DNA of 64,000 nucleotides. It comes from a virus. Its lineage: Duplodnaviria > Heunggongvirae > Uroviricota > Caudoviricetes. Shown one piece after another: positions 1 to 64,000 of the stretch. Position numbers and translations under genes: made by a program. The stretch lies in IMG/VR virus record IMGVR_UViG_3300045988_142422. The stretch is one strand, 5' to 3'. Below the pieces are notes generated by a model, which searched no databases, had not been told where the DNA came from, and worked only from the letters and a program-made list of their open reading frames with translations. Each line of letters starts with the position of its first letter. The first letter of the stretch is position 1.

Positions 1-1788
1 CTTATTGCTAAGGAAAGCGAGGCTCGTGTTGAAGGCGATGCTGCAAACGCTAAACAACTGGAAGTGTTGCAGTCAACGGTAGAGGAAAGCTCCGCTGCCG
101 TTGAAGAAATGAAAAAGACGGTTGCAGAGGTCGATCGTGCCAGTGCAGAACTGACTACGAACATTGAGGCGTTAGCCAAAACAAATATTGACCTGGCTCT
201 TCGTCAAGATGAAGACCAGCACAAGCAGATGGTCAATAACGCGAAGATCGCAACAACACAGAAAACCTTTGCTGATGATATGTCTGCAATGGCCACGAAG
301 GTTGAGGAAATTCGCGTAGAAATTGGCGAAGACATTAAGGCCAGTATTCTGGAAGAGTCCACCGCTCGTGCCGATGGCGATGAAGCGTTGGCAAAGCGTG
401 TCACTCAGCTGCAATCTAAGTTTGAAGGAGATATCAGCGCGGCGATTAGTACAGAGCAGGAGGCTCGTACATCTGCCGATGAAGCTCTGACGACACAGAT
501 CACTCAGCTTGAGTCGAAAGTAAGCAACGATATCGTCGCAGCTATTAAGGAAGAGCAAGAAGCCCGAGCAACGGAAGATTCGGCTCTGGCAAGCCAGATC
601 ACCCAACTTCAGGCAAAAGTTGATGATGATATTTCTGCTGCAATACGTAGTGAGCAGGAGGCCCGAGCAAGCGGGGACTCTGCGTTAGCCAAACAAATAA
701 ACCAGCTTCAGTCAAAGGTTGACGGTGATATATCCGCTGCCATCACTCAGGAGCAGGAGGCCAGAGCAAGTGCTGACCAGGCGCTCTCACGAGAAATTAA
801 CAGCCTGCGAGCACAAACCGGAACTGATATTGCCGCAGCGGTTGCTGTAGAGACAAAAGCAAGGACTGATGCCGATAGTGCATTGTCTACCCAGATTACG
901 TCTCTTACAGCAAAAGCTAATGATCTCGAGGCGTCTCTTGCCAGAGAAACAACGGCTCGTGCAGATGGTGATACCGCTTTAACAAAAGAGGTTTCAAGTT
1001 TAAAAGCACAGACAGCGAAAGATATTAGTGCGGCCGTTGCAGTTGAAACGCAGGCTCGAACTGATGCTGACTCGGCGTTGTCGTCTCAGATCACCAAGCT
1101 GACCTCTCAATACAAAGAGGATATTAAAGCGGCTGTAGCAACCGAAACGAAAACGCGTACAGAGCAAGATGCTGCATTGGCGACTCAAATCACAAACTTA
1201 GAGTCTCAAACGGCAGCCAACATTTCCGCGGCGGTAACAACTGAAACGACAGCGAGAACGCAGGCAGATAATGCTCTGAGTGGGCGAATCGATACTCTGA
1301 AAGCAGAGGTGGATGGAAATACCGCGACAATTCAACAGCAGGCAACAGCTATTGCTGATACCAACAAAAAAGTATCAACCGCGTGGACGTTGAAAATGGA
1401 GACTTCAACGAGCGGAGGGCAGAAGTATGTTGCCGGTATTGCGCTTGGTATTGACACCACTGGGCTATCTCAGTTTTTGGTTCAGGCGGACAGGTTTGGT
1501 TTGGTCAACTCTGTTAACGGGAAGATCACAACGCCATTTGTTATCGAAAACAGTATCGCCTATATGAATGGAGCGTATATCAAGGATGGCACAATCACCA
1601 ATGCAAAAGTAGGCGATCTGCAATCTACCAATTTTGTTAGCGGTAGATCTGGATGGCGGTTCGGCAAAAATGGAACGCTTGAGATCAACGGTAATAGCGG
1701 CGGCAATGGGCGATTGGTTATAAATGGTCAGCGGATTGACGTTTATGACGATAACAACGTCCTACGAGTAAGAATTGGCCGTCTGTGA
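1..1788 (+). CDS. Tail fibre protein, 5'-truncated at window edge (repeat-rich rod plus C-terminal distal domain)
   Basis: Frame 1 is open from base 1 (track ORF 64..1788 starts at first internal Met); about ten diverged 33-residue repeats DISAAI..EQEAR..D.AL..QI.QLQ.KV; C-terminal beta-rich tail FVIENSIAYMNGAYIKDGTITNAKVGDL typical of fibre/host-specificity C-termini. Confidence 0.6.
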   Translation, partial: LIAKESEARVEGDAANAKQLEVLQSTVEESSAAVEEMKKTVAEVDRASAELTTNIEALAKTNIDLALRQDEDQHKQMVNNAKIATTQKTFADDMSAMATKVEEIRVEIGEDIKASILEESTARADGDEALAKRVTQLQSKFEGDISAAISTEQEARTSADEALTTQITQLESKVSNDIVAAIKEEQEARATEDSALASQITQLQAKVDDDISAAIRSEQEARASGDSALAKQINQLQSKVDGDISAAITQEQEARASADQALSREINSLRAQTGTDIAAAVAVETKARTDADSALSTQITSLTAKANDLEASLARETTARADGDTALTKEVSSLKAQTAKDISAAVAVETQARTDADSALSSQITKLTSQYKEDIKAAVATETKTRTEQDAALATQITNLESQTAANISAAVTTETTARTQADNALSGRIDTLKAEVDGNTATIQQQATAIADTNKKVSTAWTLKMETSTSGGQKYVAGIALGIDTTGLSQFLVQADRFGLVNSVNGKITTPFVIENSIAYMNGAYIKDGTITNAKVGDLQSTNFVSGRSGWRFGKNGTLEINGNSGGNGRLVINGQRIDVYDDNNVLRVRIGRL

Positions 1789-1819
1789 TGGTGGAAAAAA
1801 ATTTTTATATCGGTAAAAA

Positions 1820-1837
1820 TAGGTAAGTATTTACCTA
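1820..1837. promoter_or_regulatory. Palindromic motif B copy (TAGGTAAGTATTTACCTA) upstream of tail-fibre gene
   Basis: Inverted repeat TAGGTAA/TTACCTA read directly; followed by GC hairpin GGCGGGC-N7-GCCCGCC (1840-1860) and the RBS of the 1882 CDS. Confidence 0.45.
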
Positions 1838-1881
1838 ATGGCGGGCAAGGATAGCCCGCCAAATCAAGGAGCATATTCAAC

Positions 1882-4800
1882 ATGTGGTACAGGGAAGGTA
1901 CTATCACATTTACACAGGGTAGCAATACTCTGGTTGGGGCAGGGACAGCCTGGAACGTAACAGCTAATGGTGTGTTGCCGGGGATGATCGTCATTGGCCC
2001 CGACAATAAGCTGTATGAGATCAAGCGCGTAACCAGTGATACGAACATTGTTCTCTCAGAACCTTATACCGGCGAAACTCAGTCTGAAGTTCCGTGCCGA
2101 ATCATTACGACCTATGAAGGCGACTTAACACAGTTTAGCGCGCGCTTTACAGCACTAATGTCGCGTATGTCGGCTGATTCCAAGTCTATGCGCAGTTGGT
2201 TGACTGCTCTGGATGAGGTGACAATCGAGCGTGAAGACGGTACAGAAGTAACCGTTAAGCCGCTAATGCAGATCGTCAACGAGCACAACGAAAACGTTGA
2301 GTGGTATAAAAATAACACTGACGCGATTGATGCTGCTGGCGACAAAGCTCGTGAGGCGGCGGCCAGTGCTGCCGCAGCAGCAGAAAGCGCCAATACCGCT
2401 GGAGAAAAAGCCTCTCAAGCGTCTCAAAGTGTATCCGCTGCGGCATCCTCACAAAGTGCCGCAAGTGCGAGTGCAACTGCTGCGAAAAAATCTGAAACGA
2501 ATGCCGCAGCGTCACAACAATCAGCAGCCACTTCTGCATCCACCGCGACCACGAAAGCGTCAGAAGCTGCCACCTCAGCCCGGGATGCGGCGGCCTCAAA
2601 AGAGGCAGCGAAATCATCAGAAACGAACGCATCCTTGAGCGCCAGTAGCGCAGCTTCCTCGGCAACGGCGGCAGGAAATTCCGCGAAGGCGGCAAAAACG
2701 TCCGAGACGAACGCCAGGTCTTCTGAGACGGCAGCGGGACAGAGCGCCTCAGCTGCGGCAGGCTCAAAAACAGCGGCTGCGTCGTCTGCCAGTGCCGCGT
2801 CAACAAGTGCCGGGCAGGCCTCAGCCAGTGCCACCGCCGCCGGAAAATCGGCAGAAAGTGCCGCATCGTCTGCTTCAACAGCCACAACGAAGGCTGGCGA
2901 AGCCACTGAACAGGCCAGCGCAGCAGCGAGGTCTGCTTCCGCAGCGAAGACATCCGAAACGAACGCGAAAGCGTCGGAAACCAGCGCAGAATCCTCAAAA
3001 ACGGCTGCCGCATCGTCCGCCAGTTCGGCGGCGTCATCGGCATCATCTGCGTCTGCTTCAAAAGATGAGGCGACCAGACAGGCGTCAGCAGCGAAGGGCA
3101 GTGCCACGACGGCATCCACGAAAGCAACAGAGGCGGCAGGCAGTGCGACGGCAGCATCTCAGAGCAAAACTGCTGCTGAATCCGCTGCGACCCGTGCGGA
3201 AGCTGCTGCTGATCGTGCTGAAGAGATTGCCGGTGCAGTTGCGATGGAAGACGCAAGCCTTACAACTAAAGGTGTTGTGAAACTTAGCAGTGCTGTCGAC
3301 AGCACCAGTGAATCGCTGGCCGCAACGCCAAAAGCAGTTAAAGCAGCCAATGACAATGCGAATAGCAGGGTGCCATCTAACCGAAAAGTTAACGGTAAAG
3401 CACTGACTGCGGATATCACATTAACGCCGAAAGATATTGGTACTTTAAATTCAGTAACGATGTCTTTCTCTGGCGGGGCAGGGTGGTTCAAACTGGCTAC
3501 GGTTACCATGCCACAAGCGAGTTCCATCGTTTACATCGCATTGATTGGTGGCGCTGGTTACAACGTCGGCTCCCCACATCAGGCAGGTATTTCAGAACTG
3601 GTTCTACGAGCAGGCAATGGAAACCCCAAAGGGATTACAGGTGCTTTGTGGAAGCGTACAGCTGTCGGATTAACGAATTTCGCCTGGATCAACACATCCG
3701 GCGATACATATGATATTTACGTTGAGATTGGCAATTATGCGACTCGTGTAAATATCCATTGGGATTGTACTGCAAATGCGACAGTTTCTATTTATACCTC
3801 GCCAACATATTCAGCGAGTAAGCCTTCCAGCGTTACCGATGGTGTTGTTTATACGATGTATAGCTCACATCAGAAACCTACACCATCAGATATTGGAGCA
3901 CTGCCAACAACCGGAGGAACAGTTTCAGGTCCGTTGTCTGTTACAGGTGGATTAACTGGTTCATTGAATGGTAATGCAAGTACAGCCACGAAATTGCAGA
4001 CGGCAAGATCTATCGGTGGAGTTGTTTTCGACGGTTCTGCAAATATTAACCTTCCAGGTGTAAACACTACGGGTAATCAGAACACCACTGGTAATGCTGC
4101 AACTGCTACAAAACTTCAGACGGCAAGAACTATCGGCGGCGTGAGCTTTGATGGTACTGCGAATATTAATTTGCCTGGTGTAAACACGGCAGGTAATCAG
4201 AATACAACGGGCAACGCGGCTACTGCTACGAAGTTGCAAACAGCGAGAAACATCAATGGTGTTAAGTTTGATGGCTCAGGCGATATCAACATTAATACAC
4301 TGGTATCTCGTGGCCGAGTTACGGCGTTAAGTGGCTCTACTCAGGGTACTGCTGGTATTCAAATGTATGAAGCATATAGCAATAATTACCCAACATCATT
4401 CGGCAATGTTCTGCATATGAAAGGGGCGAGTGCTGCTGGTGAGGGCGAGTTGCTTATTGGCTGGAGCGGAACGGATGGTGCTCATGCACCGGTTTATGTT
4501 CGTTCACGCCGTGATACTTCGACAGCGAATTGGTCTGGTTGGGCGCAGGTCTATACCACTGCTCATAAACCCACAGCGAAAGATGTTGGGGCTGCACAGA
4601 CGTTTAGCGCGTCATACAGTACTGGGGCTGGCAACTGGACTACCGCTGAATTTATCGCATGGCTGAAGGAGCGTGGTGCTTTCGCCGTACCGTATTGGAT
4701 GATGAAAGGCTCTTGGTCATATGCCGACAATAAAATTATCACTGATACAGGTGTCGGCAATATTTGTCTTGCTGGTGCGGTTATCGAGGTTTTAGGTCAC

Positions 4801-6270
4801 GAAGGCGCAATGACCATCCGAGTTACTACGCCTACAACGACAACCGGAGGTGGTATTGCCAGTGCTCAGTTCACCTATATTAATCACGGTAGCGCGTATG
4901 CCCCTGCCTGGCGCAGAGATTACAACACGACTCTCAAACCAACTGCGGCTGATGTTGGTGCGTTGCCGAGCGGTGGCGGCACACTTTCCGGCGCACTCAC
5001 ATTATCTATGGTTGCGCCGAGTGTTCAATTACGAGGGCAAGGTACTGATACCAGGCAGTACATCATGGCTTACAGAACCGATGGTGCTACATCATGGTAT
5101 GTAGGTAAGGCTAACAACGGCTCTGATAGCGCGATGCTCTGGAACTATACGGGGGCAAACGGAGTCGAGTTGGCTGCCGATGGCAATGTGCGCATTAATG
5201 CGAAGGGTAAGCAGTTTACGTTCGCAAACAACGGCAATTTGGGGCTTGTCGCTTCGTTGGATCAAAGTTCTGTTCCACAGGGCACTTACCATCAAGTTGC
5301 TATGAACTCTGGAACCAGAGGTGCTAAATCCTATCTTCGTAAGTTCAGGGGTGGGAACGCAGATACCGTCTGGCATGAAACCGTTCAAGACGGAAATTAC
5401 CGACTTGCTACTGGTGACACTGATTCTCAGGGTGAAATGTACCTTTCGACTTCGGGTTGGGTTCGTTTCCGTGGTGAAGTTGTTTCAGAATCGGCCAATG
5501 GTTTGCGAGCCGCATTCGGTAACTTCGGTTTCTTTATCCGAAATGATGGAACGAACACTTATTTCCTTTTGACAGCTTCAGGTGACAAGTACGGTTCTTG
5601 GAATGGTTTGCGGCCTCTGACTATCAACAATGTCAGTGGCGCAGTGTCAATGAGCAACGGACTAACTGTTGCTGGTGGACTTAATGTAACGAGCGGAAAC
5701 CTGAAAATCTCGACGTCCAGCACATCGTGGATCGACATGAGAGCAGGCGTAGCCCTTTCGAACTCTTCAGCTGTTTCGACGTCATCCGCTTCGGCGATAG
5801 TCCGTCAAGAACACGCCGATCGCCATTTCATTCTTGGCGGTTTGGGTAACTCGCAGTTCGGGATTTACATGATTAACAAATCTCGAACTGCGAACGGCAC
5901 TGACGCTGCCGCTTATCTCCAGAACGACGGCACTTGGGTTTGCGCAGGCAACGGTAGTTTTAATGACGTTTACATCCGTTCCGACCGCCGTAGTAAGCGC
6001 AATATTCGCAAAATTGAGCGGGCGCTCGACAAGCTGGAGCAGATCGAAGGTGTTCTCTACGAGATTCAGGTCTGTGGCCGTTATGAGCAGTCTGGTGGCC
6101 TCATCGCTCAGGATGTCCAGAATGTTCAGCCTGAACTGGTAACGGTCGACCATAACGATCAGTCAGGAGAGCCTCGTCTGCGTCTTAACTACAACGGCGT
6201 TATCGGCATGTTGGTTGAGGCTGTCAAAGAGCTGCGCGAGGAAGTGCGCGAACTGAAGGCAAAAATGTAA
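1882..6270 (+). CDS. Long (L-shaped-type) tail fibre protein with C-terminal intramolecular chaperone (peptidase S74-like) domain
   Basis: 1462 aa; long Ala/Ser/Thr-rich low-complexity tract; repeated NLPGVNTTGNQNTTGNAATATKLQTAR units; C-terminus SDRRSKRNIRKIERALDKLEQIEGVLYEI...LRLNYNGVIGMLVEAVKEL matches the autoproteolytic chaperone module of fibre/endosialidase proteins (from memory). Confidence 0.8.
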   Translation: MWYREGTITFTQGSNTLVGAGTAWNVTANGVLPGMIVIGPDNKLYEIKRVTSDTNIVLSEPYTGETQSEVPCRIITTYEGDLTQFSARFTALMSRMSADSKSMRSWLTALDEVTIEREDGTEVTVKPLMQIVNEHNENVEWYKNNTDAIDAAGDKAREAAASAAAAAESANTAGEKASQASQSVSAAASSQSAASASATAAKKSETNAAASQQSAATSASTATTKASEAATSARDAAASKEAAKSSETNASLSASSAASSATAAGNSAKAAKTSETNARSSETAAGQSASAAAGSKTAAASSASAASTSAGQASASATAAGKSAESAASSASTATTKAGEATEQASAAARSASAAKTSETNAKASETSAESSKTAAASSASSAASSASSASASKDEATRQASAAKGSATTASTKATEAAGSATAASQSKTAAESAATRAEAAADRAEEIAGAVAMEDASLTTKGVVKLSSAVDSTSESLAATPKAVKAANDNANSRVPSNRKVNGKALTADITLTPKDIGTLNSVTMSFSGGAGWFKLATVTMPQASSIVYIALIGGAGYNVGSPHQAGISELVLRAGNGNPKGITGALWKRTAVGLTNFAWINTSGDTYDIYVEIGNYATRVNIHWDCTANATVSIYTSPTYSASKPSSVTDGVVYTMYSSHQKPTPSDIGALPTTGGTVSGPLSVTGGLTGSLNGNASTATKLQTARSIGGVVFDGSANINLPGVNTTGNQNTTGNAATATKLQTARTIGGVSFDGTANINLPGVNTAGNQNTTGNAATATKLQTARNINGVKFDGSGDININTLVSRGRVTALSGSTQGTAGIQMYEAYSNNYPTSFGNVLHMKGASAAGEGELLIGWSGTDGAHAPVYVRSRRDTSTANWSGWAQVYTTAHKPTAKDVGAAQTFSASYSTGAGNWTTAEFIAWLKERGAFAVPYWMMKGSWSYADNKIITDTGVGNICLAGAVIEVLGHEGAMTIRVTTPTTTTGGGIASAQFTYINHGSAYAPAWRRDYNTTLKPTAADVGALPSGGGTLSGALTLSMVAPSVQLRGQGTDTRQYIMAYRTDGATSWYVGKANNGSDSAMLWNYTGANGVELAADGNVRINAKGKQFTFANNGNLGLVASLDQSSVPQGTYHQVAMNSGTRGAKSYLRKFRGGNADTVWHETVQDGNYRLATGDTDSQGEMYLSTSGWVRFRGEVVSESANGLRAAFGNFGFFIRNDGTNTYFLLTASGDKYGSWNGLRPLTINNVSGAVSMSNGLTVAGGLNVTSGNLKISTSSTSWIDMRAGVALSNSSAVSTSSASAIVRQEHADRHFILGGLGNSQFGIYMINKSRTANGTDAAAYLQNDGTWVCAGNGSFNDVYIRSDRRSKRNIRKIERALDKLEQIEGVLYEIQVCGRYEQSGGLIAQDVQNVQPELVTVDHNDQSGEPRLRLNYNGVIGMLVEAVKELREEVRELKAKM

Positions 6271-6279
6271 TCAAGGTGA

Positions 6280-7119
6280 ATGGTGAGGGGACACCCTCAC
6301 CAATTCAGGATATTCACATCAAAAAGGAGATTAGATGTGCCAATTGTCGGTGTTCCCGGTTGGATTGGGTCTTCGGCTGTCAGTGTGACAGGCCAGAGAT
6401 GGATGAGTGCGGCTCGAACGGCGGTGCAACTGCCAGCGGCTGGTTCAATGTCTCAAATGGCCGGGCGATCTAAAGAAGTTCAGTACAGCATCGGTGCGAA
6501 TCATAACTACAACAAAGACACACTGATCAACTATTTAAAATCCCAGGGGGCGACGCCAGTCGTTGTTACCATTACAGGGGATCTGGTGTCGTCCAGTAGC
6601 GGCGTGCCATGTTTAGATTTCCCGAGTTCACTTACCAACTCTTATATCAGCCTTGTAATCAACGCAGGTGTGACTGTCTATGGACGCGGTGGCAATGGTG
6701 GTAGTAACGCTGCCGGTGCTGCTGGTGGTAACGCAATTAATAATGGCATCGGTACACGCTTGCGTATTACGAATAATGGTGCAATCGCTGGAGGTGGTGG
6801 CGGCGGTGGCGGCGGTAACAGGGGTAAACTAATATTTGGTGGTGGCGGTGGTCGCCCATTCGGTGCTGGTGGGTCTTCCTCTCATATGAGTTCCGGTGCA
6901 ACTGCTGGTACTATTTCCGCTCCTGGTAAAGGATCTGTTGGTGAGGGGTCTCTTAGTGCATATACAGGCGGTTCGGGTGGTAATGTCGGTGCTGCTGGAG
7001 GAAGATGTAATACTCAAGGTAACGGTACAGAATATAACGGCGGAGCAGCTGGTAAAGCTGTTACTGGTAATGCTCCAACTTGGACTAAAGTTGGGGCAAT
7101 TTACGGCGCTCATGTGTAA
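6280..7119 (+). CDS. Glycine-rich protein of unknown function (possible fibre-associated protein)
   Basis: ORF directly after fibre gene; poly-Gly tracts GGGGGGGGGNRGKLIFGGGGGRPFGAGG; alternative GTG start at 6337 preceded by AAGGAGA. Confidence 0.45.
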   Translation: MVRGHPHQFRIFTSKRRLDVPIVGVPGWIGSSAVSVTGQRWMSAARTAVQLPAAGSMSQMAGRSKEVQYSIGANHNYNKDTLINYLKSQGATPVVVTITGDLVSSSSGVPCLDFPSSLTNSYISLVINAGVTVYGRGGNGGSNAAGAAGGNAINNGIGTRLRITNNGAIAGGGGGGGGGNRGKLIFGGGGGRPFGAGGSSSHMSSGATAGTISAPGKGSVGEGSLSAYTGGSGGNVGAAGGRCNTQGNGTEYNGGAAGKAVTGNAPTWTKVGAIYGAHV

Positions 7120-7193
7120 GTACTTACCTACCAAGTGTGGGCGTTTTATGATATAAAACCGCCATCCCGATTTGACGATTCATGGAGGAAATA

Positions 7194-7517
7194 ATGTCGA
7201 ACGAGATGGCAGGCGTAACGCCAGAGCAGGTAGAGCGCATTGCCGCTATCGTTGCGCGTGAAGTTGTCGGCAAATTAGGTAAGGAGTTGCGTGAGGAAAT
7301 TGGCCAGGAGGTCAACGACCAGCTCAAAACCTACTTTGGCGATATGACGCCTTCGCAACACAGCATTCAGCACTCCAACCTGGACAAACTACTTAATCGG
7401 CTAGACGCCATCTCCAGCGGGTTCTTTGGCGGCATTATCTCAAAGATAACGTCGTTCCTGATTACCGCGCTGCTGCTGGGTCTGGCCGCTTATGGCGTGA
7501 AGAATGGACTGCAATAA
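7194..7517 (+). CDS. Small protein with C-terminal transmembrane helix (holin-like candidate)
   Basis: Second ATG at 7194 preceded by GGAGGA; C-terminal hydrophobic segment GGIISKITSFLITALLLGLAAYGV; sits at head of lysis-like cassette. Confidence 0.4.
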   Translation: MSNEMAGVTPEQVERIAAIVAREVVGKLGKELREEIGQEVNDQLKTYFGDMTPSQHSIQHSNLDKLLNRLDAISSGFFGGIISKITSFLITALLLGLAAYGVKNGLQ

Positions 7518-7530
7518 CAGGAGATCAAGG

Positions 7531-8223
7531 ATGAAAACTCCGAGAGGCATTCGTAATAACAACCCTGGCAACCTCGACAAAGGTTCGCCGTGGCAGGGGC
7601 TAATCGACAACCCTGCCGAACCGCGCTTTTGCACGTTTAAAGACCCTGTTTGGGGGATTCGTGCGCTGGCGGTGACTCTAATTACCTACCACGATAAACG
7701 TCGCGCAAAAGACGGCACAAGTATCGATACCATTCGTGAAGTTATTGAACGCTGGGCACCGCCGAATGAAAACAATACTGACGCCTACATTAATGAGGTG
7801 TCTAAAGCCGTTGGTGTAACCGCAGACATGATCATCGATCTGCATGATTACGACATCCTTCGACCTTTGGTTGAGGCAATCATTCGCCACGAGAATGGCC
7901 GAGGCCCGCTAAAAACGCTGAACACCTGGTATGCGGCAGAAGTTATTGAGGAAGGTCTGCGTCGAGCTGGCGTTGTTAAGCCGGTGAAAACCGTGAAGGC
8001 TGTTCCTGTAACTAAAGAAACCGCAGGCGCAACTGTTACAGCAGGTATTGGTCTGGCGCAGCTGGCCGATGTTATGCCGCAGGTTTCCGCTGCTATGGAT
8101 AAAGCACAAGGTCATATCTCTAGCGGGGATACAGTACGCATCATCTTCGGTATTGCCACTATTGTTGTGGCAGGATTCATTGCCTGGTCGCAGGTAAGAA
8201 AACACCAGAAAGGGATGGTCTAA
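7531..8223 (+). CDS. Membrane-anchored protein with conserved RGIRNNNPGN motif; possible cell-wall hydrolase of the lysis cassette
   Basis: ATG 7531 preceded by AGGAGA; N-terminal motif RGIRNNNPGNL...W.G; C-terminal hydrophobic helix IIFGIATIVVAGFIAW; function inferred from position only. Confidence 0.3.
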   Translation: MKTPRGIRNNNPGNLDKGSPWQGLIDNPAEPRFCTFKDPVWGIRALAVTLITYHDKRRAKDGTSIDTIREVIERWAPPNENNTDAYINEVSKAVGVTADMIIDLHDYDILRPLVEAIIRHENGRGPLKTLNTWYAAEVIEEGLRRAGVVKPVKTVKAVPVTKETAGATVTAGIGLAQLADVMPQVSAAMDKAQGHISSGDTVRIIFGIATIVVAGFIAWSQVRKHQKGMV

Positions 8224-8224
8224 T

Positions 8225-8476
8225 ATGCTAGGCAGCCTGATGACAAAGCTAAAAGTTGCTTTGATTACGCTGGCTGCCGTTCTTTTCGTTCTTGTCGGCG
8301 CTTACACGATGGGCGGGAATGCGGCGCGACGAGCAATGGAAGAGAAGGCAAAACAGGAAGACAGAAAACGACTTCAAAACACAGTGAAAGTGGTGAATGA
8401 GACGAGCAGTAAAATACGTCAGAAAGATGCTTCTGCCGTTCATCGTGAGTTGTATGATAAGTGGGTGCGTCATTAA
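8225..8476 (+). CDS. Rz-like inner-membrane spanin (i-spanin)
   Basis: N-terminal TM segment VALITLAAVLFVLVGAY followed by charged coiled-coil region; overlaps an embedded lipoprotein ORF in another frame. Confidence 0.6.
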   Translation: MLGSLMTKLKVALITLAAVLFVLVGAYTMGGNAARRAMEEKAKQEDRKRLQNTVKVVNETSSKIRQKDASAVHRELYDKWVRH

Positions 8477-8612
8477 ACCACAAACAGCCAGCGTGTTGTT
8501 CTGCGATGGGGCTGAGCCTATCTATATCAGCAATAATGATGTAATGACTGAAGAAACCGAACGCCAAATCCTTTTTCACAATACGATGGGAGAGAGGGTT
8601 TGTGGTTGGTGA
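8397..8612 (+). CDS. Rz1-like outer-membrane lipoprotein spanin (o-spanin), overlapping Rz in a different frame
   Basis: Basic n-region then hydrophobic stretch and lipobox-like ISGC (MRRAVKYVRKMLLPFIVSCMISGC); starts inside the 8225 ORF and extends past it, the classic overlapped spanin architecture. Confidence 0.6.
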   Translation: MRRAVKYVRKMLLPFIVSCMISGCVIKPQTASVLFCDGAEPIYISNNDVMTEETERQILFHNTMGERVCGW

Positions 8613-8644
8613 TGTCGAAGTTCCCCTCAAATGAGGGGAACACA

Positions 8645-9166
8645 TTATTCTTCGAACAATTTTTCGATAGATTTTGTAGGATAGAACAAAGAACGCTCGT
8701 TGTTACCAACCAGCTGGATAAAGCCTAAACTTTTATAAAACGCCTTGGCTTTGTCATTTAACGCCTCAACGAAAAGTCCATGAATGCCTACAGCAAGAGA
8801 TGCATTGTACACAACGCGCATTGCATGTGTTACAAGCATTGAGCCAAATCCTTGACCTTGAAGGGACTTGTCCAAAGCCAGCCTACCCAAAGTAACACTT
8901 GGAACATTCCGATAAGGAACCTTCTTTTGTTTGCTTCTTGAAGGTAAGGACTCCTTTTCAAAACAACTACCTGACAAAGTGTAATATCCTAACACTTTTG
9001 GCCTTTCTTCTTGAGTGCAAAGCACATAAGCACGAAGAATTTTTCCCTCATGCTGCCTTTTTAAGTGGTTGGCTAAAAAGGCGTTTAGTGACTCTTCGCC
9101 GCAATCAAAACCGTTTAGATCATAATCTTTCTCTCCAGAGAAAATCTCTATCGTTGTATTGCTCAC
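8645..9166 (-). CDS. GNAT-family acetyltransferase toxin (TacT/AtaT-like)
   Basis: 173 aa; acetyl-CoA motif LQGQGFGSML; directly downstream of a DUF1778-like antitoxin ORF on same strand. Confidence 0.7.
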   Translation of the reverse strand: MSNTTIEIFSGEKDYDLNGFDCGEESLNAFLANHLKRQHEGKILRAYVLCTQEERPKVLGYYTLSGSCFEKESLPSRSKQKKVPYRNVPSVTLGRLALDKSLQGQGFGSMLVTHAMRVVYNASLAVGIHGLFVEALNDKAKAFYKSLGFIQLVGNNERSLFYPTKSIEKLFEE

Positions 9167-9173
9167 GAGTAAA

Positions 9174-9443
9174 CTACTCCATGCTTTTCAGACGATCAGC
9201 AGCTCGTTTCAGCTTGTCGTTCGGTGCCGGAGGATTGCTTATAGCGTCCATAACCAGATTCCAGGATTCTTCATTCAGAACTAGTCTACGGTGTTGCTCT
9301 ATAACTTTCACGGCACGTTCAGATGCACTGCTAACCATAAACTGAGTAATGCTCTGGTTAGACATTGCGGCAGCTTCCTCGATGATGCTTTTATCGTCAT
9401 CGGTTAATCTCAAATCGATGCGCTGCTTTTTTAGTGCTGACAT
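9174..9443 (-). CDS. DUF1778/RHH-type antitoxin (TacA-like) partner of GNAT toxin
   Basis: About 90 aa from ATG preceded by AGGAGGA (track ORF starts further upstream); sequence MSALKKQRIDLRLTDDDKSIIEEAA...SITQFMV matches DUF1778 antitoxins from memory; 7 bp from toxin start. Confidence 0.7.
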   Translation of the reverse strand: MSALKKQRIDLRLTDDDKSIIEEAAAMSNQSITQFMVSSASERAVKVIEQHRRLVLNEESWNLVMDAISNPPAPNDKLKRAADRLKSME

Positions 9444-9713
9444 GTATTCCTCCTGATGGCCGTGATGTAGGAAGGCCATCAATCTCCTCTGTTCAAACTG
9501 AGTTTTCGACTCAAAAATTACTTTAAAAGGCTATAGCCCATTACGTGTGCATTATCAAATTGTGTACGGCATATCACCGTACTTGTAATATAGAGGTCAT
9601 TGTTACTTTTTTCAACAGACAAATACAAGCTATGATTGCCAATTGTTAATCACAACCTACCATTTAACCTTTACACCGCAGCCGTAGGCATTTAGGCTAT
9701 ATCACATATAAGA

Positions 9714-9726
9714 AAACAAGTTGTTT
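9714..9726. promoter_or_regulatory. Palindromic motif A copy (AAACAAGTTGTTT) upstream of parA
   Basis: Perfect 6+1+6 inverted repeat, 36 nt upstream of parA ATG. Confidence 0.4.
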
Positions 9727-9761
9727 CAGACGATAATTATATACGCAAAGGGAACTCTCCA

Positions 9762-10430
9762 ATGACCAAGATCTTTGTGGTTGGCGGCACAAAGGGCGGG
9801 CCTGGCAAATCCACCGTTGCCCAGCAAATTGCCGTTTGCCTGAAAGTCAAAAAGAAGAAGAAGGTTTATATTACCGATATAGATATTCAGCGCACGACAA
9901 CGAGCTGGTGTGAAGACCGTCGACAGAACGAAGACCTTGAGCTGATTCCTTTTGCATACGTTCAGGATGACATCATTAAGCACCTAAAATCGCTTCAGGG
10001 TAGAGCTGAGTTTGTAGTGGTAGATGCTGGTGGCTTCGACTCCGAAATTCAGCGACAAGCGATGCTGATGGCTGACGTTATCATTATCCCGCTGCGTCCT
10101 AAGCGTCGTGATTTGAAATCTTTACGTGACATCGATCCTATTATCGACAATGTTCGCAATGTAAACGATAAAGTGAAGGTCCGCGCGGTCATGAACCAGT
10201 GCCCGGCTTTGCCATCACAAGTGTCTCGCATTCTGGCGGCTAAAGAGATTGTTGAGACGTTTGGAATCGAGTCTGCGCCAGTCAATCTGTATAACCGCAA
10301 CGTCTATGATGATGCGGAAGAGTCTGGTCGTTCTATCTTTGAAATGACCGGTAGCGAGCGCGACAAAAAGGCGGAAGCCGAGTTTGAAGAATTTGTAGAT
10401 TATCTGTTGAGTCTGGAGGAAGAAGAATAA
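9762..10430 (+). CDS. parA: ParA-family partition ATPase
   Basis: Deviant Walker A GGTKGGPGKST near N-terminus, about 220 aa, followed by small partner gene with ATGA-type overlap. Confidence 0.8.
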   Translation: MTKIFVVGGTKGGPGKSTVAQQIAVCLKVKKKKKVYITDIDIQRTTTSWCEDRRQNEDLELIPFAYVQDDIIKHLKSLQGRAEFVVVDAGGFDSEIQRQAMLMADVIIIPLRPKRRDLKSLRDIDPIIDNVRNVNDKVKVRAVMNQCPALPSQVSRILAAKEIVETFGIESAPVNLYNRNVYDDAEESGRSIFEMTGSERDKKAEAEFEEFVDYLLSLEEEE

Positions 10431-10789
10431 TGTCCATGAAAATGGGTGACCTAGCAAAGCGCAAAGAGCCTGATGCACCGGCTAAGAACACAACTCCTTT
10501 GCGCCAACCAGTCAGACCACAGGGACGCCCGACTCGTGGCAAAGAGAAAATTAAAAGCCGCACAATGTCACTGGAGGACGAATACTTCGAACTGCTGGAG
10601 ATGATGAAGTTCATCCCTCGCTTCGAGAAGTTCACTCGTTCTGACGTGATTCGAGCTGCTATTTTCCATCTTGCGGAGAAGACACCGCAGGAAATCGAGG
10701 ACATCGTGAAACTTAACGAGGCGATCACAGCTGCCGACGTAACGATGCGTACCGATGAAATCAAACGCGAGTTGATGAAGAAGAGTTAA
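10430..10789 (+). CDS. Small partition partner protein (ParB/ParG-like centromere-binding candidate)
   Basis: 119 aa basic N-terminus, start overlaps parA stop (TAATG); position and size typical of type Ib partition adaptor; no motif verified. Confidence 0.45.
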   Translation: MSMKMGDLAKRKEPDAPAKNTTPLRQPVRPQGRPTRGKEKIKSRTMSLEDEYFELLEMMKFIPRFEKFTRSDVIRAAIFHLAEKTPQEIEDIVKLNEAITAADVTMRTDEIKRELMKKS

Positions 10790-10827
10790 GAATAAGGCGC
10801 CAGATGGCGCCTATATTTTAAAGTGGT

Positions 10828-11505
10828 TTATTTATTGCCAGACGGTAATACATAGTAGCGGATTGTAGTACCCTCCATTTCAATAACCTTGAATGCAAGG
10901 TTTTTATATTCGACTTTTGTTTTCGCATCGGAAAGAGGCACTGAAAACTCGGTCTTAGTTTCATCTAAACTTGGGTAGCTTTCGGAATAAATAAATTTAA
11001 GGTCGTCGCCACTTTTGCCATTATAAGAAATAGACTGAACAATCTTTTTCTCTACATGGCAGGGGACATTTTGTGCGAATTTTATGGATATTTCGGAGGC
11101 GTCGAACGTCGTAGTGTTGGGAGGAGATATAGTGTTTTTGACCTTGTCATACTTGACGTTATCAGTGTGGCTCACTACCTGCCCTGTAATGGCCTTCAGG
11201 CCAACAGCTTTTGAGTCTTCAAAGTTCCGGTAGACCCCACCACCAACGTGGCAGTAGTTGCCCGCTTTAATCTCAGACATCGAACCAGAAGCGTTACCAA
11301 GAGTGACCATGTCGGTTTTTAACGTGGACACAAACGTGTTATAAACGACAAGGTCACCCATTTTCGCCTTTGACTCTACGTTAGAGGAAGGCAATATTTC
11401 TTGGGTTAGGATTGGTTTTACAGTGGCATTTTGTTGTGGGTTACTTTGTTGCGCGCAACCGGCTAATAATAAAACTAAAAGTGCCGCTGACTTATTCGCC
11501 TTCAT
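10828..11505 (-). CDS. Lipoprotein of unknown function
   Basis: Signal peptide with lipobox MKANKSAALLVLLLAGC; 225 aa. Confidence 0.55.
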   Translation of the reverse strand: MKANKSAALLVLLLAGCAQQSNPQQNATVKPILTQEILPSSNVESKAKMGDLVVYNTFVSTLKTDMVTLGNASGSMSEIKAGNYCHVGGGVYRNFEDSKAVGLKAITGQVVSHTDNVKYDKVKNTISPPNTTTFDASEISIKFAQNVPCHVEKKIVQSISYNGKSGDDLKFIYSESYPSLDETKTEFSVPLSDAKTKVEYKNLAFKVIEMEGTTIRYYVLPSGNK

Positions 11506-11868
11506 TCTTAATTCCCTTTCTACGTGATTGGTACATTGTTTATTTCTGGACGTTTCTTAAGTTGTAGACGCTATTCTGTGTCTGAGTAATCTACAATAAT
11601 TTGTTACACTTAACAATGTTGCAACCGTCTGGCGTGCAGCTGTTTTGAAGTAGATCTTAAGGTTGCATACCATGAGACTAAAAACTAGGTTGGGTTGGTT
11701 TTTGACCTGCTTCCGTATATAAATACTAAGTTACTTATTATTATTTATACGGAAGCAGGTCTTTTATCTGCTGACTTCCCAGATACATTCCCTTCCGTTT
11801 CCACTTCCAAAAACTGCCACCAGTCGCTATCATCCGCTCATCGTGATAAGTAAGTAACTACCTACCAG

Positions 11869-12618
11869 GTGAGCCACATGAGCCAAATCTTTTTCGATAC
11901 CATCGACAACTACCAGTACGACTTCATGACAGAGTGGAATACCGCTGTTATGGACAAGTGGGTCGCTGAAAACATTGGTTTGTCGCGCTGTAAAGATGAG
12001 GCTGAACTCTTCGAGACGAAGTGGTTTGATTACCGCGACATGCATCCTCTGATGGCCACCTGTCTATTTACGGAGACATACAAACGTCAGTACTCAAATA
12101 TCATGCTGACGCACGGTCGCGAACACTTTGAAACAGCTCCGTTCACCACCGGGTTAAAACGCCTGCCTTATCAGGAGTTGTCGACTGCCAATAAAACGTC
12201 GCTATGGAAAGCACGCCAGTTTGCTGACCGCTATTGCTGCTCATACGACTACTTTATCTCCACCGTTCTTTCCGCAGCTGCACGACGGCTGTGGGACAAG
12301 CTGCCGCGCCCACAGCATTTATGGCAGCCAGAGCTGATTGAGATATTCGAAGAGAAATTAGCCAGACGCGCAACAACCCGTCTGGATGACTCTCTCGTTA
12401 GCTTTAAGCATATGGGAGACATGCAGTTCAACCCGATTCAGGAAAGCTATTTTGAGTGGATTCTGGAGCGTTTACGCACCATCCCCCGCAGCAAGCGCAT
12501 ACGCGCAATTTTCTCCGCTATCTGGCTAATGGAAATCGTTCCAGAGCGCCTTATTTCCGCCCACTTTCCAGAAGAACTGGAAGAAGCACGGCGGTTTATT
12601 GATCCCCTATCTAATTAA
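11869..12618 (+). CDS. Hypothetical protein (upstream of replicative helicase)
   Basis: 249 aa ORF, GTG start at 11869 or ATG at 11878; motif B copy (11845-11866) immediately upstream. Confidence 0.5.
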   Translation: MSHMSQIFFDTIDNYQYDFMTEWNTAVMDKWVAENIGLSRCKDEAELFETKWFDYRDMHPLMATCLFTETYKRQYSNIMLTHGREHFETAPFTTGLKRLPYQELSTANKTSLWKARQFADRYCCSYDYFISTVLSAAARRLWDKLPRPQHLWQPELIEIFEEKLARRATTRLDDSLVSFKHMGDMQFNPIQESYFEWILERLRTIPRSKRIRAIFSAIWLMEIVPERLISAHFPEELEEARRFIDPLSN

Positions 12619-12629
12619 CTAATACTAGA

Positions 12630-12642
12630 AAACAATTTGTTT
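12630..12642. promoter_or_regulatory. Palindromic motif A copy (AAACAATTTGTTT) upstream of helicase gene
   Basis: Perfect inverted repeat 19 nt upstream of ATG 12662. Confidence 0.4.
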
Positions 12643-12661
12643 AAAAAACAAAGGAAAGCAC

Positions 12662-14002
12662 ATGACCGAACTTTGCCATACAGGACGCGGGCTGTCCGAA
12701 GAGTTTGATGAAGATTTTCAGAACAGATTGACGGCCTATTTTTGTCGTGATCACGAGTTTCTTACTCGTGCTGGAGATCTGGTTGTACCTAGCCAATTTG
12801 CCAATGCGGCCAATGCCATATTGGTTAATATGGTTTCGGGCTATTACCGTATGTACAAGAGCGCGCCCTCTTCATCTGCAATTCTGGATATGCTTAAGCG
12901 TGCGAAACGCGATAAGACTATCCGTGAGGAACTATTCGCCGATGTTGTTGCTGCGTTTAAGCGCATCCTTGCAGAAAAATTGTCCGATACCTCGTACATG
13001 GTTGACCAGGTATCAACCTTCGCAAAAAGCGTAGCGTTTGATGATGCTCTGATTAAGGCTGCTGAACTGAAAGAGAAGGGCGACTTTCAGGGGGCGATGG
13101 CAATCATGGCCAAGGTTCAGCAGATAGGCTCGAACGAAGCAACCGGAATCTATGACTACTACACCTCAGCAAGTGAGCGACTGAAAGCGCGTGAATATGA
13201 GGCCTCAGAGGAGTATGTGCCAAACAGCATTACAACTGGACTCCCTCTGCTCGATAGGTTGCTGTACCAAAAAGGCTGGGCGAAGCGTGAAATGGTGCTC
13301 TTCATGGGGTTCGCTAAATCCGGTAAATCGACCGCAATGGGTGAGTTTTCCATAAACGCAACGCTTGCTGGCTACAATGTTCTGTATCTCTCGCTGGAGG
13401 TTCACACCACCATTTTATCCGACCGTTTTGATGCAAGATTGTCGGAGACGGAAATGTCCAAGTTGGTGGAACGGCGCGATGAAGTTCATCGTAAGTTGGC
13501 AGAGTTGGGAGCCTCTAAGGGGATTGGTAGTTTGTGGGTTGTTGAGCGTCCGTCAGGAAGTATGTCACCGGCAGATCTGGACCGTATGCTTAACAGCATG
13601 AAAGCCAACGGCATGGTGCCTGACATGGTTGTTGTCGACTACGCAGATTTGATGCGTGCCAGTTATGACCTTCGTGATGATCGCGCCAACATACGTAGTA
13701 TCTATACCGACTTACGTGCTCTTTATGACAAACACAACGTTGCTGGTATCACAGCATCGCAAACAAACCGTGAAGGTGGCGCGTCAGAAGTTGCCACAAT
13801 GATGCACGCTGCCGACAACATCGAAAAAGTACGTATTGCTGACCTGGTAATAACGATCAACAAAACAGAAGAAGAAGAAGCGAAAGGAGAGGCTCGTCTC
13901 TACTTTGCTGGTTCACGTAACCAGCAGGGAGGGATCAGCATTCGCGTTAAACAAAACCTCGAACAAATGCGCTTCATTGAGCGAATCTTAGACGTTACCT
14001 AA
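12662..14002 (+). CDS. DnaB-family replicative DNA helicase
   Basis: Walker A GFAKSGKST, Walker B VVVDYADLM, motif SQTNREG; 446 aa. Confidence 0.8.
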   Translation: MTELCHTGRGLSEEFDEDFQNRLTAYFCRDHEFLTRAGDLVVPSQFANAANAILVNMVSGYYRMYKSAPSSSAILDMLKRAKRDKTIREELFADVVAAFKRILAEKLSDTSYMVDQVSTFAKSVAFDDALIKAAELKEKGDFQGAMAIMAKVQQIGSNEATGIYDYYTSASERLKAREYEASEEYVPNSITTGLPLLDRLLYQKGWAKREMVLFMGFAKSGKSTAMGEFSINATLAGYNVLYLSLEVHTTILSDRFDARLSETEMSKLVERRDEVHRKLAELGASKGIGSLWVVERPSGSMSPADLDRMLNSMKANGMVPDMVVVDYADLMRASYDLRDDRANIRSIYTDLRALYDKHNVAGITASQTNREGGASEVATMMHAADNIEKVRIADLVITINKTEEEEAKGEARLYFAGSRNQQGGISIRVKQNLEQMRFIERILDVT

Positions 14003-14009
14003 AAAATAA

Positions 14010-14040
14010 GCGTGGAGAACGCCTCCACGCTTGATTCATT
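14010..14040 (+). terminator. Hairpin terminator candidate after helicase gene
   Basis: 8-bp stem GCGTGGAG/CTCCACGC with 5-nt loop followed by U-rich TTGATTCATT. Confidence 0.4.
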
Positions 14041-14149
14041 GGTGAAACAACTTTTCTTTTGCCAAACCACAAAAGAAAAACACATGAGCCTTTATGTTAT
14101 ATCAACATTTAGGTTGGTCACAATATTGCCTATTAAAAGTTGAATTATC

Positions 14150-15262
14150 GTGAGCGAGCTGAAAGAGCTAATTACCGAATTAGATTTTGAACAATGGTTG
14201 GACACTGAAGGTATCGTTTATCGACGTGGAGGCGTGAGTGCTCGCGGTCGTGAAGTGAATATCAAGGAGTGTCCGGTATGCGGCAGCTCCAACTGGAAGG
14301 TATATTTCAATCTGACCAGTGGCGTCGGTAAATGCTTCGCTGGTGATCATCCCGAAGAGATTCAGTTCAATAAGCTGGTCTTCCTCAAGCACTACAGCGG
14401 CAAATCACGACGACAGTTCGAGGAATATGTGCAGAACGCCCTTCTTTCCCAGGGGTGGGCACCAAAGAAAGAAGAGATAGTGCTTGCAAGCACAGTCGAG
14501 TTAGAGGGACCACTTGCACTCCCTCGTCATTACGAACTTCCTATAGATGGCCGTCTTCCAGACTATCTGGTTGAACGAAACATATCGCCTGAAATGGCAA
14601 AGTATTTTGACCTACGATACTGCGTCGAAGGTAAGCACGCCTATGTAGATCCGTATACAGATCAGGTTAAAGGACAGATATTCGATATGCGAATACTGAT
14701 ACCGGTTTACGATCTGGATGGGGTAATGAAGACATTTCAGGGACGAGACATTACCGGTACAGCAGAACGCCGCTACCTCTTTCCTATGCAGCTTCCAGCT
14801 TCAGGTAAGTTTCTCTACAACGGCCATAATGCAGTCGGCAAACAGACTGTAGTTGTCTGTGAGGGGGCGTTCGATGTTATGGGGGTTAAACGAGCTATTT
14901 TTGACGAAGAAACATTACGTGATTACGTGGAACCAATAGGAACGTTCGGGATGCATCTATCTGGTAACACCACTCAGGATGCAGAAGATCAGTTAGGCGC
15001 GTTCCTGACGCTCAAGGCGCGTGGGTTACGTAATGTGATCATGATGTGGGATAGTGAAAAGCAAGCTATACGTAATACGATGGCCGCAGCCAGGCGACTG
15101 ACCAGTATTGGTCTTAATGTCAAAGTGGCGTGTTTGGGCGAGGAAGGACTCGACCCGGGCGATGCAACGCCAGAGCAAATCATCAAAGCCTATTATCGGG
15201 CAAAACCGTATACCAAGCAGTTGGAGTTACAAAGCAAGGTTTTGGGCATTAAGGCTCTATGA
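14150..15262 (+). CDS. DNA primase (zinc-finger plus TOPRIM)
   Basis: GTG start; zinc-binding CPVCGSSNW...C; TOPRIM-like VVVCEGAFDVMG. Confidence 0.7.
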   Translation: MSELKELITELDFEQWLDTEGIVYRRGGVSARGREVNIKECPVCGSSNWKVYFNLTSGVGKCFAGDHPEEIQFNKLVFLKHYSGKSRRQFEEYVQNALLSQGWAPKKEEIVLASTVELEGPLALPRHYELPIDGRLPDYLVERNISPEMAKYFDLRYCVEGKHAYVDPYTDQVKGQIFDMRILIPVYDLDGVMKTFQGRDITGTAERRYLFPMQLPASGKFLYNGHNAVGKQTVVVCEGAFDVMGVKRAIFDEETLRDYVEPIGTFGMHLSGNTTQDAEDQLGAFLTLKARGLRNVIMMWDSEKQAIRNTMAAARRLTSIGLNVKVACLGEEGLDPGDATPEQIIKAYYRAKPYTKQLELQSKVLGIKAL

Positions 15263-15340
15263 TAACAATCACCTTTAAAATAAGTAGATGATTACTTATC
15301 TTTCTGTGAGAATACTTTCATCTGTTAGCTAGGAGTTGGT

Positions 15341-16117
15341 ATGAAAGACGAAATTCAGAAATTAGCCTGCGACATCATTGATAAAACTGGTTTAGAAATC
15401 AGCGAGAGCAATCGGCTAGACATCATTGAAAAAGCCGTAAAAACAGCAATGGATCATATCGCCACTCGTTTGGTCGAGATCCCGCTACCAGGGCTACCTT
15501 ATCTGAAAGTTGAGTTACACGTATGGGGTGAATCTTCTTGTTCACGGCGTTCTGCATTAGTTGTTTTTATTAGCAAAGAAAACCCGCTCAGTCTTAAAGT
15601 GCAGGTTGGTGCATGGATGGATGGAAAAGTGATCTACACAAATACCGTTTTTTGTCTTTCAAACGACGAAACTATTGAAGCGGCCATTCAAGAAGCAGTT
15701 CTAGCAATGCGCAGCAGCGGTTTGATGAAGAATAACTACGAAGAGTACTTGCGTTCGATAAGTGGTGAAAAGACATTATCTCTGAAAGCAGATTTCGTTA
15801 CCCCGAAAAATCTGTTGGAAGTCTTGCTTAATAAAGGGGCTAATGATGCCGTAAATGTAATCAGAGAGAGTGAGTATGCGTCTCTTTGCGACATGTGCAA
15901 AAGCCAGTTGGATCTGGTGCATATCGTTATTGATGCTGGGAAGGCATGTGATGGCGTAATGGCGGAATTTGCTTGGAAGGTGGTCAGGATTGCTAACGAA
16001 TTACCGATGATAGAGCAAGAGGCCAAATCATACGCCACCAATCATGTCACAGAGCTTCTTGTCCCCTATCGCTTAGAAAGCAATCAGCGCAAGATGGTTA
16101 GCTGGGGAAGTTGGTAA
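15341..16117 (+). CDS. Hypothetical protein
   Basis: 258 aa ORF between primase and ligase; motif B copy at 15280-15299 upstream. Confidence 0.5.
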   Translation: MKDEIQKLACDIIDKTGLEISESNRLDIIEKAVKTAMDHIATRLVEIPLPGLPYLKVELHVWGESSCSRRSALVVFISKENPLSLKVQVGAWMDGKVIYTNTVFCLSNDETIEAAIQEAVLAMRSSGLMKNNYEEYLRSISGEKTLSLKADFVTPKNLLEVLLNKGANDAVNVIRESEYASLCDMCKSQLDLVHIVIDAGKACDGVMAEFAWKVVRIANELPMIEQEAKSYATNHVTELLVPYRLESNQRKMVSWGSW

Positions 16118-16172
16118 TCTCTCCGCGCGTCGTTTTTTACGCAAATAACGATAGGTAAGTACAAGATTATTT

Positions 16173-16655
16173 ATGGCGGTAGTTGTGAAAGCTGATTTGT
16201 CAAAAATCCCTTCTATTTCAGGAAATAACGGTTATTCACTTCGTTGTGAGGAAGTAAAGATAAACGGTGAGTCGGCATATTGCAGCTATTCCGTTTGCCA
16301 GCACACCATTCTTGCCTTCAAAGAAAACCGTCTTCCTCGAACTTCTTTCCAGTCGTGCGCAACCGCTATTAAAGCAGGCAAATGCAAGGCGTTAAAAATG
16401 ATGGTTGAAGAGATTCGTAAAGGAGAATCTCTGTATTTCGAAGATATGACCGCGCTCATTAAGGAGGTTGAAGAACGGAATAAACAAGCCAGAACTATAA
16501 AACGAAAACGTGACAGTGTAACGATTAATAGCATGGTTAAGAAGAGCACCACATCACAAACAGCGATCACTGACGTGTATGCGGCGTTGCTTGAAGAAAC
16601 AACAAAAGAAACACATGAGCAAATCGATCAACATATGGAGGTAAAACAACAATGA
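16173..16655 (+). CDS. Hypothetical protein
   Basis: 160 aa ORF; stop overlaps ligase start. Confidence 0.5.
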   Translation: MAVVVKADLSKIPSISGNNGYSLRCEEVKINGESAYCSYSVCQHTILAFKENRLPRTSFQSCATAIKAGKCKALKMMVEEIRKGESLYFEDMTALIKEVEERNKQARTIKRKRDSVTINSMVKKSTTSQTAITDVYAALLEETTKETHEQIDQHMEVKQQ

Positions 16656-17974
16656 AAAAGTTGATCGCACTTAAGCATAAGCTGGACGAAATGAAAGCTA
16701 TGGGAACCAATGCAAAAAAAGAGGCATTGGCCAACATGGATGACTTCGAGCAAAGCATGGTTTCATTGATGCTCAACCCTTTCATCCGTTTTGGGGTAAA
16801 GAAATACAAAGTGGCAGAGCCGCTTAGTGAGTCCATCCCAAGTGACGAAAAAGCCATTGATGTACTGAATAAGCTGGCCTCTCGCGAGCTAACGGGGAAC
16901 GCAGCAATAGCAGCTGTTGAGTCTATCGTGGCGTCAATGTGCGCCGATGGGCAGGACGTGTTCCGTCGTTTCCTCTTAAAAGACCCGAAAGCAGGTGTTG
17001 GGATTAGCCTATGCAACAAGGTTTTTGAAAATCCCATTCCGAAATTCGAGGTGCAGCTGGCGTCACCGTATAAAGAAAAAGGCGACAAATACCCCTTCAA
17101 GCCAAATCCTAAAGCAAAATGGCCGATGATTGGCAGTCTTAAGCTCGATGGTTTGCGAGTAATTTGCGAGGTTATTGTTGACGAGGAAGAGGTTAACTTC
17201 CTTTCTCGTACTGGTAATCCAATCACGTCTCTCGATCACCTAAAGCCAGCAATGCTCGAATTAGGCAAACTTTCAGGCCACAAACACATCTTCTTCGATG
17301 GTGAAGGAACAGCAGGTTCATTTAACCAGTCCGTATCTGCATTGCGCAAAAAGAACGTGCAGGCAATTGGCGCTATTTATCATGTTTTCGACTTCTTCCT
17401 ACCGGAATGGCGAGCACAGGCTAAATCCAAAGAGTATGCAAAGACAGGTATGAAGCTGAAAGAGCGCCTGGCTATGCTGGTGGCGTTGTTCAAAAACGAT
17501 CGCAGTGAAGGCTACACACAAGACATTCACCTGCATCCGTTCTATATCATCCATAGCCACGAAGACTTCATCGAACGCTTCATGAAACGCCTGGACGATA
17601 ACGAAGAAGGGGAGATGGGCAAAGATCCGAACTCTGTTTACGAGTTTAAACGTACCCGCAGCTGGTGGAAGTTAAAAGACGAAGATTCAGAAGATGGTGA
17701 AATTATCGACTTTGAGCCGGGCGACCCGGACTCTGGTTTTGCCAATACACTTGGAAAAATTGTTATTCGTCTTGAAAACGGCGTCATCGTTCGTGCGGGC
17801 GGCATTAAGCATAAATATCTGGATGAGATCTGGAACAACAAAGAGAAGTACCGTGGTCGTATTGTCGAGGTTCATTGTCACGAGAAAACACCGGACGGCA
17901 GCTTACGCCACCCACGACTGAAATGGCCGCGTTGCTTACGCGATACAGAAGATCGAATCGGAGATAAAGAATGA
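16652..17974 (+). CDS. ATP-dependent DNA ligase
   Basis: Motif I KLDGLR (KxDG), motif III-like FFDGEG; 440 aa. Confidence 0.75.
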   Translation: MKKLIALKHKLDEMKAMGTNAKKEALANMDDFEQSMVSLMLNPFIRFGVKKYKVAEPLSESIPSDEKAIDVLNKLASRELTGNAAIAAVESIVASMCADGQDVFRRFLLKDPKAGVGISLCNKVFENPIPKFEVQLASPYKEKGDKYPFKPNPKAKWPMIGSLKLDGLRVICEVIVDEEEVNFLSRTGNPITSLDHLKPAMLELGKLSGHKHIFFDGEGTAGSFNQSVSALRKKNVQAIGAIYHVFDFFLPEWRAQAKSKEYAKTGMKLKERLAMLVALFKNDRSEGYTQDIHLHPFYIIHSHEDFIERFMKRLDDNEEGEMGKDPNSVYEFKRTRSWWKLKDEDSEDGEIIDFEPGDPDSGFANTLGKIVIRLENGVIVRAGGIKHKYLDEIWNNKEKYRGRIVEVHCHEKTPDGSLRHPRLKWPRCLRDTEDRIGDKE

Positions 17975-18150
17975 TGCTCGGCTGGATGATTGCATTTTTA
18001 GCAGTTGGTTTTTTCATAGGTATTGTGGTGATGTCCAGTTGCATCAATGACTACATTAAAAGCGGTGTTATAGAAAGACGCGGTCGTATTTATCGCATTG
18101 TAGAAATAACCAACACCCTGAAGGAGATTAAGGATGATCGTATTAAGTAA
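17971..18150 (+). CDS. Small membrane protein (59 aa), translationally coupled to ligase
   Basis: ATGATG start overlaps ligase stop; RBS GGAG; TM segment MLGWMIAFLAVGFFIGIVVM; paralogous to the 18346 ORF. Confidence 0.45.
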   Translation: MMLGWMIAFLAVGFFIGIVVMSSCINDYIKSGVIERRGRIYRIVEITNTLKEIKDDRIK

Positions 18151-18349
18151 ACGGGAGAAGGAAACGCTTCATGAAATCAGTAAGTGGCCGGAGTTCCCTG
18201 AGTACTGGAAGCCTAAAACGCGAGCTAAGTTAGAGCGTTTAGGGTTGGTTGCAAACGTTTCTGAAACGTGGTGTTCGGCCAACTACCAGTTAACTGATAA
18301 AGGGAAAGTATTGCTACAGCAATTAGTAGAATCAGGAGTGTTAAAATGA
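18134..18349 (+). CDS. Hypothetical small soluble protein
   Basis: 71 aa; start overlaps previous small ORF. Confidence 0.45.
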   Translation: MIVLSKREKETLHEISKWPEFPEYWKPKTRAKLERLGLVANVSETWCSANYQLTDKGKVLLQQLVESGVLK

Positions 18350-18498
18350 TTCCATACATCTCATTAGCTTTTATGGGTGGCTTCCTTATCGGCTTCGGCA
18401 TCTGTCGTGATTTAATTAAGCAGGAACTTAAAACCAAAACACTGTGCATCGGAAAGCGTGTGTATCGGGTAGTTCATGAAACAAAGGTGAAAAAATGA
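18346..18498 (+). CDS. Small membrane protein (50 aa), paralogue of the 17971 ORF
   Basis: ATGA overlap with previous stop, RBS AGGAG; TM then GKRVYRVVHET tail resembling GRIYRIVEIT of the 17971 ORF. Confidence 0.45.
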   Translation: MIPYISLAFMGGFLIGFGICRDLIKQELKTKTLCIGKRVYRVVHETKVKK

Positions 18499-18785
18499 GC
18501 AATTTAACTTCTTGGGAATGGTGGTTGGCCACCTATTTCTTAGCGGCCGGAGTCGCATTCGCCTTTTACGTAGGTCAGTTAGTCGTAAAACTGTTGCTGA
18601 TTAAATTTGCTAGTCATAAACGTATCGATGATGGTCTGTGGCGTCTTGGCACCCTGGTGGAAACTCGCTACGGGCAACTTAAGGAGAACGAAACCATTAC
18701 TATCCAAGCGAAACGATTCACTGCCACCATTACAAGAACACCTAGTCGTAGAGTGGCCTTGATCAAAAAAGTCACAACCGAATAA
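18495..18785 (+). CDS. Small membrane protein
   Basis: 96 aa; N-terminal TM WWLATYFLAAGVAFAFYVG; ATGA overlap with upstream ORF. Confidence 0.5.
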   Translation: MSNLTSWEWWLATYFLAAGVAFAFYVGQLVVKLLLIKFASHKRIDDGLWRLGTLVETRYGQLKENETITIQAKRFTATITRTPSRRVALIKKVTTE

Positions 18786-18794
18786 AAACATATT

Positions 18795-18816
18795 GATAAG
18801 TATTTACTTACTTATC
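18795..18816. promoter_or_regulatory. Palindromic motif B copy (GATAAGTATTTACTTACTTATC)
   Basis: 8-bp arms GATAAGTA/TACTTATC around TTTACT. Confidence 0.45.
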
Positions 18817-19175
18817 TTTTGTGTATAAGATGACTTTGTTTTCGTTGAGACGCGACTGTTTGAACTTAAATACAAGTGCAAACGAAGAAGTCTATCTGGC
18901 AGTAGCCTAATAAGCCAAACACCAGCGAGGTCAGTTTCCAGCCTCGTTACCGAAATGGGACACACTGAGCGAGTGTGATTGCAGAACGCAGGAGGGAACA
19001 TTCATGTTCCCTCCGATGAAGTAACAGAATGGGCGGTTGGTATATTTTCAACTCCATATGACTCCCGGATTCTTAGCCACTGACCGCCCATCCTGTTACG
19101 TCATTTTGTTCAATTATGTCGTTTATACTGGGTTAAAAAGCGGCGACGTAGCCCGGCTGGTATGGTTAGCCAGCA

Positions 19176-19297
19176 CACAACGTTGAGGCCATTACATTTT
19201 TATCAATTCTAAGGTTCTATTCACAGAGATACCGGCGAGCGTTGATATGTAACATGTTGGGCAAACATTCAATCGGAGTAGTGGCCTCAACGTTGTG
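19176..19297. other. Long hairpin: 16-bp perfect inverted repeat CACAACGTTGAGGCCA separated by about 90 nt
   Basis: Arms at 19176-19191 and 19282-19297 are exact reverse complements; upstream of tRNA pair. Confidence 0.6.
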
Positions 19298-19563
19298 AAG
19301 ACAGGATTGTTGTGTAGGTTTAACCACTGTTGCCATTGGTGCCTGTTTTCACAACAAATGATTCCATACATCACATTGTATAAATTACAAAGTAGGTGCT
19401 GTCCTCAGAAACATCATCTACTTAAAGAGTTTGCCTTCTACTATTGAGCGAAGTCGAAAGCGTCTGGCACTAACGAAAAGTGCAAGTAGCGGTGCGTTTC
19501 CTGGCAGAAACTAAACCGTCGCGATTGGCACTGTTGAGTAATAAATACAGGCAGTGCTGAATT

Positions 19564-19638
19564 GATGGTGTAGCTCAGCGGTAGAGCAGTTGGCTGTTAA
19601 CCAACTGGTCGGTGGTTCGAATCCACCCACCATCGCCA
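19564..19638 (+). tRNA. tRNA-Asn (anticodon GTT)
   Basis: Cloverleaf by eye: acceptor GATGGTG/CACCATC, D-arm GCTC/GAGC, anticodon loop CTGTTAA, T-loop GGTTCGAATCC, 3' GCCA. Confidence 0.85.
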
Positions 19639-19640
19639 AT

Positions 19641-19716
19641 GCCGGTTTAGCTCAGTTGGTAGAGCGCCTGCCTTGTAAGCAGGATGTCAGCGGTTCGAGT
19701 CCGTTAACCGGCACCA
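19641..19716 (+). tRNA. tRNA-Thr (anticodon TGT)
   Basis: Acceptor GCCGGTT/AACCGGC, anticodon loop CTTGTAA, T-loop TTCGAGT, 3' ACCA; 2 nt after tRNA-Asn. Confidence 0.85.
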
Positions 19717-19786
19717 ATACAACGATAAGATCATTACGGTTAATCGTCGTTCATGTGCACAATGACTGGTCGAAAGGTAGTGATCT

Positions 19787-19938
19787 TACCGTTGTGGTGG
19801 ATTCGCAGACTGATGCGATAGCTTTCTTGGATGTTAGGGAAATGCGGCCGCAAATCTTCCCTTTCGCGAGCGGTGATCGTCCGTAGTCCTAATTGGCTGC
19901 ACCGTATGCCGGAGATTCAGTACCGGCCACCACAACGG
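19787..19938. other. Long-range inverted repeat (12 bp CCGTTGTGGTGG / CCACCACAACGG) enclosing about 126 nt
   Basis: Arms 19787-19800 and 19927-19938; second arm ends 2 nt before tRNA-Ser. Confidence 0.5.
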
Positions 19939-19940
19939 CC

Positions 19941-20027
19941 GGAGAGTAGGGAGCATGGTGCTCAAGCGGTCTTGAAAACCGTCCCATTGCGCAAGCGATG
20001 ATGGTTCGATTCCATTACTCTCCGCCA
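19941..20027 (+). tRNA. tRNA-Ser (anticodon TGA), long variable arm
   Basis: Acceptor GGAGAGT/ACTCTCC, anticodon loop CTTGAAA, long variable arm, T-loop GGTTCGATTCC, 3' GCCA; D-arm atypical. Confidence 0.7.
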
Positions 20028-20029
20028 GA

Positions 20030-20107
20030 CACAGCGTTGAGCGGTTTGGCCTTTTAATCAACTCGATTAAGACTCCGCTAACATAAACCAGACCGCTCAA
20101 CGCTGTG
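20030..20107. other. Long hairpin: 16-bp perfect inverted repeat CACAGCGTTGAGCGGT with about 46-nt loop, directly after tRNA-Ser
   Basis: Arms 20030-20045 and 20092-20107; shares CACARCGTTGAG core with the 19176 hairpin. Confidence 0.6.
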
Positions 20108-20181
20108 ATAGACAATTACGGCAGACGTTCTTAACCATAGCTTGCTAACATCCTAGCAACACTTTTTTAAGCGCAAAATCC

Positions 20182-20205
20182 AAAGGGGCTTCGGCCCCTT
20201 TTTTG
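20182..20205. terminator. Bidirectional rho-independent terminator
   Basis: GGGGC-TTCG-GCCCC stem-loop flanked by A-run and T-run (AAAGGGGCTTCGGCCCCTTTTTTG). Confidence 0.8.
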
Positions 20206-21114
20206 TTAATGATTGCCTAGATATGATTTTAGTTCTTCTTTAATGATTAGTGAGTATTCTAAAATATCACTTAGTAAAAATTTTGCTCTGTTAAAATACC
20301 CACCAAAAGAACCTAAAATTTCAGATGGTCTTTCTAAGAGCATCACAATATCATCTTCTTGCACTTTAGTAATGTAACTTCTAACAGCTTTTTCTCCAAT
20401 AACTCTTTTCTTACCGTTTATTTCAGATTCATCTAAAACCTTATTTATAAATTTTTCTGTATCATTGAATCGTCCACTATTGTGTACTATTGTATGTCTT
20501 AGTAGTTCAATTAGCTTGATGTTAAAGCGATAGTTTTTGCCAATCTTGTTGTTTGTTTCTATCTCTTTGAAGCCAGGTATTTTATTTCTGAAAATTTTAG
20601 TTATTTTTTTCGATGGGTTACTTTTTGCTTTTAATAATCTGTAATAAACTTCCCTTTTCCCAATTTCATCATCTTCAACCTTACCAAAATCACTTGAGGA
20701 CCATAAATCATTTCGAACACATACAGTATAGACATATATTGCCTCAATATAGTCTTCCAGTAACTCATAGGCTTCAGTAATAACCCACTGATATTGTTTA
20801 TTTTTCAAAGTATTACACAATCTTATCTTTTCTTCTAAATCAATGGCGCTGTTACCTATCTCTAATGTTGAACCTGTATATGGGTTTGAACATAAATGGC
20901 GAGCTAACGTTGTGCCACACTTAATCTTAATAGTTTCATTAATATTAATAATAGTATCTGGATTCTGTGCATACTCCACTTCTTTAAGAAGACGTTTTAT
21001 ATTTTTCTTTGTTGTATCATTTATCTGATTTAAATAGTCAAAAAGTAAAGATATTTCTTCTCTAAATTCGTTGTATTTATTTTCAATCAAAGAATCAGAC
21101 AACTTACCAATCAT
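20206..21114 (-). CDS. AT-rich hypothetical protein with HEPN-like R-x4-H motif (candidate abortive-infection/defence protein)
   Basis: 302 aa, Lys/Asn/Ile-rich, markedly lower GC than flanks; motif LLRHTIVHNSG; isolated on minus strand between tRNA cluster and glutaredoxin. Confidence 0.3.
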   Translation of the reverse strand: MIGKLSDSLIENKYNEFREEISLLFDYLNQINDTTKKNIKRLLKEVEYAQNPDTIININETIKIKCGTTLARHLCSNPYTGSTLEIGNSAIDLEEKIRLCNTLKNKQYQWVITEAYELLEDYIEAIYVYTVCVRNDLWSSSDFGKVEDDEIGKREVYYRLLKAKSNPSKKITKIFRNKIPGFKEIETNNKIGKNYRFNIKLIELLRHTIVHNSGRFNDTEKFINKVLDESEINGKKRVIGEKAVRSYITKVQEDDIVMLLERPSEILGSFGGYFNRAKFLLSDILEYSLIIKEELKSYLGNH

Positions 21115-21287
21115 TAAAACCTCTATAAAATGTACATTTCAAGGCAATCCTTACTGTAATCTATTGTCGTAATCACTTCAATTGTTTACTAGTCAATCAA
21201 TAAGTTACTACATACTTATCAAAAAAATCTGTTTGTAGTATAGTCTGATATGTTCGAATCAATATTTATAAAGGTATTTGTTAAGTT

Positions 21288-21533
21288 ATGACGATCACTA
21301 TCTACGGACGAGATAACTGCTCATACTGCAAACGTGCGGTCGAGCTGGCGAAGCAACTAAAGGGACATGGCTACGGTGATTATGAGTACATCGACATCAC
21401 CACTGCCGGTATCGACAAGGAAAAACTAAGTGAAATTGTTGGTAAACCGGTAGAGACTATCCCCCAGGTGCTGATCGATGGCCAGCCGATTGGCGGATAC
21501 ACAGAACTGGCTGTATACGTCAGCACCCTCTGA
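21288..21533 (+). CDS. Glutaredoxin-like protein
   Basis: 81 aa; redox motif CSYC near N-terminus; size and pattern typical of Grx/NrdH. Confidence 0.7.
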   Translation: MTITIYGRDNCSYCKRAVELAKQLKGHGYGDYEYIDITTAGIDKEKLSEIVGKPVETIPQVLIDGQPIGGYTELAVYVSTL

Positions 21534-21540
21534 TTTTAAC

Positions 21541-21563
21541 GGCTCACAGGAGCCGTTTTTTAT
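21541..21563 (+). terminator. Rho-independent terminator
   Basis: CGGCTC-ACAG-GAGCCG followed by TTTTTTA. Confidence 0.7.
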
Positions 21564-21743
21564 TCCCACCAAACCACTCCTGTTTCCCTTAAAATTCAAA
21601 AAACAACGTCTAAATGATTCCATACCTACTATGTATGGAATCATTGCTGAAAATGAGTTACTTTTACTCTTGATCCTATAAGAATCTATGCCTAATATAC
21701 TGTTTACTTATACAGTGCATCGGCGTAACTCGGTGATTGTCAT

Positions 21744-22847
21744 ATGAAAAATAGCTTTGACAGAGCACGCGCTGCGGAGAACACCTCAAAAGAGGCGATA
21801 GAGTATCTCGAAAGAGCATCTCAAATGCAGGCCGTTATGATCTCCCAGGTCAGCAATGACATGAGATTCTCGGACGCATTCATGTTATTCACTCGCTTAT
21901 CTCTGCTGATAACCAGACGTCGGCCAGAGATCGCTGTTCATTGTATTTTGATACATGTTTTGCCGCACATTGCCGATGTAAAAGTAAGTGACATTAATAG
22001 GTTCATGGTGAACCAACTGGTCAACCCACTAATACTGGATGGCAAAATTGTTATGGGCCGCCGCGTTTTCTCTCTGATGAAGCAGTTCCTTAGCTGGTGC
22101 GCCTTCCAGGGGATGATAGACGTGTCACCGTTAAACGATATGTCACTTAACAAAGTTGCCGGTGGCGCAAAGCCCACACCTCGCGAGCGGAAGCTGACCG
22201 ACGCAGAGGTATGGGTGTTCTGGAATATATGGGACTACTTCAATGTGTGTGCTGGTACAAAATGGGCGGCCAGGCTATGTCTTGTATCCGCAAGACGACC
22301 TGACGAAGTACTGCGGGCTAAAAAAAGTGAGTTCAATCTTAAGCGTGGGGTTTGGAATCAAGGCAAGAGGAACAAATCTGCCCGTGAGCATTCTCTGCCT
22401 TTAAGCTCATTAATGCGCACTTGTATTGAAGAGTTGTTCGAATATGGTAAAGACAGCCAGTGGCTCGTGCCTTCGAATAAAAAAATCGGGAAAGACCTTC
22501 CTATGTCTAAAGTGGCAATAGCCCAGGCATTACGTCGTATTCTGGAACGACCAGAACTGATGGAGCTTGAGCCATTTACACCCCGAGATTTGCGCCGTAC
22601 TGCGCGTAGTTACTTCCCAGCATTAGGCATAAGCCAGGAGGTATCACGTAAAATCATGAACCACAGTCTTGAGGGGATAGATCGGGTCTACGACCGGCAC
22701 GATTATATGGACGAGATGCGAGACGCCTTAGAAAGTTTCTCGACGTACATCGCATCAATCGTAGAGCAACCGGATTTAGACGAAATTGACCACAAATTTA
22801 AGGGAGATCGTCTATCAACAGAGCTTATTCGTGTAAATTTTTCATAG
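21744..22847 (+). CDS. Tyrosine recombinase (integrase or resolvase)
   Basis: C-terminal catalytic region DLRRTARSYF...HSLEGIDRVYDRHDY with R..H..Y signature. Confidence 0.7.
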   Translation: MKNSFDRARAAENTSKEAIEYLERASQMQAVMISQVSNDMRFSDAFMLFTRLSLLITRRRPEIAVHCILIHVLPHIADVKVSDINRFMVNQLVNPLILDGKIVMGRRVFSLMKQFLSWCAFQGMIDVSPLNDMSLNKVAGGAKPTPRERKLTDAEVWVFWNIWDYFNVCAGTKWAARLCLVSARRPDEVLRAKKSEFNLKRGVWNQGKRNKSAREHSLPLSSLMRTCIEELFEYGKDSQWLVPSNKKIGKDLPMSKVAIAQALRRILERPELMELEPFTPRDLRRTARSYFPALGISQEVSRKIMNHSLEGIDRVYDRHDYMDEMRDALESFSTYIASIVEQPDLDEIDHKFKGDRLSTELIRVNFS

Positions 22848-23228
22848 AGACTTTATGGCCTCAACAACCTTTTGTGATGCGCCTTTCTCTTTACCGAATC
22901 GCTCGTTATATGCAGCAAGAACCTGTTTTTCGTCCTCGTTAAGAGGAGCAGTGCCTTCTTTGTATAAAAATGCTGCGAGTTCGGGTTGGCGTTCTTCCAG
23001 CACCATCATCATAAGACGACTTGGCTCAATGCCCAGTGCCAGCGCCAGCGGACGAACCTTATCGATAGGCAAAGGAATTTTGCCGCTTTTAATTAAAGAA
23101 AGGTTGTTGGCGTTTTTATACCCAATTGTTTTGGCTATCTGGGCCTGGCTCATAGGTGAGGATTCAATCAACCCTGCGATAAAAGCAGCGTAGCGACTTT
23201 CTATAAATTCAATCTTGTTATCAGACAT
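22842..23228 (-). CDS. HTH (XRE-family) transcriptional regulator, candidate repressor
   Basis: Helix-turn-helix MSQAQIAKTIGYKNANNLSLIKSGK; divergent from downstream plus-strand genes across a 560-bp AT-rich intergenic region. Confidence 0.6.
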   Translation of the reverse strand: MSDNKIEFIESRYAAFIAGLIESSPMSQAQIAKTIGYKNANNLSLIKSGKIPLPIDKVRPLALALGIEPSRLMMMVLEERQPELAAFLYKEGTAPLNEDEKQVLAAYNERFGKEKGASQKVVEAIKSL

Positions 23229-23479
23229 GGTTACAACCTTTGCGCGTTCAATTCTCTCTGGTAAGTGCTTACCGATATTACATCAAAGGTTAGGGTTGTA
23301 AAGCTATTATCATTTTTTTCGATAGGCACTTAAAAGACCGGTTAAAGGCCATTGCACGGAGAAAAATTAGCCCAAAATAGGTAAGAAAATCAACTTGCAT
23401 ATGATATGAATGTATTCAGTATTGATACAAATTTTAGTAGTATTCCTTACCATAGTATAAGTTAGAATGGATTGATTGA

Positions 23480-23692
23480 ATGAACACCACTATTTCCAGC
23501 CTAATCGCTCTTGAGATCGGACACGTACAGAAATTAGCTGATGAGTGTGTAGCTGACATCCTCACCGATCTACCGAATGAGCAGATTCAGGTTGGTGTGA
23601 ATGACACAACTGGCTTTATATTCGAACTTAACAACAAACGCTTCACGCTTCTCAATACCGGCTCCGGGTCTTTAGCCGTCAGAATCTGTTAA
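23480..23692 (+). CDS. Hypothetical small protein
   Basis: 70 aa ORF in divergent control region. Confidence 0.35.
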   Translation: MNTTISSLIALEIGHVQKLADECVADILTDLPNEQIQVGVNDTTGFIFELNNKRFTLLNTGSGSLAVRIC

Positions 23693-23790
23693 CCCCTCTT
23701 CTCCCTGCGCGAATGGCTTAGTTCCCTGTTCGCGCAGTGCTACATTAAACACACTAGTAAATAATTTGTTTTCATAACAAAGGATTAGCC

Positions 23791-25899
23791 ATGTCTAAAA
23801 AACGTTCCATCAAAGAGGTTCAGGACTTCCGTGACAGTGTAAAACGAGTAGTCGCTCTCCTTTCAGGTAAAAACATCCCTGTTGCAGAACGAGGGGACGA
23901 CGCTTATGTACGCTATAACGATGATGGAGAGCCAATTCTCGTAAACATCCCATCAATCCCGGATAACGCAACACCGGCATTGATGAATGCTGTGCGCGGA
24001 TTTCTCGATCATGAGGTTGCTCACATTTTGTTTACCGATATTCGTGTGTCCAACAAAATGAGAGAAAAAGGACGCGTTCCTTCCTGGTCGCTATGGAATG
24101 CCTTAGAAGACGTGTTCATCGAGCGAAAAATGGGTCAGGTCTTTAACGGAACAAGACGTAATCTGATGGCAACTCAGCGCCTTATAATCGAAAAAGTCTT
24201 TAAACCAAAGGCTTCAGAGGCTATTGCTTATTGTGGCAAAGATCAGCGCGCGCTTTTTCTAAACTTCTTTCTCTGTCCGGTTGTAAGAGCCTGGGATGGC
24301 CAAGCACCGTTCGTAGATTTCATGGATGAATATTGGCCTGTCATTGAGAAACCAATTTCATTATTAAAAGAACATGGTATCGATGTGGCCGTGCGTAACA
24401 TGTCTTGCACCGAGGATTGTGTAAAGGTGGCTGCGACCATAGCTAAGATCCTCAAAGACACTGAAAGTGAAAGCAAAGGTAAGGAGTCAGCTCCGGGAAA
24501 AACTTCCGATCCTTCAGACGCTGACCAGACGGATGCCTCTGGAGAAAACAATGAAGACAACGAAGATCATGAGACACCCTCATCGTTAGATAATCACAAA
24601 TCTATTAAATCAGAGTCACATAGTAAGCACAAACATGATAATAACGACAGTGATGATTCAGATAATCCTGAATCATCAGAAACAATATTCGATGATACAG
24701 AAAATGATAAAGCGGTATCAGATTCTGATGCTTCTGATAACGCGGCGTCAGAATCATTAACCGCTGACCACGAAAAAAGAAAAACGACAGAAGACGGCTC
24801 TTCAGACATTCCAACTCCGTCAAAAATGAGTCTGGAAGAGGCTTTAGAGGAGTTGGATAGCATGGAAGATGAAGTCGGAGGCATGACAGAAGATGCGCTA
24901 TCCGAAACGATTAAAAGCGAGTTAACAGAAAGCTCGAAAAGCGAATACAGGCCATACAATCGCTCATACGACTTCATCGGCTCGATTGATCAGGCAGAAG
25001 CCCATATCAAACGGCTTATTAAAACATTCTCCGATATTGATTTAGGTGGATATCCAATCAGCCGTTATCGCATCGTTCCTGAAGGCAACCAACTCTTCGA
25101 CAAATATATTGAAAAGCACCTTTCGTCAGGTGTTTCGTCGACGCTGGCAAAAGACCTGGAACGTGCAATAGCAAGCAGAAACAGAGTTCAGTTTATACCT
25201 GGCCAGCGTCGGGGGCGCATTCATGGTTCAAGTATCTACAGATTAACAATGAATGATGATCGCGTGTTTCGTAAAAAAGAAGAATCTAAAGCCGTTAACG
25301 CCTGTGTTCAACAAGTGATTGATTTATCGGGTTCAATGAGTGGCGAAACGATAAAACTAGCTCTTGCAAGTGCATATACCATCGCCGATGCACTTGATCG
25401 AATAAATGTTCCCAACATTATCACCGGCTTCACTACATTTGGCAGTCATATGGCAGCAGGAGAACTTAAGGCTATCAAATATGAGTTCTCTCGCTTTGAA
25501 TCTTTAATGCTACCTATCATCAAAAATTGGAATGAAAAAGCAAATTCTCGCGAAGTTCGCTCACGTATGGGGTGCGTAGGCTACACATTCCCACTTCTTA
25601 ATAACGTGGATGGTGAAAGCATAGCCAGCCTTGCATCGTTATTTTCCGGTCGCTTGGAGGACAGGAAGATCATGCTTGTTCTGAGCGATGGCGCGCCGTG
25701 GGCTGTTGGGAGAGGTTTTGACGCCCATTTGCGTTCGGTTACGAAGCAAATTGAAACGCAGACTGACATTGATTTGATGGCAATTGGCATCATGACTGAT
25801 GCACCGGAGAGATTTTACGCAAATCATGCCCTGGTAACTAGTGTTGATAGTCTTGGTTCATCTGTAGTTACTGAACTATCTCGTATCATTTTGAAGTAA
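23791..25899 (+). CDS. CobT-like vWA-domain protein with long acidic linker
   Basis: 702 aa; C-terminal MIDAS-like VIDLSGSMSG; central Asp/Glu/Ser-rich region; paired with downstream AAA+ ATPase. Confidence 0.5.
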   Translation: MSKKRSIKEVQDFRDSVKRVVALLSGKNIPVAERGDDAYVRYNDDGEPILVNIPSIPDNATPALMNAVRGFLDHEVAHILFTDIRVSNKMREKGRVPSWSLWNALEDVFIERKMGQVFNGTRRNLMATQRLIIEKVFKPKASEAIAYCGKDQRALFLNFFLCPVVRAWDGQAPFVDFMDEYWPVIEKPISLLKEHGIDVAVRNMSCTEDCVKVAATIAKILKDTESESKGKESAPGKTSDPSDADQTDASGENNEDNEDHETPSSLDNHKSIKSESHSKHKHDNNDSDDSDNPESSETIFDDTENDKAVSDSDASDNAASESLTADHEKRKTTEDGSSDIPTPSKMSLEEALEELDSMEDEVGGMTEDALSETIKSELTESSKSEYRPYNRSYDFIGSIDQAEAHIKRLIKTFSDIDLGGYPISRYRIVPEGNQLFDKYIEKHLSSGVSSTLAKDLERAIASRNRVQFIPGQRRGRIHGSSIYRLTMNDDRVFRKKEESKAVNACVQQVIDLSGSMSGETIKLALASAYTIADALDRINVPNIITGFTTFGSHMAAGELKAIKYEFSRFESLMLPIIKNWNEKANSREVRSRMGCVGYTFPLLNNVDGESIASLASLFSGRLEDRKIMLVLSDGAPWAVGRGFDAHLRSVTKQIETQTDIDLMAIGIMTDAPERFYANHALVTSVDSLGSSVVTELSRIILK

Positions 25900-25994
25900 T
25901 TAAAACAACCTTAATGATAAGTAACTACTTACCATAGTTAATGGTATATTTATATAAGAACTTGAACGCTCATTAGAGAACAAAGGAAAAGCGC

Positions 25995-27230
25995 ATGACT
26001 ACTACTGCACTGCAAAATGATAAAAATCCTTCTGATTACCTTGTTTGCAAGTGGTGCGGCAAATCATTTCACTATTTTAAGTCCCATGTAACCAATGGTA
26101 ATTGCGAGGGCATTCCTGAGTCAGTAAAAGATGCCGATCCTGACACCGTACTGAAAATGTACACAACGCAGTTTCCAGATGAACCAACGCTATCGAAAAA
26201 GGCACTTGATGCAATTCAAGCTAAACGTGCCGAGCAAAAAAGCGAAATGGCCAAATCTTCTGGCTTGACCAGTAGCCCAGGCTACACAGGCACAGTTGAG
26301 TACAAGACAGATCTGGTCGCAGCTCACGAACTGCTAAACGTAACGGTGGAAGAACTCGGAACAAAACGTGGGACGCCGCTCATGGTTAGCGTCAACGTCA
26401 ATACGCCGTATCCAGAGTTCGTTCCAGAAGTGAAGAAGGGCTACGTATATGGCGACTTCGAACTGATCAAAGATATTTTCATGATGCTTGAACTTGGCAT
26501 ACCTGGCTATTTGTGGGGTCATGCAGGAACAGGCAAATCGTCATTGCCTACACAGCTATGTGCTTTGCTCAATCGTCCGTTGATCCGTGCCCAACATACA
26601 GCATCAATGGAAGAGGCACATGTTACGGGGCAAATTCTGGCGCGTGATGGCTCTACGTATTTCGAGCCTGGCTTGCTTGCGCTCGCAATGAAGCATGGCT
26701 GGGTTTACCTCGCGGATGAATACGACTTTGCGTTTCCACAAATTCTTGGCGTGTATCAGCCAGTGCTGGAAGGTGAGGCGTTGGTCATCAAAGAGGCAAC
26801 TCCAGAATGGCGTCGCATTACTCCGCATGAACGGTTTGCTTTCATTGGCACTGGCAACACAAACGGTTCTGGTGATGAAACCGGCTTGTACCAGGGTACA
26901 AACATCCAGAACGCCGCGAACTTTTCACGTTTTGGCATCGTTTCGAATGTGAAATACATGAGCAAAGAGGCAGAGATCAACATGTTGATAAATGCCGGCA
27001 TCGTGGATGAATACGCTGAAAAGATGGTTAAGTTTGCCGGTATCGTTCGCGATGGATATGAAGAACACCTTATCAGCCAGCCAATTGGGCCTCGTGAGCT
27101 TTTGTTGTCGGCCAAGATTGGAATGATGCGAGGCGACTTTGTGACAGGTATTGAGCGTTCTTTCATTAACAAACTCCCTTCAGCTTCTGCGCAAGCGGCT
27201 CGTGAAGTTGTTCAAAAAATATTTGGTTAA
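25995..27230 (+). CDS. CobS/MoxR-like AAA+ ATPase
   Basis: Walker A GHAGTGKSSL, Walker B-like VYLADEYDFA; N-terminal Cys/His cluster CKWCGKSFHY. Confidence 0.6.
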   Translation: MTTTALQNDKNPSDYLVCKWCGKSFHYFKSHVTNGNCEGIPESVKDADPDTVLKMYTTQFPDEPTLSKKALDAIQAKRAEQKSEMAKSSGLTSSPGYTGTVEYKTDLVAAHELLNVTVEELGTKRGTPLMVSVNVNTPYPEFVPEVKKGYVYGDFELIKDIFMMLELGIPGYLWGHAGTGKSSLPTQLCALLNRPLIRAQHTASMEEAHVTGQILARDGSTYFEPGLLALAMKHGWVYLADEYDFAFPQILGVYQPVLEGEALVIKEATPEWRRITPHERFAFIGTGNTNGSGDETGLYQGTNIQNAANFSRFGIVSNVKYMSKEAEINMLINAGIVDEYAEKMVKFAGIVRDGYEEHLISQPIGPRELLLSAKIGMMRGDFVTGIERSFINKLPSASAQAAREVVQKIFG

Positions 27231-27232
27231 TC

Positions 27233-27436
27233 GTGCGTAAAGGATGTTTCGGCTCTCTTATCGCTGCTTCTGAAACTGGCAAGGCTTGTCTGGGGTGTCC
27301 AGACAAGCCCGATTGTCACCAATCAGCAAAAGAAGTTGCGATTTCGATGTATGGGAAGTTCGTAGGCTTCCCCAATGACAAAATCAAAAAAACCAGAAAG
27401 GTAAAAACACATGAAGGCACTGATGGTTCGAACTGA
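27233..27436 (+). CDS. Small Cys-rich protein (possible zinc ribbon)
   Basis: GTG start; 67 aa; CLGCPDKPDC; overlaps dnaE start region. Confidence 0.3.
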   Translation: MRKGCFGSLIAASETGKACLGCPDKPDCHQSAKEVAISMYGKFVGFPNDKIKKTRKVKTHEGTDGSN

Positions 27437-30400
27437 CTTCTCACTTGGGGAGTCGGCTCTAAAAGCAGAAAACGCGGTGAAGATTGCCAGAGAAGCTGGC
27501 TACACCGCTGTAATTTCAGCAGATAGCATGAATATTGCGAGCGTTATTCCACTACAACGTGCCGCTGGTGACGACATGGCGATTATTTGTGGTGTGAAAC
27601 TAAACATTGTTGATGATCCCACATACGAGCACCGGGCTAAACTTGCTAAAGAATCTATGAGATGTATGGAATCATTAGAGCGGGGACGTAACTACTCGTT
27701 TACCGCTCTAATTAAAAATGAGCAAGGATATCGCGACATCTGCGAACTAATGACGGCGGCCAACACACGAGAACAGTTCTACTTTGTACCGCGTCTCTCG
27801 CTCGAACAGTTGGTTTCTACATATGCCAAAGGCAACATCATCCTGCTTACTTCCGACATCGGTAGCGTGTTCCAACGCAACGATTTTGCAAAAATCATAA
27901 GCACACTGATTACAGCGGGTGGAAAAGACAACTTCTATAGTGTGGTTTATCCGCACCCTACCCCATTCTACGACCAGATTAACGTCCGGGCGATGAAAGT
28001 CGCCAGCGCATTGAAAATAGAGCCAGTGGCGTTCTATCCCGCTTATTACGAATCGATCGACGATGCAGACATTAAAGACATTGCGCACATGGTTACGAAC
28101 AACATCAAAATCGACCAGCCGCATCGTCTGCGTATCCCCCACCAGCGAGATAACGCCGTCAATGGTCGCCGCCATCTCCTTGAGGCGCTTAAAGCCTTCT
28201 CCGTTCGCATGGATGTGCCGGTAACAGCTGCAATGGCCTCAACAACGCAGGATACCATTATCGATTCCTGCACATGGCGCTGGCATGAATTGCCACCAGC
28301 ACTGCCCAAGATGGCAGACGACGAACCTGCAACGCTGATGAAACTGGCTGTTGCAGGGCTGCGTAAACGTCTTACCACAAAAGAGTTTGGATACACACCG
28401 CCTGCTTCTGAGAACAGGGTTTATGTTGAGCGGCTAAAGTACGAAATGGACACGCTGACTCGCCTGGGATTCTGTGGTTACTTCCTGATGGTGCGCGATC
28501 TGATGAATCATAGTCGTGAAACTGGCATTCCCGTTGGGCCTGGTCGTGGTTCCTCTGCCGGTTCTCTGGTGGCGTGGTGCATAGGCATAACCAACGTCGA
28601 CCCAATCCGTCACGGTCTTCTGTTTGAGCGTTTCATCAACCCTGAGCGTCTCGACTTGCCGGATGCGGACTTGGACTTCAGCCAGGCACGTCGCCATGAG
28701 GTGATCGAGTATCTGAATGAACGCTACGGCGAAGATTACGTTGCGGGTATTCCGAACTTCACCTACCTGGGCGCCGCTTCTGCGCTGCGAGACACTGCGC
28801 GTATTTACGGTGTCGACGCTGCGGATATGGCGGTATCCAAAGAGTTCAAGAATCTGGAAGACGATAGCCTGTCTCTGGAAGAGCTGCGCGAGCAACTGGC
28901 CAGCCTGGACAAATACGCCACGAAAAACCCGGAAGCGTTCAAAGCGGCGTGTAAGCTGCAAAGCCTGATGCGTGGTTTTGGTCGTCACGCTGCGGGGATG
29001 ATCGTCGCTGGCGTTCCACTGGTAGAGCGCACGCCCGTCGAGCTGCGTGGCAACGCTCGCTGTATTGCGTTCGATAAACGTTACTGCGAGGCGATGGGGC
29101 TGATTAAGCTGGACGTTCTCGGTCTGGCAACGCTCGATCTGCTGGATAGCGCGAAACGCTACATCAAAGAGAGTACCGGGGAAGACATCAATCTCGATGC
29201 TATTCCACTGGACGATCGTAAGGTTCTGGATGGGTTCGCTGCAGGGTACACGCAGGGCGTATTCCAGCTGGAGTCCGGCCCCATGCGCAAGCTGCTTAAA
29301 GATTTAGGTGGTGGAATTGAGCCAATGAGCTTTAAAACGGTCGTCGCTACAACTGCGCTCTTCCGGCCGGGGCCAATTCAATCAGGAATGTTGGATGACT
29401 ATGTTTCTGTCGCCAAAGGCTTTATGACGCCGGAATCATTACACCCCGTTCTTGATGAACTTACCGCGGAAACAAATGGCGTGATTCTCTATCAGGAACA
29501 GACGATGAACGCGACTCGATTGCTTGCCGGCTTCACAATGGCTGAAGCTGACGCTGTGCGTTCCGCAATCGGTAAGAAGAACATGGAAAAAATGAAGAGC
29601 ATGGGCGAGAAGTTCATCGTTCAGGCTCAAGCTGGCTGGATAGACGTTGAGCTGGAAGATGGCACTACACAGCGCATTCACCGTGCGGAACATTTTAAAT
29701 GCGAAGACGGAACTCTGAAAACTGTCGAAGAGGCACTTGAGCACGGCGCAAAACTACCTATAAACGCAGTACGCGTTACAGCGTCACATCCAGGGCTATC
29801 AGAGATGAAAGCGAAGGAGATCTGGACCGCATTTGAGAAAAACGGAGCCTATCAGTTCAATAAATCACACTCCGTTGCTTATTCTTTAATCAGTTATCAG
29901 TCTATGTGGCTAAAGACGCACTACCCTGCTGAGTTCTTCGCAGCTGCGCTCACCATTCTGGGCGAGGATAAGCATCAGGGGCTGGTGAAGGATGCGCTGA
30001 CCTATGGCATTCGCGTATTGCCACCAGACGTTAATGTGTCATCTAACCGAATTGAGATCCGCACACTCGAAGACGGCAGTCAGGCACTGTATGCGCCATT
30101 CTCTGCTGTGAAAGGCTGTTCTGAAAATGGTTGTCAGGCAATTATGCGTGCGCGTGAGAAAGTTGGTGGCAAATTCGAGTCAGTGGCACAATTCGATGAA
30201 GCGGTCGAGAAGCGTGCATGTAACAGTCGTGTACGCGAGTCGCTTCATAAAGTAGGGGCTTTTGCGTCAATTGAGCCAGGCAGTCTGCCAGCAACTGATC
30301 CTGAACGACTGCGCGACCAGGCTGAGCTGATGGGCAATCTCATCATTGACGCTGTTAAAGCATCACGTCCGTTCGAAATGAATCCTAAGCGTTCTGCCGA

Positions 30401-30929
30401 AATCAACGTACTCATGACACGTATGGCGGCTGAAATGGGCTTGGGTGAGGAGTTGATACGCCCGACTATTGGTATTAAACCCAAAATCATGATCATTCTG
30501 GACAATGCGAACGGCAATGACGCTCGTACCGGCTACTTCATGGAGAACGGATACGACGACTTTAAGGCAAAACTACTGACAGTTGGAGATCTGCGCATGG
30601 GCGATCTTTATGTCACGGGTGTTTGTAAGAAGGTTAAGGACAAAGAGAAAGACTATACCAAAGACGAGATAGGCCAGTTCACAGACTTTATGCGGGAAGA
30701 AATTAATCTTGTACGACCAACCTACATTTTGACGTGTGGTAGTCGTTCAACCGCACTATTTAACAATAAGAGTAAACCATCAGATCTGATTGGTCGTAAG
30801 GAGTACTTCCCAGAGCTTGATGCAACCGTCTTCTACGGATTTAACCCGAATATCCTGTACTTCCGACCGGAAGAAGGAGAGCGACTGGAGGCCATTCTGG
30901 CTGATATCGCGGAGACAATAAATAAGTAA
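27411..30929 (+). CDS. dnaE: DNA polymerase III alpha-type (DnaE family) replicative polymerase
   Basis: 1172 aa; PHP-like N-terminus; palm motif [36 protein letters not shown]...PDADLDF. Confidence 0.85.
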   Translation: [1172 protein letters not shown]

Positions 30930-30935
30930 TAAAGA

Positions 30936-30960
30936 AAACCCGCCTGTTGGCGGGTTTATA
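30936..30960. terminator. Rho-independent terminator after dnaE
   Basis: AAACCCGCC-TGTT-GGCGGGTTT then TATAAAG. Confidence 0.8.
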
Positions 30961-31232
30961 AAGAATTATGGCGCTTGTTGAGGAAGTCACTCCTCTTACG
31001 CACTTTGTTTTGCCATGCCGGCAGTTAGCTTCTGCCTTTGACTATTCATGCGGCAACCCCGCATTTCGCCACAATGGGCAATTCACTTTTATGGAATAAA
31101 CTGGCCGTTGTGTCGATTTAATTAGCATGGCCTTACCATGCTAATTTATTCAACTTGTACAATCCTACAAATCTATCCACTCAGGCTTACACCGTCTTCG
31201 TTATTGTAGAAATGAGGATCATCAGCGTTGAA

Positions 31233-31448
31233 TCAGCTTAGAGCAACGACATTTGCTGCTGCTGGGCCTTTAGCCCCATTCTCGATAGAGAATTCGACCT
31301 GCTGGCCTTCTTCCAAAGTGCGGAAATTATTACTCTGAATTGCCGAAAAATGTACAAAAACATCTTTACTGCCATCAGCAGGAGAAATAAAGCCAAAGCC
31401 TTTATCAGAGTTAAACCATTTTACTAAACCAGTCATTTTATTAGACAT
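31233..31448 (-). CDS. cspA: Cold-shock protein (CspA family)
   Basis: [38 protein letters not shown]... near-identical in pattern to enterobacterial CspA; track ORF extended upstream of true start. Confidence 0.95.
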
Positions 31449-31777
31449 AGATATTACCTTCTTAATTTTGTGAGCCACATAGTGCGGCGAGAATTTGATC
31501 TGTATAGATTGGGACTTACTTAGGCACTTAAGGAGGAGACTCACGAAGAAGGGAAATCAGAAGATAACACTGAACTGAGACTGCTTTACTAAAACTGCTT
31601 ACATAAGGTCTGTCTTGCAAACCAACGATGCTATTAACGCATACCCCTTCTTTTCATGCAACCTTTATTTTTCAAAGATAACTAATTTTTGTCACCATTG
31701 GTTTAGTAAACGTTAACGAACCAGACGATGCCAGACACCTTTACAGAGAACAGATGCCCGCCAATTGGCGGGCATCA

Positions 31778-32341
31778 TTATGCGCATTTCGCAATATCTT
31801 TGCGGCGTTTAATCAGTTTCTCCGCAATTTGCTCTATTTCGTTGAAATCTTTCGAGACGCTGTTTCGAAGCGCCAGATTCCATTTACTCAAAGTTCGGGC
31901 ATTTTGGACAATTTGATCGCCCTCTTTAAGTCGTCCGTTATTCATGAGCCATTCAGCCACATCAGCCCAATCCCAGAGAGGAGACTGGCCTTTTATGCGT
32001 TGTACAGGGCAAGGGAAGTCGCCGCTTCCGCGCTTACCGTCTTTGAGCAACGCCACTGCCTGGCGAGACAGGTCTGTCAGTTCCGCGATATCGCTTAAGC
32101 CCACAAGAGCCGAGTCGACGGATTCAACAATTGCACCGATACCGGCTGATTCAATATTGTCGACCGCAGATGCGATAGCTGCATCAAGTGATTGTGCTTC
32201 GCGGTCAAATTCTACATAGACGGAGTTTCCATATGCGCAAATTAGCGCATCGTCACAGCCGTTTTGGTACAGCGCGTCTTCCAGTCCTTCCGTCTCATAC
32301 GATACGCCTGAGAGCGTCAGAGTGAAGTTATAAAGCGCCAT
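31778..32341 (-). CDS. Two-domain protein with C-terminal AlpA-like HTH
   Basis: Start at ATG preceded by AAGGAAA; C-terminal IAELTDLSRQAVALLKDGKRG...FPCPVQRI...WDWADVAEWL resembles AlpA/excisionase-type HTH; N-terminal domain unassigned. Confidence 0.5.
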   Translation of the reverse strand: MALYNFTLTLSGVSYETEGLEDALYQNGCDDALICAYGNSVYVEFDREAQSLDAAIASAVDNIESAGIGAIVESVDSALVGLSDIAELTDLSRQAVALLKDGKRGSGDFPCPVQRIKGQSPLWDWADVAEWLMNNGRLKEGDQIVQNARTLSKWNLALRNSVSKDFNEIEQIAEKLIKRRKDIAKCA

Positions 32342-32401
32342 AGTTTTCCTTTGAAGATAGTTGGACAGTTTCTGCAAAAGGCGGCTAATGCCGCCTTGAA
32401 A

Positions 32402-32626
32402 TCATTTACAACGATCAACCATTCGTTTGATCTGTTTGGCATGGTTTTCGGGATTACCCGGAGTCGACCATACGCTCATTTGGTGAGTTTTGTGTTCACC
32501 TTCTGGATTACCGCATCGCAGTCTGCAAAAACAATGTGCAGCACCACCAGCTGCTACCCAGATCCAGCCTTTACTTAATGCATAGTCAATGGCTGCTTGA
32601 ATATGCTTATTCGGATGTTGCTTCAT
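32402..32626 (-). CDS. Small Cys/His-containing protein (74 aa), possible toxin-like partner
   Basis: Immediately upstream of the AlpA-HTH gene on same strand; weak HicA-like pattern GW...H.F...P...K.I.K; unverified. Confidence 0.35.
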   Translation of the reverse strand: MKQHPNKHIQAAIDYALSKGWIWVAAGGAAHCFCRLRCGNPEGEHKTHQMSVWSTPGNPENHAKQIKRMVDRCK

Positions 32627-32880
32627 TCGCCTCCGATAATAGTATTCTATTCACAGTGTTGACATCTGTCAACGGCGACTGAATTTCATCCGTTCATGCC
32701 ACCCCCCCATCCATCTCATGTATGTGACCTAAAGATGGTCAGCACAGCTTACCAAAATAAGACAACTAATTATCTTCGGTGATCTCAATATTTTCCCCTG
32801 AACAAAGTTGACATGACGCCATAAACCCGTTCTCTGTTTGATATAATTGATACAGATTTTATAAGTAGGAACCTATTAGA

Positions 32881-33312
32881 GTGAACACTGATATTTTTTC
32901 TAAAATCATGGCCGATCTGGAGTTCGACCGCGACAACCTTGAGGAAGTATGGCGTAAACAGCCACGGCTTTTAATGGAGTATGGGTCAAAACTAGCGCAG
33001 GCAGATCGAGATGTCGCAGAGGCAAAACTTAACCTTGAAGCTGTTGAAGCAAAGCTATACGACACAGAGCGTAAGAACTTGAGTATGAACGGCATTAAGT
33101 TCAACGAGTCTGTACTGGACGCTAAGGTTAAAACAAACCCACAGTATCTGTCTAAACGGCAGAAGTTGGATGAAGCACGGCACATCGCAGACATATACAA
33201 ACATGCTGTCGCCGCCTTTTCGCATCGCCGAGACATGATCGTTCAGGCGTCAAAGATGGCCATCGTTGAATTAGAGCGATTAGGCTCTGAACGCTTTATT
33301 ACTCCCCGTTGA
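32881..33312 (+). CDS. Hypothetical protein (candidate recombination mediator by position)
   Basis: 143 aa coiled-coil-rich ORF (GTG start) immediately upstream of gp32-like SSB; no motif verified. Confidence 0.4.
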   Translation: MNTDIFSKIMADLEFDRDNLEEVWRKQPRLLMEYGSKLAQADRDVAEAKLNLEAVEAKLYDTERKNLSMNGIKFNESVLDAKVKTNPQYLSKRQKLDEARHIADIYKHAVAAFSHRRDMIVQASKMAIVELERLGSERFITPR

Positions 33313-33317
33313 TTTTT

Positions 33318-33346
33318 GATAGATAATAAGTAAGTACTGATCTATC
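33318..33346. promoter_or_regulatory. Palindromic motif B copy (GATAGAT...ATCTATC)
   Basis: 7-bp arms flanking AATAAGTAAGTACTG, 84 nt upstream of SSB gene. Confidence 0.4.
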
Positions 33347-33429
33347 ATTTAACAGCTCGAAAGAGCCACGAATGAACGAAAGCCCAACGCGCATAGCGCC
33401 ATCGGCCAAATCACAACAAGGAGAAACAC

Positions 33430-34458
33430 ATGTCTAAGACATTACTTGATTTGCTTAACAAAACTCGTGAAGACATTGCCGCCAAACGTGGCAACAACGT
33501 TGATCTGACTCGCTTAAAAGACGGCGTCAACTATATCCGCATCTTCCCGAATAAAGACGACCCAAACGGTAAGTTCTTCCAGACTTTCGGTATGCACTAC
33601 GTTAAGTATCAGAACGAGGAAGGTAAAGAAGCAACCAACGCTTATATTTGTGAGCAACATACTCACGGTCGCGCTTGTCAGCTATGCGAAATGGTTATGG
33701 AAGGTCGCGCTCGTCACAAGGGTAACAAAGCAATGGAAGAACGCATCGGTCAAATGCGTGCCACTCCTCGCTACCTGGTCAACGGCATTCTTTCTGCTCG
33801 TGAGGATTTCGCAGATGCTGAGAAATGCCAGTTAATCGAGCTGCCGTCTACTGTATTCGATGATATCTGCAAAGCAATCACCGAAGACATCGCTGATGAT
33901 ATCGGCAATCCACTGAGCAAAGAGGAAGGCTACGCATTCCTGATTAAACGTACTGGCTCTGGTCGCGATACCAAATATGACGTCTCGCCTAAGCGTAAAG
34001 TCTACAAAGGCGATATCGAAGATAAATTCTGGAACACCCAGCATGATCTGATCGCATACGCAAATCAGGCTGATGAAACTCGTCTTCTGTCGACAGTTCG
34101 CACTATGGGTCGTCTGATTGGCATCGCTGCACCAACTGCCGCAGCATCTGCACCAGCAATTTCCTCAACCGCGAAAACATCGGCTGCGGCACTACCTGGA
34201 TTTGGCTCTGTCACTGGTCATACGGAGGGTGCGACTGCTGTAGCAACCGCTCACACCCCAGCTTCTGAACCAACCAGTCTGGTTGATGAAGAAATCCTCC
34301 GTGCCGTTGAAACTGAATTTAAACCAGAAGCAAGTTCCGCTGCCGTTGCCGTATCAGTCAAAGAGTCTGAAGCAGTCGCAGCGACATCTGTAGCAGCCGC
34401 ATCTGCGACGGAAGATGAAGGTCTGGATGACCTACTGAGAGAGCTGGACTCTCTGTAA
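33430..34458 (+). CDS. Single-stranded DNA-binding protein, T4 gp32-like
   Basis: Zinc-binding pattern CEQHTHGRACQLC; N-terminal IRIFPNKDD; acidic C-terminal tail DEGLDDLLRELDSL. Confidence 0.7.
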   Translation: MSKTLLDLLNKTREDIAAKRGNNVDLTRLKDGVNYIRIFPNKDDPNGKFFQTFGMHYVKYQNEEGKEATNAYICEQHTHGRACQLCEMVMEGRARHKGNKAMEERIGQMRATPRYLVNGILSAREDFADAEKCQLIELPSTVFDDICKAITEDIADDIGNPLSKEEGYAFLIKRTGSGRDTKYDVSPKRKVYKGDIEDKFWNTQHDLIAYANQADETRLLSTVRTMGRLIGIAAPTAAASAPAISSTAKTSAAALPGFGSVTGHTEGATAVATAHTPASEPTSLVDEEILRAVETEFKPEASSAAVAVSVKESEAVAATSVAAASATEDEGLDDLLRELDSL

Positions 34459-34474
34459 TCCCATTACGTGACCA

Positions 34475-34504
34475 GTAAGGCGTCTACGGACGCCTTACTT
34501 TTTG
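34475..34504 (+). terminator. Rho-independent terminator after SSB gene
   Basis: GTAAGGCGTC-TACG-GACGCCTTAC then TTTTT; lies inside the track ORF 34468..35463, arguing for a later start. Confidence 0.75.
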
Positions 34505-34518
34505 GAAGGAATGTACCG

Positions 34519-35463
34519 GTGAATTATCTCTTCGTAGATGGCAATAGCCTGGGTTATTACCACCAACAATCTGACAAATTGCACAACGGCGAAATGGAAG
34601 TACAGGCTGCTTTCGGCTTTGTTAAGAACGTCCGTCGTTATGCCTCCATCCTCCATGCCCGACCTATGATTCTTTGGGATGGATTTAGTGACAAGCGTCG
34701 CGACTTTTACCCGGACTACAAAGCAAATCGCGACGACGATCCTGATATGAAAAAGATGAAGGAAGGCTTTGCTATCCAGAAGCCATACATCCTCAAAATG
34801 ATGACCGCGCTTGGAGTTACCCAACTCATTGCAAAAGATGCAGAAGCGGATGATCTGGCCGGGCTGCTGGTATCCCGCATGGCACCGCAGCCAACCGTTG
34901 AACACATCTATCTGTTAACAGGCGATAGCGACTGGCTTCAGTTAGTTCGTGAAAACGTAAGCTGGGTAAGCCTGCGTGAAGACGCCAAAAACAAGCAGGT
35001 TAATTTTGAGCAATTTGCGGAGCTGACAGGATTCGCCACGCCTCGCGCATTTTTGGAAGCAAAAGCATTACAAGGCGATAACTCGGACAACATTAGCGGT
35101 GTTGGTGGCATTGGTGCTGGCGGTGCGAAAGAGCTGCTGCATGAATGGGGAAGTGTCGCAACGATGGTACGCGGCATCAACGACGGCTCAATCGTGGTTA
35201 ATAAAGGGCGTCATAAGACCGCCTTCAACAAACTAGCGAAGAATGCCTTCAACGAGAAAACAGGCTGTCGAATGCTCGAAGCGTTCAAGAGAAACATCAC
35301 GCTAATGAACCTGATTGAGACGAAGTTTCCGCCTACCGAAATCGAAACAATCAAAGGCAATCGTGACGTGAAAGCATTCGAGCAACTGTGCTACGAGCTG
35401 AATTTCCGTTCGTTCCTTGAAGACCTTGAAGTGTTTGTTCTTCCATTCGAAAGGTATTGCTAA
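34519..35463 (+). CDS. 5'-3' exonuclease / flap endonuclease (T4 RNase H-like)
   Basis: GTG start after GGAAGG; N-terminus VNYLFVDGNSLGYY typical of 5' nuclease family. Confidence 0.7.
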   Translation: MNYLFVDGNSLGYYHQQSDKLHNGEMEVQAAFGFVKNVRRYASILHARPMILWDGFSDKRRDFYPDYKANRDDDPDMKKMKEGFAIQKPYILKMMTALGVTQLIAKDAEADDLAGLLVSRMAPQPTVEHIYLLTGDSDWLQLVRENVSWVSLREDAKNKQVNFEQFAELTGFATPRAFLEAKALQGDNSDNISGVGGIGAGGAKELLHEWGSVATMVRGINDGSIVVNKGRHKTAFNKLAKNAFNEKTGCRMLEAFKRNITLMNLIETKFPPTEIETIKGNRDVKAFEQLCYELNFRSFLEDLEVFVLPFERYC

Positions 35464-35729
35464 TGCTTAAATCGATTATCAATGGCGCTACAACCACCCC
35501 TGCCCAACTGGCAAAAGAGATTGTCTTTTATCACGGTGAGTACGCTGTCATCGCACTGCCGTCAATTCTAGGCGCTGCCGGAATGAAAGCGACAGATCGC
35601 GAGTTTGGATTAGTCAGCGAGCAGGTCGTAAAAATCCTCGCTCGTGTATCCAGACTCCTTAACCACGATGCGATTGTATTCGATGAATCCGCCGCTTTAA
35701 AACGAATCAACGAAACAAAAGGAGCCTGA
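35457..35729 (+). CDS. Hypothetical small protein
   Basis: 90 aa ORF overlapping upstream stop. Confidence 0.4.
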   Translation: MLMLKSIINGATTTPAQLAKEIVFYHGEYAVIALPSILGAAGMKATDREFGLVSEQVVKILARVSRLLNHDAIVFDESAALKRINETKGA

Positions 35730-35731
35730 TC

Positions 35732-36805
35732 ATGGCAAAAGGAAAATCCGCACTGGCACTTGCTCTGAAAAAGAAAATCGGTAGCAACGACGAAATTCAG
35801 AAAGTAACTCATTGGATTGATACAGGCTTTCCACCGTTAAACAAAGCTATTTCTGGTCGTTACGATGGCGGCTTCCCATGTGGTCGTATCGTCGAAGTAT
35901 TCGGTCCTCCAAGTGCAGGGAAAACGTTCCTTGCAACAGCAGCGATGATCTCCGCTCAAAAACAAGATGGTCTGGCGGTATTCCTCGATCATGAAAACAG
36001 TTTTGACGTTGGCCTGGCTGTCGCCAATGGCCTGAACGCAGATGAGGATGACGGTCAGTGGGTATACAAGCAGCCAGATACCTTCGAAGACTCTGTAGAG
36101 TTGATCGGCACAATACTTAAATTGGTTCGTGATGAAGAGCTTATCCCCGAATCAGCACCTATCTGTATCGTGGCTGACTCTCTTGCGTCTATGGTTCCGA
36201 ACTCCAAAGCCGAGAAGTTCGAAAAGATGGCTGAAGGCACTGCCAAAGACAAAGATCAGCTAAACATGAACGACAATACGGCACTGGCTCGTGCGACGAG
36301 TGCGAACTTCCCTACTCTGGCTTTGTGGGCACGCAAATACAACGCCTGCATCATCTTCTTGAATCAGGTTCGCACAAAAATCGGTGTAATGTTTGGCGAC
36401 CCTACTACGTCGCCAGGTGGAGATTCACCGAAGTTCTACGCTTCTGTACGTATCCGTCTTGGTGCATCGGTGATGAAGGATGGTAAAGAGAAGATCGGCC
36501 AGGACGTAGGCGCAGAATGCATCAAAAACAAAGTTGCACCACCGTATGGCAAATGCACCTGGAAATTCTACTTCGATCCTACTCGTGGCCTCGACGTTAT
36601 CGAATCGCTCGTCGAGTACATGCTGGAAGAAGGATACCTGCCAAAGAACGCCAGCGGGCGAGTTGAAATTGGTGACAAGAAATACACCAAATCGCAGATC
36701 GTTGAGATGTATCGGGAGAAGCCACTGGCTGAAATCATTGCGGCTTTACAGGCAATCGACGACCGAAGAGCAAAAGACAACCCCACCGAGTCAGTAGAAG
36801 AGTAA
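35732..36805 (+). CDS. RecA/UvsX-like recombinase
   Basis: Walker A FGPPSAGKTFLA, 357 aa. Confidence 0.75.
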   Translation: MAKGKSALALALKKKIGSNDEIQKVTHWIDTGFPPLNKAISGRYDGGFPCGRIVEVFGPPSAGKTFLATAAMISAQKQDGLAVFLDHENSFDVGLAVANGLNADEDDGQWVYKQPDTFEDSVELIGTILKLVRDEELIPESAPICIVADSLASMVPNSKAEKFEKMAEGTAKDKDQLNMNDNTALARATSANFPTLALWARKYNACIIFLNQVRTKIGVMFGDPTTSPGGDSPKFYASVRIRLGASVMKDGKEKIGQDVGAECIKNKVAPPYGKCTWKFYFDPTRGLDVIESLVEYMLEEGYLPKNASGRVEIGDKKYTKSQIVEMYREKPLAEIIAALQAIDDRRAKDNPTESVEE

Positions 36806-36810
36806 ACACA

Positions 36811-36836
36811 AGGCGTCCACAGGACGCCTTTTTTAT
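36811..36836 (+). terminator. Rho-independent terminator
   Basis: AGGCGTCC-ACA-GGACGCCT then TTTTTTATC. Confidence 0.8.
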
Positions 36837-36897
36837 CTCTTGAAAGTATATAAGTACTTACTTATTATTTTCACATAACAACCACATAGGAAAACAC

Positions 36898-37098
36898 ATG
36901 ATCAAAATCTATCTATTGGCAGTAGCCACAGGCCTTTCAGTGGCTCTCATCTACGGTTTACTGGTTCCGTCGCTGATTTCTACCAAGAGTGATTTAGCCG
37001 TCATGTTTGGAGTTATCGTTGGTTTTGGTGCTCCTGTAATCGGTCTTATTGCTGGTCGTAAGTTTATCAACTCATTAATCAAAGCAAAGGGGAAATAA
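36898..37098 (+). CDS. Small two-helix membrane protein
   Basis: 66 aa, almost entirely hydrophobic; ATG after AGGAAAACAC; 3 nt before SPFH gene. Confidence 0.5.
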   Translation: MIKIYLLAVATGLSVALIYGLLVPSLISTKSDLAVMFGVIVGFGAPVIGLIAGRKFINSLIKAKGK

Positions 37099-37101
37099 GT
37101 A

Positions 37102-37932
37102 ATGAAGAAAGGTTTACTTGCAGTTGCTCAGGCGGCTATTTGCACAATGGGTCTTACTGGCTGCGATCGCGTGGAGCCTGGATACGTTGGCATCAAAGTA
37201 AACAAATTAGGTGAAGACAAAGGGATTGGTGAAGTGGTTGGCGTTGGTCGCCAATGGACAGGTCTTAACACCGAACTTTACGTATTCCCGACCTTCAAAC
37301 AAATGAAGACCTACGACGAGCCGTTCACATTCCAGATGAGTGACGGTACTGCTATTGGTCACAAAATTGGCGTTGCGTATCTGGTTAATCGTGACAAGGT
37401 AACGACGGTGTTCCAGACCTATCGCAAAGGCGTAGACGATATCACCGAATCAGATCTGCGTCAGAAAATTGCCGACTCTCTAAACCGTTTGGCCAGCCGT
37501 ATGACCACTGACTCATTTATCGACGGTGGTAAGGCACAATTGCTGGACAACGCACTGAAAGATATTCAGAAAGAGATGTCTCCGGTTGGTATTGAGGTAC
37601 TGAGCCTGTCATGGGTTGGAAAGCCTGATTACCCAAAAACTGTCATTGAATCTATTAACGCCAAAGTAACGGCTAACCAGCGTACTCTGCAACGTCAGCA
37701 GGAAGTTGAACAACGTAAAGCTGAGGCGAATATGCTACGTGAACAGGCTAATGGTGAAGCTGATGCTATCCGTGCTCGTGCGCAAGCAGAAGCAGACGCC
37801 ATTCGTCTGCGCGGTGAAGCTCTGCGTCAAAACCCGAACGTTATGGAACTGGAAGCCATCAATAAATGGAATGGCCAGTTACCGCAGTACATGACTCAAG
37901 GGGCTAACACTCCTTTCATTACAGTGAAATAA
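37102..37932 (+). CDS. SPFH/band-7 (stomatin/prohibitin-like) lipoprotein
   Basis: Lipobox LTGC; band-7-like core with C-terminal Ala/Arg/Glu coiled coil. Confidence 0.6.
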   Translation: MKKGLLAVAQAAICTMGLTGCDRVEPGYVGIKVNKLGEDKGIGEVVGVGRQWTGLNTELYVFPTFKQMKTYDEPFTFQMSDGTAIGHKIGVAYLVNRDKVTTVFQTYRKGVDDITESDLRQKIADSLNRLASRMTTDSFIDGGKAQLLDNALKDIQKEMSPVGIEVLSLSWVGKPDYPKTVIESINAKVTANQRTLQRQQEVEQRKAEANMLREQANGEADAIRARAQAEADAIRLRGEALRQNPNVMELEAINKWNGQLPQYMTQGANTPFITVK

Positions 37933-37948
37933 CTCCCCTAAAAAGTTC

Positions 37949-37974
37949 AGGCGTCCAGTTGGACGCCTTTTTTA
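37949..37974 (+). terminator. Rho-independent terminator (same stem as 36811 copy)
   Basis: AGGCGTCC-AGTT-GGACGCCT then TTTTTTATC. Confidence 0.8.
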
Positions 37975-37994
37975 TCGCAATTATCTTATTAAGA

Positions 37995-38007
37995 AAACAA
38001 TTTGTTT
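37995..38007. promoter_or_regulatory. Palindromic motif A copy (AAACAATTTGTTT)
   Basis: 16 nt upstream of ATG 38024. Confidence 0.4.
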
Positions 38008-38023
38008 AAAAGGATAAGAAAAC

Positions 38024-38449
38024 ATGACAGCTATTAAGAAACTCTACGATGCCGCAAACGTGGCTCTGGATGTTATTGATGATGAAGCAGCAAAAGGCTT
38101 TCCTGAACCTGATTGGGCGCATCAGCTACGAAACGCTATCGCAGAAATGACCCCACCAGATCCAACCCCCGAGGAGACAGACTGGCAGCGATTCATCCGT
38201 ATGTACGCTCAGGAAATAGGTCCAACGCCAACGGCAGAGCAGGCAATGCTGCTGAAATACTTCAAAGAGGCGGGAGAGGATTTACCAATTGATGACTCAG
38301 CATATTGGTTCCACTGCGCATGGCGTAAGTATGACGTGATATTCACACAAGGCATGGGAAGCAAAGATATGGTTGTGTGGCATCTACTCCATATAGACAC
38401 AGCCGTTGACAGAGTTATTGAACAGTTTTTCCCTAAACAAGAAGATTGA
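38024..38449 (+). CDS. Hypothetical protein
   Basis: 141 aa ORF with canonical upstream context. Confidence 0.5.
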   Translation: MTAIKKLYDAANVALDVIDDEAAKGFPEPDWAHQLRNAIAEMTPPDPTPEETDWQRFIRMYAQEIGPTPTAEQAMLLKYFKEAGEDLPIDDSAYWFHCAWRKYDVIFTQGMGSKDMVVWHLLHIDTAVDRVIEQFFPKQED

Positions 38450-38504
38450 TCGCCTATTCATAACTAACAAAATAAGTAAACACTAACCACAAAAGGAAAA
38501 ACAC

Positions 38505-38780
38505 ATGAGAGTTTTAGTTCGAATCGTTACCAGCACTGTCTATGACGTGTTTCCGCTTTTTATGGTCAAAGCCGATGGCCTTAACGACGAAGAAACTGAC
38601 GCGCTGATCCAGCGTATTCTCGTTGAATATACAGGTCATGACGCTGATTCAGTGATGGTTGATGATGATGGTGTTTGTTGGCATAACGGCAACTGTTGGT
38701 ACGTAGAAGAGACTCAACAAATCAGTGATGAAGATGCCGAACATCTTGAGCGTATTTTAAGCATCAGCACTTTTGAGTGA
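38505..38780 (+). CDS. Hypothetical acidic small protein
   Basis: 91 aa; ATG after AAAGGAAAAACAC. Confidence 0.5.
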   Translation: MRVLVRIVTSTVYDVFPLFMVKADGLNDEETDALIQRILVEYTGHDADSVMVDDDGVCWHNGNCWYVEETQQISDEDAEHLERILSISTFE

Positions 38781-38820
38781 GTTTACAGTAAAATTTATAT
38801 AAGTTAGTATCTACCTATCA

Positions 38821-38999
38821 TGAAGATTTTTATTGAATACTTGTTACTCATCGTTTCAATAGCTTTTGTCATCGACTGCATTTTCACTGGTGTCATTCGT
38901 AAAGTCTTTTCCCCGGTGCACGACGTAGTCATAAACGCTTTGGCTATCGTGCTCGTATTTAATTCAGCATTTGATGTAATCAAAGAGGTGGCAGCATGA
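38821..38999 (+). CDS. Small membrane protein (58 aa)
   Basis: Not in ORF track (under 60 aa); hydrophobic; stop overlaps start of 38996 ORF (ATGA). Confidence 0.3.
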
Positions 39000-39331
39000 A
39001 GGCCATCCCATTCGCGCTGTTGTTCCTTTCTTCGATCGTTGTGGCCGACACCACTGTTTATCAGTGTGAAATGTCTGTAGCCGACGTTAAGAATGGCGCT
39101 CTTACCGACGTCATAAAAGCACCATATGGAGCGATGGTCGTAGACAGCGGCGACCAGTTCTATGTTGTGCGTGACGATCGAGTGTTGTCATCCCCATATC
39201 TCACAAATCGTAATGGCAAACTGACCGGAGTAGGAGAAGACCACTTCACATACAACAAATACCAGGGCTTTTATGGCATTCACGCTTCTACAAAAAGCTA
39301 CCTTTTCGATGACTGCAAGGAGATTGGATAA
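38996..39331 (+). CDS. Secreted/periplasmic small protein
   Basis: Signal-peptide-like N-terminus MKAIPFALLFLSSIVVA. Confidence 0.45.
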   Translation: MKAIPFALLFLSSIVVADTTVYQCEMSVADVKNGALTDVIKAPYGAMVVDSGDQFYVVRDDRVLSSPYLTNRNGKLTGVGEDHFTYNKYQGFYGIHASTKSYLFDDCKEIG

Positions 39332-39543
39332 TGGCGGTGACACTGGCAGGTCTGGAAATCGAGAAAACAAGCGGATACTGGCGTTCCAAAGGATTCAAAA
39401 AAGCCAGCATACAAGATCGGCTAGAGCGTGAAGATGGATACATCATCCACCAGCGCAAGGAGTGGAGAATGGTTGATCCTGAGACTGGTAAGCTCGCAAC
39501 GAAGGCTCAGACACTCTGGGGTTTATTGAAGAAAATTCACTGA
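39331..39543 (+). CDS. Hypothetical small basic protein
   Basis: 70 aa, start overlaps upstream stop. Confidence 0.4.
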   Translation: MAVTLAGLEIEKTSGYWRSKGFKKASIQDRLEREDGYIIHQRKEWRMVDPETGKLATKAQTLWGLLKKIH

Positions 39544-39552
39544 TAACACCAA

Positions 39553-40030
39553 CCACTGCGGTGAGTAGTCTGCTCACCGCATTCGTATCCAGCTCATTAT
39601 CCACTGTAGTCAGTAACAAAACCTTCCTACATATCTGCTAACCACTGTAGCGAGTAGACAGCCTTTCATTCGCATCAAACAACCACTATGGTGAGTATTG
39701 GAGTGAGATGTCCAGCGGGTATCCACTATGGTGAGTAAGCCTTTGCTGTTTTCAGTGGATATCCACTCGCCACAGTGGATACGCTCAAAGATGAGGGCGA
39801 CAACAACCACTATAGACAGTAAATTTTCCAAGATACCCAGTGACCACTAACCTCGCAGCCCTTGTTTCATCAGTGTTAGTGATCACTAACATTTAATTCG
39901 GTATTTGCATTCTACTGCCTACAGTGGTTATCAACAGATAACGATACTCACTATAGTGGATAGCGAATTACAGATATAAGTAAGGCTCACTACAGTGGAT
40001 AGTGAGCCTTACTACTAACTACAGTGGTTG
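39553..40030. repeat. Iteron array downstream of repA (copy-control locus candidate)
   Basis: At least 9 copies of about 16-22 bp units with core CCACTRYRG / CYRYAGTGG in both orientations. Confidence 0.8.
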
Positions 40031-40032
40031 GG

Positions 40033-41088
40033 CTATTTGCGAGTCTTTGCCTTGCGCAACTCTTCGAGAAGCGCCAGTTCTTCTTTACTCAACATGACCA
40101 TTTTGCCTTCTTTTTCGTCAGGCACAACGTCGATAATGTCATCTTGATTCTCATCTGGGAGGCTATATTCCGTCTCATCATTATCGATTTTTGTTGATAT
40201 TTGTGCCTGGCGTAACTTTGGCCGCCTATAGTGGATGACGAAGTAGACCGAGTTTCCGCGCTTAACTTCCGTGTAATCGAGATATCCTATCTCTCGCAGC
40301 TGTTCCATAGCCTTTCTTACCGTCGCATTCTGAGTAATAGTGCGACTTGTCAGATTAAGTCTGGCGCGTAAACGGGCTAGTGATATTGGTGCCGGATCAG
40401 GCGGCAAACTTTCAATAAAAGTATAAAGCGCCTGAGCGGATTCTTTTCTTGAGAGTTCGTTTATAGCCCGGAGTTGCAGAAGAACCTTTTTGTCGAACTG
40501 GTAGAGTTCGAAAATCTTGGGATCTGCTTTCAGTTCGACCGTATCGTGCTTGACACTATATTTTGCCGTTTGCACAAGATGCGTTACGTAAAACTCATCA
40601 GAGCCTTTGCTACGGAACGAGATGGTATTTGTGGCAATACGGCTTAGCGAACTGTCCAGGCGTTTGCGTAACTTCGCTGATGACCTGGCGGTCGGAATGC
40701 CACACAGCCTTACAAACTCAACGAACGGCAACGTGACAGTATCGCCAACGACCTTGTGTTTGGCAAACGCGTGGATTATTCCCACCCACGTTTTAAAGTC
40801 GTTATCCATATCAAGCCGAAGGCCAGAGATCCTTATGTCTTCGTACCCTTCGGCTTTTGCCAGAGACAGCTGTTTGAGTTCAGCAGAGGCATCCATAGAG
40901 ACCATTTGCCCCTTTCTTCCTCTGGATGTCGATTTCAGCGTCGGAACGAAGAGGCCCAGACGCATCAAAGCAACAGGCTGAACAGTGTTATTAGTGTTAG
41001 GAACCAACGTAACAACTTCGCCTGTCTTTTTATCTGTTTCTGAAAATGCTTCAACGATCGCTATGTTTTTATTGCCGTTTTCGCTCAT
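40033..41088 (-). CDS. repA: Iteron-binding replication initiator RepA (Rep_3 / RepFIB-P1-like)
   Basis: 351 aa minus-strand ORF flanked on both sides by iterons; family assignment by context and general resemblance, not searched. Confidence 0.7.
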
Positions 41089-41130
41089 TCCAAATGTCTC
41101 TTGTTATTCGACGGCTTTGGTGGCCTTTGC

Positions 41131-41256
41131 TGATTACAGTGGATAGTAGCACTCATCACAGCGGTTATCCTACCGTCTATAGTGGTTTTTCTCCTCTCTA
41201 TAGTGGTTGCTTTGCTCCCTATAGTGGATTATTCGCTCTCTATAGTGGATATCGAT
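41131..41256. repeat. Iteron array immediately upstream of repA
   Basis: Six tandem units about 21 bp: TACAGTGGATAG, CACAGCGGTTAT, CTATAGTGGTTT, CTATAGTGGTTG, CTATAGTGGATT, CTATAGTGGATA. Confidence 0.8.
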
Positions 41257-41298
41257 CATGTCTGAAGGCAGATGGCACAACGGTTTGAGGTGGGCGGG

Positions 41299-41513
41299 GA
41301 TCTTATTGGGTCTTTATGGGTCTCTTTGGTTCTCTTTGTGATCTGAATTACTGGATCGGGCCTGTGGATAAAAATCAGAGGATTTCAAGAACAGGTAACT
41401 CTACTCTTCTGTGGATATTTAAGGACATAAGAATCATGACTAAGAGTAGAGTTTAAAATATATCTATGTATATCAGTATGTTAATGAAGAATTAAGTCAT
41501 TAAGTTATCCATA
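41299..41513. promoter_or_regulatory. Origin-like region: DnaA-box matches, AT-rich tract, GATC sites
   Basis: TGTGGATAA at 41363-41371 (perfect DnaA box complement), TGTGGATAT at 41410-41418, TTATCCATA at 41505-41513; GATC at 41299, 41340, 41354; AT-rich 41440-41500. Confidence 0.6.
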
Positions 41514-41525
41514 AAAGACAATGTG

Positions 41526-41636
41526 CTCTACTCTCTACAGTGGATATATACAGCTCTCCAGAGTGGTTGTTTTACTCTTCATAGCGGTTATTCAGCTCTC
41601 TACAGAGGTTTCTTTGCTCTCCATAGTGGATGGCAA
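41526..41636. repeat. Second upstream iteron array
   Basis: Five units about 22 bp with cores CTACAGTGGATA, CCAGAGTGGTTG, CATAGCGGTTAT, CTACAGAGGTTT, CCATAGTGGATG. Confidence 0.75.
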
Positions 41637-41672
41637 CACCCTTTCAGACCAGTAACCGCAACGGCTAGAGGC

Positions 41673-41730
41673 GATCGGGGATCTCTTTGGATCTTCTATT
41701 TGATCTTACTTGGGATCTCTTATTTGGATC
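41673..41730. promoter_or_regulatory. Cluster of six GATC sites in 58 bp (Dam/SeqA-type control candidate)
   Basis: GATC at 41673, 41680, 41690, 41702, 41714, 41727 within GGATCT-type short repeats. Confidence 0.55.
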
Positions 41731-41831
41731 TATCCAGTGGATAACTGGGATAAGTAAAACAGGCAAATGCAGATTAAGGTATGCCTAATGAGTTATCGTA
41801 GCATCGGCTAACAATCACAGAAAAATGACAT

Positions 41832-42476
41832 ATGGATCTAAAACGCACGCGCTGGGTTCGTCGTCTTGAAGACTGCTCCTACACTATCGAATCAAATTCC
41901 AACCTGAATAAGCAGAAGTTGCTTTGTGACATCTGCGGTATAGCGGCGAAGTGCCCGATCTACGAAACCAGAATTAAACTTGATAAGGCTGGTGTGAATT
42001 TTCATTTAAACAGTTGCATCAGGTACGTTCCATTACTCGCATTTCGTAAACCGATCATCGGATTGGATGCTCCCTACTTCAACACACTCCGTTCAGGTGT
42101 GACGTGGCGAGATCGTTTATCACCAGACAAGCTGATTTGCCTCGTATCCGCAGACACAGGGAAAATCATCCGTTTTGGGAAAGTAGACAAGGTTTACTCA
42201 GGCCCAGTAGACGAAATGTTGCGGAAACACAGCCGGTTTAATCATCTCTGTATGGGTGGTGAGAAAATCGAGAAAGTAGAAGAAGTGATCCGCAAATCCT
42301 ACGGACACTTTCTGACCAAAGATAGCCTGCTCACCGCAATCTACATCAGACATGTAAAACGTGAGTTCGACCTCGAATACCACAGCGAAGAAGAGCTTAA
42401 CCTTGTTGACCCACGTCCAAAAGCTGGCGTCATAAGCATAAACGCAGCGCGTAAAAAGCCCACTGACGCGCTGTAA
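41832..42476 (+). CDS. Hypothetical protein
   Basis: 214 aa ORF next to origin region; several Cys near N-terminus. Confidence 0.45.
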   Translation: MDLKRTRWVRRLEDCSYTIESNSNLNKQKLLCDICGIAAKCPIYETRIKLDKAGVNFHLNSCIRYVPLLAFRKPIIGLDAPYFNTLRSGVTWRDRLSPDKLICLVSADTGKIIRFGKVDKVYSGPVDEMLRKHSRFNHLCMGGEKIEKVEEVIRKSYGHFLTKDSLLTAIYIRHVKREFDLEYHSEEELNLVDPRPKAGVISINAARKKPTDAL

Positions 42477-42730
42477 CCCTCCAGATCGTATATTGGCGTA
42501 GATAGAATCTACGCCCCCTCAAAATAGCTCTCATAGCGTTCTACAGTGATCCTGTCTTATTTTTAGTCATACAGACAAGCAAAGTTGCGCCACGATAAAT
42601 AGGTATATACTTACTTATAAATTTTGTATATTAAGGCGCTCGTTTCATTCCTAACATACCGTTATGCATAGTTGTTTACCTCCTCATTGCTCTTAGAATT
42701 TGTATCAAAATAACCACAAAGGAAAAATAC

Positions 42731-43816
42731 ATGACTTTGCCATACGGCGTCATTTCTGACTGCCACTACCACAAATGGGATGCGTTCTCCACGACGAACG
42801 CTGAGGGGCTTAACTCCAGACTTGAAATACAGTTGGAAGCAACGAAAGAAGCAGCCATCGCCATGAAGAAGGCCGGTTGTAAGTACATGTTGGTTGCCGG
42901 TGATACATTTCACGTCCGAGGAACTGTGTCCCCTTCTGTTTTGCATTACGTAACTGAAACGTACAAGTGGATTATCAACGAGCTTGATCTGACAGTAGTA
43001 ATGCTGGCCGGTAATCACGATCTTGAAACCAACGATTCAGTATATAGCGCCAACGCAGCAGCATCGCTGAGTTCTATCGGCGTGGTAATCGTATGTGGCA
43101 AACGCCCACACTCAATAAAAATTGGTGATGTGACTGTCCACCTGATTAGCTGGCGTAACAATCATGCGGAGCTTATCAGCGATCTGAAAGCATTACGTAA
43201 GAGCGTAGAAGGTGATAATCATGACGTTGTTATCCATACATCCATTAACAAAGCCATTCCAACAATGCCTGACGTCGGTATCGATGCGCAGGAGTTAAAG
43301 GATATCGGCTTTCGTCTCGTGCTTAGTGGGCATTACCACAACCACAAAGAGGTCATTCCTGGAGTTATCAGTGTCGGCGCACTGACCCATCAAAATTGGG
43401 GAGATGTTGGATCTCTGGCTGGCTACATGATCGTAAACCCGGACGGCAGTTTCAGTCACTACGAAACCAGTGCGCCTAAATTCATTAACCTGGAAGATGA
43501 TGTTGCTGATGACCAAATTCGCGGCAACTACGTGCGTTTCCGCGCCGTAATTGAGAACGATGAAGAAGGCATTAAGTACCAGAACATCCTCAAAACAATG
43601 GGTGCAAAAGGTGTCGTGTGCAACTTCATCCGTAAGTCATCAATGATGGAAGGTACAGCCAGCACAACTGAAACCAGCAAAATCAATAGCCTGGGAGAGT
43701 CGGTATCTGCTTATTGCAAGATTGTCCACGATACTGACGGCGGATTTGATCTGAGCAAATTGGATATTTTGTGTCAGGAAATCCTCACCGAAGCGGAGAG
43801 TTCGGAGGCTGTGTGA
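42731..43816 (+). CDS. SbcD/Mre11-like nuclease (T4 gp47-like)
   Basis: Phosphoesterase motifs DCHYH, GDTFH, GNHD, GHYH. Confidence 0.75.
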   Translation: MTLPYGVISDCHYHKWDAFSTTNAEGLNSRLEIQLEATKEAAIAMKKAGCKYMLVAGDTFHVRGTVSPSVLHYVTETYKWIINELDLTVVMLAGNHDLETNDSVYSANAAASLSSIGVVIVCGKRPHSIKIGDVTVHLISWRNNHAELISDLKALRKSVEGDNHDVVIHTSINKAIPTMPDVGIDAQELKDIGFRLVLSGHYHNHKEVIPGVISVGALTHQNWGDVGSLAGYMIVNPDGSFSHYETSAPKFINLEDDVADDQIRGNYVRFRAVIENDEEGIKYQNILKTMGAKGVVCNFIRKSSMMEGTASTTETSKINSLGESVSAYCKIVHDTDGGFDLSKLDILCQEILTEAESSEAV

Positions 43817-44045
43817 AGCAAAGTCGTTATGGGAGCTTTCGAGACTTTGCCATCACGATGAAAAGACTTGAACGAGGCCAGACGGTGATGTTTCACAAGC
43901 CCTACCCGCCACAAGGAAATCCCGTAGCGTTTTATCTTGGAAGGTTAACAAGAAAAGGCGTATTGAGGCGCAGATCCTTCCCGGCGCATACGGAGTTCAG
44001 ATTGAAAGAAGGCCAAAAACTAACACACGGTATCAGAGGTGTTAT

Positions 44046-45962
44046 ATGAAGTTTTTAAAACTCCAGGTTGAGAATTTTATGGCTATCGCCAGCGCGGAGG
44101 TCGAGTTAGATCAGCGTGGTTTAGTGCTTATTCAGGGTGTTAATAGTGATGATAGTTCCGCATCAAGTAATGGCTCTGGAAAGTCAACTCTAATGAATAG
44201 CCTGATGTGGTGTCTTTATGGCGAAACAGCTCATGGTGTGAAGGGTGACGATGTGTTGTCTACCGACCATGAAAAGAACTGTCGTGTTGCAGTAACCATC
44301 GAGGATGAAGGCAAGAGATACGCAATCATTCGTCACCGTAAACACAAAGAGTTCAAAAATCGTCTTATCGTTCGTGGTGAAGATGGCGATATGACGAAAG
44401 GCAAAGATGCGCTGACGCAGGAGTTCGTTGAGCGTCTGATCGGTGCATCTAAAGAGGTTTTCATGGCTTCCATCTATGCGAGCCAAGAAGCTATGCCAGA
44501 TTTACCTGGAATGTCCGACAAAAACCTCAAAACCATCGTAGAAGAAGCCGCTGGCGTTGACAGACTGACTCGCGCCTACGCTATTGCTCGTGAGCGAGCT
44601 AATGCAGCTGCCGCACGTATGGATGTGGTTAAAACCAAATTGGAGTCGACAATCTCGACCATTGAGGCAACACAGTCAGAAATTGAGTCAGCGAAAGCCT
44701 CCTCTGAATCATGGGAGCAAGAGCGTTCTAAACGTTATGACGATGCCCTGGCTGGGCTGGCCAGTGCCGAAGTTGAGTTAACGGAAGTTGAACTTGAGAT
44801 CCGCACTCTTCCCGAACAGATCCGTGATACCGAGAAGGCAATCGAAAGTGAGCGCAAAAAGTTAGCCTCAAAAGAAGAACATGACGCCAAGTTGCTCAAA
44901 GTTCGTGGTGCGATAACTGATATTCGGGCAAGCATCAAAGCTACAGAAAATAGTCAGGCTGATGCAATGAACCGCGCGCGTAATTTTAAGACCAAAGCAG
45001 AAGAGGTTGGTACTAAAGTGGGATCACCATGCCCTACTTGTGGCAAAGCCTACTGCGAAGAAGATCTATCAACGGTGAAGGAGAATTTCATTGAACAAGC
45101 ACGTCAGGAAATTGGTCAGGCGAAGACACTTGCAGAGGCAATGGCTAAACACAAAACGAATCTTGAGAAAGCGTTAAGCATTGAGTCTGCCCTTGTTAAA
45201 ACGACACCTGATGTAACGGCTATCATTGCCCGGATTGAAGAGCTTACGAAACAACTCTCATCTTTGCGTCATCGTGAGAAGGAGGTTGTTGCTATTGAGT
45301 CTCTTGTGACTCGTGCTCGTACTGAGGTCGATCGTATATCAAAAGAGATTAATCCGTTTATTGCTCTTATCGCCAGACACGAAGATAACTTGGTATCCAG
45401 TAAGTCTACCTTCAAGTCCTTAAAAGATGAGTTGAAGGCTATTCAGGAACAAACGTTGCTATTGGAAAAAGCTCGTCAGGTCTACTCTCCTGCCGGGGTG
45501 CGTTCTCATATTTTGACGTCTGTTACGCCTTTCCTGAATACACGCACTGCCGAGTATCTCAATACGTTGTCTGACGGGAATATTACTGCTGAGTGGTCGA
45601 CGATGGATGTCACTAAAAAAGGTGAGTATCGCGACAAATTCAACATTAGTGTGCAGAAGAAAGGTTCAAGTAAGTCGTTCCAGACCCTCTCTGGTGGTGA
45701 GAAGCGGAAGGTTCGCATTGCGTGTTCTTTGGCATTGCAGGATCTGGTTAGTAACCGGGCGAGTAAAAACATCGATTTGTTTATCGGCGACGAAATTGAC
45801 GATGCACTCGATACAGCCGGTCTTGAACGCCTCATGGGTATTCTGGAGTCCAAAGCTCGCGAGCGAGGTACTGTGCTGATTATCTCCCATAAAGAGATGA
45901 AGTCATGGTTCCGGGAAACTATTACGCTGGAAGTTAAAGAGGGGCGCAGCTATGTCGTTTAA
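44046..45962 (+). CDS. SbcC/Rad50-like ATPase (T4 gp46-like)
   Basis: Walker A GSGKSTL, long coiled coil, zinc hook CPTCGKAYC, signature LSGGEKRK, Walker B DLFIGDEID. Confidence 0.8.
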   Translation: MKFLKLQVENFMAIASAEVELDQRGLVLIQGVNSDDSSASSNGSGKSTLMNSLMWCLYGETAHGVKGDDVLSTDHEKNCRVAVTIEDEGKRYAIIRHRKHKEFKNRLIVRGEDGDMTKGKDALTQEFVERLIGASKEVFMASIYASQEAMPDLPGMSDKNLKTIVEEAAGVDRLTRAYAIARERANAAAARMDVVKTKLESTISTIEATQSEIESAKASSESWEQERSKRYDDALAGLASAEVELTEVELEIRTLPEQIRDTEKAIESERKKLASKEEHDAKLLKVRGAITDIRASIKATENSQADAMNRARNFKTKAEEVGTKVGSPCPTCGKAYCEEDLSTVKENFIEQARQEIGQAKTLAEAMAKHKTNLEKALSIESALVKTTPDVTAIIARIEELTKQLSSLRHREKEVVAIESLVTRARTEVDRISKEINPFIALIARHEDNLVSSKSTFKSLKDELKAIQEQTLLLEKARQVYSPAGVRSHILTSVTPFLNTRTAEYLNTLSDGNITAEWSTMDVTKKGEYRDKFNISVQKKGSSKSFQTLSGGEKRKVRIACSLALQDLVSNRASKNIDLFIGDEIDDALDTAGLERLMGILESKARERGTVLIISHKEMKSWFRETITLEVKEGRSYVV

Positions 45963-46695
45963 ATTAAGCCGCTCGCAGTTTTTGCAGGCATTTGCAGTGA
46001 TGCAGTCGATAAAACTGATCAATGGGCATACTTCCAATGGTGCGGCTCCACGTATTCTGTGGGGCAGCAACAATATTGACGGAGTACAATTCGCCGCGTT
46101 GCTTGGTCTAATATCCGAGACGCCATTGATGCAAAGTTTGAAATCACTACCACCTGGATGTATTGCGCCGATCCTGATTAATCCTTTTGTTGAGGGGGGA
46201 TATCTTCCCAACGTCGGGCCTGGGTTTATTGCATCCCATGAAACTGAAGATCTTAACATTAATAGCGAAGGGTTCTTTGGGGGAATGGGTGCGCATCACT
46301 GTATGGCTTTCACGAACCTTATTCGACTTGCCAATAAGCGGGTGGATAGTTTGGCATCGCCAGGTGATGCTTTTACTGGTTTCCTTATCCAAAGGAGGGA
46401 TAAAAAGTACAGTGCGGACAAACTACAGTTTGTTGGTAAGTATGGAGAAATGGTAGAAATCGAACTTCAGCTCCCTCATGTTTTAGCAAACGATAGTGCA
46501 GACAGTCGGAGGCTATTGGGCATCATGCGTCATTTCATAGCAAGTGGTGTTAAACATGCCGCAGATAAACGTGTCACGCAGGAAAATGAGTATTCAGACT
46601 TTGCAAACTATCCCCAACCAACGTTGCAAACGGCAATAGTAGCCAATTCGTTGGAGGCGAGATTATTGGAAAACCCTATATGGGGAACATGGTAA
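45952..46695 (+). CDS. Hypothetical protein
   Basis: 247 aa, start overlaps upstream stop. Confidence 0.45.
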   Translation: MSFKLSRSQFLQAFAVMQSIKLINGHTSNGAAPRILWGSNNIDGVQFAALLGLISETPLMQSLKSLPPGCIAPILINPFVEGGYLPNVGPGFIASHETEDLNINSEGFFGGMGAHHCMAFTNLIRLANKRVDSLASPGDAFTGFLIQRRDKKYSADKLQFVGKYGEMVEIELQLPHVLANDSADSRRLLGIMRHFIASGVKHAADKRVTQENEYSDFANYPQPTLQTAIVANSLEARLLENPIWGTW

Positions 46696-46704
46696 GGAGA
46701 CTAT

Positions 46705-47274
46705 ATGAGTAAAAAAATCAGCGTAGTTGGTGTTGATCCCTCAATGAGCAACTTTGGGCTTGCTGTGGGCACTTTAGACCTTGAGACGGACGAACTTGAG
46801 ATTCACGGCCTTACTCTTGTTGAGACTAAAGCGGGGAGTAACAAAAAGACCGTTCGTGTGAACAGTGACGATCTGCGCCGCGCCAGTGAAATATGGCGTG
46901 TTGCGAAGCCAATCATTGATAAGGCAAATATGGTTTTTTGTGAGCTACCGGTTGGGAGCCAAAACTCTCGTTCGCAGACGTCTTACGGTATTTGTATCGG
47001 TGTACTTGCGTGTGTGGATAAGCCATTGATCCAGGTTACTCCAAACGAAATCAAGCATTTTGTCGGCAATAAACTTACTACATCGAAAGAAGAGATTATC
47101 CAGTGGGCTACGAAAAAACACCCTAAAGCACCGTGGCTGCGTCGTAAGCAATCTGGACAGGATGTTCTCGTGAACAAAAACGAACATTTGGCTGATGCGG
47201 TGGCTGCCATCCATACCGGTATGCAAACAGATCAGTTCCGCCAGGTGCGCGATGTTCTTAAGTCTCTCATTTGA
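46705..47274 (+). CDS. RuvC-like Holliday junction resolvase
   Basis: N-terminal VVGVDPSMSNFGLAVG and C-terminal LADAVAAIHTG resemble RuvC motifs. Confidence 0.55.
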   Translation: MSKKISVVGVDPSMSNFGLAVGTLDLETDELEIHGLTLVETKAGSNKKTVRVNSDDLRRASEIWRVAKPIIDKANMVFCELPVGSQNSRSQTSYGICIGVLACVDKPLIQVTPNEIKHFVGNKLTTSKEEIIQWATKKHPKAPWLRRKQSGQDVLVNKNEHLADAVAAIHTGMQTDQFRQVRDVLKSLI

Positions 47275-47308
47275 TTTCATTGATAGGTAAGTGCTTATCT
47301 ATTAACAT

Positions 47309-47338
47309 GGGCCACTATATTTAGTGGCCCTCTTTATT
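47309..47338 (+). terminator. Rho-independent terminator
   Basis: GGGCCACTA-TATT-TAGTGGCCC then TCTTTATTTG. Confidence 0.7.
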
Positions 47339-47347
47339 TGGTGATAC

Positions 47348-49663
47348 ATGATAAGCATCGTAAAACGTAACGGCCAAACAGAGCCGTTATCCGAAGAAAA
47401 ATACAACCGCGTCGTAATGTATGGCGTAGAAGGCATTCGTGGTGTAAGCGCATCCGCTGTAGCAATGGGAGCTGCGGCCAGCATTTTTGATGGGATTACC
47501 ACCAGCCAGTTGCATGAGGCTTTGGTTAAATCTGCCGCTGATTTGATCTCACCAGAAGCACCAAATTACTCACAGGTGGCTGCCCGCCTGAACATTTTTA
47601 AAATCCGCAAAGATGCCTTCGGTCGTTACGACTATCCGAACTTCTACCAACACATTGTCAAGAACGTTAACAAGGGCGTTTATGACAAGGATTTGCTGAC
47701 ACATTATTCGTTTGAAGAGATCGAAGAACTCGGCAATTACATTAAGCCGAAACGTGACGATCTTTTTGGCTATGCAGCTACGGTGCAGTTGCAAAGCAAA
47801 TACCTCGTTCAAAACCGTGTTACTGGTGAGATTCATGAGGGGCCGCAACATATCTATATGCTGGTAGGCATGTGTCTGTTCCAGAATTGGGAAGACGACT
47901 GCGCTGGCAAAACACGTATGGAGATGGTCAAAGGTTTCTATGACGTTACAAGTACGTTCAAACTGTCTCTGCCCACACCAATCATGGCCGGCGTCCGTAC
48001 TCCAACCCGTCAGTTCTCCAGTTGTGTGCTGATTGAGTCTGGCGATAGTCTGAAAGGGATTAGTGCAGCTTCAGCCGCAATTATCGACTACGTTTCACGT
48101 CGTGCTGGAATTGGTATTGGTTTTGGCCGTATCCGTGCGCTGGGCAGCGAGATCCGCAATGGTGAAGCCACCCATACTGGAGTTATTCCATTCCTGAAGC
48201 ATTTCCAGACGGCTGTTAAATCTTGTTCGCAAGGTGGTGTTCGTGGTGGCGCAGCAACAGCGTTTTACCCGATCTGGCATCTTGAAGTTGAAAGTCTGCT
48301 GGTGGTGAAAAATAACCGTGGTATTGATGAAAACCGCGTTCGCCATCTTGATTACGGCGTCATGAGTAACCGTCTAATGTACCGTCGACTCGTCAGAAGC
48401 GAGAACATCACTCTGTTCAGCCCGCATGATGTGCCTGATATGTACGAAGCCTTCTTCACAGACCAGGAGCTGTTTGAAAAGCTGTACCATAAATACGAAG
48501 CCGATGATTCAATTCGCAAGAAGTCAGTACCTGCCATTGAGCTGTTCTCATCTCTGATGCAGGAACGAGCGTCCACGGGCCGAATTTATATTGCGAACGT
48601 CGATCATATTAACGAGCATGGCGCTTTCATTCCTGCTCTTGCACCTGTTCGCCAGTCAAACCTGTGCATGGAGATCACTCTACCCACTCGTCCACTGGCA
48701 TTTACCGACGACCCGAACGGTGAGATCGCGCTATGCACTTTATCCGCTTTTAACCTCGGAGCCATCCGTTCACTGGAGTCTCTTAAAGAGGTGGCGTTCT
48801 ATGCCGTTGCTGCACTGGATTCGTTACTGGATTATCAAGACTATCCGATGGAGGCAGCCGAAGTGCCTGCCAAAGCTCGTCGTAGCTTGGGAATTGGTGT
48901 AACCAACTTTGCTTATTACCTGGCAAAGAATGGCGTTCGTTATTCTGATACCGCTGGCAATAAACTGGTGCATGAAACGTTCGAAGCTATCCAGTATTAC
49001 CTTCTTGATGCCAGCTGCCGACTTGCTGAAGCAAAAGGTGAGTGTGACTGGTTTGAGCAGACCAAGTACGCAATTGGTCAGTTGCCGATCGACCATTACC
49101 GTTCTTCATTAGACGAAAGTGGCGAAACCAACTTTGAGTTAAAGATGCCGTGGGAAGAACTGCGTGAACGTATTGCAAAATACGGCCTTCGCAACTCCAC
49201 ACTGACGGCACAAATGCCATGCGAGACTTCCAGCCAGATCACTAATTCCACCAACGGCATCGAACCGCCTCGTGGCCCGGTGTCGGTGAAATCTTCTAAG
49301 GACGGCATCGTTAAGATGGTCGTGCCTGAGTTTGAAAAACTGAAGGAACAGTATGAATACCTGTGGGATATGCCGGACAACCGCGGCTATCTGACAAAGG
49401 TGGCGATCATCCAGAAGTTCTTTGACCAGGCTATTTCAGCCAATACCAACTATGACCCTTCTCGCTTTGAAGGCGATAAAGTCCCAATGATGACGCTACT
49501 GTCAGATTTGCTTCTCGCCTACAAGATGGGAGTTAAAACGCTTTACTACCACAACACCAGAGATGGGGCAGGAAAGCGTGATGACGACGAACCGCAGAAT
49601 CCACTGACGCAAGCTGTAGCCGTCGAGCCAGAAGATGAGTGCGACGGAGCCTGCAAAATCTGA
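47348..49663 (+). CDS. nrdA: Ribonucleotide reductase class Ia alpha subunit
   Basis: 771 aa; ATP-cone N-terminus; active-site NLCMEITLP; C-terminal CDGACKI like E. coli NrdA. Confidence 0.9.
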   Translation: MISIVKRNGQTEPLSEEKYNRVVMYGVEGIRGVSASAVAMGAAASIFDGITTSQLHEALVKSAADLISPEAPNYSQVAARLNIFKIRKDAFGRYDYPNFYQHIVKNVNKGVYDKDLLTHYSFEEIEELGNYIKPKRDDLFGYAATVQLQSKYLVQNRVTGEIHEGPQHIYMLVGMCLFQNWEDDCAGKTRMEMVKGFYDVTSTFKLSLPTPIMAGVRTPTRQFSSCVLIESGDSLKGISAASAAIIDYVSRRAGIGIGFGRIRALGSEIRNGEATHTGVIPFLKHFQTAVKSCSQGGVRGGAATAFYPIWHLEVESLLVVKNNRGIDENRVRHLDYGVMSNRLMYRRLVRSENITLFSPHDVPDMYEAFFTDQELFEKLYHKYEADDSIRKKSVPAIELFSSLMQERASTGRIYIANVDHINEHGAFIPALAPVRQSNLCMEITLPTRPLAFTDDPNGEIALCTLSAFNLGAIRSLESLKEVAFYAVAALDSLLDYQDYPMEAAEVPAKARRSLGIGVTNFAYYLAKNGVRYSDTAGNKLVHETFEAIQYYLLDASCRLAEAKGECDWFEQTKYAIGQLPIDHYRSSLDESGETNFELKMPWEELRERIAKYGLRNSTLTAQMPCETSSQITNSTNGIEPPRGPVSVKSSKDGIVKMVVPEFEKLKEQYEYLWDMPDNRGYLTKVAIIQKFFDQAISANTNYDPSRFEGDKVPMMTLLSDLLLAYKMGVKTLYYHNTRDGAGKRDDDEPQNPLTQAVAVEPEDECDGACKI

Positions 49664-49726
49664 CATATGGTGGGGTATAACCCCACCTTCTCTTTGATTT
49701 GTAAGCCTTGTTTAAACAAATAAGAT

Positions 49727-49738
49727 AACAACTTGTTT
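49727..49738. promoter_or_regulatory. Palindromic motif A copy (AACAACTTGTTT) upstream of nrdB; second copy TTGTTTAAACAA at 49708-49719
   Basis: Two overlapping-family palindromes 30-60 nt upstream of ATG 49769. Confidence 0.4.
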
Positions 49739-49768
49739 AAACACATCAAAAAGCAAAAGGAAAAACAC

Positions 49769-50911
49769 ATGTCATATTCAACGTTCCGTTTGGGTGCTAA
49801 TGATGCAACCAAAGAGCCTATGTTCCTCGGACAATCTGTCAACGTGGCACGTTACGATCAGCAAAAATACCGTGATTTTGAAAAGTTGATTGAACGTCAA
49901 TTGTCTTTCTTCTGGCGGCCGGAAGAAGTTGATATTTCGAGCGATCGTATCGACTTCAACACGAAGCTGCGGGACCACGAACGTCACATTTTTCTGAGCA
50001 ATCTCCGTTATCAAACGTTACTCGATTCAGTTCAGGGACGTAGCCCAAATGCAACGCTGCTGCCTCTTATCTCTATTCCTGAACTGGAAACGTGGGTTGA
50101 AACATGGTCTTTCTCTGAGACTATCCATAGCCGCAGCTACACCCACATTATTCGTGGCATGGTGGACGATCCGAGCATTGTTTTTGACGGTATTGTTACG
50201 GATGAAGAAATCATCAACCGAGCGATCAGTATCTCTGCTGAATATGACAGGCTTTATGGGATGACCTGCGAGCGCCAGTCGTTAGGTGAGAAGGAGTTTG
50301 AACGTCTGTACGTAAATGAATATGGCTGGGAGCCATACCCTTTGCACCGTCAGCTTTTCCGCACGTTGGTGTCCATTAATGCGCTTGAGGCGATCCGTTT
50401 CTATGTAAGTTTTGCATGTACGTTTGCCTTTGGCGAACGGAAGTTGCTTGAGGGTAACACCAAAATTATGCGCTTTATTGCCCGTGATGAAGCTCTGCAT
50501 TGCGAAGGAACTGAACGCATGATCCGCTTCATGCGTACCGGTCGCGAAGGTTTATTGTGGAAAGAGATTGCTGCTGATGAAGAAAACGTCATTTACGACA
50601 CCATGAAATCAGTCGCCGAACAAGAAATGAACTGGGCAGACTATCTCTTCAAAGACGGTTCGATGATTGGTTTAAACGCGGATATTCTCAAAACCTATGT
50701 AAAATACCGCACCAATCTGGCTATGAATCGTCTTGGCCTGAAGGCTTTATTTCCAGAGGTTACCACCGATCCGCTGGTCTGGATGAACAAGTGGTTGTTA
50801 ACCGACACACTGCAAATTGCACCACAAGAGGCAGAGCAAAGCACATATCTGGTAGGTCAGATCGATTCTACCGTGGATAAGGCTTCTCTAAGCCAGTTTG
50901 CTGACCTGTAA
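49769..50911 (+). CDS. nrdB: Ribonucleotide reductase class Ia beta subunit
   Basis: Start at MSYSTF after AAAGGAAAAACAC; very close match in pattern to E. coli NrdB from memory; C-terminal SQFADL. Confidence 0.9.
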
Positions 50912-50988
50912 ACCGATACAAAGCATTATGTGGCCTGGCAACGCTGGGCCACAATGGATCACAAGAATTAAGAAGGAACAAAACTAGC

Positions 50989-51858
50989 ATGAACTTTACC
51001 AAACTGACTGACCACCTGAAACTTGCCACCGATCGACTCATTGGATTTAAGCCAGAACCATATGAGTTGCATGAAGGTCATGGTGTAGCTACTGAAAGTA
51101 TTTACAAGATGGTCGATCAGTTTCATGAACTCTTCCAGCATCCGAGACGCGTTATGCCGACACCAGAGCTGCTTCGTCTCCGTGCAAGCCTGATTCATGA
51201 AGAAGCTGTAGTGGAAGGTATTCCAGCCGCAATGAATGGGGATATTGAGCAACTGCTGGATGCAATGGCCGACTTTTTATACGTTGGTGTTGGTACGATG
51301 GTCGCCATCAAAGGTGGTATTTCTACCGGCATGACCTATTACACGCAGGAACAGAGCATTGATCGCTTTATGCAGACAATTTTTGTGCCCGGTAACACTG
51401 TTTTCGATGATATGGCAATGCCATTTCAGGAAGCTCGTGAGGCGTCATGTATGCTCGAAGAGCTGGCAGATAAACTTGAGAACAAGACTGTTAAGGATTC
51501 TGAGCTGATTCAGGAACTGCGCCGTGTCATGAACAAAATCTATGTGGCGTGCATGATGACCTATCGACTGGCTGATTTCCTCGGTATCAATGTCGTCGAG
51601 CTGGTTGGCGAAATTCATCGGTCTAACATGACAAAATTATGGCCTGCTGATGTAGAGGAACGTCGCCAGGCTGTGGCCAACTGCAAATACGACTCTTCAG
51701 ACCTGGGATTTCGCCATGCTGATGGCACCGATAAGATGATCGGTTTTCGAATTTCCGATGGAAAGATTCTGAAGTCTCCAACCTATAGTGATGTCGATTT
51801 ATCCTCCTTTGTTGAGCAAGCTAAAGCCTCAGCAATGTACGGAATGATTAAAAAATAA
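50989..51858 (+). CDS. Hypothetical protein, possibly all-alpha NTP pyrophosphohydrolase (MazG-like)
   Basis: 289 aa; acidic pattern EEAVVE...DIEQLLDAMADF reminiscent of MazG E..E...E..D motif; weak. Confidence 0.3.
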   Translation: MNFTKLTDHLKLATDRLIGFKPEPYELHEGHGVATESIYKMVDQFHELFQHPRRVMPTPELLRLRASLIHEEAVVEGIPAAMNGDIEQLLDAMADFLYVGVGTMVAIKGGISTGMTYYTQEQSIDRFMQTIFVPGNTVFDDMAMPFQEAREASCMLEELADKLENKTVKDSELIQELRRVMNKIYVACMMTYRLADFLGINVVELVGEIHRSNMTKLWPADVEERRQAVANCKYDSSDLGFRHADGTDKMIGFRISDGKILKSPTYSDVDLSSFVEQAKASAMYGMIKK

Positions 51859-51926
51859 TTGTAGGTAGTTATCTATCTGTGTATATTGCGTTGGCGCGTT
51901 AAATTTCTGAAACAACTATTCGTTTT

Positions 51927-51952
51927 TGGTGGCCTATGGCCACCATTTTTTT
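51927..51952 (+). terminator. Rho-independent terminator
   Basis: TGGTGGCC-TAT-GGCCACCA then TTTTTTTATC. Confidence 0.8.
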
Positions 51953-52029
51953 ATCTATCTGGCCTTGTTCCCTCAATAAATGTAAACTCACTTAATGAAT
52001 AAGTGGTTACTTATCTTTGTGAGGTTTTT

Positions 52030-53133
52030 GTGTCACTCCTTTTGAATCGTGAGCATACGAACGGTCAGGTAACAAACGCATCGTATGCAAAAGTTATTGA
52101 GACGGTGCTTAAAAGCGGCGTGCAGGCTGATGATCGCACAGGCACTGGTACTTTAAGCACCTGCTACGTTCCCTCTTACTACATGCTTACTGGTGGGACT
52201 GTGCCGCTTATTTCTGGAAAGGCGGTAAATCTTAAGCCACTGCTTGTCGAACTTGAGTGGTATCTGAAAGGCACGGGCAACATCCAATTTCTCAAGGATA
52301 ACGGCGTTAAGATTTGGGATGCATGGGCCGATGAGAATGGCGATTTGGGGCCGGTTTACGGTAAGCAGTGGCGTCGATGGGAAGATACCCGCATCGTGAG
52401 CCATAGTGAATATCTGAGCAAGATCGATACTTTCCGTGAACGCGGGTACAAAGTCGAGGGATACCTGGGTATCAGTGAAGATCGCGTAGTGCTGTCCCGT
52501 GAAATCGATCAGCTACAGCGTATTGTCGATACACTGCGCACGAACCCTACCGATCGTCGCATCATGCTTAACGCATGGAACGTAGGCGAGCTTGAGGATA
52601 TGAAACTGCCACCTTGCCACTTTGTCTTCTCTTTGTGGAGTCGTGAGCTGGATTTTGAAACCCGTTTAACGATGGCAACTGACATTGGTCTTCAACACAG
52701 TCGCCTCGGTTACGAGTCTATCTACACCAAGATGCTATACGATCTGGAGATGGACGGCAGTGTTACTGAAGCTGAACTGGATGAACTTGGAATCCCCAAA
52801 CGCATCCTCAACTCCTGCCTCGTACAGCGTAGCGTAGACACTTTTGTTGGTATGCCATTCAATATTGCTGGCTATGGCATTCTCACTCATTTTCTCGCGA
52901 AGATTACGGGTCACATGGCCGGTGCATTTGTGCATTTTGGCTTTGACGTGCATTTGTACAACAACCACATGGAAGGTGTGTGTGAGCTAATGAAACGACA
53001 AGCTCCAGAGCATTCAGATCCGGTCGTTATTTTCCCTCATGAATGGTCAGAGTTGGATGATTTCAAATGGGACGAGGTTTTAATTCTTGGCTATGACCCT
53101 CTACCGTGGATCAAGGTTCCAGTGGCGGTGTGA
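52030..53133 (+). CDS. thyA: Thymidylate synthase (ThyA family, with insertions)
   Basis: DRTGTGT, IWDAWADENGDLGPVYGKQWR, catalytic LPPCH, GMPFNIA, HLYNNH; start set at GTG 52030 because motif B overlaps the 52003 GTG. Confidence 0.85.
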   Translation: MSLLLNREHTNGQVTNASYAKVIETVLKSGVQADDRTGTGTLSTCYVPSYYMLTGGTVPLISGKAVNLKPLLVELEWYLKGTGNIQFLKDNGVKIWDAWADENGDLGPVYGKQWRRWEDTRIVSHSEYLSKIDTFRERGYKVEGYLGISEDRVVLSREIDQLQRIVDTLRTNPTDRRIMLNAWNVGELEDMKLPPCHFVFSLWSRELDFETRLTMATDIGLQHSRLGYESIYTKMLYDLEMDGSVTEAELDELGIPKRILNSCLVQRSVDTFVGMPFNIAGYGILTHFLAKITGHMAGAFVHFGFDVHLYNNHMEGVCELMKRQAPEHSDPVVIFPHEWSELDDFKWDEVLILGYDPLPWIKVPVAV

Positions 53134-53134
53134 T

Positions 53135-53548
53135 ATGGCAAGAGGTATGTATGTCTTATGCGAAATTGAAGGTGTGCTGGCAAATACCAGTCATCGTAAA
53201 TCTGTATCTGACGCGGATGCAGGCCAGCTCATTGCCGGTGATGAACTCATTTTCCCCACCAGCCGTATGTTGCGTGGTTTTGCTCGCTCAGGGGCTGAAG
53301 TGGTGCTTATCAGTAGCCGCTCTGAAACTCTTGAAGCGCCCACTAAACGATGGCTGAAAGATTTTGGTGTTGATTACGACTGGCTTCATCTCGTACCGAA
53401 TAGCACTAGTTATGAGAAGCATATTAAGCGCACATTAGCGGAGCATAAAGGCGATCTGCTTATCGCTGCGCTGGTGCACGATCCTCGACTCCGTGCCGCT
53501 TTAGCTGACTCTCATCATAGACCGGTCATCTATGAGGTGAGCAAATGA
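53135..53548 (+). CDS. Hypothetical protein (possible HAD-like phosphatase)
   Basis: ATG at 53135 directly after thyA stop; N-terminal MYVLCEIEGVLAN loosely resembles HAD motif I. Confidence 0.3.
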   Translation: MARGMYVLCEIEGVLANTSHRKSVSDADAGQLIAGDELIFPTSRMLRGFARSGAEVVLISSRSETLEAPTKRWLKDFGVDYDWLHLVPNSTSYEKHIKRTLAEHKGDLLIAALVHDPRLRAALADSHHRPVIYEVSK

Positions 53549-54021
53549 AGATGATAGCTGCTGTTGGCCGTAACTATGAGATCGGCATAGCGAACGAACT
53601 GCCCTGGCGTTGTCCTACCGATCTGAAGCTATTTAAGAGACTCACCAAAAACGCCACTGTCGTTATGGGGCGTAAAACGATGGAAAGTCTCAAACGCCCT
53701 CTTCCAGAGCGTCATAACCTCGTTTTGACGCGCTCTCATGGCTTTGTACCAAATGGATTCTACCCTGCTGGTGTGGATGATGTGTTGCGATTACCAGAGC
53801 CTGTGTGGGTGATTGGCGGGGAACAAATTTACTCGCTATTCATGCCGCATGTTGAAGAGATTTGGCTCTCCCACATCGGCGTTGATGTGCCAAACGCCGA
53901 TGCATTCTTCCCGGCAAGCATGATGCGTAATTTAGGCTTTGTGCCTGTTGAAACAGCTTATACCCAACGAGCCAGCGAGGAAGAGCCTGGCTTTTCGCAG
54001 ATCGTATACAGAAGGTCGTAA
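53545..54021 (+). CDS. Dihydrofolate reductase
   Basis: MIAAVGRNYEIGIANELPW...VVMGRKT...NLVLTRS matches DHFR signature. Confidence 0.85.
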   Translation: MKMIAAVGRNYEIGIANELPWRCPTDLKLFKRLTKNATVVMGRKTMESLKRPLPERHNLVLTRSHGFVPNGFYPAGVDDVLRLPEPVWVIGGEQIYSLFMPHVEEIWLSHIGVDVPNADAFFPASMMRNLGFVPVETAYTQRASEEEPGFSQIVYRRS

Positions 54022-54665
54022 TGGATTACCGGATTGGGATCACTGGTGCTCAGGGCAGTGGGAAAACAACCCTGGCTAAATATATCGACAAACATTACGG
54101 AATCCCTTACGTGGATGCTGGTGTCGGAAGTTTGATGAGCCGCCTCGGTGTTCGAGTAGGTGATTCTATGCCTCTATATGAGCGGCTTCAGATTCAAATG
54201 GAAATAGCAAAGCATATAGAGCTACTTACGCGTGGTGTTGAAGGCTTTGTTATCGATCGCACACCTGCTGATGTTATGGCCTACACGTTGGATTTGGTCG
54301 GCCATACAAATGAAGATCGGTGTATTGAGTTAGCCCTCGATATCGAAAAGTTTTGCCACAAAACTGCTATTTCAAACTTTAACGCCATTGCTGGCCTACG
54401 CCCGGGGGTCGCTCTCTCAGAGCGAGATTACTTGCGGTCACAACGAGCATCATTAGACCGTCTGTATGTCGCTCGTATTGATGCGTTGATGTGCGGGGAA
54501 CTGACAAAAATTCACCTGCATCCGCAAAGGGGAGATCTGCAAACCTTCGTCGTTTCCAACCGGTATCGCACAGTTGAAGCAAGAGCCAGATCAGTGATGA
54601 GAATGCTAGATAACGCTGTAGAAAAGATAGAAAACCGGTTCTGTGGCCGAGTGACCGTTCATTAG
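54021..54665 (+). CDS. P-loop nucleotide kinase (dNMP/thymidylate kinase-like)
   Basis: Walker A GITGAQGSGKTTLA; 214 aa; embedded in nucleotide-metabolism block. Confidence 0.55.
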   Translation: MDYRIGITGAQGSGKTTLAKYIDKHYGIPYVDAGVGSLMSRLGVRVGDSMPLYERLQIQMEIAKHIELLTRGVEGFVIDRTPADVMAYTLDLVGHTNEDRCIELALDIEKFCHKTAISNFNAIAGLRPGVALSERDYLRSQRASLDRLYVARIDALMCGELTKIHLHPQRGDLQTFVVSNRYRTVEARARSVMRMLDNAVEKIENRFCGRVTVH

Positions 54666-54726
54666 AAATTGTTCGCCTCTTCGACATTGCGACAATAAAA
54701 CTCTCAAAATGGGTTAAGGATAAAAA

Positions 54727-55146
54727 ATGTTTAGTGAAATGTTGCTTGAAGATGAACTGGATCGGAAAACAACAGAGGCTTTGATTCGTGTAGCGGACGA
54801 ACATTCCCGGTCGCTTATGAGCGATCGAGAGGCTCGTCTGGCTATTCGTGCCATATTCGAAACTGCGCAGGGGCTTGTTGGTACACAAGTGGGTGAAGCC
54901 ATTAACATCGCCATGTCTCAGTTCAGTGAAGGCAGTAAAAAGCCTCTGTTTCCTATGCATTTGATGCTGGCTGGTGGCACGGTGCTTTATATCTCTGTTT
55001 GTCTGGATAGCAACCAAATCAATATTCTCAACACTGTGTCAGGTAAGTGGAAAGATCCGATTGTCTGTGAAACCAGTGAAGAAACTTTGAAAAAAGCGGC
55101 TCAATTTGTACGTAGCGCACTACTTAAGGGCGCTAAGAAGTTGTAA
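54727..55146 (+). CDS. Hypothetical protein
   Basis: 139 aa ORF. Confidence 0.45.
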   Translation: MFSEMLLEDELDRKTTEALIRVADEHSRSLMSDREARLAIRAIFETAQGLVGTQVGEAINIAMSQFSEGSKKPLFPMHLMLAGGTVLYISVCLDSNQINILNTVSGKWKDPIVCETSEETLKKAAQFVRSALLKGAKKL

Positions 55147-55155
55147 GGAGTAGTA

Positions 55156-55950
55156 ATGGGACAACCGGTAGACATAACAGGTAAACGTTTTGGAAAGTTG
55201 GTTGCACTTAAATATTCCGGTATTTCAAACAAACAAGGGCGACTTTGGGATTGCATCTGCGATTGCGGCAACACCTGCCTGGTTAGTTACGGGAAGCTAA
55301 ATCACGGGGCGACAATATCGTGTGGCTGTGTCTACAACGCACATCGCCGTAGCGTAAAGCCTCATGGTATGAGTAAAACGCCAATTTATCGTATATGGCT
55401 GGGTATGCGGGAACGATGTGAAAAACCAACCCATCACGCCTATAAGTGGTATGGCGGCCGAGGTATCAAAGTCTGCGAGCGGTGGCAAATATTTGAAAAC
55501 TTTTATGCTGACATGGGAGAGCGACCAGAGGGGATGTCTCTTGATCGCAAAGATGTGAATGGTGACTACGAACCTGAAAATTGCAGATGGGCGACTTTTG
55601 AAGAACAGGCCAATAACACGCGTTCAAACTTAATTTTGGAGCATAAGGGGGAAAAGCTGACTCTCTCACAATGGGCTAAAAGAGCCGGGATTCAGACATC
55701 AACTCTTCACTATCGAATCAAGAAAGGGTGGCCATTAGATCGCGCGCTTAACGCCAGCGTCGACACGTATGCCAACCGAGATAGTAAGCGTCTGATCGAG
55801 TGTCGCGGCAGAACTCAGCGAATTACCGAATGGGCTAGAGAGATTGGCTTGACTGCGACCATTATCTCGCAGCGAATCTTGAGGGGGTGGGATGTTGAAG
55901 CTGCCATCTTCACACCGTCCAAACGACCAGTAAAAGGAGATAAAAAGTGA
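55156..55950 (+). CDS. HNH-type homing endonuclease candidate
   Basis: Cys cluster CICDCGNTC...CGC; motif YRIWLGMRERC...YKWYGGRGIKVCERW...NCRWATFEEQANNTRSN recalled from phage HNH endonucleases. Confidence 0.5.
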   Translation: MGQPVDITGKRFGKLVALKYSGISNKQGRLWDCICDCGNTCLVSYGKLNHGATISCGCVYNAHRRSVKPHGMSKTPIYRIWLGMRERCEKPTHHAYKWYGGRGIKVCERWQIFENFYADMGERPEGMSLDRKDVNGDYEPENCRWATFEEQANNTRSNLILEHKGEKLTLSQWAKRAGIQTSTLHYRIKKGWPLDRALNASVDTYANRDSKRLIECRGRTQRITEWAREIGLTATIISQRILRGWDVEAAIFTPSKRPVKGDKK

Positions 55951-56495
55951 TTGCTACAGGGGTGGACATCGAATCAACAGGTCTTGATTTCCTCTCAGGC
56001 CATAAAATCATTGAAATCGCAATGGTGAAGTACGAAATTGAGACACAGACAATGGTTGATAGTTTTGTAATGCGGTTCAACCCGCGTCGCAGTATCGATC
56101 CGAAAGCGCAAGCGGTACACGGCATCAGTCTTGAAGATTTAGCCGCCGAGCCGTTACTAGCCGATCACGCTTCATCTGTCGCTTCGTATCTCTCTTCTTC
56201 CGATATTTGGATAGCCCACAACGGCGAAGCGTTCGATATTCCGTTTATTAGGCATGAGCTGAAAAGTTACGGTTTTTCGCTTCCAGACATCCCATTGATT
56301 GACACTCTATTTTCCCTGTGGGCCACAGAAGACGGTAAACGTCCCCGCCTTGAAGAGTTGGCCTTCTCTCTTGGCTTTATATACGATCATGCCAAAGCAC
56401 ATAGTGCCTTATATGACACAAACTTAATGATGCAATGCTTCTTTAAGGCACGTAATAAGTACGGATTTTTTAAATTACCCTCTGAAATTGTGTAA
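55947..56495 (+). CDS. DnaQ-like 3'-5' exonuclease (DEDDh)
   Basis: GTG start after AAGGAG; Exo I DIESTGL, Exo II HNGEAFDIPFI, Exo III HSALYD. Confidence 0.75.
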   Translation: MIATGVDIESTGLDFLSGHKIIEIAMVKYEIETQTMVDSFVMRFNPRRSIDPKAQAVHGISLEDLAAEPLLADHASSVASYLSSSDIWIAHNGEAFDIPFIRHELKSYGFSLPDIPLIDTLFSLWATEDGKRPRLEELAFSLGFIYDHAKAHSALYDTNLMMQCFFKARNKYGFFKLPSEIV

Positions 56496-56501
56496 AACAA
56501 A

Positions 56502-56536
56502 AGCCTACTTTAAAAAGTTTAAAGTAGGCTTTCTTT
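56502..56536 (+). terminator. Rho-independent terminator
   Basis: AGCCTACTTT-N9-AAAGTAGGCT then TTCTTTT. Confidence 0.7.
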
Positions 56537-56653
56537 TAAAGAACAGTCGCCTTTCAATCATTTCCTGCCTGTATTTAATACTTTTCCGCCTGATAGGTTT
56601 AGTCAAAATGCAGCCATCGAAACGCAAATGTAACCAAACAGAAGGAGACTTAC

Positions 56654-57463
56654 ATGAGTTCGGTTGAAAATGTAATGACAAATGATGATCTGGACGAGCT
56701 GACAGCCATGTTGCAATCACTTGATGAACCAGTAAAAAAAGCTGCACAGGTTGAAAATACTGATGATATTGACGATCTGCTGCTCGGCCTAGATGCTGGC
56801 GTAGCCATGAGTTCTGATGATGTTGCCGAAGAACTGTTCAATGAAGAAAAAGCAGGTGATTTCAGCTCTGCTTTAAATGAGTTGGAGTTAGCGCATGAGC
56901 CTATAAACGTAATTAACGCTGAAAGTGTTGAAGCTGCCGAAAACGAGCCAGAACAATTGGGATTGATTGAGGTTGAAGAGTGTGTTGATGTTAATGATGA
57001 ATTAAAAGTTCAACAGTCAAATGATAGCAACACAAATAAAAAAGCGCGTACTGCAAGAGGTTCTCGTTTTACTTTAAGTGATAAAGATGATTCGTTTTTC
57101 AATAAAGCGGGCTTAGAAAAAGATATTTTCTTAGACGCTTACGATAACGCGCCTGTCAAAGCAAAGGATAAGATATTAAACCTTCTTAATTGGTTTAGCG
57201 GAGGTCCAGATATTAGTGTTTACACGGTAATTTCCATGAGACACCTTCTCACAGAAAAGAAGGCTACAAGTAATAGTATTAAGATTGCTTTAATGAGCAA
57301 TCCAGAAAAACCGTATCCGCTTAACACTGCGTCAACTCAGGCTGGGCAAATGATGGCTGTATTTCCAGCGACAGGAATTGCCGTTAGAGACGGTGGAAAT
57401 CTAACATTGAACGAAGAATCACCGATCGTTAAGAAGTTTGTCGCGGAGTACACTATTGGATGA
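56654..57463 (+). CDS. Highly acidic protein of unknown function (DNA-mimic-like composition)
   Basis: 269 aa; N-terminal half dominated by Asp/Glu (DDLDELTAMLQSLDEP...DDIDDLLLGLD). Confidence 0.5.
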   Translation: MSSVENVMTNDDLDELTAMLQSLDEPVKKAAQVENTDDIDDLLLGLDAGVAMSSDDVAEELFNEEKAGDFSSALNELELAHEPINVINAESVEAAENEPEQLGLIEVEECVDVNDELKVQQSNDSNTNKKARTARGSRFTLSDKDDSFFNKAGLEKDIFLDAYDNAPVKAKDKILNLLNWFSGGPDISVYTVISMRHLLTEKKATSNSIKIALMSNPEKPYPLNTASTQAGQMMAVFPATGIAVRDGGNLTLNEESPIVKKFVAEYTIG

Positions 57464-57614
57464 CGTTCCCCTACTGAAAATAAAGCCCATAGAGAGCTTT
57501 ATAGTACTGGGTAAGCCAATCACATACCCAGCACCACAAAAACGCGCCAGAGAGCTTCTCGTTTGCATTTCTGGCGCGTTTTATTTGATTGCCAGACATA
57601 AAATCAAACGCAAA

Positions 57615-57636
57615 AATAGGTATTTACTTACCTATC
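57615..57636. promoter_or_regulatory. Palindromic motif B copy (AATAGGTATTTACTTACCTATC)
   Basis: Arms ATAGGTA/TACCTAT; ends 10 nt before ATG of methyltransferase gene. Confidence 0.45.
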
Positions 57637-57646
57637 GAGAAAGAAG

Positions 57647-58240
57647 ATGATTGCAGCCGAAAAAATCAAACAGCGAAAGCGCGACAACTCTCTTCGTGAC
57701 CTCTGGAGAACACCTGACTGGCTGTTTTCTGCCATTCAACGTTATCTTGGAGTGACATTTGATGTTGACGTTGCCTGCAACAAGGACAATGCAAAGCTGC
57801 CTAATTTCATAGGCGTTGAGCGTGATGCTTTGAAATCTGAATGGGGACAGCCAGGTACAATTGCCTTCCTCAATCCACCCTACTCCAAAATCTCCCCCTG
57901 GATTGATGCGGCTATACGTGAGCAGGCTCGCGGAGTTACAACAGTGATGCTAATTCCTCAATCCCTAGATACAAAGTGGTATGAGCGTGCAACAGAGTGT
58001 GCGAATGAGACGATTATTCTGTCTGGTGGCCGCGTAGCGTTTGTCGAGCCTGACGTAAATCTGGGTCAGGTAGAAGTAAACATCAACCCAGGTGGCAGTA
58101 TGCTCGTTGTTTTTCGAGGATTCTGTCAGGACGCTGGGCACTCTATAAGCAAGATCCCTTTGGACGTCATGAAAAGTCTGGGAGGGTATGATCCTGCGAA
58201 TGTGATCAGGAAAAAAAGACCATCAAAGAAGGCTGCTTAG
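57647..58240 (+). CDS. DNA N6-adenine methyltransferase (phage Dam-type)
   Basis: WRTPDWLF N-terminal motif and catalytic NPPYS. Confidence 0.7.
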   Translation: MIAAEKIKQRKRDNSLRDLWRTPDWLFSAIQRYLGVTFDVDVACNKDNAKLPNFIGVERDALKSEWGQPGTIAFLNPPYSKISPWIDAAIREQARGVTTVMLIPQSLDTKWYERATECANETIILSGGRVAFVEPDVNLGQVEVNINPGGSMLVVFRGFCQDAGHSISKIPLDVMKSLGGYDPANVIRKKRPSKKAA

Positions 58241-58425
58241 TTTGTTCTGGCGTCTGTAATTAGCCTGCTTCTGTATATATAAATAACTACATATTAATTA
58301 TTAATATACGGAAGCAGGCTGTTTTGTATCAGAGACTCCAGACCTGAACATCACTACAGAATCCACTAGAACCCCTTCCCAGACGCTTTAAAATCGATTT
58401 TATGAACCACTTTAAGGAAACCAAC

Positions 58426-58656
58426 ATGTCATACCCGACTAATGTCGTTGCGCTCGTAGAGAGCGATTTTCTGGCCCAGGCTCGTGAAATGATGAAAGAT
58501 CGTGAGCAGGCTTTCAACTTGTACGAATGGGCAATTAAGTGCTTGCATCTTGGCGAGCATCGCGAACTTGTTGAACAGCTTTTAGGTGAGTTGATCAATG
58601 AGGTGTTTGCCTTGAATGTTCAACTACATGGTAGAGAAAATAATCAATCACAATGA
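58426..58656 (+). CDS. Hypothetical small protein
   Basis: ATG after AAGGAAACC; 76 aa. Confidence 0.45.
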   Translation: MSYPTNVVALVESDFLAQAREMMKDREQAFNLYEWAIKCLHLGEHRELVEQLLGELINEVFALNVQLHGRENNQSQ

Positions 58657-59238
58657 TAGATAAGTACAAACTATTCATAAAGTGAATTGTAAGTGCTAAG
58701 ATCTGATAGTTTCCAGTCGTAGACTGGAGACTCGACCTGATGGGTGGGGGTAAGCGTCACTGGCGTCAGGTTTAAAAAAGCTCACTACCAGCGTAGAACT
58801 GGTGCCGTTTAGGTGTCGGGGAAGGGGGAACCAAAGTGAGCAGAGACAAGGGTCACTTTATGATTGTCGAGTCTGGGGGGTTTCGAGAGGTTGAATCCAG
58901 TACTCCCCTTCATAAAGTGTGGGAAGATCTCGGTTCTGGGGTGCTGTCATCCATAACTTCCCAAGTCTAAGCTGGCAGTAGACTTAGACCATAACTTTTC
59001 AGGTTATGAAACGACCAGGTTGGTGAGAGATTTTTATACTCACCTCCCTGGGAGAGTATTACCTGAAAAGACAACCTCTCACTTCGTTCGAGGTGAACTT
59101 CACTCACTTCGTTCGTTCAGTTCAGGTTTATAAAAACCTGTTCTGGGAAGTAATTTGTTTATTTTAATAATTATTAACACGCACGCGTGTGCGCACGCGC
59201 GAGGAAAAATCGGCGCGGCGCTTGATTCAGGAGTTTAT
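58657..59238. other. ORF-free, G-tract-rich structured region with alternating purine-pyrimidine tract (candidate ncRNA, pac or origin element)
   Basis: No ORF of 60 aa or more on either strand in 58657-59154; GGGGG runs near 58742, 58817, 58873, 58938; 13-bp direct repeat CTCACTTCGTTCG at 59078 and 59103; (CG/CA)n tract 59177-59201. Confidence 0.4.
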
Positions 59239-59829
59239 ATGACGACGAAGACACCAGCCCGATCGCAAGCAAAAACTCGCAAAAAAGCCAAAAACAAAAA
59301 TTCCCCCCGCACCAATCCCACAACGCCTGTCGTAGAGTTCAATCCCCAGCTTAAAACCGTGAAAATCTTTAGTGATGGCTCTTGCCTTAAAAATCCGGGT
59401 GGCCCGGGCGGTTACGGTATCGTTCTCCAGTATCGTGGTGAGGAACGCGAGTTCTCAGATGGTTTTCATAGCACCACCAATAACCGCATGGAGATGATGG
59501 GGGCACTTATCGGGCTGGAGCGTTTGAAATATCCATGCAACGTTATTTTGCACTCTGATAGCCAGTATCTGAAAAACGGCATGACACAGTGGATGAAATG
59601 GTGGAAACGCAATGGATGGATGACTTCTGACAAAAAACCGGTAAAGAATGTTGATCTGTGGAAGCGTCTGGATGAGGCCGCAAGTCGACATAATGTTCGC
59701 TGGAAGTGGGTTAAAGGTCACGCCGGGCATCGTGAAAATGAAATATGTGATCGACTCGCGAAGATCGCAGCTTTTTCAGCAGCAGATATGCCTCACAAGA
59801 AAGATATTGGTTTTGTTTATAACAAATAG
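59239..59829 (+). CDS. rnhA: Ribonuclease HI
   Basis: ATG after AGGAG; basic N-terminal linker then [18 protein letters not shown]...HSDSQYL...[17 protein letters not shown]. Confidence 0.85.
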
Positions 59830-59977
59830 TAAGTAAGTGTTTACCTATCATTTTAAATCATGTATCTTATCGGCGTCAGGATGACAATGTGTCGGTAAGA
59901 CACAGTTCCAGGATGGAACGAGAAAGGCGGCTGGCAATCGCCAGCCGCAACTCTTTCTGACACTGGATGGAGTCCAC

Positions 59978-60472
59978 ATGGCACGTCAAACCTATTTCAC
60001 TTCTGTAACTAAACGTCCTCGTTCTTTACGTCAAATTTTGGCCGAATTATTTAGCGGTCGTGTTATGTCACGCCTTGATGAACTAGAGACTACCGTTCGG
60101 TTGCTGAATGAACGTTTAGATAATCAAGCGTCAGTTGTTGCGAACGTGGGGGCGATTGTTGCCTCTGGTTCTTCACGCGAAGCGAAAAATGCACGGCCTT
60201 TAGTGAAGGAGAAAAACAACAAGGACAGTTCGAATGGAAAATTTTCAAAGAAAGAGGCTGAAACCAATGGCCTACGTTCTCATTATAGTTTCACTGGCGA
60301 CGGTAGCCGTTCCAGCCGGTCAGAGCCTTTTGATGCCGGATTCATCCACCACCACACCTTCGTCGACGACAATTACCACCACTCCAGTGGAGCGTCCTGT
60401 CACTCTGGATGGGATGGCGGTGGATGCGATACCTCAAGTTCATCCAGTTACTCAGGATCATGCTGTGACTAA
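59978..60472 (+). CDS. Hypothetical protein with Cys/His-rich C-terminus
   Basis: 164 aa; overlapped in another frame by 60234..60485 ORF encoding a Thr/Pro-rich hydrophobic-N-terminus peptide; true frame unresolved. Confidence 0.35.
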   Translation: MARQTYFTSVTKRPRSLRQILAELFSGRVMSRLDELETTVRLLNERLDNQASVVANVGAIVASGSSREAKNARPLVKEKNNKDSSNGKFSKKEAETNGLRSHYSFTGDGSRSSRSEPFDAGFIHHHTFVDDNYHHSSGASCHSGWDGGGCDTSSSSSYSGSCCD

Positions 60473-60481
60473 GGCGGTTGT

Positions 60482-60670
60482 ATGAACTGGTTTTCAAATC
60501 ACTTTGGAAAAATTTGGCTGGCAATTCTTGCCCTCATGGCCGCCGGTTGGGTATCGAACATTATAAAACTTGTTTGCTCTGGCGATCTCCAGTTTCAGGC
60601 TGGCATGACCTTGGCTCGTGTAGTTGGGATTTTTATTTTTCCAGTCGGTTCGGTACTTGGTTATTTCTGA
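60482..60670 (+). CDS. Small membrane protein
   Basis: 62 aa, two hydrophobic segments. Confidence 0.4.
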   Translation: MNWFSNHFGKIWLAILALMAAGWVSNIIKLVCSGDLQFQAGMTLARVVGIFIFPVGSVLGYF

Positions 60671-60726
60671 CGGTTGTTAGTGCATATGCATTGACCGTCT
60701 TTGCGTAAGCAATTTATTTAACTAGA

Positions 60727-60739
60727 AAACAACTTGTTT
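60727..60739. promoter_or_regulatory. Palindromic motif A copy (AAACAACTTGTTT)
   Basis: 24 nt upstream of ATG 60764. Confidence 0.4.
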
Positions 60740-60763
60740 TGACAAATAACAAAAGGAAAACAC

Positions 60764-61189
60764 ATGTTAGGTTTCTTCAAAAAGAAAACTCGTAAAGCAG
60801 TTATCGAAGTCAAAAAAATGGAGAACCGTGATGCGGTTGAGGCCACCGTGTGGGGCGCGTACATGATCTCCTATGCCGACGGCACATGTGACGCAAAAGA
60901 AATTGCCATTCTTGAGAAGACAATTGCAGCTCTGCCTGCGTTTTCTCCGTTTGCTGGTGAAATTGCCCAAATGAGCGCCAATATCCGTGCTCGTTACGAA
61001 GCGTCCCCTCGTTCTGCTAATGCACAGGCTATTCGTGAGCTGTCTGATATTGCGGGTACTCCAGAGGCGGTCGATGTTCTGTGTCTGTGCCTTGATATTG
61101 CCGATCAGGACGGCATTGGTGAACAAGAAGAGCAGGCACTGAAAAAGATCGCCCAGGCGCTTCAGTTGTCACTGGATGCTTATCTCTAA
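60764..61189 (+). CDS. TerB-like domain protein (tentative)
   Basis: 141 aa; pattern AYMISYADGTCDAKEIAILEKTI and second acidic repeat resemble TerB-type domains; unverified. Confidence 0.3.
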   Translation: MLGFFKKKTRKAVIEVKKMENRDAVEATVWGAYMISYADGTCDAKEIAILEKTIAALPAFSPFAGEIAQMSANIRARYEASPRSANAQAIRELSDIAGTPEAVDVLCLCLDIADQDGIGEQEEQALKKIAQALQLSLDAYL

Positions 61190-61347
61190 TGCTTGAGAGA
61201 TTCCGGCTTGTGACCGTCATTGCTCTTCTGGTGATGGCGGTGTTGGTGGATTTTACGGGAAAGATGATGTCTGTCATTTCTGATGGCGTCCTCATTGGTC
61301 TGGCGATCTACTTCGCTTATCCGCTAGTCCGTAAAGCAACGTGTTAA
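61189..61347 (+). CDS. Small membrane protein (52 aa), translationally coupled
   Basis: ATG overlaps upstream TAA (TAATG); hydrophobic VTVIALLVMAVLV and LIGLAIYFAY; below ORF-track size cutoff. Confidence 0.35.
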   Translation: MLERFRLVTVIALLVMAVLVDFTGKMMSVISDGVLIGLAIYFAYPLVRKATC

Positions 61348-61455
61348 TGACAAGGGCCATTTGGCCCTTGTGTTTCGTTGACCGAAATAGAGAGTTTGCA
61401 CCTTTACGTTTAGCTTGCTCCCCTTTTATGCCACATCACAATAAAGCCAATAAGA

Positions 61456-61468
61456 AAACAACTTGTTT
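61456..61468. promoter_or_regulatory. Palindromic motif A copy (AAACAACTTGTTT)
   Basis: 18 nt upstream of ATG 61487. Confidence 0.4.
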
Positions 61469-61486
61469 AAGCATTAGGAAAAACAC

Positions 61487-62056
61487 ATGTGCAAGAAATG
61501 CAAAGCGATAGCTGATGAACAAAACGCCTTATTCGAAGAAATGGATGCTAATGAACTGGTCAAAATGTTAGCCATTCTTCGAGGAATAGAAGACGTTTCC
61601 ATATTTGAGAGAGTGGTTACAGCACTTAATTTTGAGTCCACCTTTGAAGAGCCAACTCAGGTTGTAGCTTTAGCACATCATTTCGGTGTTCATTATCTTG
61701 CTGAAAAAGAGCGCGCTGATAAGTTGCAGGCGACTTTGGATATGGTGAGCGAGATTCAACGAACTGATGACACTAACAAGAGTGAGGCGATTATTGCCAG
61801 CAAAGATCGTGAAATTGCTGGGCTTAAATCCTCTCTAACGATGTTGATGTCTGCGTTCAATCTTATGTCTTCTCAGGCGGGTTATAAAATGCCATCACTA
61901 AACAGCGATGATCCGATGGCCGTTCGTCAGCTTTTGGGAGCAATGGCCGACCAACTCGACGACACAAAGAGTCGCCTTGAAGACATGATGCGTGAGTTAA
62001 GCCATCGACATAACCTCGCAACACAACCACACAAAGTCTTTCAAAGCTCTAATTGA
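61487..62056 (+). CDS. Hypothetical protein
   Basis: 189 aa ORF with canonical upstream context. Confidence 0.5.
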   Translation: MCKKCKAIADEQNALFEEMDANELVKMLAILRGIEDVSIFERVVTALNFESTFEEPTQVVALAHHFGVHYLAEKERADKLQATLDMVSEIQRTDDTNKSEAIIASKDREIAGLKSSLTMLMSAFNLMSSQAGYKMPSLNSDDPMAVRQLLGAMADQLDDTKSRLEDMMRELSHRHNLATQPHKVFQSSN

Positions 62057-62110
62057 TCTGATATGGCCGCATGATCGGCCATATCGTGTTGATAAAAACA
62101 AGGATGAAAA

Positions 62111-62392
62111 ATGGCATACGGTACAGGGATTTACAACAATAAAGGAATTAACGTTACTGGCTTCCTTACACCTATTTTTTTTCTTGATCGATTTACGGCG
62201 TCATCAGGCTCTAAGACGTACTCTAATCCGCCACCGGGTAAATCACTTCATGCCGTGTGGTCATTGATGCCTCTTAACAACGACAACTACATCAATTTAC
62301 CTGTTCCAAAAGTTACTATTAATGGAAATACGGTTAGTTGGTCAAATTTATATACGGGGCTTGGTTCTTACATATATACATACTGGGGATAA
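62111..62392 (+). CDS. Hypothetical protein (AT-rich block)
   Basis: 93 aa; lower GC than surroundings. Confidence 0.4.
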   Translation: MAYGTGIYNNKGINVTGFLTPIFFLDRFTASSGSKTYSNPPPGKSLHAVWSLMPLNNDNYINLPVPKVTINGNTVSWSNLYTGLGSYIYTYWG

Positions 62393-62395
62393 TTA

Positions 62396-63009
62396 TGTTC
62401 GGGATGTCAATTACTCAATCAGATGGAAGTTTGTGGATGAGTCCTGAATTTACTCCGCAAAATCTGATTAATAAAGGGACAATGTCTGCATCTAAAGGTT
62501 CTGTTTTTAAAACATCAATCCCATCAAACAAATCATGCTTTTTCTTCATAAAAAGCAGTAATAAGGCGAACATGATGTTTATTCATGAACATAGTAACGG
62601 ATACAATGCTCTCAGATTGCATCAGGTAAATGGTAGCCCCGGAACAATAACAGTTTATGCTTTTTCTGATATGGTGTTACCACATTCTGGCTATGGCATT
62701 GCCATGTATAACAGCGCAGGCGCAATGGTGTATCACGGTGAGATGATGCCACTTGATGCGAAACTTATCACTATTTCGGACCCTCAATTTACCATAGATG
62801 TGGGGTATCCGTGTGCGGTAATGCCTGCTATGGTTGGGGTTTATAACTATAGACGAACCGATTACGACAGACCTGTCTATGTAACTATGACCGGTGCAAC
62901 TGGAAACCAAGTATATAACGGTCAATGGTATTCCGGTAATGTCACATGGGATATTAAGAAGATTTATACAAACAAAATCCTGGTTATAAATACCTCAAAG
63001 TATGATTAG
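62396..63009 (+). CDS. Hypothetical beta-rich protein (AT-rich block)
   Basis: ATG at 62396 three nt after upstream stop; Tyr/Asn/Gly-rich. Confidence 0.4.
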
Positions 63010-63112
63010 CAAATACCTTTATTTAAAGGATTGCCTGTTAATTTCTATTTAGCACCTTTTCATTTTTGAAATAATTGCACCATTAAACAAATCTTTTCTT
63101 AATGGTGCAATT

Positions 63113-63589
63113 ATGAATACAGCTCTTTCCATCATCGACGATGCCAACTCAAACACTGCTATCGATTATCGTCAGGAAATGAACGTCATCCACGAAATTG
63201 TGGCCGAGTGCGAGAAAGAGATCGCCTTCATGTATCAGGTTCACGACTTCGTTTATGGAGACGAACGCCACAACATGATTAATCGCCTGCTGCGACTAAA
63301 CCATCGACCAGATGAAGATCGCTCACGTTTAAATCGAGGTTGGTTGGATAAAGTCGATCTGGAATGGGTGAAACAGAATATTTGGGCCGAGTACTGGAGG
63401 AAGGTCACGGACATGACTAACGTTCTGCTGATTATGCCAGATTCCCGTCGCGACGAGTGGCGTGAGCAGTTTATCGAGGGCAAGCAGGAAACGATCAAGA
63501 CTGACAGAACTGGCTGTCAGATGAAGGTTAAAGAGTTCGTTGGTGTACCTGAGTTCAAAGTGGATACAGACATCCCTACGATGGCTTGA
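63113..63589 (+). CDS. Hypothetical protein
   Basis: 158 aa ORF. Confidence 0.45.
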   Translation: MNTALSIIDDANSNTAIDYRQEMNVIHEIVAECEKEIAFMYQVHDFVYGDERHNMINRLLRLNHRPDEDRSRLNRGWLDKVDLEWVKQNIWAEYWRKVTDMTNVLLIMPDSRRDEWREQFIEGKQETIKTDRTGCQMKVKEFVGVPEFKVDTDIPTMA

Positions 63590-63647
63590 TCTGACAGCTA
63601 TCTGCAATTTGCACAGATATCTGCCAGATCTGGTTCAGATTAATACA

Positions 63648-64000
63648 CTATATCTGCCCACCTACTCCTTTGAACTTTTCAATAAACGTGACGATTTTCT
63701 GGAAAACGGTCTGTTTTTTCGTTTTATATTGCGGGTTTAACGGACTAAGTTTTGGTAATGTCTCGTTTAATTCTGTGCCATTTTCGGTGGCGTATTCGCG
63801 TTTTAAAGACGTGCGAATATAGCGTTTCGCCGCCTCTTCATTGAGATTTTCTTCTTTAATCAACGCTTCTGCTTCACGTAGCTGTTCGTGTTGAGCAAAG
63901 GTAAAGAACGCGTCAATGATGCTGGCTTTGTCTGGTAAATCATCCAGGTTCGTTTGCTGAATAAAATCGACCACCAGGCCCTCTTTCGCCCGGTTCCCCA
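63648..64000 (-). CDS. C-terminal part of a larger protein running off the window end (possibly type I restriction R-subunit C-terminal domain)
   Basis: Minus-strand frame stays open to base 64000; helical Glu/Lys-rich C-terminus ...[31 protein letters not shown]; family assignment from memory only. Confidence 0.3.

Follow-up and report, generated by a model that had tools for sequence, protein, structure and literature searches.

Stable RNAs other than tRNAs are known from inside tRNA operons, such as the species 1 and 2 RNAs of phage T4, the rtT RNA of E. coli and the 3'ETS-leuZ sponge. These RNAs are co-transcribed with the tRNAs and freed by tRNA processing, and in this they would resemble the locus studied here, although they are single genes that lack the shared clamp helix of the hairpins described below (hairpins A-C). 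Long duplexes that bracket an RNA are typical of RNase III processing, as in the 16S and 23S flanks of rRNA, the T7 early sites and the lambda late transcript. Daniels et al. are said to have described the RNase III sites of the lambda late transcript in 1988, and depending on where in the transcript they lie, these reported sites could serve as a precedent for the role of our helix. In the PeSL cassettes of T4-type phages and in the lambdoid 'boundary sequences', short repeats flank variable cassettes. Two further groups of RNAs are close to our system: STnc100 and PasD have been detected as prophage sRNAs (10.64898/2026.05.13.724894; PMC12370729), and YrlA (RF02553) is often encoded by phages and located near tRNAs (PMC4201824).

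The 64 kb of DNA analysed here (hereafter the window) represent an E. coli phage-plasmid of the SSU5/pHCM2 type, in which the tRNA region is pieced together, mosaic-like, from structured RNA cassettes (Table 1). The first-pass annotation had drawn attention to three long perfect inverted repeats around the tRNA genes, and all of them were found as described. Stem 1 has 16-bp perfect arms (19176-19191 and 19282-19297) and a 90-nt loop, stem 2 has 12-bp perfect arms (19789-19800 and 19927-19938) that enclose 126 nt and end 2 nt 5' of tRNA-Ser, and stem 3 has 16-bp perfect arms (20030-20045 and 20092-20107) starting 3 nt past the same tRNA. Stems 1 and 3 reach 20 bp if one G.U pair is permitted. 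Perfect inverted repeats with arms of 12 bp or more and no more than 140 nt of loop number 10 in the whole window; 100 dinucleotide shuffles of it gave 0.41 on average, and no shuffled repeat was as long as 16 bp. Stem 1 folded with a z-score of -5.9 and stem 3 with one of -9.9. The three inverted repeats are thus far above chance expectation and represent real, non-random structures.

Table 1. Features of the non-coding tRNA and RNA array (18786-20201) in the window.
Feature	Position	Strand	Description
Extra long hairpin	19016..19104	+	22-nt arms, 91% complementary, 45-nt loop, z -5.3; non-coding leader
Hairpin A (= stem 1)	19176..19297	+	20-bp helix CACAACGUUGAGGCCAUUAC / GUAGUGGCCUCAACGUUGUG, 82-nt interior
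Post-A unit	19292..19355	+	Closing helix GUUGUGAAGACAGG / CCUGUUUUCACAAC; borrows GUUGUG of the hairpin A 3' arm
Motif ATGATTCCATACATC	19358..19372	+	Small hairpin GAUG-AUUCCAUA-CAUC
tRNA-Asn (GTT)	19564..19638	+	
tRNA-Thr (TGT)	19641..19716	+	
Hairpin B	19718..19796	+	UACAACGAUAAGAUCAUUAC / GUAGUGAUCUUACCGUUGUG, 39-nt interior; 1 nt past the tRNA-Thr CCA end
Unit D	19794..19938	+	Closing helix GUGGUGG / CCACCAC, extendable to the 12-bp pair 19789-19800 / 19927-19938
tRNA-Ser (TGA)	19941..20027	+	CCA encoded
Hairpin C (= stem 3)	20030..20107	+	20-bp helix CACAGCGUUGAGCGGUUUGG / CCAGACCGCUCAACGCUGUG, z -9.9
Intrinsic terminator	20182..20201	+	GGGGCUUCGGCCCC then U-tract; end of the non-coding array

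The stems had been proposed to share a sequence core. The shared CACARCGTTGAG and the related CACAACGG are present, but the 12-mer is not a core in itself, as it forms the outer part of a helix of 19-20 bp. Neither is stem 2 an equivalent of stems 1 and 3: it closes a different unit (D) and competes with hairpin B, a stronger local hairpin that had been overlooked (24-nt arms, 83% complementary, z -4.8). Hairpin B and stem 2 both use the same CCGTTGTG strand, and in the minimum free energy fold of the whole Thr-Ser spacer hairpin B was formed and the 12-bp long-range pair was absent. Hairpins A, B and C make up the set, each with a basal helix of 19-20 bp of the form 5'-CACAAC...GUUGUG-3' and with interiors unrelated to each other. 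The outer 6 bp are CACAAC/GUUGUG in A, UACAAC/GUUGUG in B (a U.G pair) and CACAGC/GCUGUG in C (a compensatory change). The duplex is 20 bp in all three, close to the two turns expected of an RNase III substrate; A and C each contain a single G.U pair, and B contains a single G.U pair as well as an A.C mismatch.

Other long stems were also observed, one in the leader (Table 1) and one at 19292-19305 / 19342-19355. The former (GUAACAG.../...CUGUUAC) is possibly a divergent relative of the family, and its 3' arm is kept in the Klebsiella relative. The latter belongs to a unit that re-uses the GUUGUG strand of the preceding hairpin and ends in CACAAC; such a unit follows both A (the post-A unit) and B (unit D). 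No unit of this kind was found downstream of C, where the terminator comes after about 75 nt. The closing helix of the post-A unit covaries among relatives (GCCACGG/CCGUGGC, GAAACAGGG/CCCUGUUUU, AAAUUAGG/CCUGGUUU), as does that of unit D across the D types (G-C, A-U, G.U). Unit D contains a 5' hairpin (19803-19818) and a 3' hairpin (19908-19925), ends 2 nt before tRNA-Ser, and has an ordinary fold stability on its own (z +0.39). A scan for terminators also matched a weak 5-bp site inside unit D (19803-19818). A generic test for downstream closing helices was weakly above the shuffled controls (8.6 vs 7.4 bp), as GUUGUG pairs promiscuously via G.U, and the support for these helices rests on the specific covariations of the unit D types and the post-A unit. 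Scanning for tRNAs and pseudo-tRNAs (ARAGORN, Rfam RF00005) returned only the three annotated tRNAs.

The stems are conserved in relatives with compensatory changes, out to Klebsiella, pHCM2 of Salmonella and pMT1 of Y. pestis, and the hairpin family is present in the SSU5/pHCM2/pMT1-like replicons with a constant layout. Orthologues of hairpin A were found in pHCM2, Enterobacter, AnCo3, Klebsiella and pMT1, with GGCC/GGCC, GACC/GGUC and AGCC/GGCU as compensatory alternatives. Hairpin C has double compensatory changes at two pairs, and its interior consists of a conserved single-stranded RAAGACUCCGC and a variable small hairpin, which has three different sequences across the E. coli, Klebsiella and pHCM2 lineages. 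The reverse complement of this conserved loop motif occurs in the window at chance level. The family is not peculiar to this replicon but is widespread in unrelated enterobacterial phages, lambda included. More than 60 interior variants of the helix were found, and 64 distinct helix-arm variants aligned, in T1-like, N4-like, P1-like, Stx and lambdoid phages, for example in IME207 (T1-like), IME11 (N4-like), an Stx2a phage, the lambdoid prophage of strain CE10, and the P1-like RCS47 and D6. The member in phage lambda, which we use as the type example, lies at nt 44787-44862, 8 nt past tR'. Matches to the hairpin/D junction were present in 565 of 5426 E. coli genomes, and were chromosomal in 607 of 610 places. 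Near-identical D units were seen in unrelated phages, and the hairpin starts within -2 to +2 nt of the encoded CCA in 109 of 125 tRNA-to-hairpin junctions. When genome contigs were scanned, genuine matches were obtained only in Rahnella and Ewingella, the others being due to chance.

The pairing is under selection. In the non-bulged class, to which A, B and C belong, 92.9% of the cells were paired and 13 pairs had changed on both sides (0 of 500 shuffles), and in the bulged class 94.4% were paired with nine pairs changed on both sides (0 of 500 shuffles); these percentages are inflated, because the elements were gathered partly by requiring a stem. Slid controls of the non-bulged class were 34-57% paired. 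The bulged class has an invariant GUUGUG as its 3' strand; in the non-bulged class GCUGUG and a single AUGUUGUG variant also occur. The 5' variants CAUAAC, CGCAAC and UACAAC can pair with GUUGUG only via G.U. The sense strand folded better than the antisense strand in 91 of the 104 distinct elements, with a mean difference of 5.4 kcal/mol. The strong covariation, the G.U-kept pairing of the variable 5' arm and the excess of sense-strand folding together point to hairpins that act as RNA on the tRNA strand. A bulged A and a U.U mismatch are likewise conserved in the helix of most members. The conservation of the helix sequence goes beyond what pairing would require, which hints at a sequence-specific partner, for which RNase III is not an obvious candidate. 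A covariance model built on the helix only (R1) did not recover A, B and C, but their long interiors are beyond its span and the result is uninformative.

We consider it somewhat probable that the array (1.3 kb, non-coding) is a polycistronic unit of tRNAs and modular structured RNAs in which the helix is a site of RNase III-type processing and confers stability. The hairpins are best read as excisable RNA modules that would be protected from exonucleases. The array would be transcribed on the + strand, and as no sigma-70 promoter was found upstream of it, transcription is assumed to be read-through from the upstream operon or to start from a non-consensus promoter. In hairpins A, B and C, the basal helix, with its outer CACAAC/GUUGUG, clamps a freely variable interior, and unit D and the post-A unit represent a second type of module, with a closing helix that takes the GUUGUG strand and ends with ...CACAAC. 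The long perfect duplexes would be processing and stability elements recognized by a double-strand-specific nuclease of the RNase III type. Cuts in the duplexes, along with the action of RNase P and the trimming of 3' ends on the adjoining tRNAs, would give discrete RNAs with paired ends that resist exonucleases. Cutting or melting of a basal helix would leave its GUUGUG strand free to form the closing helix of the next unit with the CACAAC further downstream. The interiors set free and the D-like units may then function in trans, either as small RNAs or by binding proteins. In one relative (L069) the interior of hairpin A is inverted, suggesting that this interior may not be strictly required.

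The suggestion in the first-pass annotation that the stems are not terminators agrees with the sequence: none of them is followed by a U-tract (the next bases are AAGACA, GUGGAU and AUAGAC), and the terminator of the operon is found further downstream. Its idea of processing structures or stable RNAs stands in so far as the stems behave as RNA structures of the tRNA strand, with the reservation that one of the three belongs to a different unit. The likeness to T4 is apt as an analogy, as the stems have the appearance of processing elements, or of stable small RNAs, within a tRNA operon. RNase III stems are similar in that here, too, a near-perfect duplex of about 20 bp brackets an RNA in a polycistronic and mostly untranslated transcript, and in the lambda late leader a family member is located directly past tR'. 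No further duplex of about 20 bp was seen when the lambda late leader was inspected by eye. Unlike in RNase III sites, the helix sequence is kept here across dozens of unrelated cargoes and several phage families, many members have the bulged A and the U.U mismatch, and cleavage is a prediction. To our knowledge, the RNase III sites known so far have no such conservation of helix sequence across cargoes.

The architecture of unit D resembles that of the STnc100/PasD prophage sRNAs, and D-like units are thus akin to RNAs of known expression. D-type units and these sRNAs both begin with GUGGUGAAUGCG... and end with ...CACCAC, and in lambdoid and Stx phages they share the slot between Q/stx and the holin gene. 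In the window, by contrast, unit D is located between two tRNAs on a phage-plasmid and not in a late leader. Against a gathering score of 47, the STnc100 model (RF02076) scored 44.8 and 43.8 bits on D units of close relatives and 39.6 and 25.6 bits on those of further relatives, and it had no match in 18700-20400, unit D included, at E up to 10. Rfam scans at gathering and E-value thresholds of the window and about 30 related loci gave no family that matches the hairpins; otherwise they returned tRNAs, the near-threshold STnc100 on the D units and weak tmRNA-like or DicF-like matches. The upstream long-stem hairpin is not mentioned in the Pas preprint or in PMC12370729, and literature searches with literal sequence strings and for tRNA-region RNAs of SSU5 and pHCM2 gave no match. 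YrlA is similar in that its 5' and 3' ends form a long stem and in that some members of the hairpin family elsewhere have a tRNA-like T-arm domain, but the interiors in the window have no T-arm. The Rfam model of YrlA matched only true tRNAs (23.7-25.6 bits vs a gathering score of 69), and we rejected a YrlA or Y RNA identity; no Ro60/TROVE gene is annotated in a 41-kb stretch around the locus in the 99.9% identical plasmid pHXH-2. Two other candidates were also rejected: the pMT1 sRNAs sR082 and sR083, considered as hairpin A, are located elsewhere (PMC3770706), and a hammerhead was considered for the CUGAUG of unit D, the core of which is not conserved across the D types.

It is also conceivable, although rather unlikely, that the function is in the interiors, with the helix acting as a clamp or a protein-binding site that displays variable mimics of host RNA (tRNA T-arms, rRNA helices). 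Such decoys would tie up host factors or defence nucleases, or divert them, which is compatible with processing. The fixed helix around highly variable interiors would fit this, as would the perfect T-arm-like hairpins of several interiors (GGGUUCGAAUCCC, GCGGUUCGAUUCCGC, CUGGUUCAAUUCCAG), the 47-nt copy-like mimic of 16S rRNA helix 11 in the D unit of locus L194 (E 2e-7), and the conserved bulged A and U.U mismatch, which are typical of protein recognition sites. However, at E up to 10 no rRNA, tRNA or other Rfam model matched the interiors of the four elements (A-D) in the window, the very different phages with the helix share no candidate binding protein, and the annotation around the locus in pHXH-2 lacks a Ro/TROVE gene, as noted above. 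We regard with similar doubt a broader scenario, a portable RNA cassette system in which the 20-bp clamp helix and the STnc100-like unit would excise and stabilise fast-evolving cargo that moves horizontally and serves as decoys or regulators in the conflict between phage and host. The first-pass annotation had also named recombination structures. That the arms work at the DNA level, as linkers or boundary sequences for shuffling tRNA and ncRNA cassettes between phages with an incidental RNA structure, we find improbable as the purpose of the repeats. Recombination in the arms does occur: phage Cyrano lacks exactly the B+D segment and has ACAA microhomology where the two sides join, the D unit of L045 is a hybrid, and in L069 hairpin A is flipped between its own arms. 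Cassette content also varies between plasmids of more than 97% identity, tRNA-Tyr is found in some relatives and not in others, and D units recur near-identically in unrelated phages. In PeSL and the boundary sequences, too, conserved repeats coincide with recombination junctions, but those flank genes, whereas here the modules are non-coding RNAs and the pairing within each element is selected at the RNA level. A DNA palindrome does not predict strand asymmetry, yet G.U is common on the sense strand, which also folds better in most elements. The compensatory changes hold the pairing within each element, and homologous recombination between elements needs none; moreover, the small interior hairpins conserve structure with different sequences. 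Recombination looks like a consequence of the repeats.

A role in transcription, in which a boxA-like 3' arm is present and the structured spacers shield a long untranslated transcript from Rho or recruit Nus factors, is very unlikely. The boxA of rrn and lambda is UGCUCUUUAACAA / CGCUCUUA, which the consensus of the 3' arm (CAGUGCUCUUUCC) resembles, and the family consensus includes UGCUCUUU; the arrays are also long and untranslated, and the lambda element is in the late leader. However, NusB/E need single-stranded boxA, and here the boxA-like strand is held in a 20-bp duplex. The corresponding 3' arms of the window, GGCCUCAA, GAUCUUAC and CCGCUCAA, are all base-paired and lack the core, so that none of the three hairpins presents the boxA core GCUCUUUA single-stranded, and the middle of the helix covaries freely, meaning that its sequence is not fixed. 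For MITE-like elements or integron attC-like sites speak the terminal inverted repeats, which bound elements of 75-120 bp, and a nearby tyrosine recombinase gene (21744-22847), but such an origin seems extremely improbable. There are no target-site duplications and the flanks differ (CCAGCA...AAGACA; CCAGA...ATAGAC), each interior is single-copy per genome and unique in the window, and the elements have a fixed placement with respect to the CCA ends of the tRNAs. In addition, the attC order (RYYYAAC 5', GTTRRRY 3') is reversed in hairpin C (GTTGAGC 5', GCTCAAC 3'), and the helix is also found in lambda and in virulent phages that have no such recombinase.

A cassette function of the helix in processing and stability, if true, would account for the way phages assemble and punctuate long non-coding arrays of tRNAs and sRNAs. 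It would also provide a route of biogenesis for STnc100 and the PasD-type prophage sRNAs, and a role for a stretch of the lambda late leader for which we found no described function. As one conserved helix spans lambda and P1-, T1-, N4-, SSU5-like and Stx phages, this would be easy to test with lambda and the existing rnc mutants. The helix could, in addition, be a portable part for the expression of stable RNAs, and the variable cargoes, which in some cases mimic host RNA, may be new ground for RNA-based counter-defence. A smaller conserved element of the array is the motif after the post-A unit, which was present in this position in every relative examined; a 13-mer of it recurs in the window as a palindrome at 21613-21645.

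The elements surrounding the tRNA genes of the window are new members of a widespread family of phage RNA modules that is absent from Rfam 15, and parts of this family touch known RNase III stems, STnc100/PasD and the lambda late leader. The hairpins have no match among Rfam 15 families, and the module family was not found described in our literature searches. The window itself is an E. coli SSU5/pHCM2-like phage-plasmid: 18800-20250 is 98-99.9% identical to the ~110 kb plasmids pPEC178_2 and pHXH-2 and to phages CMS-2020a and Cyrano, and was matched in 779 of 5426 complete E. coli genomes, nearly always on plasmids. The array is a 1.4-kb stretch without annotated genes, 3' of the DNA ligase operon and on the same strand.

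Features of the tRNA array in the window, and members of the hairpin family in other phages
Feature	Position	Remark
Small ORF, 5' limit of array	ends 18785	
Additional long stem	19016-19104	
Hairpin A	19176-19297	
Additional long stem, post-A unit	19292-19305 / 19342-19355	
tRNA-Asn	19564-19638	ARAGORN and Rfam
tRNA-Thr	19641-19716	ARAGORN and Rfam
Hairpin B	19718-19796	
Unit D	19794-19938	
tRNA-Ser	19941-20027	ARAGORN and Rfam
Hairpin C	20030-20107	
Intrinsic terminator, 3' limit of array	20182-20201	
Helix in T1-like IME207		upstream of tRNA-Ser and tRNA-Arg
Helix in N4-like IME11		within 2-kb gap of non-coding RNA and tRNAs
Helix in Stx2a phage		downstream of cI
Helix in P1-like RCS47 and D6		
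Helix in lambdoid prophage, strain CE10		between Q/tR' and holin gene
Hairpin in phage lambda	nt 44787-44862	CACAACAGGTAAGAGCATTG...CAGTGCTCTTTCCGTTGTG, 8 nt past tR' U-tract

The three long inverted repeats described in the first-pass annotation lie exactly where it placed them. The window contains 10 perfect inverted repeats that are 12 bp or longer and have loops no longer than 140 nt, compared with a mean of 0.41 in dinucleotide shuffles, none of which reached 16 bp. Hairpins A and C, the outer two, have stems of 20 bp each once one G.U pair is allowed, and their folding as RNA is much more stable than that of shuffled sequences (z -5.9 and -9.9). Hairpin B (z -4.8) had been overlooked, and the strand of its 3' arm, CCGUUGUG, also takes part in the 12-bp long-range pair closing unit D; this pair, reported earlier as the second stem, is present, but it is absent from the minimum free energy fold of the entire Thr-Ser spacer, where B forms instead. 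The structures abut the tRNAs closely, as hairpins start -2 to +2 nt from the encoded CCA in 109 of 125 tRNA-to-hairpin junctions. In the window B starts 1 nt past tRNA-Thr, C starts 2 nt past tRNA-Ser and D ends 2 nt 5' of tRNA-Ser, while in one IMG/VR locus a hairpin adjoins the 5' end of tRNA-Arg.

The stems are conserved in relatives: elements bounded by CACARCG...CGYTGTG were present in all loci fetched from E. albertii, Klebsiella, Enterobacter, Salmonella (pHCM2, AnCo3) and Y. pestis pMT1. The order is constant, with A, ~270 nt, tRNA-Asn, an optional Tyr, Thr, optional B and D, tRNA-Ser and C. The 20-bp stem of C carries two double compensatory changes (U-A to C-G and G-C to A-U) and a U.G wobble kept on the + strand. 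Inside C, a small hairpin, which has a different sequence in each of three lineages, precedes the conserved motif RAAGACUCCGC. The helix of A varies as GGCC/GGCC, GACC/GGUC and AGCC/GGCU, and the closing helix of the post-A unit differs wholly in sequence between lineages with complementarity kept. Cassettes differ even among near-identical plasmids, as B and D are exactly missing in Cyrano and tRNA-Tyr is present in some and absent from others. In one relative (L069:7639-7748) hairpin A carries its interior in the opposite orientation to the flanks and the tRNAs (63/78 identity to orthologues when reverse-complemented, 45/90 as found), which looks like a flip between the hairpin's own 20-bp arms.

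Two IMG/VR pattern scans (91 and >120 loci) and BLAST against phage genomes revealed the common basal helix in phages of widely differing types, in most cases with a D-type unit after it, and the hairpin/D junction was matched in 565 of 5426 E. coli genomes, nearly all chromosomal. The lambda hairpin is likewise followed by a unit, closed by GTTGTGCTG...CAGCACAAC. From 64 distinct helix-arm variants out of 86 interior types, the consensus is 5'-CACAAC(A)GGUAAGAGCAUUG...CAGUGCUCUU(U/A)CCGUUGUG-3'. In lambda NC_001416 the annotated orf-64 (44621-44815) overlaps both tR' and the conserved hairpin, the latter by its initial 29 nt, and in P1-like records (RCS47) 'plp' is annotated over a D-type unit; both small ORF calls may be non-coding RNA modules.

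Selection for pairing was evident in the two helix alignments. In the bulged class 94.4% of cells were paired with 9 pairs changed on both sides (0/500 shuffles), and in the non-bulged class, with A, B and C among its members, 92.9% with 13 such pairs (86 cells, 0/500 shuffles), against 34-64% in slid controls, although these percentages are inflated because elements were collected partly by requiring a stem; the compensatory changes and strand bias are unaffected by this. All bulged-class members have GUUGUG in the 3' arm (type C has GCUGUG), and the 5' variants CAUAAC, CGCAAC and UACAAC preserve pairing through G.U only. At fixed positions most bulged members leave an A unpaired and carry a non-standard mismatch, which is usually U.U. 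With orientation taken from the D junction, sense folding exceeded antisense in 91 of 104 distinct elements (mean 5.4 kcal/mol). These asymmetries favour RNA on the tRNA strand, which in lambda is the late-transcript strand.

The evidence best supports a role for the long duplexes in processing and stabilizing a polycistronic non-coding transcript. As putative RNase III-type sites like those in rRNA operons, they would work alongside RNase P and the trimming of 3' ends on adjoining tRNAs to yield RNAs whose ends are paired. GUUGUG, the strand common to both structures, could pair with the upstream CACAAC to form the hairpin or with the downstream CACAAC to close the next unit, and the two alternative partners suggest ordered refolding after cleavage. 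A 1988 paper reportedly placed sites of RNase III processing in the late transcript of lambda; no second ~20 bp duplex was seen on inspection of the lambda late leader sequence, and the lambda hairpin is a putative candidate location for them. The earlier proposal of processing or recombination structures or small stable RNAs holds in part, with processing the probable role of the stems.

The hairpins could also be protein-binding or decoy scaffolds, which is compatible with processing; in favour are the conserved helix sequence, the hypervariable interiors, some of which include perfect T-arms, and the mimicry of 16S helix 11 by one D unit. The arms are clearly sites of recombination (the Cyrano deletion, hybrid L045 and flipped L069). 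However, arms serving as DNA-level recombination linkers would leave the strand asymmetry and within-element compensation unexplained. Antitermination of the boxA type is a weak reading because the boxA-like strand is base-paired and the window's arms are without the core. Readings as YrlA, attC, MITE, terminator, pseudo-tRNA or boxA all lack a defining feature, in agreement with the earlier view that the stems are not terminators, and the array has its own intrinsic terminator.

D units comprise at least 6 interior types, all with a covarying closing helix GUGRUG/CAYCAC (G-C, A-U, G.U), a 5' hairpin and a 3' hairpin. D units of close relatives scored 44.8 and 43.8 bits with the STnc100 Rfam model (gathering score 47), and that of phage D6 scored 39.6 bits. 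The Rfam scan gave no STnc100 match for the window's own D, which alone is not unusually stable (z +0.39), so that the resemblance of this unit to STnc100 is limited to architecture. Both STnc100 and its relative PasD are prophage sRNAs with known expression; PasD associates with Hfq, was confirmed by northern blot and neighbours Q and holin genes, and one STnc100 copy lies directly 3' of stx2 (10.64898/2026.05.13.724894; PMC12370729). In an IMG/VR prophage contig (L194:1953-1999, -) the D-type interior is a 47-nt near-copy of 16S rRNA helix 11 (GCUAGAUGGUGGGGUAAUGGCUCACCAUGGCGACGA; SSU rRNA model, E 2e-7), followed by a DicF-like hairpin (22.7 bits), and the 3' hairpin GCCGGAGAUCAGCGCCGG matches rydB positions 30-47.

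The tRNA-Ser(UGA) of the window scores 46.6 bits on the tRNA-Sec model (gathering score 47) and not on the general tRNA model, and the phage D6 record also marks its copy as atypical. In one relative (L088:1117-1191) tRNA-His(GTG) is called where tRNA-Asn(GTT) normally sits, suggesting an anticodon change in a phage tRNA. The non-coding leader 5' of the hairpins (18878-18990; GCAAACGAAGAA..CTGGCAGTAGCCTAA..ACACCAGCGAGGTC...) is common to unrelated phages, with counterparts in N4-like IME11 (L125 ~1320-1430) and IMG/VR locus L240, and may be another conserved RNA module; the equivalent region in relatives gives weak permuted-tmRNA/tmRNA-like matches (e.g. L125 1203-1351, E 0.0015). Directly past the array terminator, on the opposite strand, lies a 302-aa AT-rich ORF (20206-21114, -) with no Pfam match; Cyrano and E. 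albertii relatives have a Gp49-family gene instead, and the slot may be a hotspot for accessory or defence cargo.

Elsewhere in the window, short-looped perfect inverted repeats of 14-16 bp are present at 11704-11761, 56500-56532, 63071-63114 and 39979-40013, none with CACAAC/GTTGTG ends. A perfect palindrome AATGATTCCATAC-N7-GTATGGAATCATT lies at 21613-21645 between glutaredoxin and integrase genes, and its ATGATTCCATAC motif, which recurs at 19358-19372, immediately follows the post-A unit in every relative; it may act as an operator or as a hairpin loop shared at the RNA level. Upstream of a cspG-like cold-shock gene lies a full-length cspA thermoregulator 5' UTR (31208-31626, -; 185.7 bits), with a weak helix-like match CACAAUGG...CCGUUGUG just downstream of this locus at 31070-31112.

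Follow-up and report, generated by a model that had tools for sequence, protein, structure and literature searches.

Abi_2 proteins (AbiD, AbiD1 and AbiF) are AT-rich, about 350 aa long and partner-less. In phage 'morons' and in the defence hotspots that temperate phages and their satellites carry, autonomous transcription units with deviant GC content are present in some elements, absent from others and swapped as cargo between fixed conserved flanks. The P2/P4 hotspots are an example of such defence hotspots (PMC13586616). [quoted passage not shown] HEPN enzymes are also active in RNA processing, and some HEPN domains are non-catalytic binders; the non-catalytic domains described have lost R-x4-6-H (PMC3710099). 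HEC-08, a DUF3644-type HEPN defence protein, works alone, requires the histidine of its R-x4-6-H motif and has a predicted structure that matches SO_3166 (5YEP) (bioRxiv 10.1101/2024.01.29.577857).

Here we describe a 302-aa open reading frame (ORF) in a 64-kb window, the whole stretch of viral DNA that was analysed. We assign a probability of roughly 0.55 to the reading that this ORF encodes a HEPN-like RNase that works alone in abortive infection or exclusion, a proposal that draws on sequence conservation, a predicted structure and genomic context. Such a gene is known in kind, as there is ample precedent for standalone HEPN Abi proteins as well as for cargo hotspots.

The region is 98-99% identical to non-mobilizable E. 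coli plasmids of ~105-120 kb and to 'Escherichia phage CMS-2020a'; phage Cyrano and IncFIB phage-like plasmids of Klebsiella and Citrobacter are collinear with it. The region carries a phage-plasmid gene set (ligase, tRNAs, grxA, tyrosine integrase, HTH repressor and CobT/VWA genes), and the element is an E. coli phage-plasmid of the SSU5/pHCM2 type. The integrase-repressor backbone was found in 252 of 5,426 complete E. coli genomes, with every copy plasmid-borne. The ORF is present in 30 of these 252 backbone-bearing genomes and thus missing from about 88% of the elements. All 30 copies are located on these phage-plasmids and none is chromosomal; 19 have at least 99% nucleotide identity and 11 about 70%.

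Between the plus-strand tRNA genes and the plus-strand grxA gene, the 302-aa ORF is the only gene on the minus strand (Table 1). Its GC content of 29.2%, versus a mean of 46.0% for the window, is lower than that of any other 909-bp stretch in the 64 kb (z = -4.5). The ORF has a GC3 of 0.23, versus 0.39-0.57 for its neighbours (ligase, grxA, int, repressor and cobT-like genes), and the most frequent residues of the protein are Ile, Lys, Leu, Glu and Asn. An initial reading of the DNA without database searches (hereafter the sequence-only reading) had described the ORF as lower in GC than its flanking genes, rich in Lys, Asn and Ile and isolated on the minus strand, and our measurements agree with it on all three counts.

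Table 1. Coordinates of the cargo cassette, its flanks and the sequence elements discussed in the text.
Feature	Position	Strand	Remarks
tRNA-Asn / tRNA-Thr / tRNA-Ser cluster	19564..20027	+	left backbone flank of the hotspot
tRNA-Asn	19564-19638	+	
tRNA-Thr	19641-19716	+	
tRNA-Ser	19941-20027	+	
GC-rich hairpin terminator	20182..20201	.	conserved backbone; terminates the tRNA cluster on the + strand
Cargo cassette (ORF and 173-bp AT-rich upstream region)	20206..21287	-	1,082 bp
HEPN-like 302-aa ORF	20206..21114	-	909 bp including the stop codon; PHROG 35492; family of 449 clusters
R-x4-H codons (R206-H207-T208-I209-V210-H211)	20482..20499	-	C-terminal end of helix 195-212
Codons N105-Y127 (N-x-Q-x2-W...E117-x2-E120...Y127 block)	20734..20802	-	inside long helix 93-133
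Invariant E117 codon	20764-20766	-	
Variable N-terminal part (residues 2-92)	20839..21111	-	helix 2-50 and beta-hairpin 69-91 (model)
Shine-Dalgarno GAGG	21120..21123	-	5 nt before the ATG; read from sequence
Promoter-like TTGAAG-N17-TACAGT	21153..21181	-	by eye; 8/12 consensus matches, weak
grxA (glutaredoxin)	21288..21533	+	right backbone flank of the hotspot

Comparison with elements that carry other cargo places the boundaries of the exchanged DNA precisely. On the left, elements with an AbiG pair or Gp49 are 97-99% identical to the window up to a homology break at 20202-20205, and on the right, identity with other-cargo elements returns exactly at 21288, the ATG of grxA. Given these sharp breaks, the swapped unit is 20206-21287. 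GC content across this unit is 0.22-0.34 and rises steeply at either end, and the 173 bp of DNA upstream of the ORF have 22-29% GC. In the same slot, the sister plasmid pUTAK-6-1 encodes an AbiGi-family abortive-infection gene and a 403-aa partner on the same strand, and the alternative cargo of other elements in the tRNA-grxA slot includes a DUF6645 protein, a small Gp49-family gene and phoH. The AbiG (AbiGi/AbiGii) cassette is an unrelated two-gene system, but it fills exactly this slot, from the tRNA terminator to grxA, on the identical strand, and so the two cassettes are functionally interchangeable cargo. A neighbouring variable slot holds YafO-type toxin modules in relatives.

The cassette shows the features of morons and hotspot cargo: presence or absence at a fixed site, sharp breaks, a GC content 17 points lower, and Shine-Dalgarno and promoter-like blocks. 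As judged from these element comparisons, the accessory hotspot holds a single-gene island that has been exchanged horizontally. Unlike P2/P4-type hotspots, this slot lies in an SSU5-type phage-plasmid and the cargo comes from an uncharacterised family. Accessory insertions in SSU5-group elements were reported 'near tRNA loci' in a survey (bioRxiv 10.1101/2025.09.12.675607), and the sequence-only reading had likewise seen an insertion hotspot next to the tRNA genes. The exchangeable cargo slot is borne out by the comparisons, but the tRNA genes were rejected as an integration target, because homology runs past them through the terminator and loci of the family rarely have tRNAs; the actual boundaries are the terminator and the grxA ATG.

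The hairpin between the tRNA genes and the ORF (8-bp stem, 5 GC, UUCG loop, about -15 kcal/mol) lies 4 nt beyond the stop codon of the ORF. It had been described as a strong bidirectional terminator bounding the island. A terminator scan called it on the plus strand only, where it has a TTTTTTG tail, whereas the minus-strand tail is a weaker, interrupted T-tract (TTTGGATTTTG), so that the description holds in part; the hairpin probably also stops the ORF transcript. Since it is shared with elements of different cargo, the terminator is part of the backbone and lies outside the island.

At the other end of the gene, the Shine-Dalgarno block (TAGAGGTTT) is kept in the divergent second E. coli allele (allele 2), as are both promoter-like hexamer blocks, despite ~30% divergence of the coding sequence. 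The promoter scan gave no call for TTGAAG-N17-TACAGT, which fell under the threshold of the scanner; the block may nevertheless be the ORF's own weak promoter. We detected no second ORF of at least 50 aa in the upstream region of the cassette, no tandem repeats in 19900-21700 and no Rfam match in the cassette. Two pairs of inverted repeats (20207-20225/21135-21153 and 20239-20260/21097-21118) were considered as cassette ends and rejected as chance-level: by our estimate, 1 kb of DNA with 29% GC should contain 16-of-19 matches a few times by chance.

Searches with the single 302-aa sequence returned no match in Pfam, NCBIfam, PADLOC or the PDB sequences (in Pfam, no family at E <= 1), consistent with the earlier impression that no known family could be assigned. 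The protein matches PHROG 35492, whose function is not annotated, over its full length (E = 1.3e-210, residues 1-302 on profile positions 1-302). A text search of the literature with the protein accessions and the PHROG identifier found no mention. A match of residues 20-60 to PHROG 4452 'anti-restriction nuclease' (E 0.0027) was dismissed as a coiled-coil artefact in the N-terminal helix. Word-indexed homology searches, even with profiles, recovered 8-21 relatives, and the family was revealed by an exhaustive HMM search: among 1.84 billion representatives, the profile detected 449 clusters (counted at the 50% identity level) at E <= 0.001, including 156 at E <= 1e-30. The members are nearly all single proteins of 285-320 aa.

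These relatives are distributed over Proteobacteria, Campylobacterales, Bacteroidales, spirochaetes and Nitrospira. The genera represented include Lonsdalea, Undibacterium, Collimonas, Variovorax, Brachymonas and Pseudomonas; MAGs of Methylococcales, Desulfobacterota-type lineages, Campylobacterales, Bacteroidales, Treponema, Leptospirales and Nitrospira also carry members, as do six IMG/VR contigs. Bacterial genomes and MAGs supply most of the 449 clusters, and the genomic loci that we inspected lie on chromosomal contigs.

Three residues, E117, R206 and H211, are each invariant in the 151 full-length members, which are otherwise 15-40% identical; R206 and H211 are likewise found in 84/84 sequences of a smaller alignment. 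The sequence-only reading had noticed the R-x4-H motif (R206-x4-H211) in LLRHTIVHNSG. Composition-preserving shuffles of the protein contain R-x4-H in 18% of cases and R-x4-6-H in 45%, so the motif seen by eye alone is within chance, and it is its conservation in 151/151 members that makes it significant. Of the 151 members, 145 have H and 6 have N at position 207, and V210 is kept in 150. Conservation peaks at residues 101-130 and 201-215 and reaches the maximum of the family in the N105-Y127 block (N105 in 146, Q107 in 140, W110 in 148, E120 in 138 and Y127 in 147 of the 151). Together with W138, D142, E186, N189, V210 and G214, these five positions are conserved at 83-99% (126-150/151). At position 121, D is found in 82 members, K in 22 and R in 8, and thus the E-x3-[KR] form is in the minority.

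This pattern bears on the possibility that the product is a non-catalytic structural or regulatory protein, for instance a nucleic-acid-binding protein or a scaffold, in which the conserved residues serve binding or folding. Some HEPN domains are indeed non-catalytic binders, and the long helices predicted for the protein resemble the coiled-coil scaffolds that dominate its fold matches. But the non-catalytic HEPN domains described are without R-x4-6-H (PMC3710099), and Arg, His and Glu that stay invariant in 151 sequences of such low identity are typical of catalytic residues. We regard a non-catalytic protein as very improbable.

An AlphaFold2 model built from the 84-sequence alignment (pLDDT 94.4, pTM 0.90) starts with a 50-residue helix (2-50) and a beta-hairpin (69-91). 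A 41-residue helix (93-133) that contains E117 follows, then a helical insert (134-194) and a helix (195-212) with R206-H211 at its C-terminal end. After the motif come a loop (213-218) with the conserved G214 and a helix (219-229) within a helical stretch (219-245), and the C-terminal part consists of a small sheet (248-275) and a helix (276-300). Helix 93-133, the insert, helix 195-212, the loop and helix 219-229 would correspond to the H2-insert-H3-loop-H4 layout of HEPN domains.

Like the HEPN endoRNases (PMC3710099), the family combines an invariant R-x4-H with H or N directly after the Arg, a motif at the end of a helix leading into a loop, a helical insert between the helices, an invariant upstream acidic residue (E117, in helix 93-133 of the model) and a setting among defence genes and mobile elements. 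Unlike HEPN families, its members have ~300 aa and surround the core with a 50-residue N-terminal helix, two beta elements and a helix at the C-terminus; E-x3-[KR] is not the rule, and there is no significant profile or Foldseek link. Sub-threshold matches among the 84 members scanned include DUF3644 in three (best E 0.0065), HEPN_Apea (0.022), HEPN_RnaseLS (0.033), Csx1/Csm6 CARF+HEPN in two (0.0033) and Cas13d. These faint matches lean towards HEPN families, and none is significant.

Searches of Pfam, NCBIfam, PADLOC and the PDB with the single sequence, the consensus, the 84 members and full or core-only profiles provided no significant HEPN link, and Foldseek found none to any HEPN family. 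The family consensus and its core-only version gave only noise in Pfam, and the matches of the full and core-only profiles in the PDB were confined to CmlS and SNAP-25 noise. With hhalign, the probability of a match to RnlA or LsoA was about 0.1-0.3%, and the sole local alignment places the R-H-x3-H motifs on each other, which does not count as independent evidence. The remote-homology search by which the HEPN assignment was to be checked thus came out negative: the R-x4-H motif that the sequence-only reading had compared with HEPN RNases is present with other hallmarks of HEPN sequences, and a significant profile link was not found. On conservation and the model together, the 302-aa protein probably works like a HEPN RNase, and it is a likely but unproven HEPN homolog. 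The same residues could alternatively form a convergent Glu/Arg/His active site on a helical scaffold other than HEPN, that of another nuclease, a phosphodiesterase or a nucleotide-modifying enzyme engaged in conflict between elements; we consider this unlikely, although not negligible.

Among the described systems, the lactococcal Abi_2 proteins (PF07751) are similar in being standalone proteins of ~300-350 aa that are AT-rich, borne on mobile elements, free of an antitoxin partner and equipped with R-x4-6-H. Unlike them, the 302-aa protein has no Pfam Abi_2 match (E <= 1) and no match to a PADLOC Abi model, and Abi_2 is absent among the 25 most-hit families listed for the 84 members at E <= 0.1. 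By these profile comparisons it represents a family distinct from Abi_2, so that the resemblance to AbiD/AbiF-type proteins proposed at first does not extend to membership. HEC-08 is linked to the family through DUF3644, the Pfam HEPN family most often faintly matched by its members (3/84). HepT/MntA modules (HEPN-MNT, DUF86; HI0074, SO_3166, YutE) differ in that their HEPN proteins have ~135 aa and lie beside a nucleotidyltransferase antitoxin. A HEPN-MNT toxin-antitoxin pair was rejected in view of the length of 302 aa, the missing DUF86 match and the lack of a conserved neighbour in 29 loci. RnlA/LsoA (RNase LS) was rejected on the hhalign result and on the lack of a downstream antitoxin gene within the cassette, and a type III toxin-antitoxin system (ToxIN/AbiQ-like) on the lack of tandem repeats and of an Rfam match in the regions searched. 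As far as these comparisons reach, the ORF product is not a member of Abi_2, DUF86/HepT, RnlA/LsoA or any PADLOC system.

We then examined the surroundings of the relatives. At each of the 29 loci where the ORF is complete, the GC content of the gene is 3-31 points under that of its 4-kb flanks, and the AT-rich island is therefore a trait of the family. No neighbour is conserved between independent loci across these 29. In unrelated loci, the neighbours include tyrosine integrases (one with a 4-nt overlap), a Type IIG restriction-modification (RM) enzyme with a 4-nt overlap, PD-T7-5 (E 4e-120), an Old/GajA-like ATPase-TOPRIM protein, MADS components and PDC-S32, 5 nt upstream. WYL, HNH, FRG and DUF4365 proteins, an MTaX1-HNH gene with a methyltransferase, and an IS200/IS605 transposase also occur, and several loci of the family have housekeeping neighbours. 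A defence-like context, in the phage-plasmid and in unrelated bacteria, is supported, and it is from this context that we infer a role in defence. Neither the neighbours in the 29 loci nor the ORFs, repeats and Rfam scan of the cassette yielded an antitoxin or anything else that would restrain a potentially toxic RNase. A homolog of 38-39% identity is located in the equivalent region of plasmid p2 of Klebsiella strain Kp1604 (CP085480/OK644452). Curing of p2 increased phage burst and plasmid uptake, a phenotype of the whole plasmid that is not gene-specific (PMC8969562).

The nuclease or RNase could instead act for the phage-plasmid's own benefit, in host takeover, lytic RNA processing or counter-defence or as an addiction toxin. 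The gene does lie on a temperate phage-plasmid among early and accessory genes (ligase, tRNAs, grxA, int and repressor), all its E. coli copies are plasmid-borne, the neighbouring variable slot of relatives holds YafO-type toxin modules, and HEPN-type enzymes serve RNA processing too (PMC3710099). But most of the 449 clusters are from bacterial genomes and MAGs, the genomic loci inspected are chromosomal, the relatives there adjoin RM, PD-T7-5, Old/Gabija-like and MADS genes and not phage replication or lysis genes, and the gene is dispensable to the backbone, most elements lacking it. An addiction module, moreover, needs an antitoxin gene, a repeat array or a known RNA, and none was found. 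We judge a function for the element itself to be improbable.

The tRNA genes beside the ORF enter into a further alternative, in which a convergent alpha+beta nuclease would be an exclusion weapon targeting tRNA or mRNA, with a hypervariable N-terminal helix and hairpin that set which invader is the trigger and adjacent tRNA genes that buffer the lysogen or the phage-plasmid from collateral damage. Only 2 of 33 loci have tRNA genes within 6 kb, and adjacency to them is therefore not a family trait. The buffering link is disfavoured for this reason and because the tRNA cluster is backbone whatever the cargo, and we give this scheme little credence.

The two E. coli alleles encode proteins of 56.3% identity, whereas the flanking GrxA is 98.8% and the integrase 99.5% identical between elements with allele 1 and those with allele 2. 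The Citrobacter version is 42% and the Klebsiella version 39% identical, with GrxA at 72-79% there, and the GC content of all alleles is 29-32%. Divergence is uneven along the protein: residues 1-50 are 36% identical between the E. coli alleles versus 73-81% in the motif helices. Family-wide, conservation is lowest in the N-terminal part (0.24-0.29), and the N-terminal helix, the hairpin and segment 134-194 are variable both across the family and between the E. coli alleles. The variable N-terminal part is thus a candidate recognition or oligomerisation region.

The preferred reading, a standalone HEPN-like RNase of abortive infection or exclusion, entails a mechanism in which HEPN homology, RNase activity, an anti-phage role and a mode of activation are all proposed. 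The active site would consist of E117 on one long helix and R-[H/N]-x3-H (R206-H211) where a second helix ends, an arrangement that would be that of the metal-independent HEPN endoribonucleases. The gene would be a self-contained moron, antisense to its neighbours, with its own weak promoter and Shine-Dalgarno sequence and a terminator borrowed from the backbone. Cleavage of RNA would protect the lysogen, and hence the phage-plasmid, from other phages or incoming DNA. The scheme has no cognate antitoxin; the variable N-terminal helix and hairpin and the insert between the helices might form a sensing, autoinhibitory or dimerisation surface.

As delineated by profile searches, the family is widespread, unannotated and missed by current annotation and defence-finding resources. 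Because Pfam, NCBIfam and PADLOC are blind to it, current defence surveys of phage-plasmids and genomes would score such loci as empty. If single-gene exclusion of the HEPN type is correct, the family would be a compact and easily testable addition to the defence catalogue, and the tRNA-to-grxA slot of SSU5-type phage-plasmids would be a defence hotspot. SSU5-type phage-plasmids are common in clinical E. coli, Klebsiella, Shigella and Salmonella. The 56%-identical alleles in 99%-identical backbones would then also represent a natural allelic series for the evolution of specificity, with allelic variability concentrated away from the catalytic helices.

The stretch between the grxA terminator and the integrase gene (int) forms a second variable slot, which in the window holds no cargo (coordinates of this and the other features are collected in the table). 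Relatives including pGD31-F25 carry a YafO-family toxin gene together with a gene for a 202-aa partner there, and this pair is also present in Klebsiella and Citrobacter elements. In phage Cyrano, the same slot instead contains a gene for a 184-aa protein on the minus strand. The integrase gene is preceded, at a distance of about 100 nt, by a near-perfect palindrome with 16-nt arms (AATGATTCCATACCTA and TATGTATGGAATCATT), which is retained at ~91% across the elements of E. coli, Klebsiella, and Citrobacter and may represent an operator or a recombination site.

On the other side of the cassette, the composition of the tRNA cluster is polymorphic among relatives. Most of them encode tRNA-Tyr between tRNA-Asn and tRNA-Thr, and this gene is absent from the window. 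A 224-nt spacer containing a 24-nt inverted repeat separates tRNA-Thr from tRNA-Ser in the window; this spacer is missing from Cyrano and pQL57EC-2. The tRNA-Ser(tga) gene, assigned to Ser by ARAGORN, also matched the Rfam tRNA-Sec model at 46.6 bits (only slightly below the gathering score of 47), a similarity that arises from its long variable arm. Directly following this gene, and preceding the terminator hairpin, is a 20-nt inverted repeat (95% complementary arms, 38-nt spacer) that is part of the conserved backbone.

Features of the window and of compared loci
Feature	Sequence	Coordinates
Polymorphic part of tRNA cluster	Window	19639-19940
tRNA-Thr/tRNA-Ser spacer	Window	19717-19940
tRNA-Ser(tga)	Window	19940-20024
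20-nt inverted repeat	Window	20030-20049 / 20088-20107
Second variable slot	Window	21514-21610
grxA terminator	Window	21538-21557
Palindrome	Window	21613-21645
YafO-family toxin and partner	pGD31-F25 (L001)	5322-6350
Region of family homolog	Pseudomonas veronii plasmid NZ_CP142042.1 (L004)	4723-6717

In Pseudomonas veronii, an ICE-like plasmid carries a 28%-identical homolog of the ORF in its cargo region. This homolog is preceded by two unannotated genes in the same direction, encoding 214 and 125 aa, the second of which stops 14 nt ahead of the family gene. Possibly, the three genes constitute a local operon, an arrangement unseen at the other loci.

The locus of Collimonas sp. OK607 (L009/L028), which is also entered as an IMG/VR contig, is a compact integrative island with the order tRNA-Arg, integrase, family gene, 60-aa ORF, and PD-T7-5. 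Here the family gene comes first among the cargo, next to PD-T7-5, a validated single-gene defense system.

A few E. coli phage-plasmids carry truncated or frameshifted copies of the ORF. Shortened protein relatives comprise 172 aa (P0005) and 173 aa (P0006), and on plasmid CP012114.1 the match is split into three pieces that lack an annotated CDS. Such broken copies would fit a gene that is costly or toxic and is inactivated from time to time.

Follow-up and report, generated by a model that had tools for sequence, protein, structure and literature searches.

A CobS/CobT-type AAA+/vWA gene pair with a predicted Ros/MucR-type zinc finger upstream of dnaE in an SSU5-like phage-plasmid

Why should a phage-plasmid of E. 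coli carry, just ahead of the gene for its own DNA polymerase, a pair of genes resembling the motor subunits of a cobalt chelatase? We addressed this question in a viral stretch of 64,000 nucleotides (IMGVR_UViG_3300045988_142422; hereafter the window), which is an SSU5-like E. coli phage-plasmid. The locus is 99.9% identical to NZ_CP020118, phages SSU5, Cyrano and PhiR41_1 share 82-97% identity with the region (SSU5 itself 82% at the DNA level), and 244 of 5426 complete E. coli genomes carry the cobT/cobS module on plasmids. The three genes considered here are already catalogued (SSU5_049-051; phrog_1576, phrog_249 and phrog_6337; ‘viral cobST cluster’), and the SSU5-type ‘cobalt chelatase-like’ pair has long been in catalogues with a function that is predicted only. 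New with respect to the catalogue are the predicted CobS zinc finger, the CobT HExxH motif, the family of the 67-aa ORF and the selection acting on it, and the invariant gene order. A preliminary description of the window had placed ORFs of 702, 411 and 67 aa here, which proved exact to the base (Table 1); it had missed the SSU5-type phage-plasmid module, the Ros/MucR-type finger, the CobT HExxH and the truncation of the 67-aa ORF. The domains present, the state of their motifs, their conservation and the unvarying gene order were observed directly, and it is from these that the question is approached below.

Table 1. Coordinates of the features of the cobT-cobS-dnaE locus in the window.
Feature	Position	Strand	Details
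HTH regulator	22842..23228	-	Pfam HTH_19 7.8e-4, below gathering score; PGAP ‘transcriptional regulator’
Small ORF, 70 aa, first of rightward operon	23480..23692	+	phrog_2627 8.8e-41
cobT-like gene, 702 aa, ATG start	23791..25899	+	CobT_N domain, acidic linker, vWA/MIDAS
HEVAH, zincin-type HExxH in CobT_N	24010..24024	+	Residues 74-78
Acidic Ser/Thr-rich low-complexity linker	24466..24990	+	Residues 226-400; D+E 29%, S+T 26%
vWA domain with MIDAS	25264..25893	+	CobT_C, PDB 21vt_A, motif positions
DLSGS of MIDAS	25321-25335	+	D511, S513, S515
cobS-like gene, 411 aa, ATG start	25995..27230	+	Predicted N-terminal zinc finger and CobS/NorQ/CbbQ-type AAA+
Predicted Ros/MucR-type zinc-finger domain	26040..26204	+	Residues 16-70
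AAA+ module	26418..27227	+	PDB CobS match, motifs, invariant columns among homologues
Walker A GHAGTGKS	26517-26540	+	Residues 175-182
Walker B VYLADE	26703-26720	+	Residues 237-242
Cys4 protein, 67 aa, GTG start	27233..27436	+	phrog_6337 2.9e-46; phrog_3616 1.1e-4
dnaE, Pol III alpha-like polymerase	27411..30929	+	Pfam and NCBIfam; last operon gene
GC-rich palindromic hairpin	30936..30957		7 nt after dnaE stop

The 702-aa protein had been described as a CobT-like vWA protein with a MIDAS-like DLSGSMSG motif and a long acidic linker, all of which was borne out. It matched Pfam CobT (3e-27, residues 9-292) and the CobT_C vWA domain (5.7e-83, residues 492-701), both above gathering scores, as well as CobT structures in the PDB (9uka_G, 2.4e-13; vWA alone, 21vt_A, 6e-16), and its best PHROG match was phrog_1576 (6e-301), a family without an assigned function. 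DLSGSMSG lies at residues 511-518 and the MIDAS is complete, comprising D511-x-S513-x-S515 together with N604/D607 and D633. Among close relatives the CobT-like protein ranges in length from 684 to 790 aa.

The N-terminal domain of this protein also carries the zincin-type pair of an HExxH motif (H74-E75-V-A-H78) and a downstream Glu ligand, in a conserved NALED..IE stretch (E106, E111). In an alignment of eight diverse viral CobT-like proteins E75 and E111 were invariant and E106 fell within the NxxED of most members. The HExxH is conserved across viral CobT-like proteins of three unrelated phage lineages and was kept in nine of 10 diverse examples, the ‘peptidase’ of T4-like cyanophages and pelagiphages and the protein of ICP2-like JSF27 being among its carriers; it is missing from the CobT-like protein of Pseudomonas phage Nican01, and any peptidase activity can therefore not be essential throughout the family. 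Canonical CobT (PDB 21vu_H) aligned SMALR at this site, and on that weak alignment (E 1.2) the motif appears to have been retained in phage CobT and lost from canonical CobT. The canonical CobT_N fold has been reported as peptidase M48C-like (preprint, bioRxiv 10.64898/2026.07.21.739949). No peptidase Pfam family matched the phage protein even at E values up to 10, no sequence HMM linking its N-domain to any peptidase family was found, and a weak match to phrog_459 ‘peptidase’ (7.8e-8) was its only one of peptidase type.

The assignment of the 411-aa protein as a CobS/MoxR-like AAA+ ATPase was upheld by Pfam AAA_5 (2e-15), TIGR01650 CobS (5.8e-24) and the solved CobS 9ujv (E 1.8e-25, residues 142-411), and the profile search set beforehand as a refutation test thereby recovered both the AAA+ and the vWA domain. 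The protein belongs to phrog_249 (2e-106), and midasin AAA domains matched it at 1e-11. Its AF2 model (pLDDT 87.5) gave NorQ/NorD and CbbQ as top Foldseek matches, with a target-normalised TM of 0.86 and E values down to 7e-16. With Walker A and B both intact it is a MoxR-class AAA+ protein of the NorQ/CbbQ/CobS type, and the adjoining vWA protein with its complete MIDAS supplies the second half of a MoxR/vWA pair.

The Cys/His cluster noted at the N-terminus of the ATPase was also recovered, C18, C21, H26 and H31 each being at least 92% conserved among 111 CobS homologues, and sequence comparison points to a Ros/MucR-type finger with predicted DNA binding. The domain profile had Ros87 as its top PDB match (2jsp, E 1.1e-3), and the finger consensus KItCxICGaxvHsIQlHLkxxHp..t.eeY aligned with residues 19-53 of Ros87, the Cys-x2-Cys and His ligands being in register. 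Two homologues matched Pfam ROS_MUCR at 28.8 bits (P0058) and 25.3 bits (P0052) against a gathering score of 25.4; the window CobS gave no significant match to this family. In the window copy the finger bears a 12-residue insertion (residues 37-48) and an H36-to-N change, and its zinc ligands are likely to be C18, C21 and H31 plus C37 in place of the family's usual His. AF2 modelled residues 11-80 as a beta-hairpin and helices (pLDDT 82-94). This insertion and the probable fourth ligand Cys37 set the predicted DNA-binding finger apart from that of Ros87, as does its fusion to an AAA+ ATPase, whereas in Ros it is joined to an oligomerisation domain. Some relatives have lost zinc ligands (C-x2-D), and the finger is absent from canonical, T4-like and ICP2-like CobS.

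The two genes, adjacent and CobT-like and CobS-like in a tailed phage genome, are a member of the viral cobST cluster (Liu et al., 2021, PMC8651126), which includes ORF41/42 of ICP2 (PMC3037004) and the cobS and ‘peptidase’ genes of T4-like cyanophages. Within that cluster the predicted zinc finger on CobS is an addition of the DnaE-siphophage/phage-plasmid branch, which is further distinguished by its fixed association with a Cys4 gene and dnaE. NorQ-NorD and CbbQ provide the best structural matches of the CobS model, and a partner MIDAS placed after an acidic linker recalls midasin/Rea1 and BchD/NorD. The known clients of these MoxR-class remodellers (NorQ-NorD, CbbQ-CbbO, RavA-ViaA, midasin/Rea1) are metalloenzymes or pre-ribosomes, whereas the context of the phage pair is DNA replication, and the phage pair adds the predicted finger and a putative peptidase site.

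The Cys-rich ORF of 67 aa, said earlier to bridge to dnaE, is a real gene under purifying selection. Of 80 related viral loci, 78 had it intact and two had C-terminal lesions, and its pN/pS was 0.21 in frame vs 1.1-1.7 in the other frames. Its four cysteines (C5, C19, C22 and C28, in the pattern GCFGS-x13-C-x2-C-x5-C) are all invariant and are followed by a basic tail. The protein is a truncated Cys4 N-domain of the ~180-aa phrog_3616 family: long forms of 170-189 aa directly upstream of dnaE in five loci (L003, L006, L089, L090 and L097) have N-termini homologous to it (BLASTP 1.9e-8 to 8.5e-4 for L006, L097, L003 and L089, and 0.007 for L090) and match phrog_3616 at 1e-5 to 8e-59. The GCFGS...C-x2-C-x5-C domain of that family is thus present between cobS and dnaE, and its C-terminal domain of ~110 residues is missing, the window and SSU5-like proteins ending at residue 67 after the basic tail. 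Members of phrog_3616 combine the Cys4 part with a winged-helix-like one and are encoded upstream of dnaE in phages. The four invariant cysteines and the C-x2-C-x5-C spacing are reminiscent of the Wbl [4Fe-4S] proteins and of the EndoIII/MutY iron-sulfur loop, and one homologue (P0124) is named ‘4Fe-4S Wbl-type domain-containing protein’ by a UniRef rule. A Wbl identity was rejected: the actual family is phrog_3616, Pfam Whib gave no match, WhiB was the top PDB match of the profile at a non-significant E of 0.19, and an HMM searched exhaustively against 1.84 billion representatives returned nine relatives, none of them Wbl.

The 67-aa ORF begins 2 nt after the cobS stop and overlaps the dnaE start by 26 nt, and is translationally coupled to both neighbours. 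No terminator-like site was predicted on the + strand between 23084 and 30242, and the hairpin behind dnaE is a probable operon terminator. The encoded DnaE has a degenerate PHP domain, with an N-terminus lacking HxH, and a C-terminal UDG-family-4-like domain; PF03167 UDG was seen in its relatives. In diverse IMG/VR contigs CobS of the type seen here had CobT directly upstream and DnaE 85-2404 nt downstream in 69/69 cases, and a Cys4 gene lay between CobS and DnaE in 72 of 73 loci. The same order, continuing into SSB, 5'-3' exonuclease and RecA, recurred in Pseudomonas Nickievirus, Rhizobium phage RHph_N2_6 and elements of Photobacterium and Ectothiorhodospira; neighbours of the window locus are an integrase, the HTH regulator, dnaE, SSB, 5'-3' exonuclease, RecA and ligase. 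Elsewhere the pair lies between gp46/47 and gp45/44/62 in T4-like cyanophages and pelagiphages, adjoins PolB/clamp genes in T4-like phages, and sits 3 kb upstream of helicase and PolA in ICP2-like phages. Since CobST occurs in PolA and PolB phages too, and most phage DnaE genes are without it, its link is to the replication module generally and not to DnaE in particular, and a DnaE-specific client is unlikely for the family as a whole. The preliminary description had seen in the 67-aa ORF a hint of a link with replisome assembly; the tie to dnaE is supported by comparative gene order, far beyond what the sequence alone could show, and ‘replisome assembly’ is an interpretation of it.

What the pair does was earlier called unproven, which still holds, the literature offering only the hypothesis that viral CobST is an auxiliary metabolic module for vitamin B12 (PMC8651126, PMC3037004, PMC11705849). 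Viral CobS/CobT would then hijack host CobN, or a ChlH-like subunit, and raise cobalamin, e.g. for B12-dependent ribonucleotide reduction. Homology to both chelatase motor subunits is true: the AAA+ proteins of the phage and of the aerobic cobaltochelatase (Pseudomonas/Brucella type; PDB 9ujv, 9uka; EC 6.6.1.2) are homologous, CobT shares the three-part plan of CobT_N, flexible linker and vWA with MIDAS, and the genes are adjacent in both. The ATPase family phrog_249 is moreover annotated ‘porphyrin biosynthesis’ in PHROG, the CobT annotation (cobaltochelatase CobT / cobalamin biosynthesis) appearing only on phrog_17276 and phrog_5298, weaker matches of the CobT-like protein. Scores, however, fell 6-11 times below the equivalog cut-offs (TIGR01650 CobS 84.9 bits vs 558.55, the homology itself being clear; TIGR01651 CobT 69.1 bits vs 759). 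Phage CobS has ~140 extra N-terminal residues, including the predicted finger, and phage CobT_N has HExxH where the canonical protein has SMALR, features that the canonical proteins lack. Genomic context likewise gave no cobalamin link, the genes lying in replication operons, never beside cob genes, with replication neighbours in 69/69 related loci. Among 125 annotated features of NZ_CP020118, the whole reference plasmid, there was no cobN, cob/cbi gene or B12 enzyme, and its class Ia NrdAB, encoded along with ThyA and DHFR, is B12-independent. CobN and the aerobic pathway are absent from the element, and E. coli is not known to have either or to synthesise cobalamin de novo; Salmonella uses CbiK. 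The phage pair is probably not a cobalt chelatase, the B12 role is very improbable, and the published interpretation does not fit the E. coli host of the window element.

The extra domains and the fixed position before the phage polymerase suggest instead that the pair acts on DNA-bound proteins in replication. Our best explanation, in which our confidence is evenly balanced, is that a phage-specific CobS/CobT derivative in the early dnaE operon is an ATP-driven, possibly proteolytic, remodeller of a DNA-associated client in replication. In AAA+/vWA machines generally the MIDAS captures a client, which ATP hydrolysis remodels (PMC7159879), and we infer the oligomeric state, DNA binding, peptidase activity, client identity and phenotype of the phage pair as follows. 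Like its homologues of solved structure, CobS and NorQ, the phage CobS would form a hexameric AAA+ ring that the Ros/MucR-type finger may tether to DNA; the CobT N-domain, as in CobST, would dock CobT onto this ring; the C-terminal vWA/MIDAS on its long acidic linker could take hold of the client by an acidic residue or peptide; ATP hydrolysis would then pull or rearrange the client, and the HExxH site in the M48-like-fold N-domain might cleave it. As candidate clients we consider DnaE::UDG, the Cys4 protein and DNA-bound proteins of the host.

A host protein as target leads to a reading that we consider doubtful but worth weighing, in which a DNA-tethered AAA+/vWA metalloprotease serves host takeover or counter-defence, degrading host DNA-bound proteins or stripping them from phage or host DNA, early in infection and independently of the polymerase. 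Possible targets include H-NS and other nucleoid proteins, stalled host replisomes or RNAP, and a defence protein. The Ros/MucR-type finger family comprises binders of AT-rich DNA, the HExxH is conserved, the pair comes first in the early operon beside the switch region, and its carriage by phages with three polymerase families fits a polymerase-independent role. PADLOC, however, found no resemblance to any known defence or anti-defence protein, and the invariant Cys4/dnaE adjacency (69-73 loci) is left unexplained. That the pair is instead a virion or tail assembly chaperone, the role proposed for the MoxR/vWA proteins of ATV, an archaeal virus, has the precedent of viral MoxR-vWA proteins in tail development (cited in PMC7159879) and is nevertheless scarcely credible here, as it does not account for a finger of DNA-binding type and the genes belong to a replication module, with the structural genes tens of kb away (in NZ_CP020118, terminase to tail fibre at 21.8-50.5 kb and cobT at 68.4 kb).

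Against our best explanation, inference from neighbouring genes carries little weight in phages, whose early regions are mosaic; in P-SSM4, pcyA lies between the two genes. Upstream of the pair in the window, conservation of the 70-aa ORF was confined to SSU5-like elements, the small ORFs at its position in distant relatives having no detectable homology to its product. The HTH gene, transcribed divergently from the cobT-cobS-dnaE operon, is probably a switch or repressor and belongs to the context, outside the machine; an integrase/HTH pair likewise lies upstream of cobT in three relatives (L003, L006 and L007).

The window is from an SSU5-type phage-plasmid, since the region shares 94-97% identity with the Escherichia phages Cyrano and PhiR41_1 and 82% with SSU5 of Salmonella, and the module, present in 244 of the 5426 complete genomes of E. 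coli (~4.5%), is in all of them on plasmids of ~100-125 kb, with no chromosomal copy. Identity to plasmid NZ_CP020118 reached 99.9%. A reading of the tRNA-Ser and integrase as the integration site of a chromosomal island was rejected because of this plasmid location and because the tRNA genes are phage tRNAs rather than an attachment site. They lie in a variable hotspot that has tRNA-Asn, tRNA-Thr and tRNA-Ser but not the tRNA-Tyr seen in the reference plasmid, and contains a 302-aa ORF (GC 0.36) in place of a 420-aa hypothetical gene; Pfam and PADLOC searches with this ORF gave no match.

The ORF list reproduced exactly the coordinates of the preliminary description, which had reported a CobT-like/CobS-like pair followed by a small Cys-rich ORF. 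The cobS stop and the start of the 67-aa ORF are 2 nt apart, the latter overlaps dnaE by 26 nt, and the arrangement is operon-like, with no plus-strand terminator before the hairpin that follows dnaE. A promoter scan gave no signal over shuffled background, and the small ORFs 5′ of cobT showed no homology across lineages.

Coordinates of the features discussed, in the window and in distant relatives (L numbers; each contig with its own numbering)
Sequence	Feature	Coordinates	Strand	Product or remark
Window	Variable hotspot	19564-21114		
Window	tRNA genes	19564-20027		
Window	Hotspot ORF	20206-21114	-	302 aa
Window	cobT-like ORF	23791-25899	+	702 aa
Window	cobS-like ORF	25995-27230	+	411 aa
Window	67-aa ORF	27233-27436	+	GTG start
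Window	dnaE	27411-30929	+	1172 aa
Window	UDG-like region of dnaE	~30567-30914		residues 1053-1168
Window	Hairpin	30936-30957		
Window	Dihydrofolate reductase	53545-54021		158 aa
L003	phrog_3616 long form	9853-10365		
L006	phrog_3616 long form	9870-10439		
L089	phrog_3616 long form	9311-9853		
L090	phrog_3616 long form	9862-10392		
L097	phrog_3616 long form	6280-6825		
L003	sigma-70 region-2-like gene	9182-9856		
L006	sigma-70 region-2-like gene	9254-9877		
L090	sigma-70 region-2-like gene	9230-9865		
L006	RecA with intein	16375-17188		
L097	Split CobT-like gene	2195-4785		N-domain (443 aa), vWA (420 aa)

Recovery of the vWA and AAA+ domains by profile search had been named beforehand as the test of the preliminary description, and both were found. 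The 702-aa protein matched Pfam CobT (3e-27) and CobT_C/vWA (5.7e-83) and aligned with solved CobT; its DLSGSMSG motif (residues 511-518) sits within a complete MIDAS, and the long acidic linker described earlier spans residues 226-400 (29% acidic). In one metagenomic relative (L097) the gene is split into separate N-domain and vWA genes, which marks the linker as a natural break point; a similar split is reportedly found in haloarchaeal virus HHTV-2. The N-domain carries an HExxH motif (HEVAH, residues 74-78) followed by a conserved NALED..IE, where canonical CobT, in a weak alignment, has SMALR. SSU5, Rhizobium phage RHph_N2_6, ICP2-like JSF27 and four distant relatives known from metagenomes or genomes all keep HExxH, as do the genes named ‘peptidase’ in P-SSM4 and HTVC008M, whereas Nican01 has lost it. 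The CobT_N fold reportedly resembles peptidase M48C (2026 preprint, bioRxiv 10.64898/2026.07.21.739949). No peptidase Pfam family matched the N-domain, so that peptidase activity is here a prediction.

The 411-aa protein matched AAA_5 (2e-15), TIGR01650 CobS (5.8e-24) and solved CobS (9ujv, E 1.8e-25), with midasin and CbbQ weaker, and its Walker A and Walker B motifs are intact. The canonical CobS alignment covers residues 142-411 only, and the ~140 residues preceding it are, as judged from sequence comparison, specific to this viral branch. They contain the Cys/His cluster noticed earlier, a putative Ros/MucR-type zinc finger, in which C18, C21, H26 and H31 were each at least 92% conserved among 111 homologues of ≥43% identity (consensus KItCxICGaxvHsIQlHLkxxHP..tiexY...FPDAPllS). 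Two homologues matched Pfam ROS_MUCR at or around the gathering score, and Ros87 was the top PDB match of the finger-domain profile (2jsp, E 1.1e-3). In the window copy the finger carries 12 inserted residues, and C37 probably serves as one of its ligands. An AF2 model (pLDDT 87.5) was confident over residues 11-80, a beta-hairpin with helices, and the best structural matches of its AAA+ core were NorQ-NorD and CbbQ. The finger is absent from T4-like and ICP2-like CobS.

The 67-aa ORF is a real gene under purifying selection (pN/pS 0.21 in its own frame, 1.1-1.7 in the others); of 80 loci, two show C-terminal lesions and the other 78 have it intact. It has four invariant cysteines (GCFGS-x13-C-x2-C-x5-C) and, on sequence grounds, represents the N-terminal domain of the phrog_3616 proteins of 170-189 aa, a family of ~180 aa with no Pfam entry, an N-terminal GC(F/Y)G...C-x2-C-x5-C motif and a winged-helix-like C-terminus; SSU5-like elements keep the Cys4 part only. 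In each of the distant relatives looked at, the gene immediately ahead of dnaE encodes a long form. A WhiB-like identity, suggested by cysteine spacing and a UniRef name, was rejected as a claim of membership, as Pfam, PDB-profile and HMM searches (the last of 1.84 billion proteins) detected no such relationship; the AF2 model (pLDDT 54.8) was too poor for a fold search. A sigma-70 region-2-like protein of 207-224 aa, whose gene stands after cobS and ahead of the Cys4 gene in many relatives but is missing in the window and SSU5, was considered as a long version of the 67-aa ORF and rejected, being a separate optional gene followed by the true homologue. It overlaps the Cys4 gene start in an arrangement resembling a sigma/anti-sigma pair.

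The gene order (integrase/HTH)-small ORF-cobT-cobS-(sigma70_r2-like)-Cys4-dnaE::UDG-x-gp32 SSB-5′-3′ exonuclease-RecA recurs at 35-51% CobS identity in uncultured ~96-kb viral contigs, Ectothiorhodospira and Photobacterium contigs, Pseudomonas Nickievirus and Rhizobium phage RHph_N2_6. The Ectothiorhodospira RecA carries an intein (weak Pfam Intein_splicing match inside RecA_N). A first IMG/VR scan gave close relatives only, and context was counted after a scan with a distant seed in 80 diverse loci (denominators 69 or 73 per feature): cobT was directly upstream of cobS and dnaE 85-2404 nt downstream in 69/69, a Cys4-family ORF lay between cobS and dnaE in 72/73, and a sigma-like gene in 51/69. 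Synteny thus upholds the proposed link of the pair and the Cys-rich ORF with dnaE, but not as a DnaE-specific one: among GenBank phage records DnaE occurs in 1192 and CobS in 494, in largely different sets; most DnaE genes of phages come without CobST, and strict co-dependence was rejected. Outside the DnaE clade the pair still lies in replication/recombination clusters, between gp46/47 and gp45/44/62 in P-SSM4 and HTVC008M and 3 kb upstream of helicase and PolA in an ICP2-like phage. CobST is associated with DNA replication generally, and the preliminary description stands as observation and in part as interpretation.

In DnaE a family-4 uracil-DNA glycosylase match (TIGR00758, 5e-7) with the motif LDNANG, not GE(A/G)PG, replaces the usual OB/tau-binding C-terminal end, and the fusion (PF03167) is kept in all distant relatives seen. 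The idea that CobST loads metals into the PHP domain was rejected, as HxH ligands are missing from the PHP N-terminus. The replisome genes of the phage include neither a sliding clamp nor a clamp loader.

The viral cobST cluster, to which the pair belongs, has been read as a B12 auxiliary metabolic function hijacking host CobN (PMC8651126; also PMC3037004, PMC11705849). Homology to CobS/CobT favours this; equivalog score (6-11 times below the NCBI cut-offs), CobN partner and pathway context spoke against it, with no cobN, cob or cbi gene in the complete reference plasmid and a B12-independent class Ia ribonucleotide reductase, neighboured by ThyA, DHFR, DnaB-like helicase, ligase, RNase H, 3′-5′ exonuclease and RecA. 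E. coli is not known to have either a de novo cobalamin pathway or CobN. The pair is probably not a cobalt chelatase, and a B12 role is very improbable. Synteny with NZ_CP020118 (offset 44632) identifies the 158-aa ORF, a neighbour of thymidylate synthase and of class Ia nrdAB, as the dihydrofolate reductase of the phage, which NCBI names trimethoprim-resistant DfrA51.

The analysis shows directly which domains are present, that their motifs are intact, purifying selection, an operon-like layout and invariant synteny, and we give a replication-linked, non-chelatase role roughly an even chance. CobST differs from canonical CobS/CobT in the extra finger and the retained HExxH, and in mode of work is most like the MoxR-class AAA+/vWA remodellers NorQD, CbbQO and midasin. 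By homology with CobST and NorQD, CobT would bind a CobS hexamer and capture a client through its MIDAS, and ATP hydrolysis would remodel it; the extra domains suggest that the finger may tether the machine to DNA and that the client may be cleaved at HExxH. A polymerase-independent role in host takeover or roadblock clearing is possible though unlikely, and one in virion assembly highly improbable; PADLOC defence models found nothing. A more specific reading is offered with considerable doubt: either the three-subunit chelatase plan is rebuilt with DNA polymerase replacing CobN (AAA+ motor, vWA adaptor, DnaE as large catalytic subunit), the finger-tethered CobS/CobT loading, recycling or activating DnaE::UDG together with the Cys4 protein, or AAA+-coupled proteolysis would clear protein roadblocks, a counterpart in a bacterial virus to the Cdc48/SPRTN-type removal of DNA-protein crosslinks.

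Several abundant phage groups (T4-like cyanophages and pelagiphages, ICP2-like vibriophages and SSU5-type phage-plasmids) have CobS/CobT-like pairs among their core or common genes, and viral ecology routinely counts them as vitamin-B12 ‘auxiliary metabolic genes’. Were they instead machines of the replication module that remodel or cleave proteins on DNA, many such inventories would be wrong here, and a new accessory activity of phage replisomes could be tested in E. coli and Salmonella, which are tractable; the analysis further draws attention to a family of small Cys4 proteins almost always encoded ahead of phage dnaE. Our literature searches met with no experiments on a viral CobS/CobT, and in the searchable literature with neither the zinc-finger fusion, the retained HExxH nor the fixed Cys4-dnaE partnership. 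The pair itself is already annotated and common, and its function widely mis-assigned: the genes belong to phrog_1576, phrog_249 (‘porphyrin biosynthesis’) and phrog_6337, and the SSU5 counterparts of cobT, cobS, the 67-aa ORF and dnaE are SSU5_049-052. The Cyrano record (GenBank OV696614; match to window 23791-27230) calls the two products ‘dimethylbenzimidazole phosphoribosyltransferase’ and ‘cobalamin synthetase’, a naming error, since the enteric enzymes CobT and CobS have no relationship to the like-named chelatase subunits.
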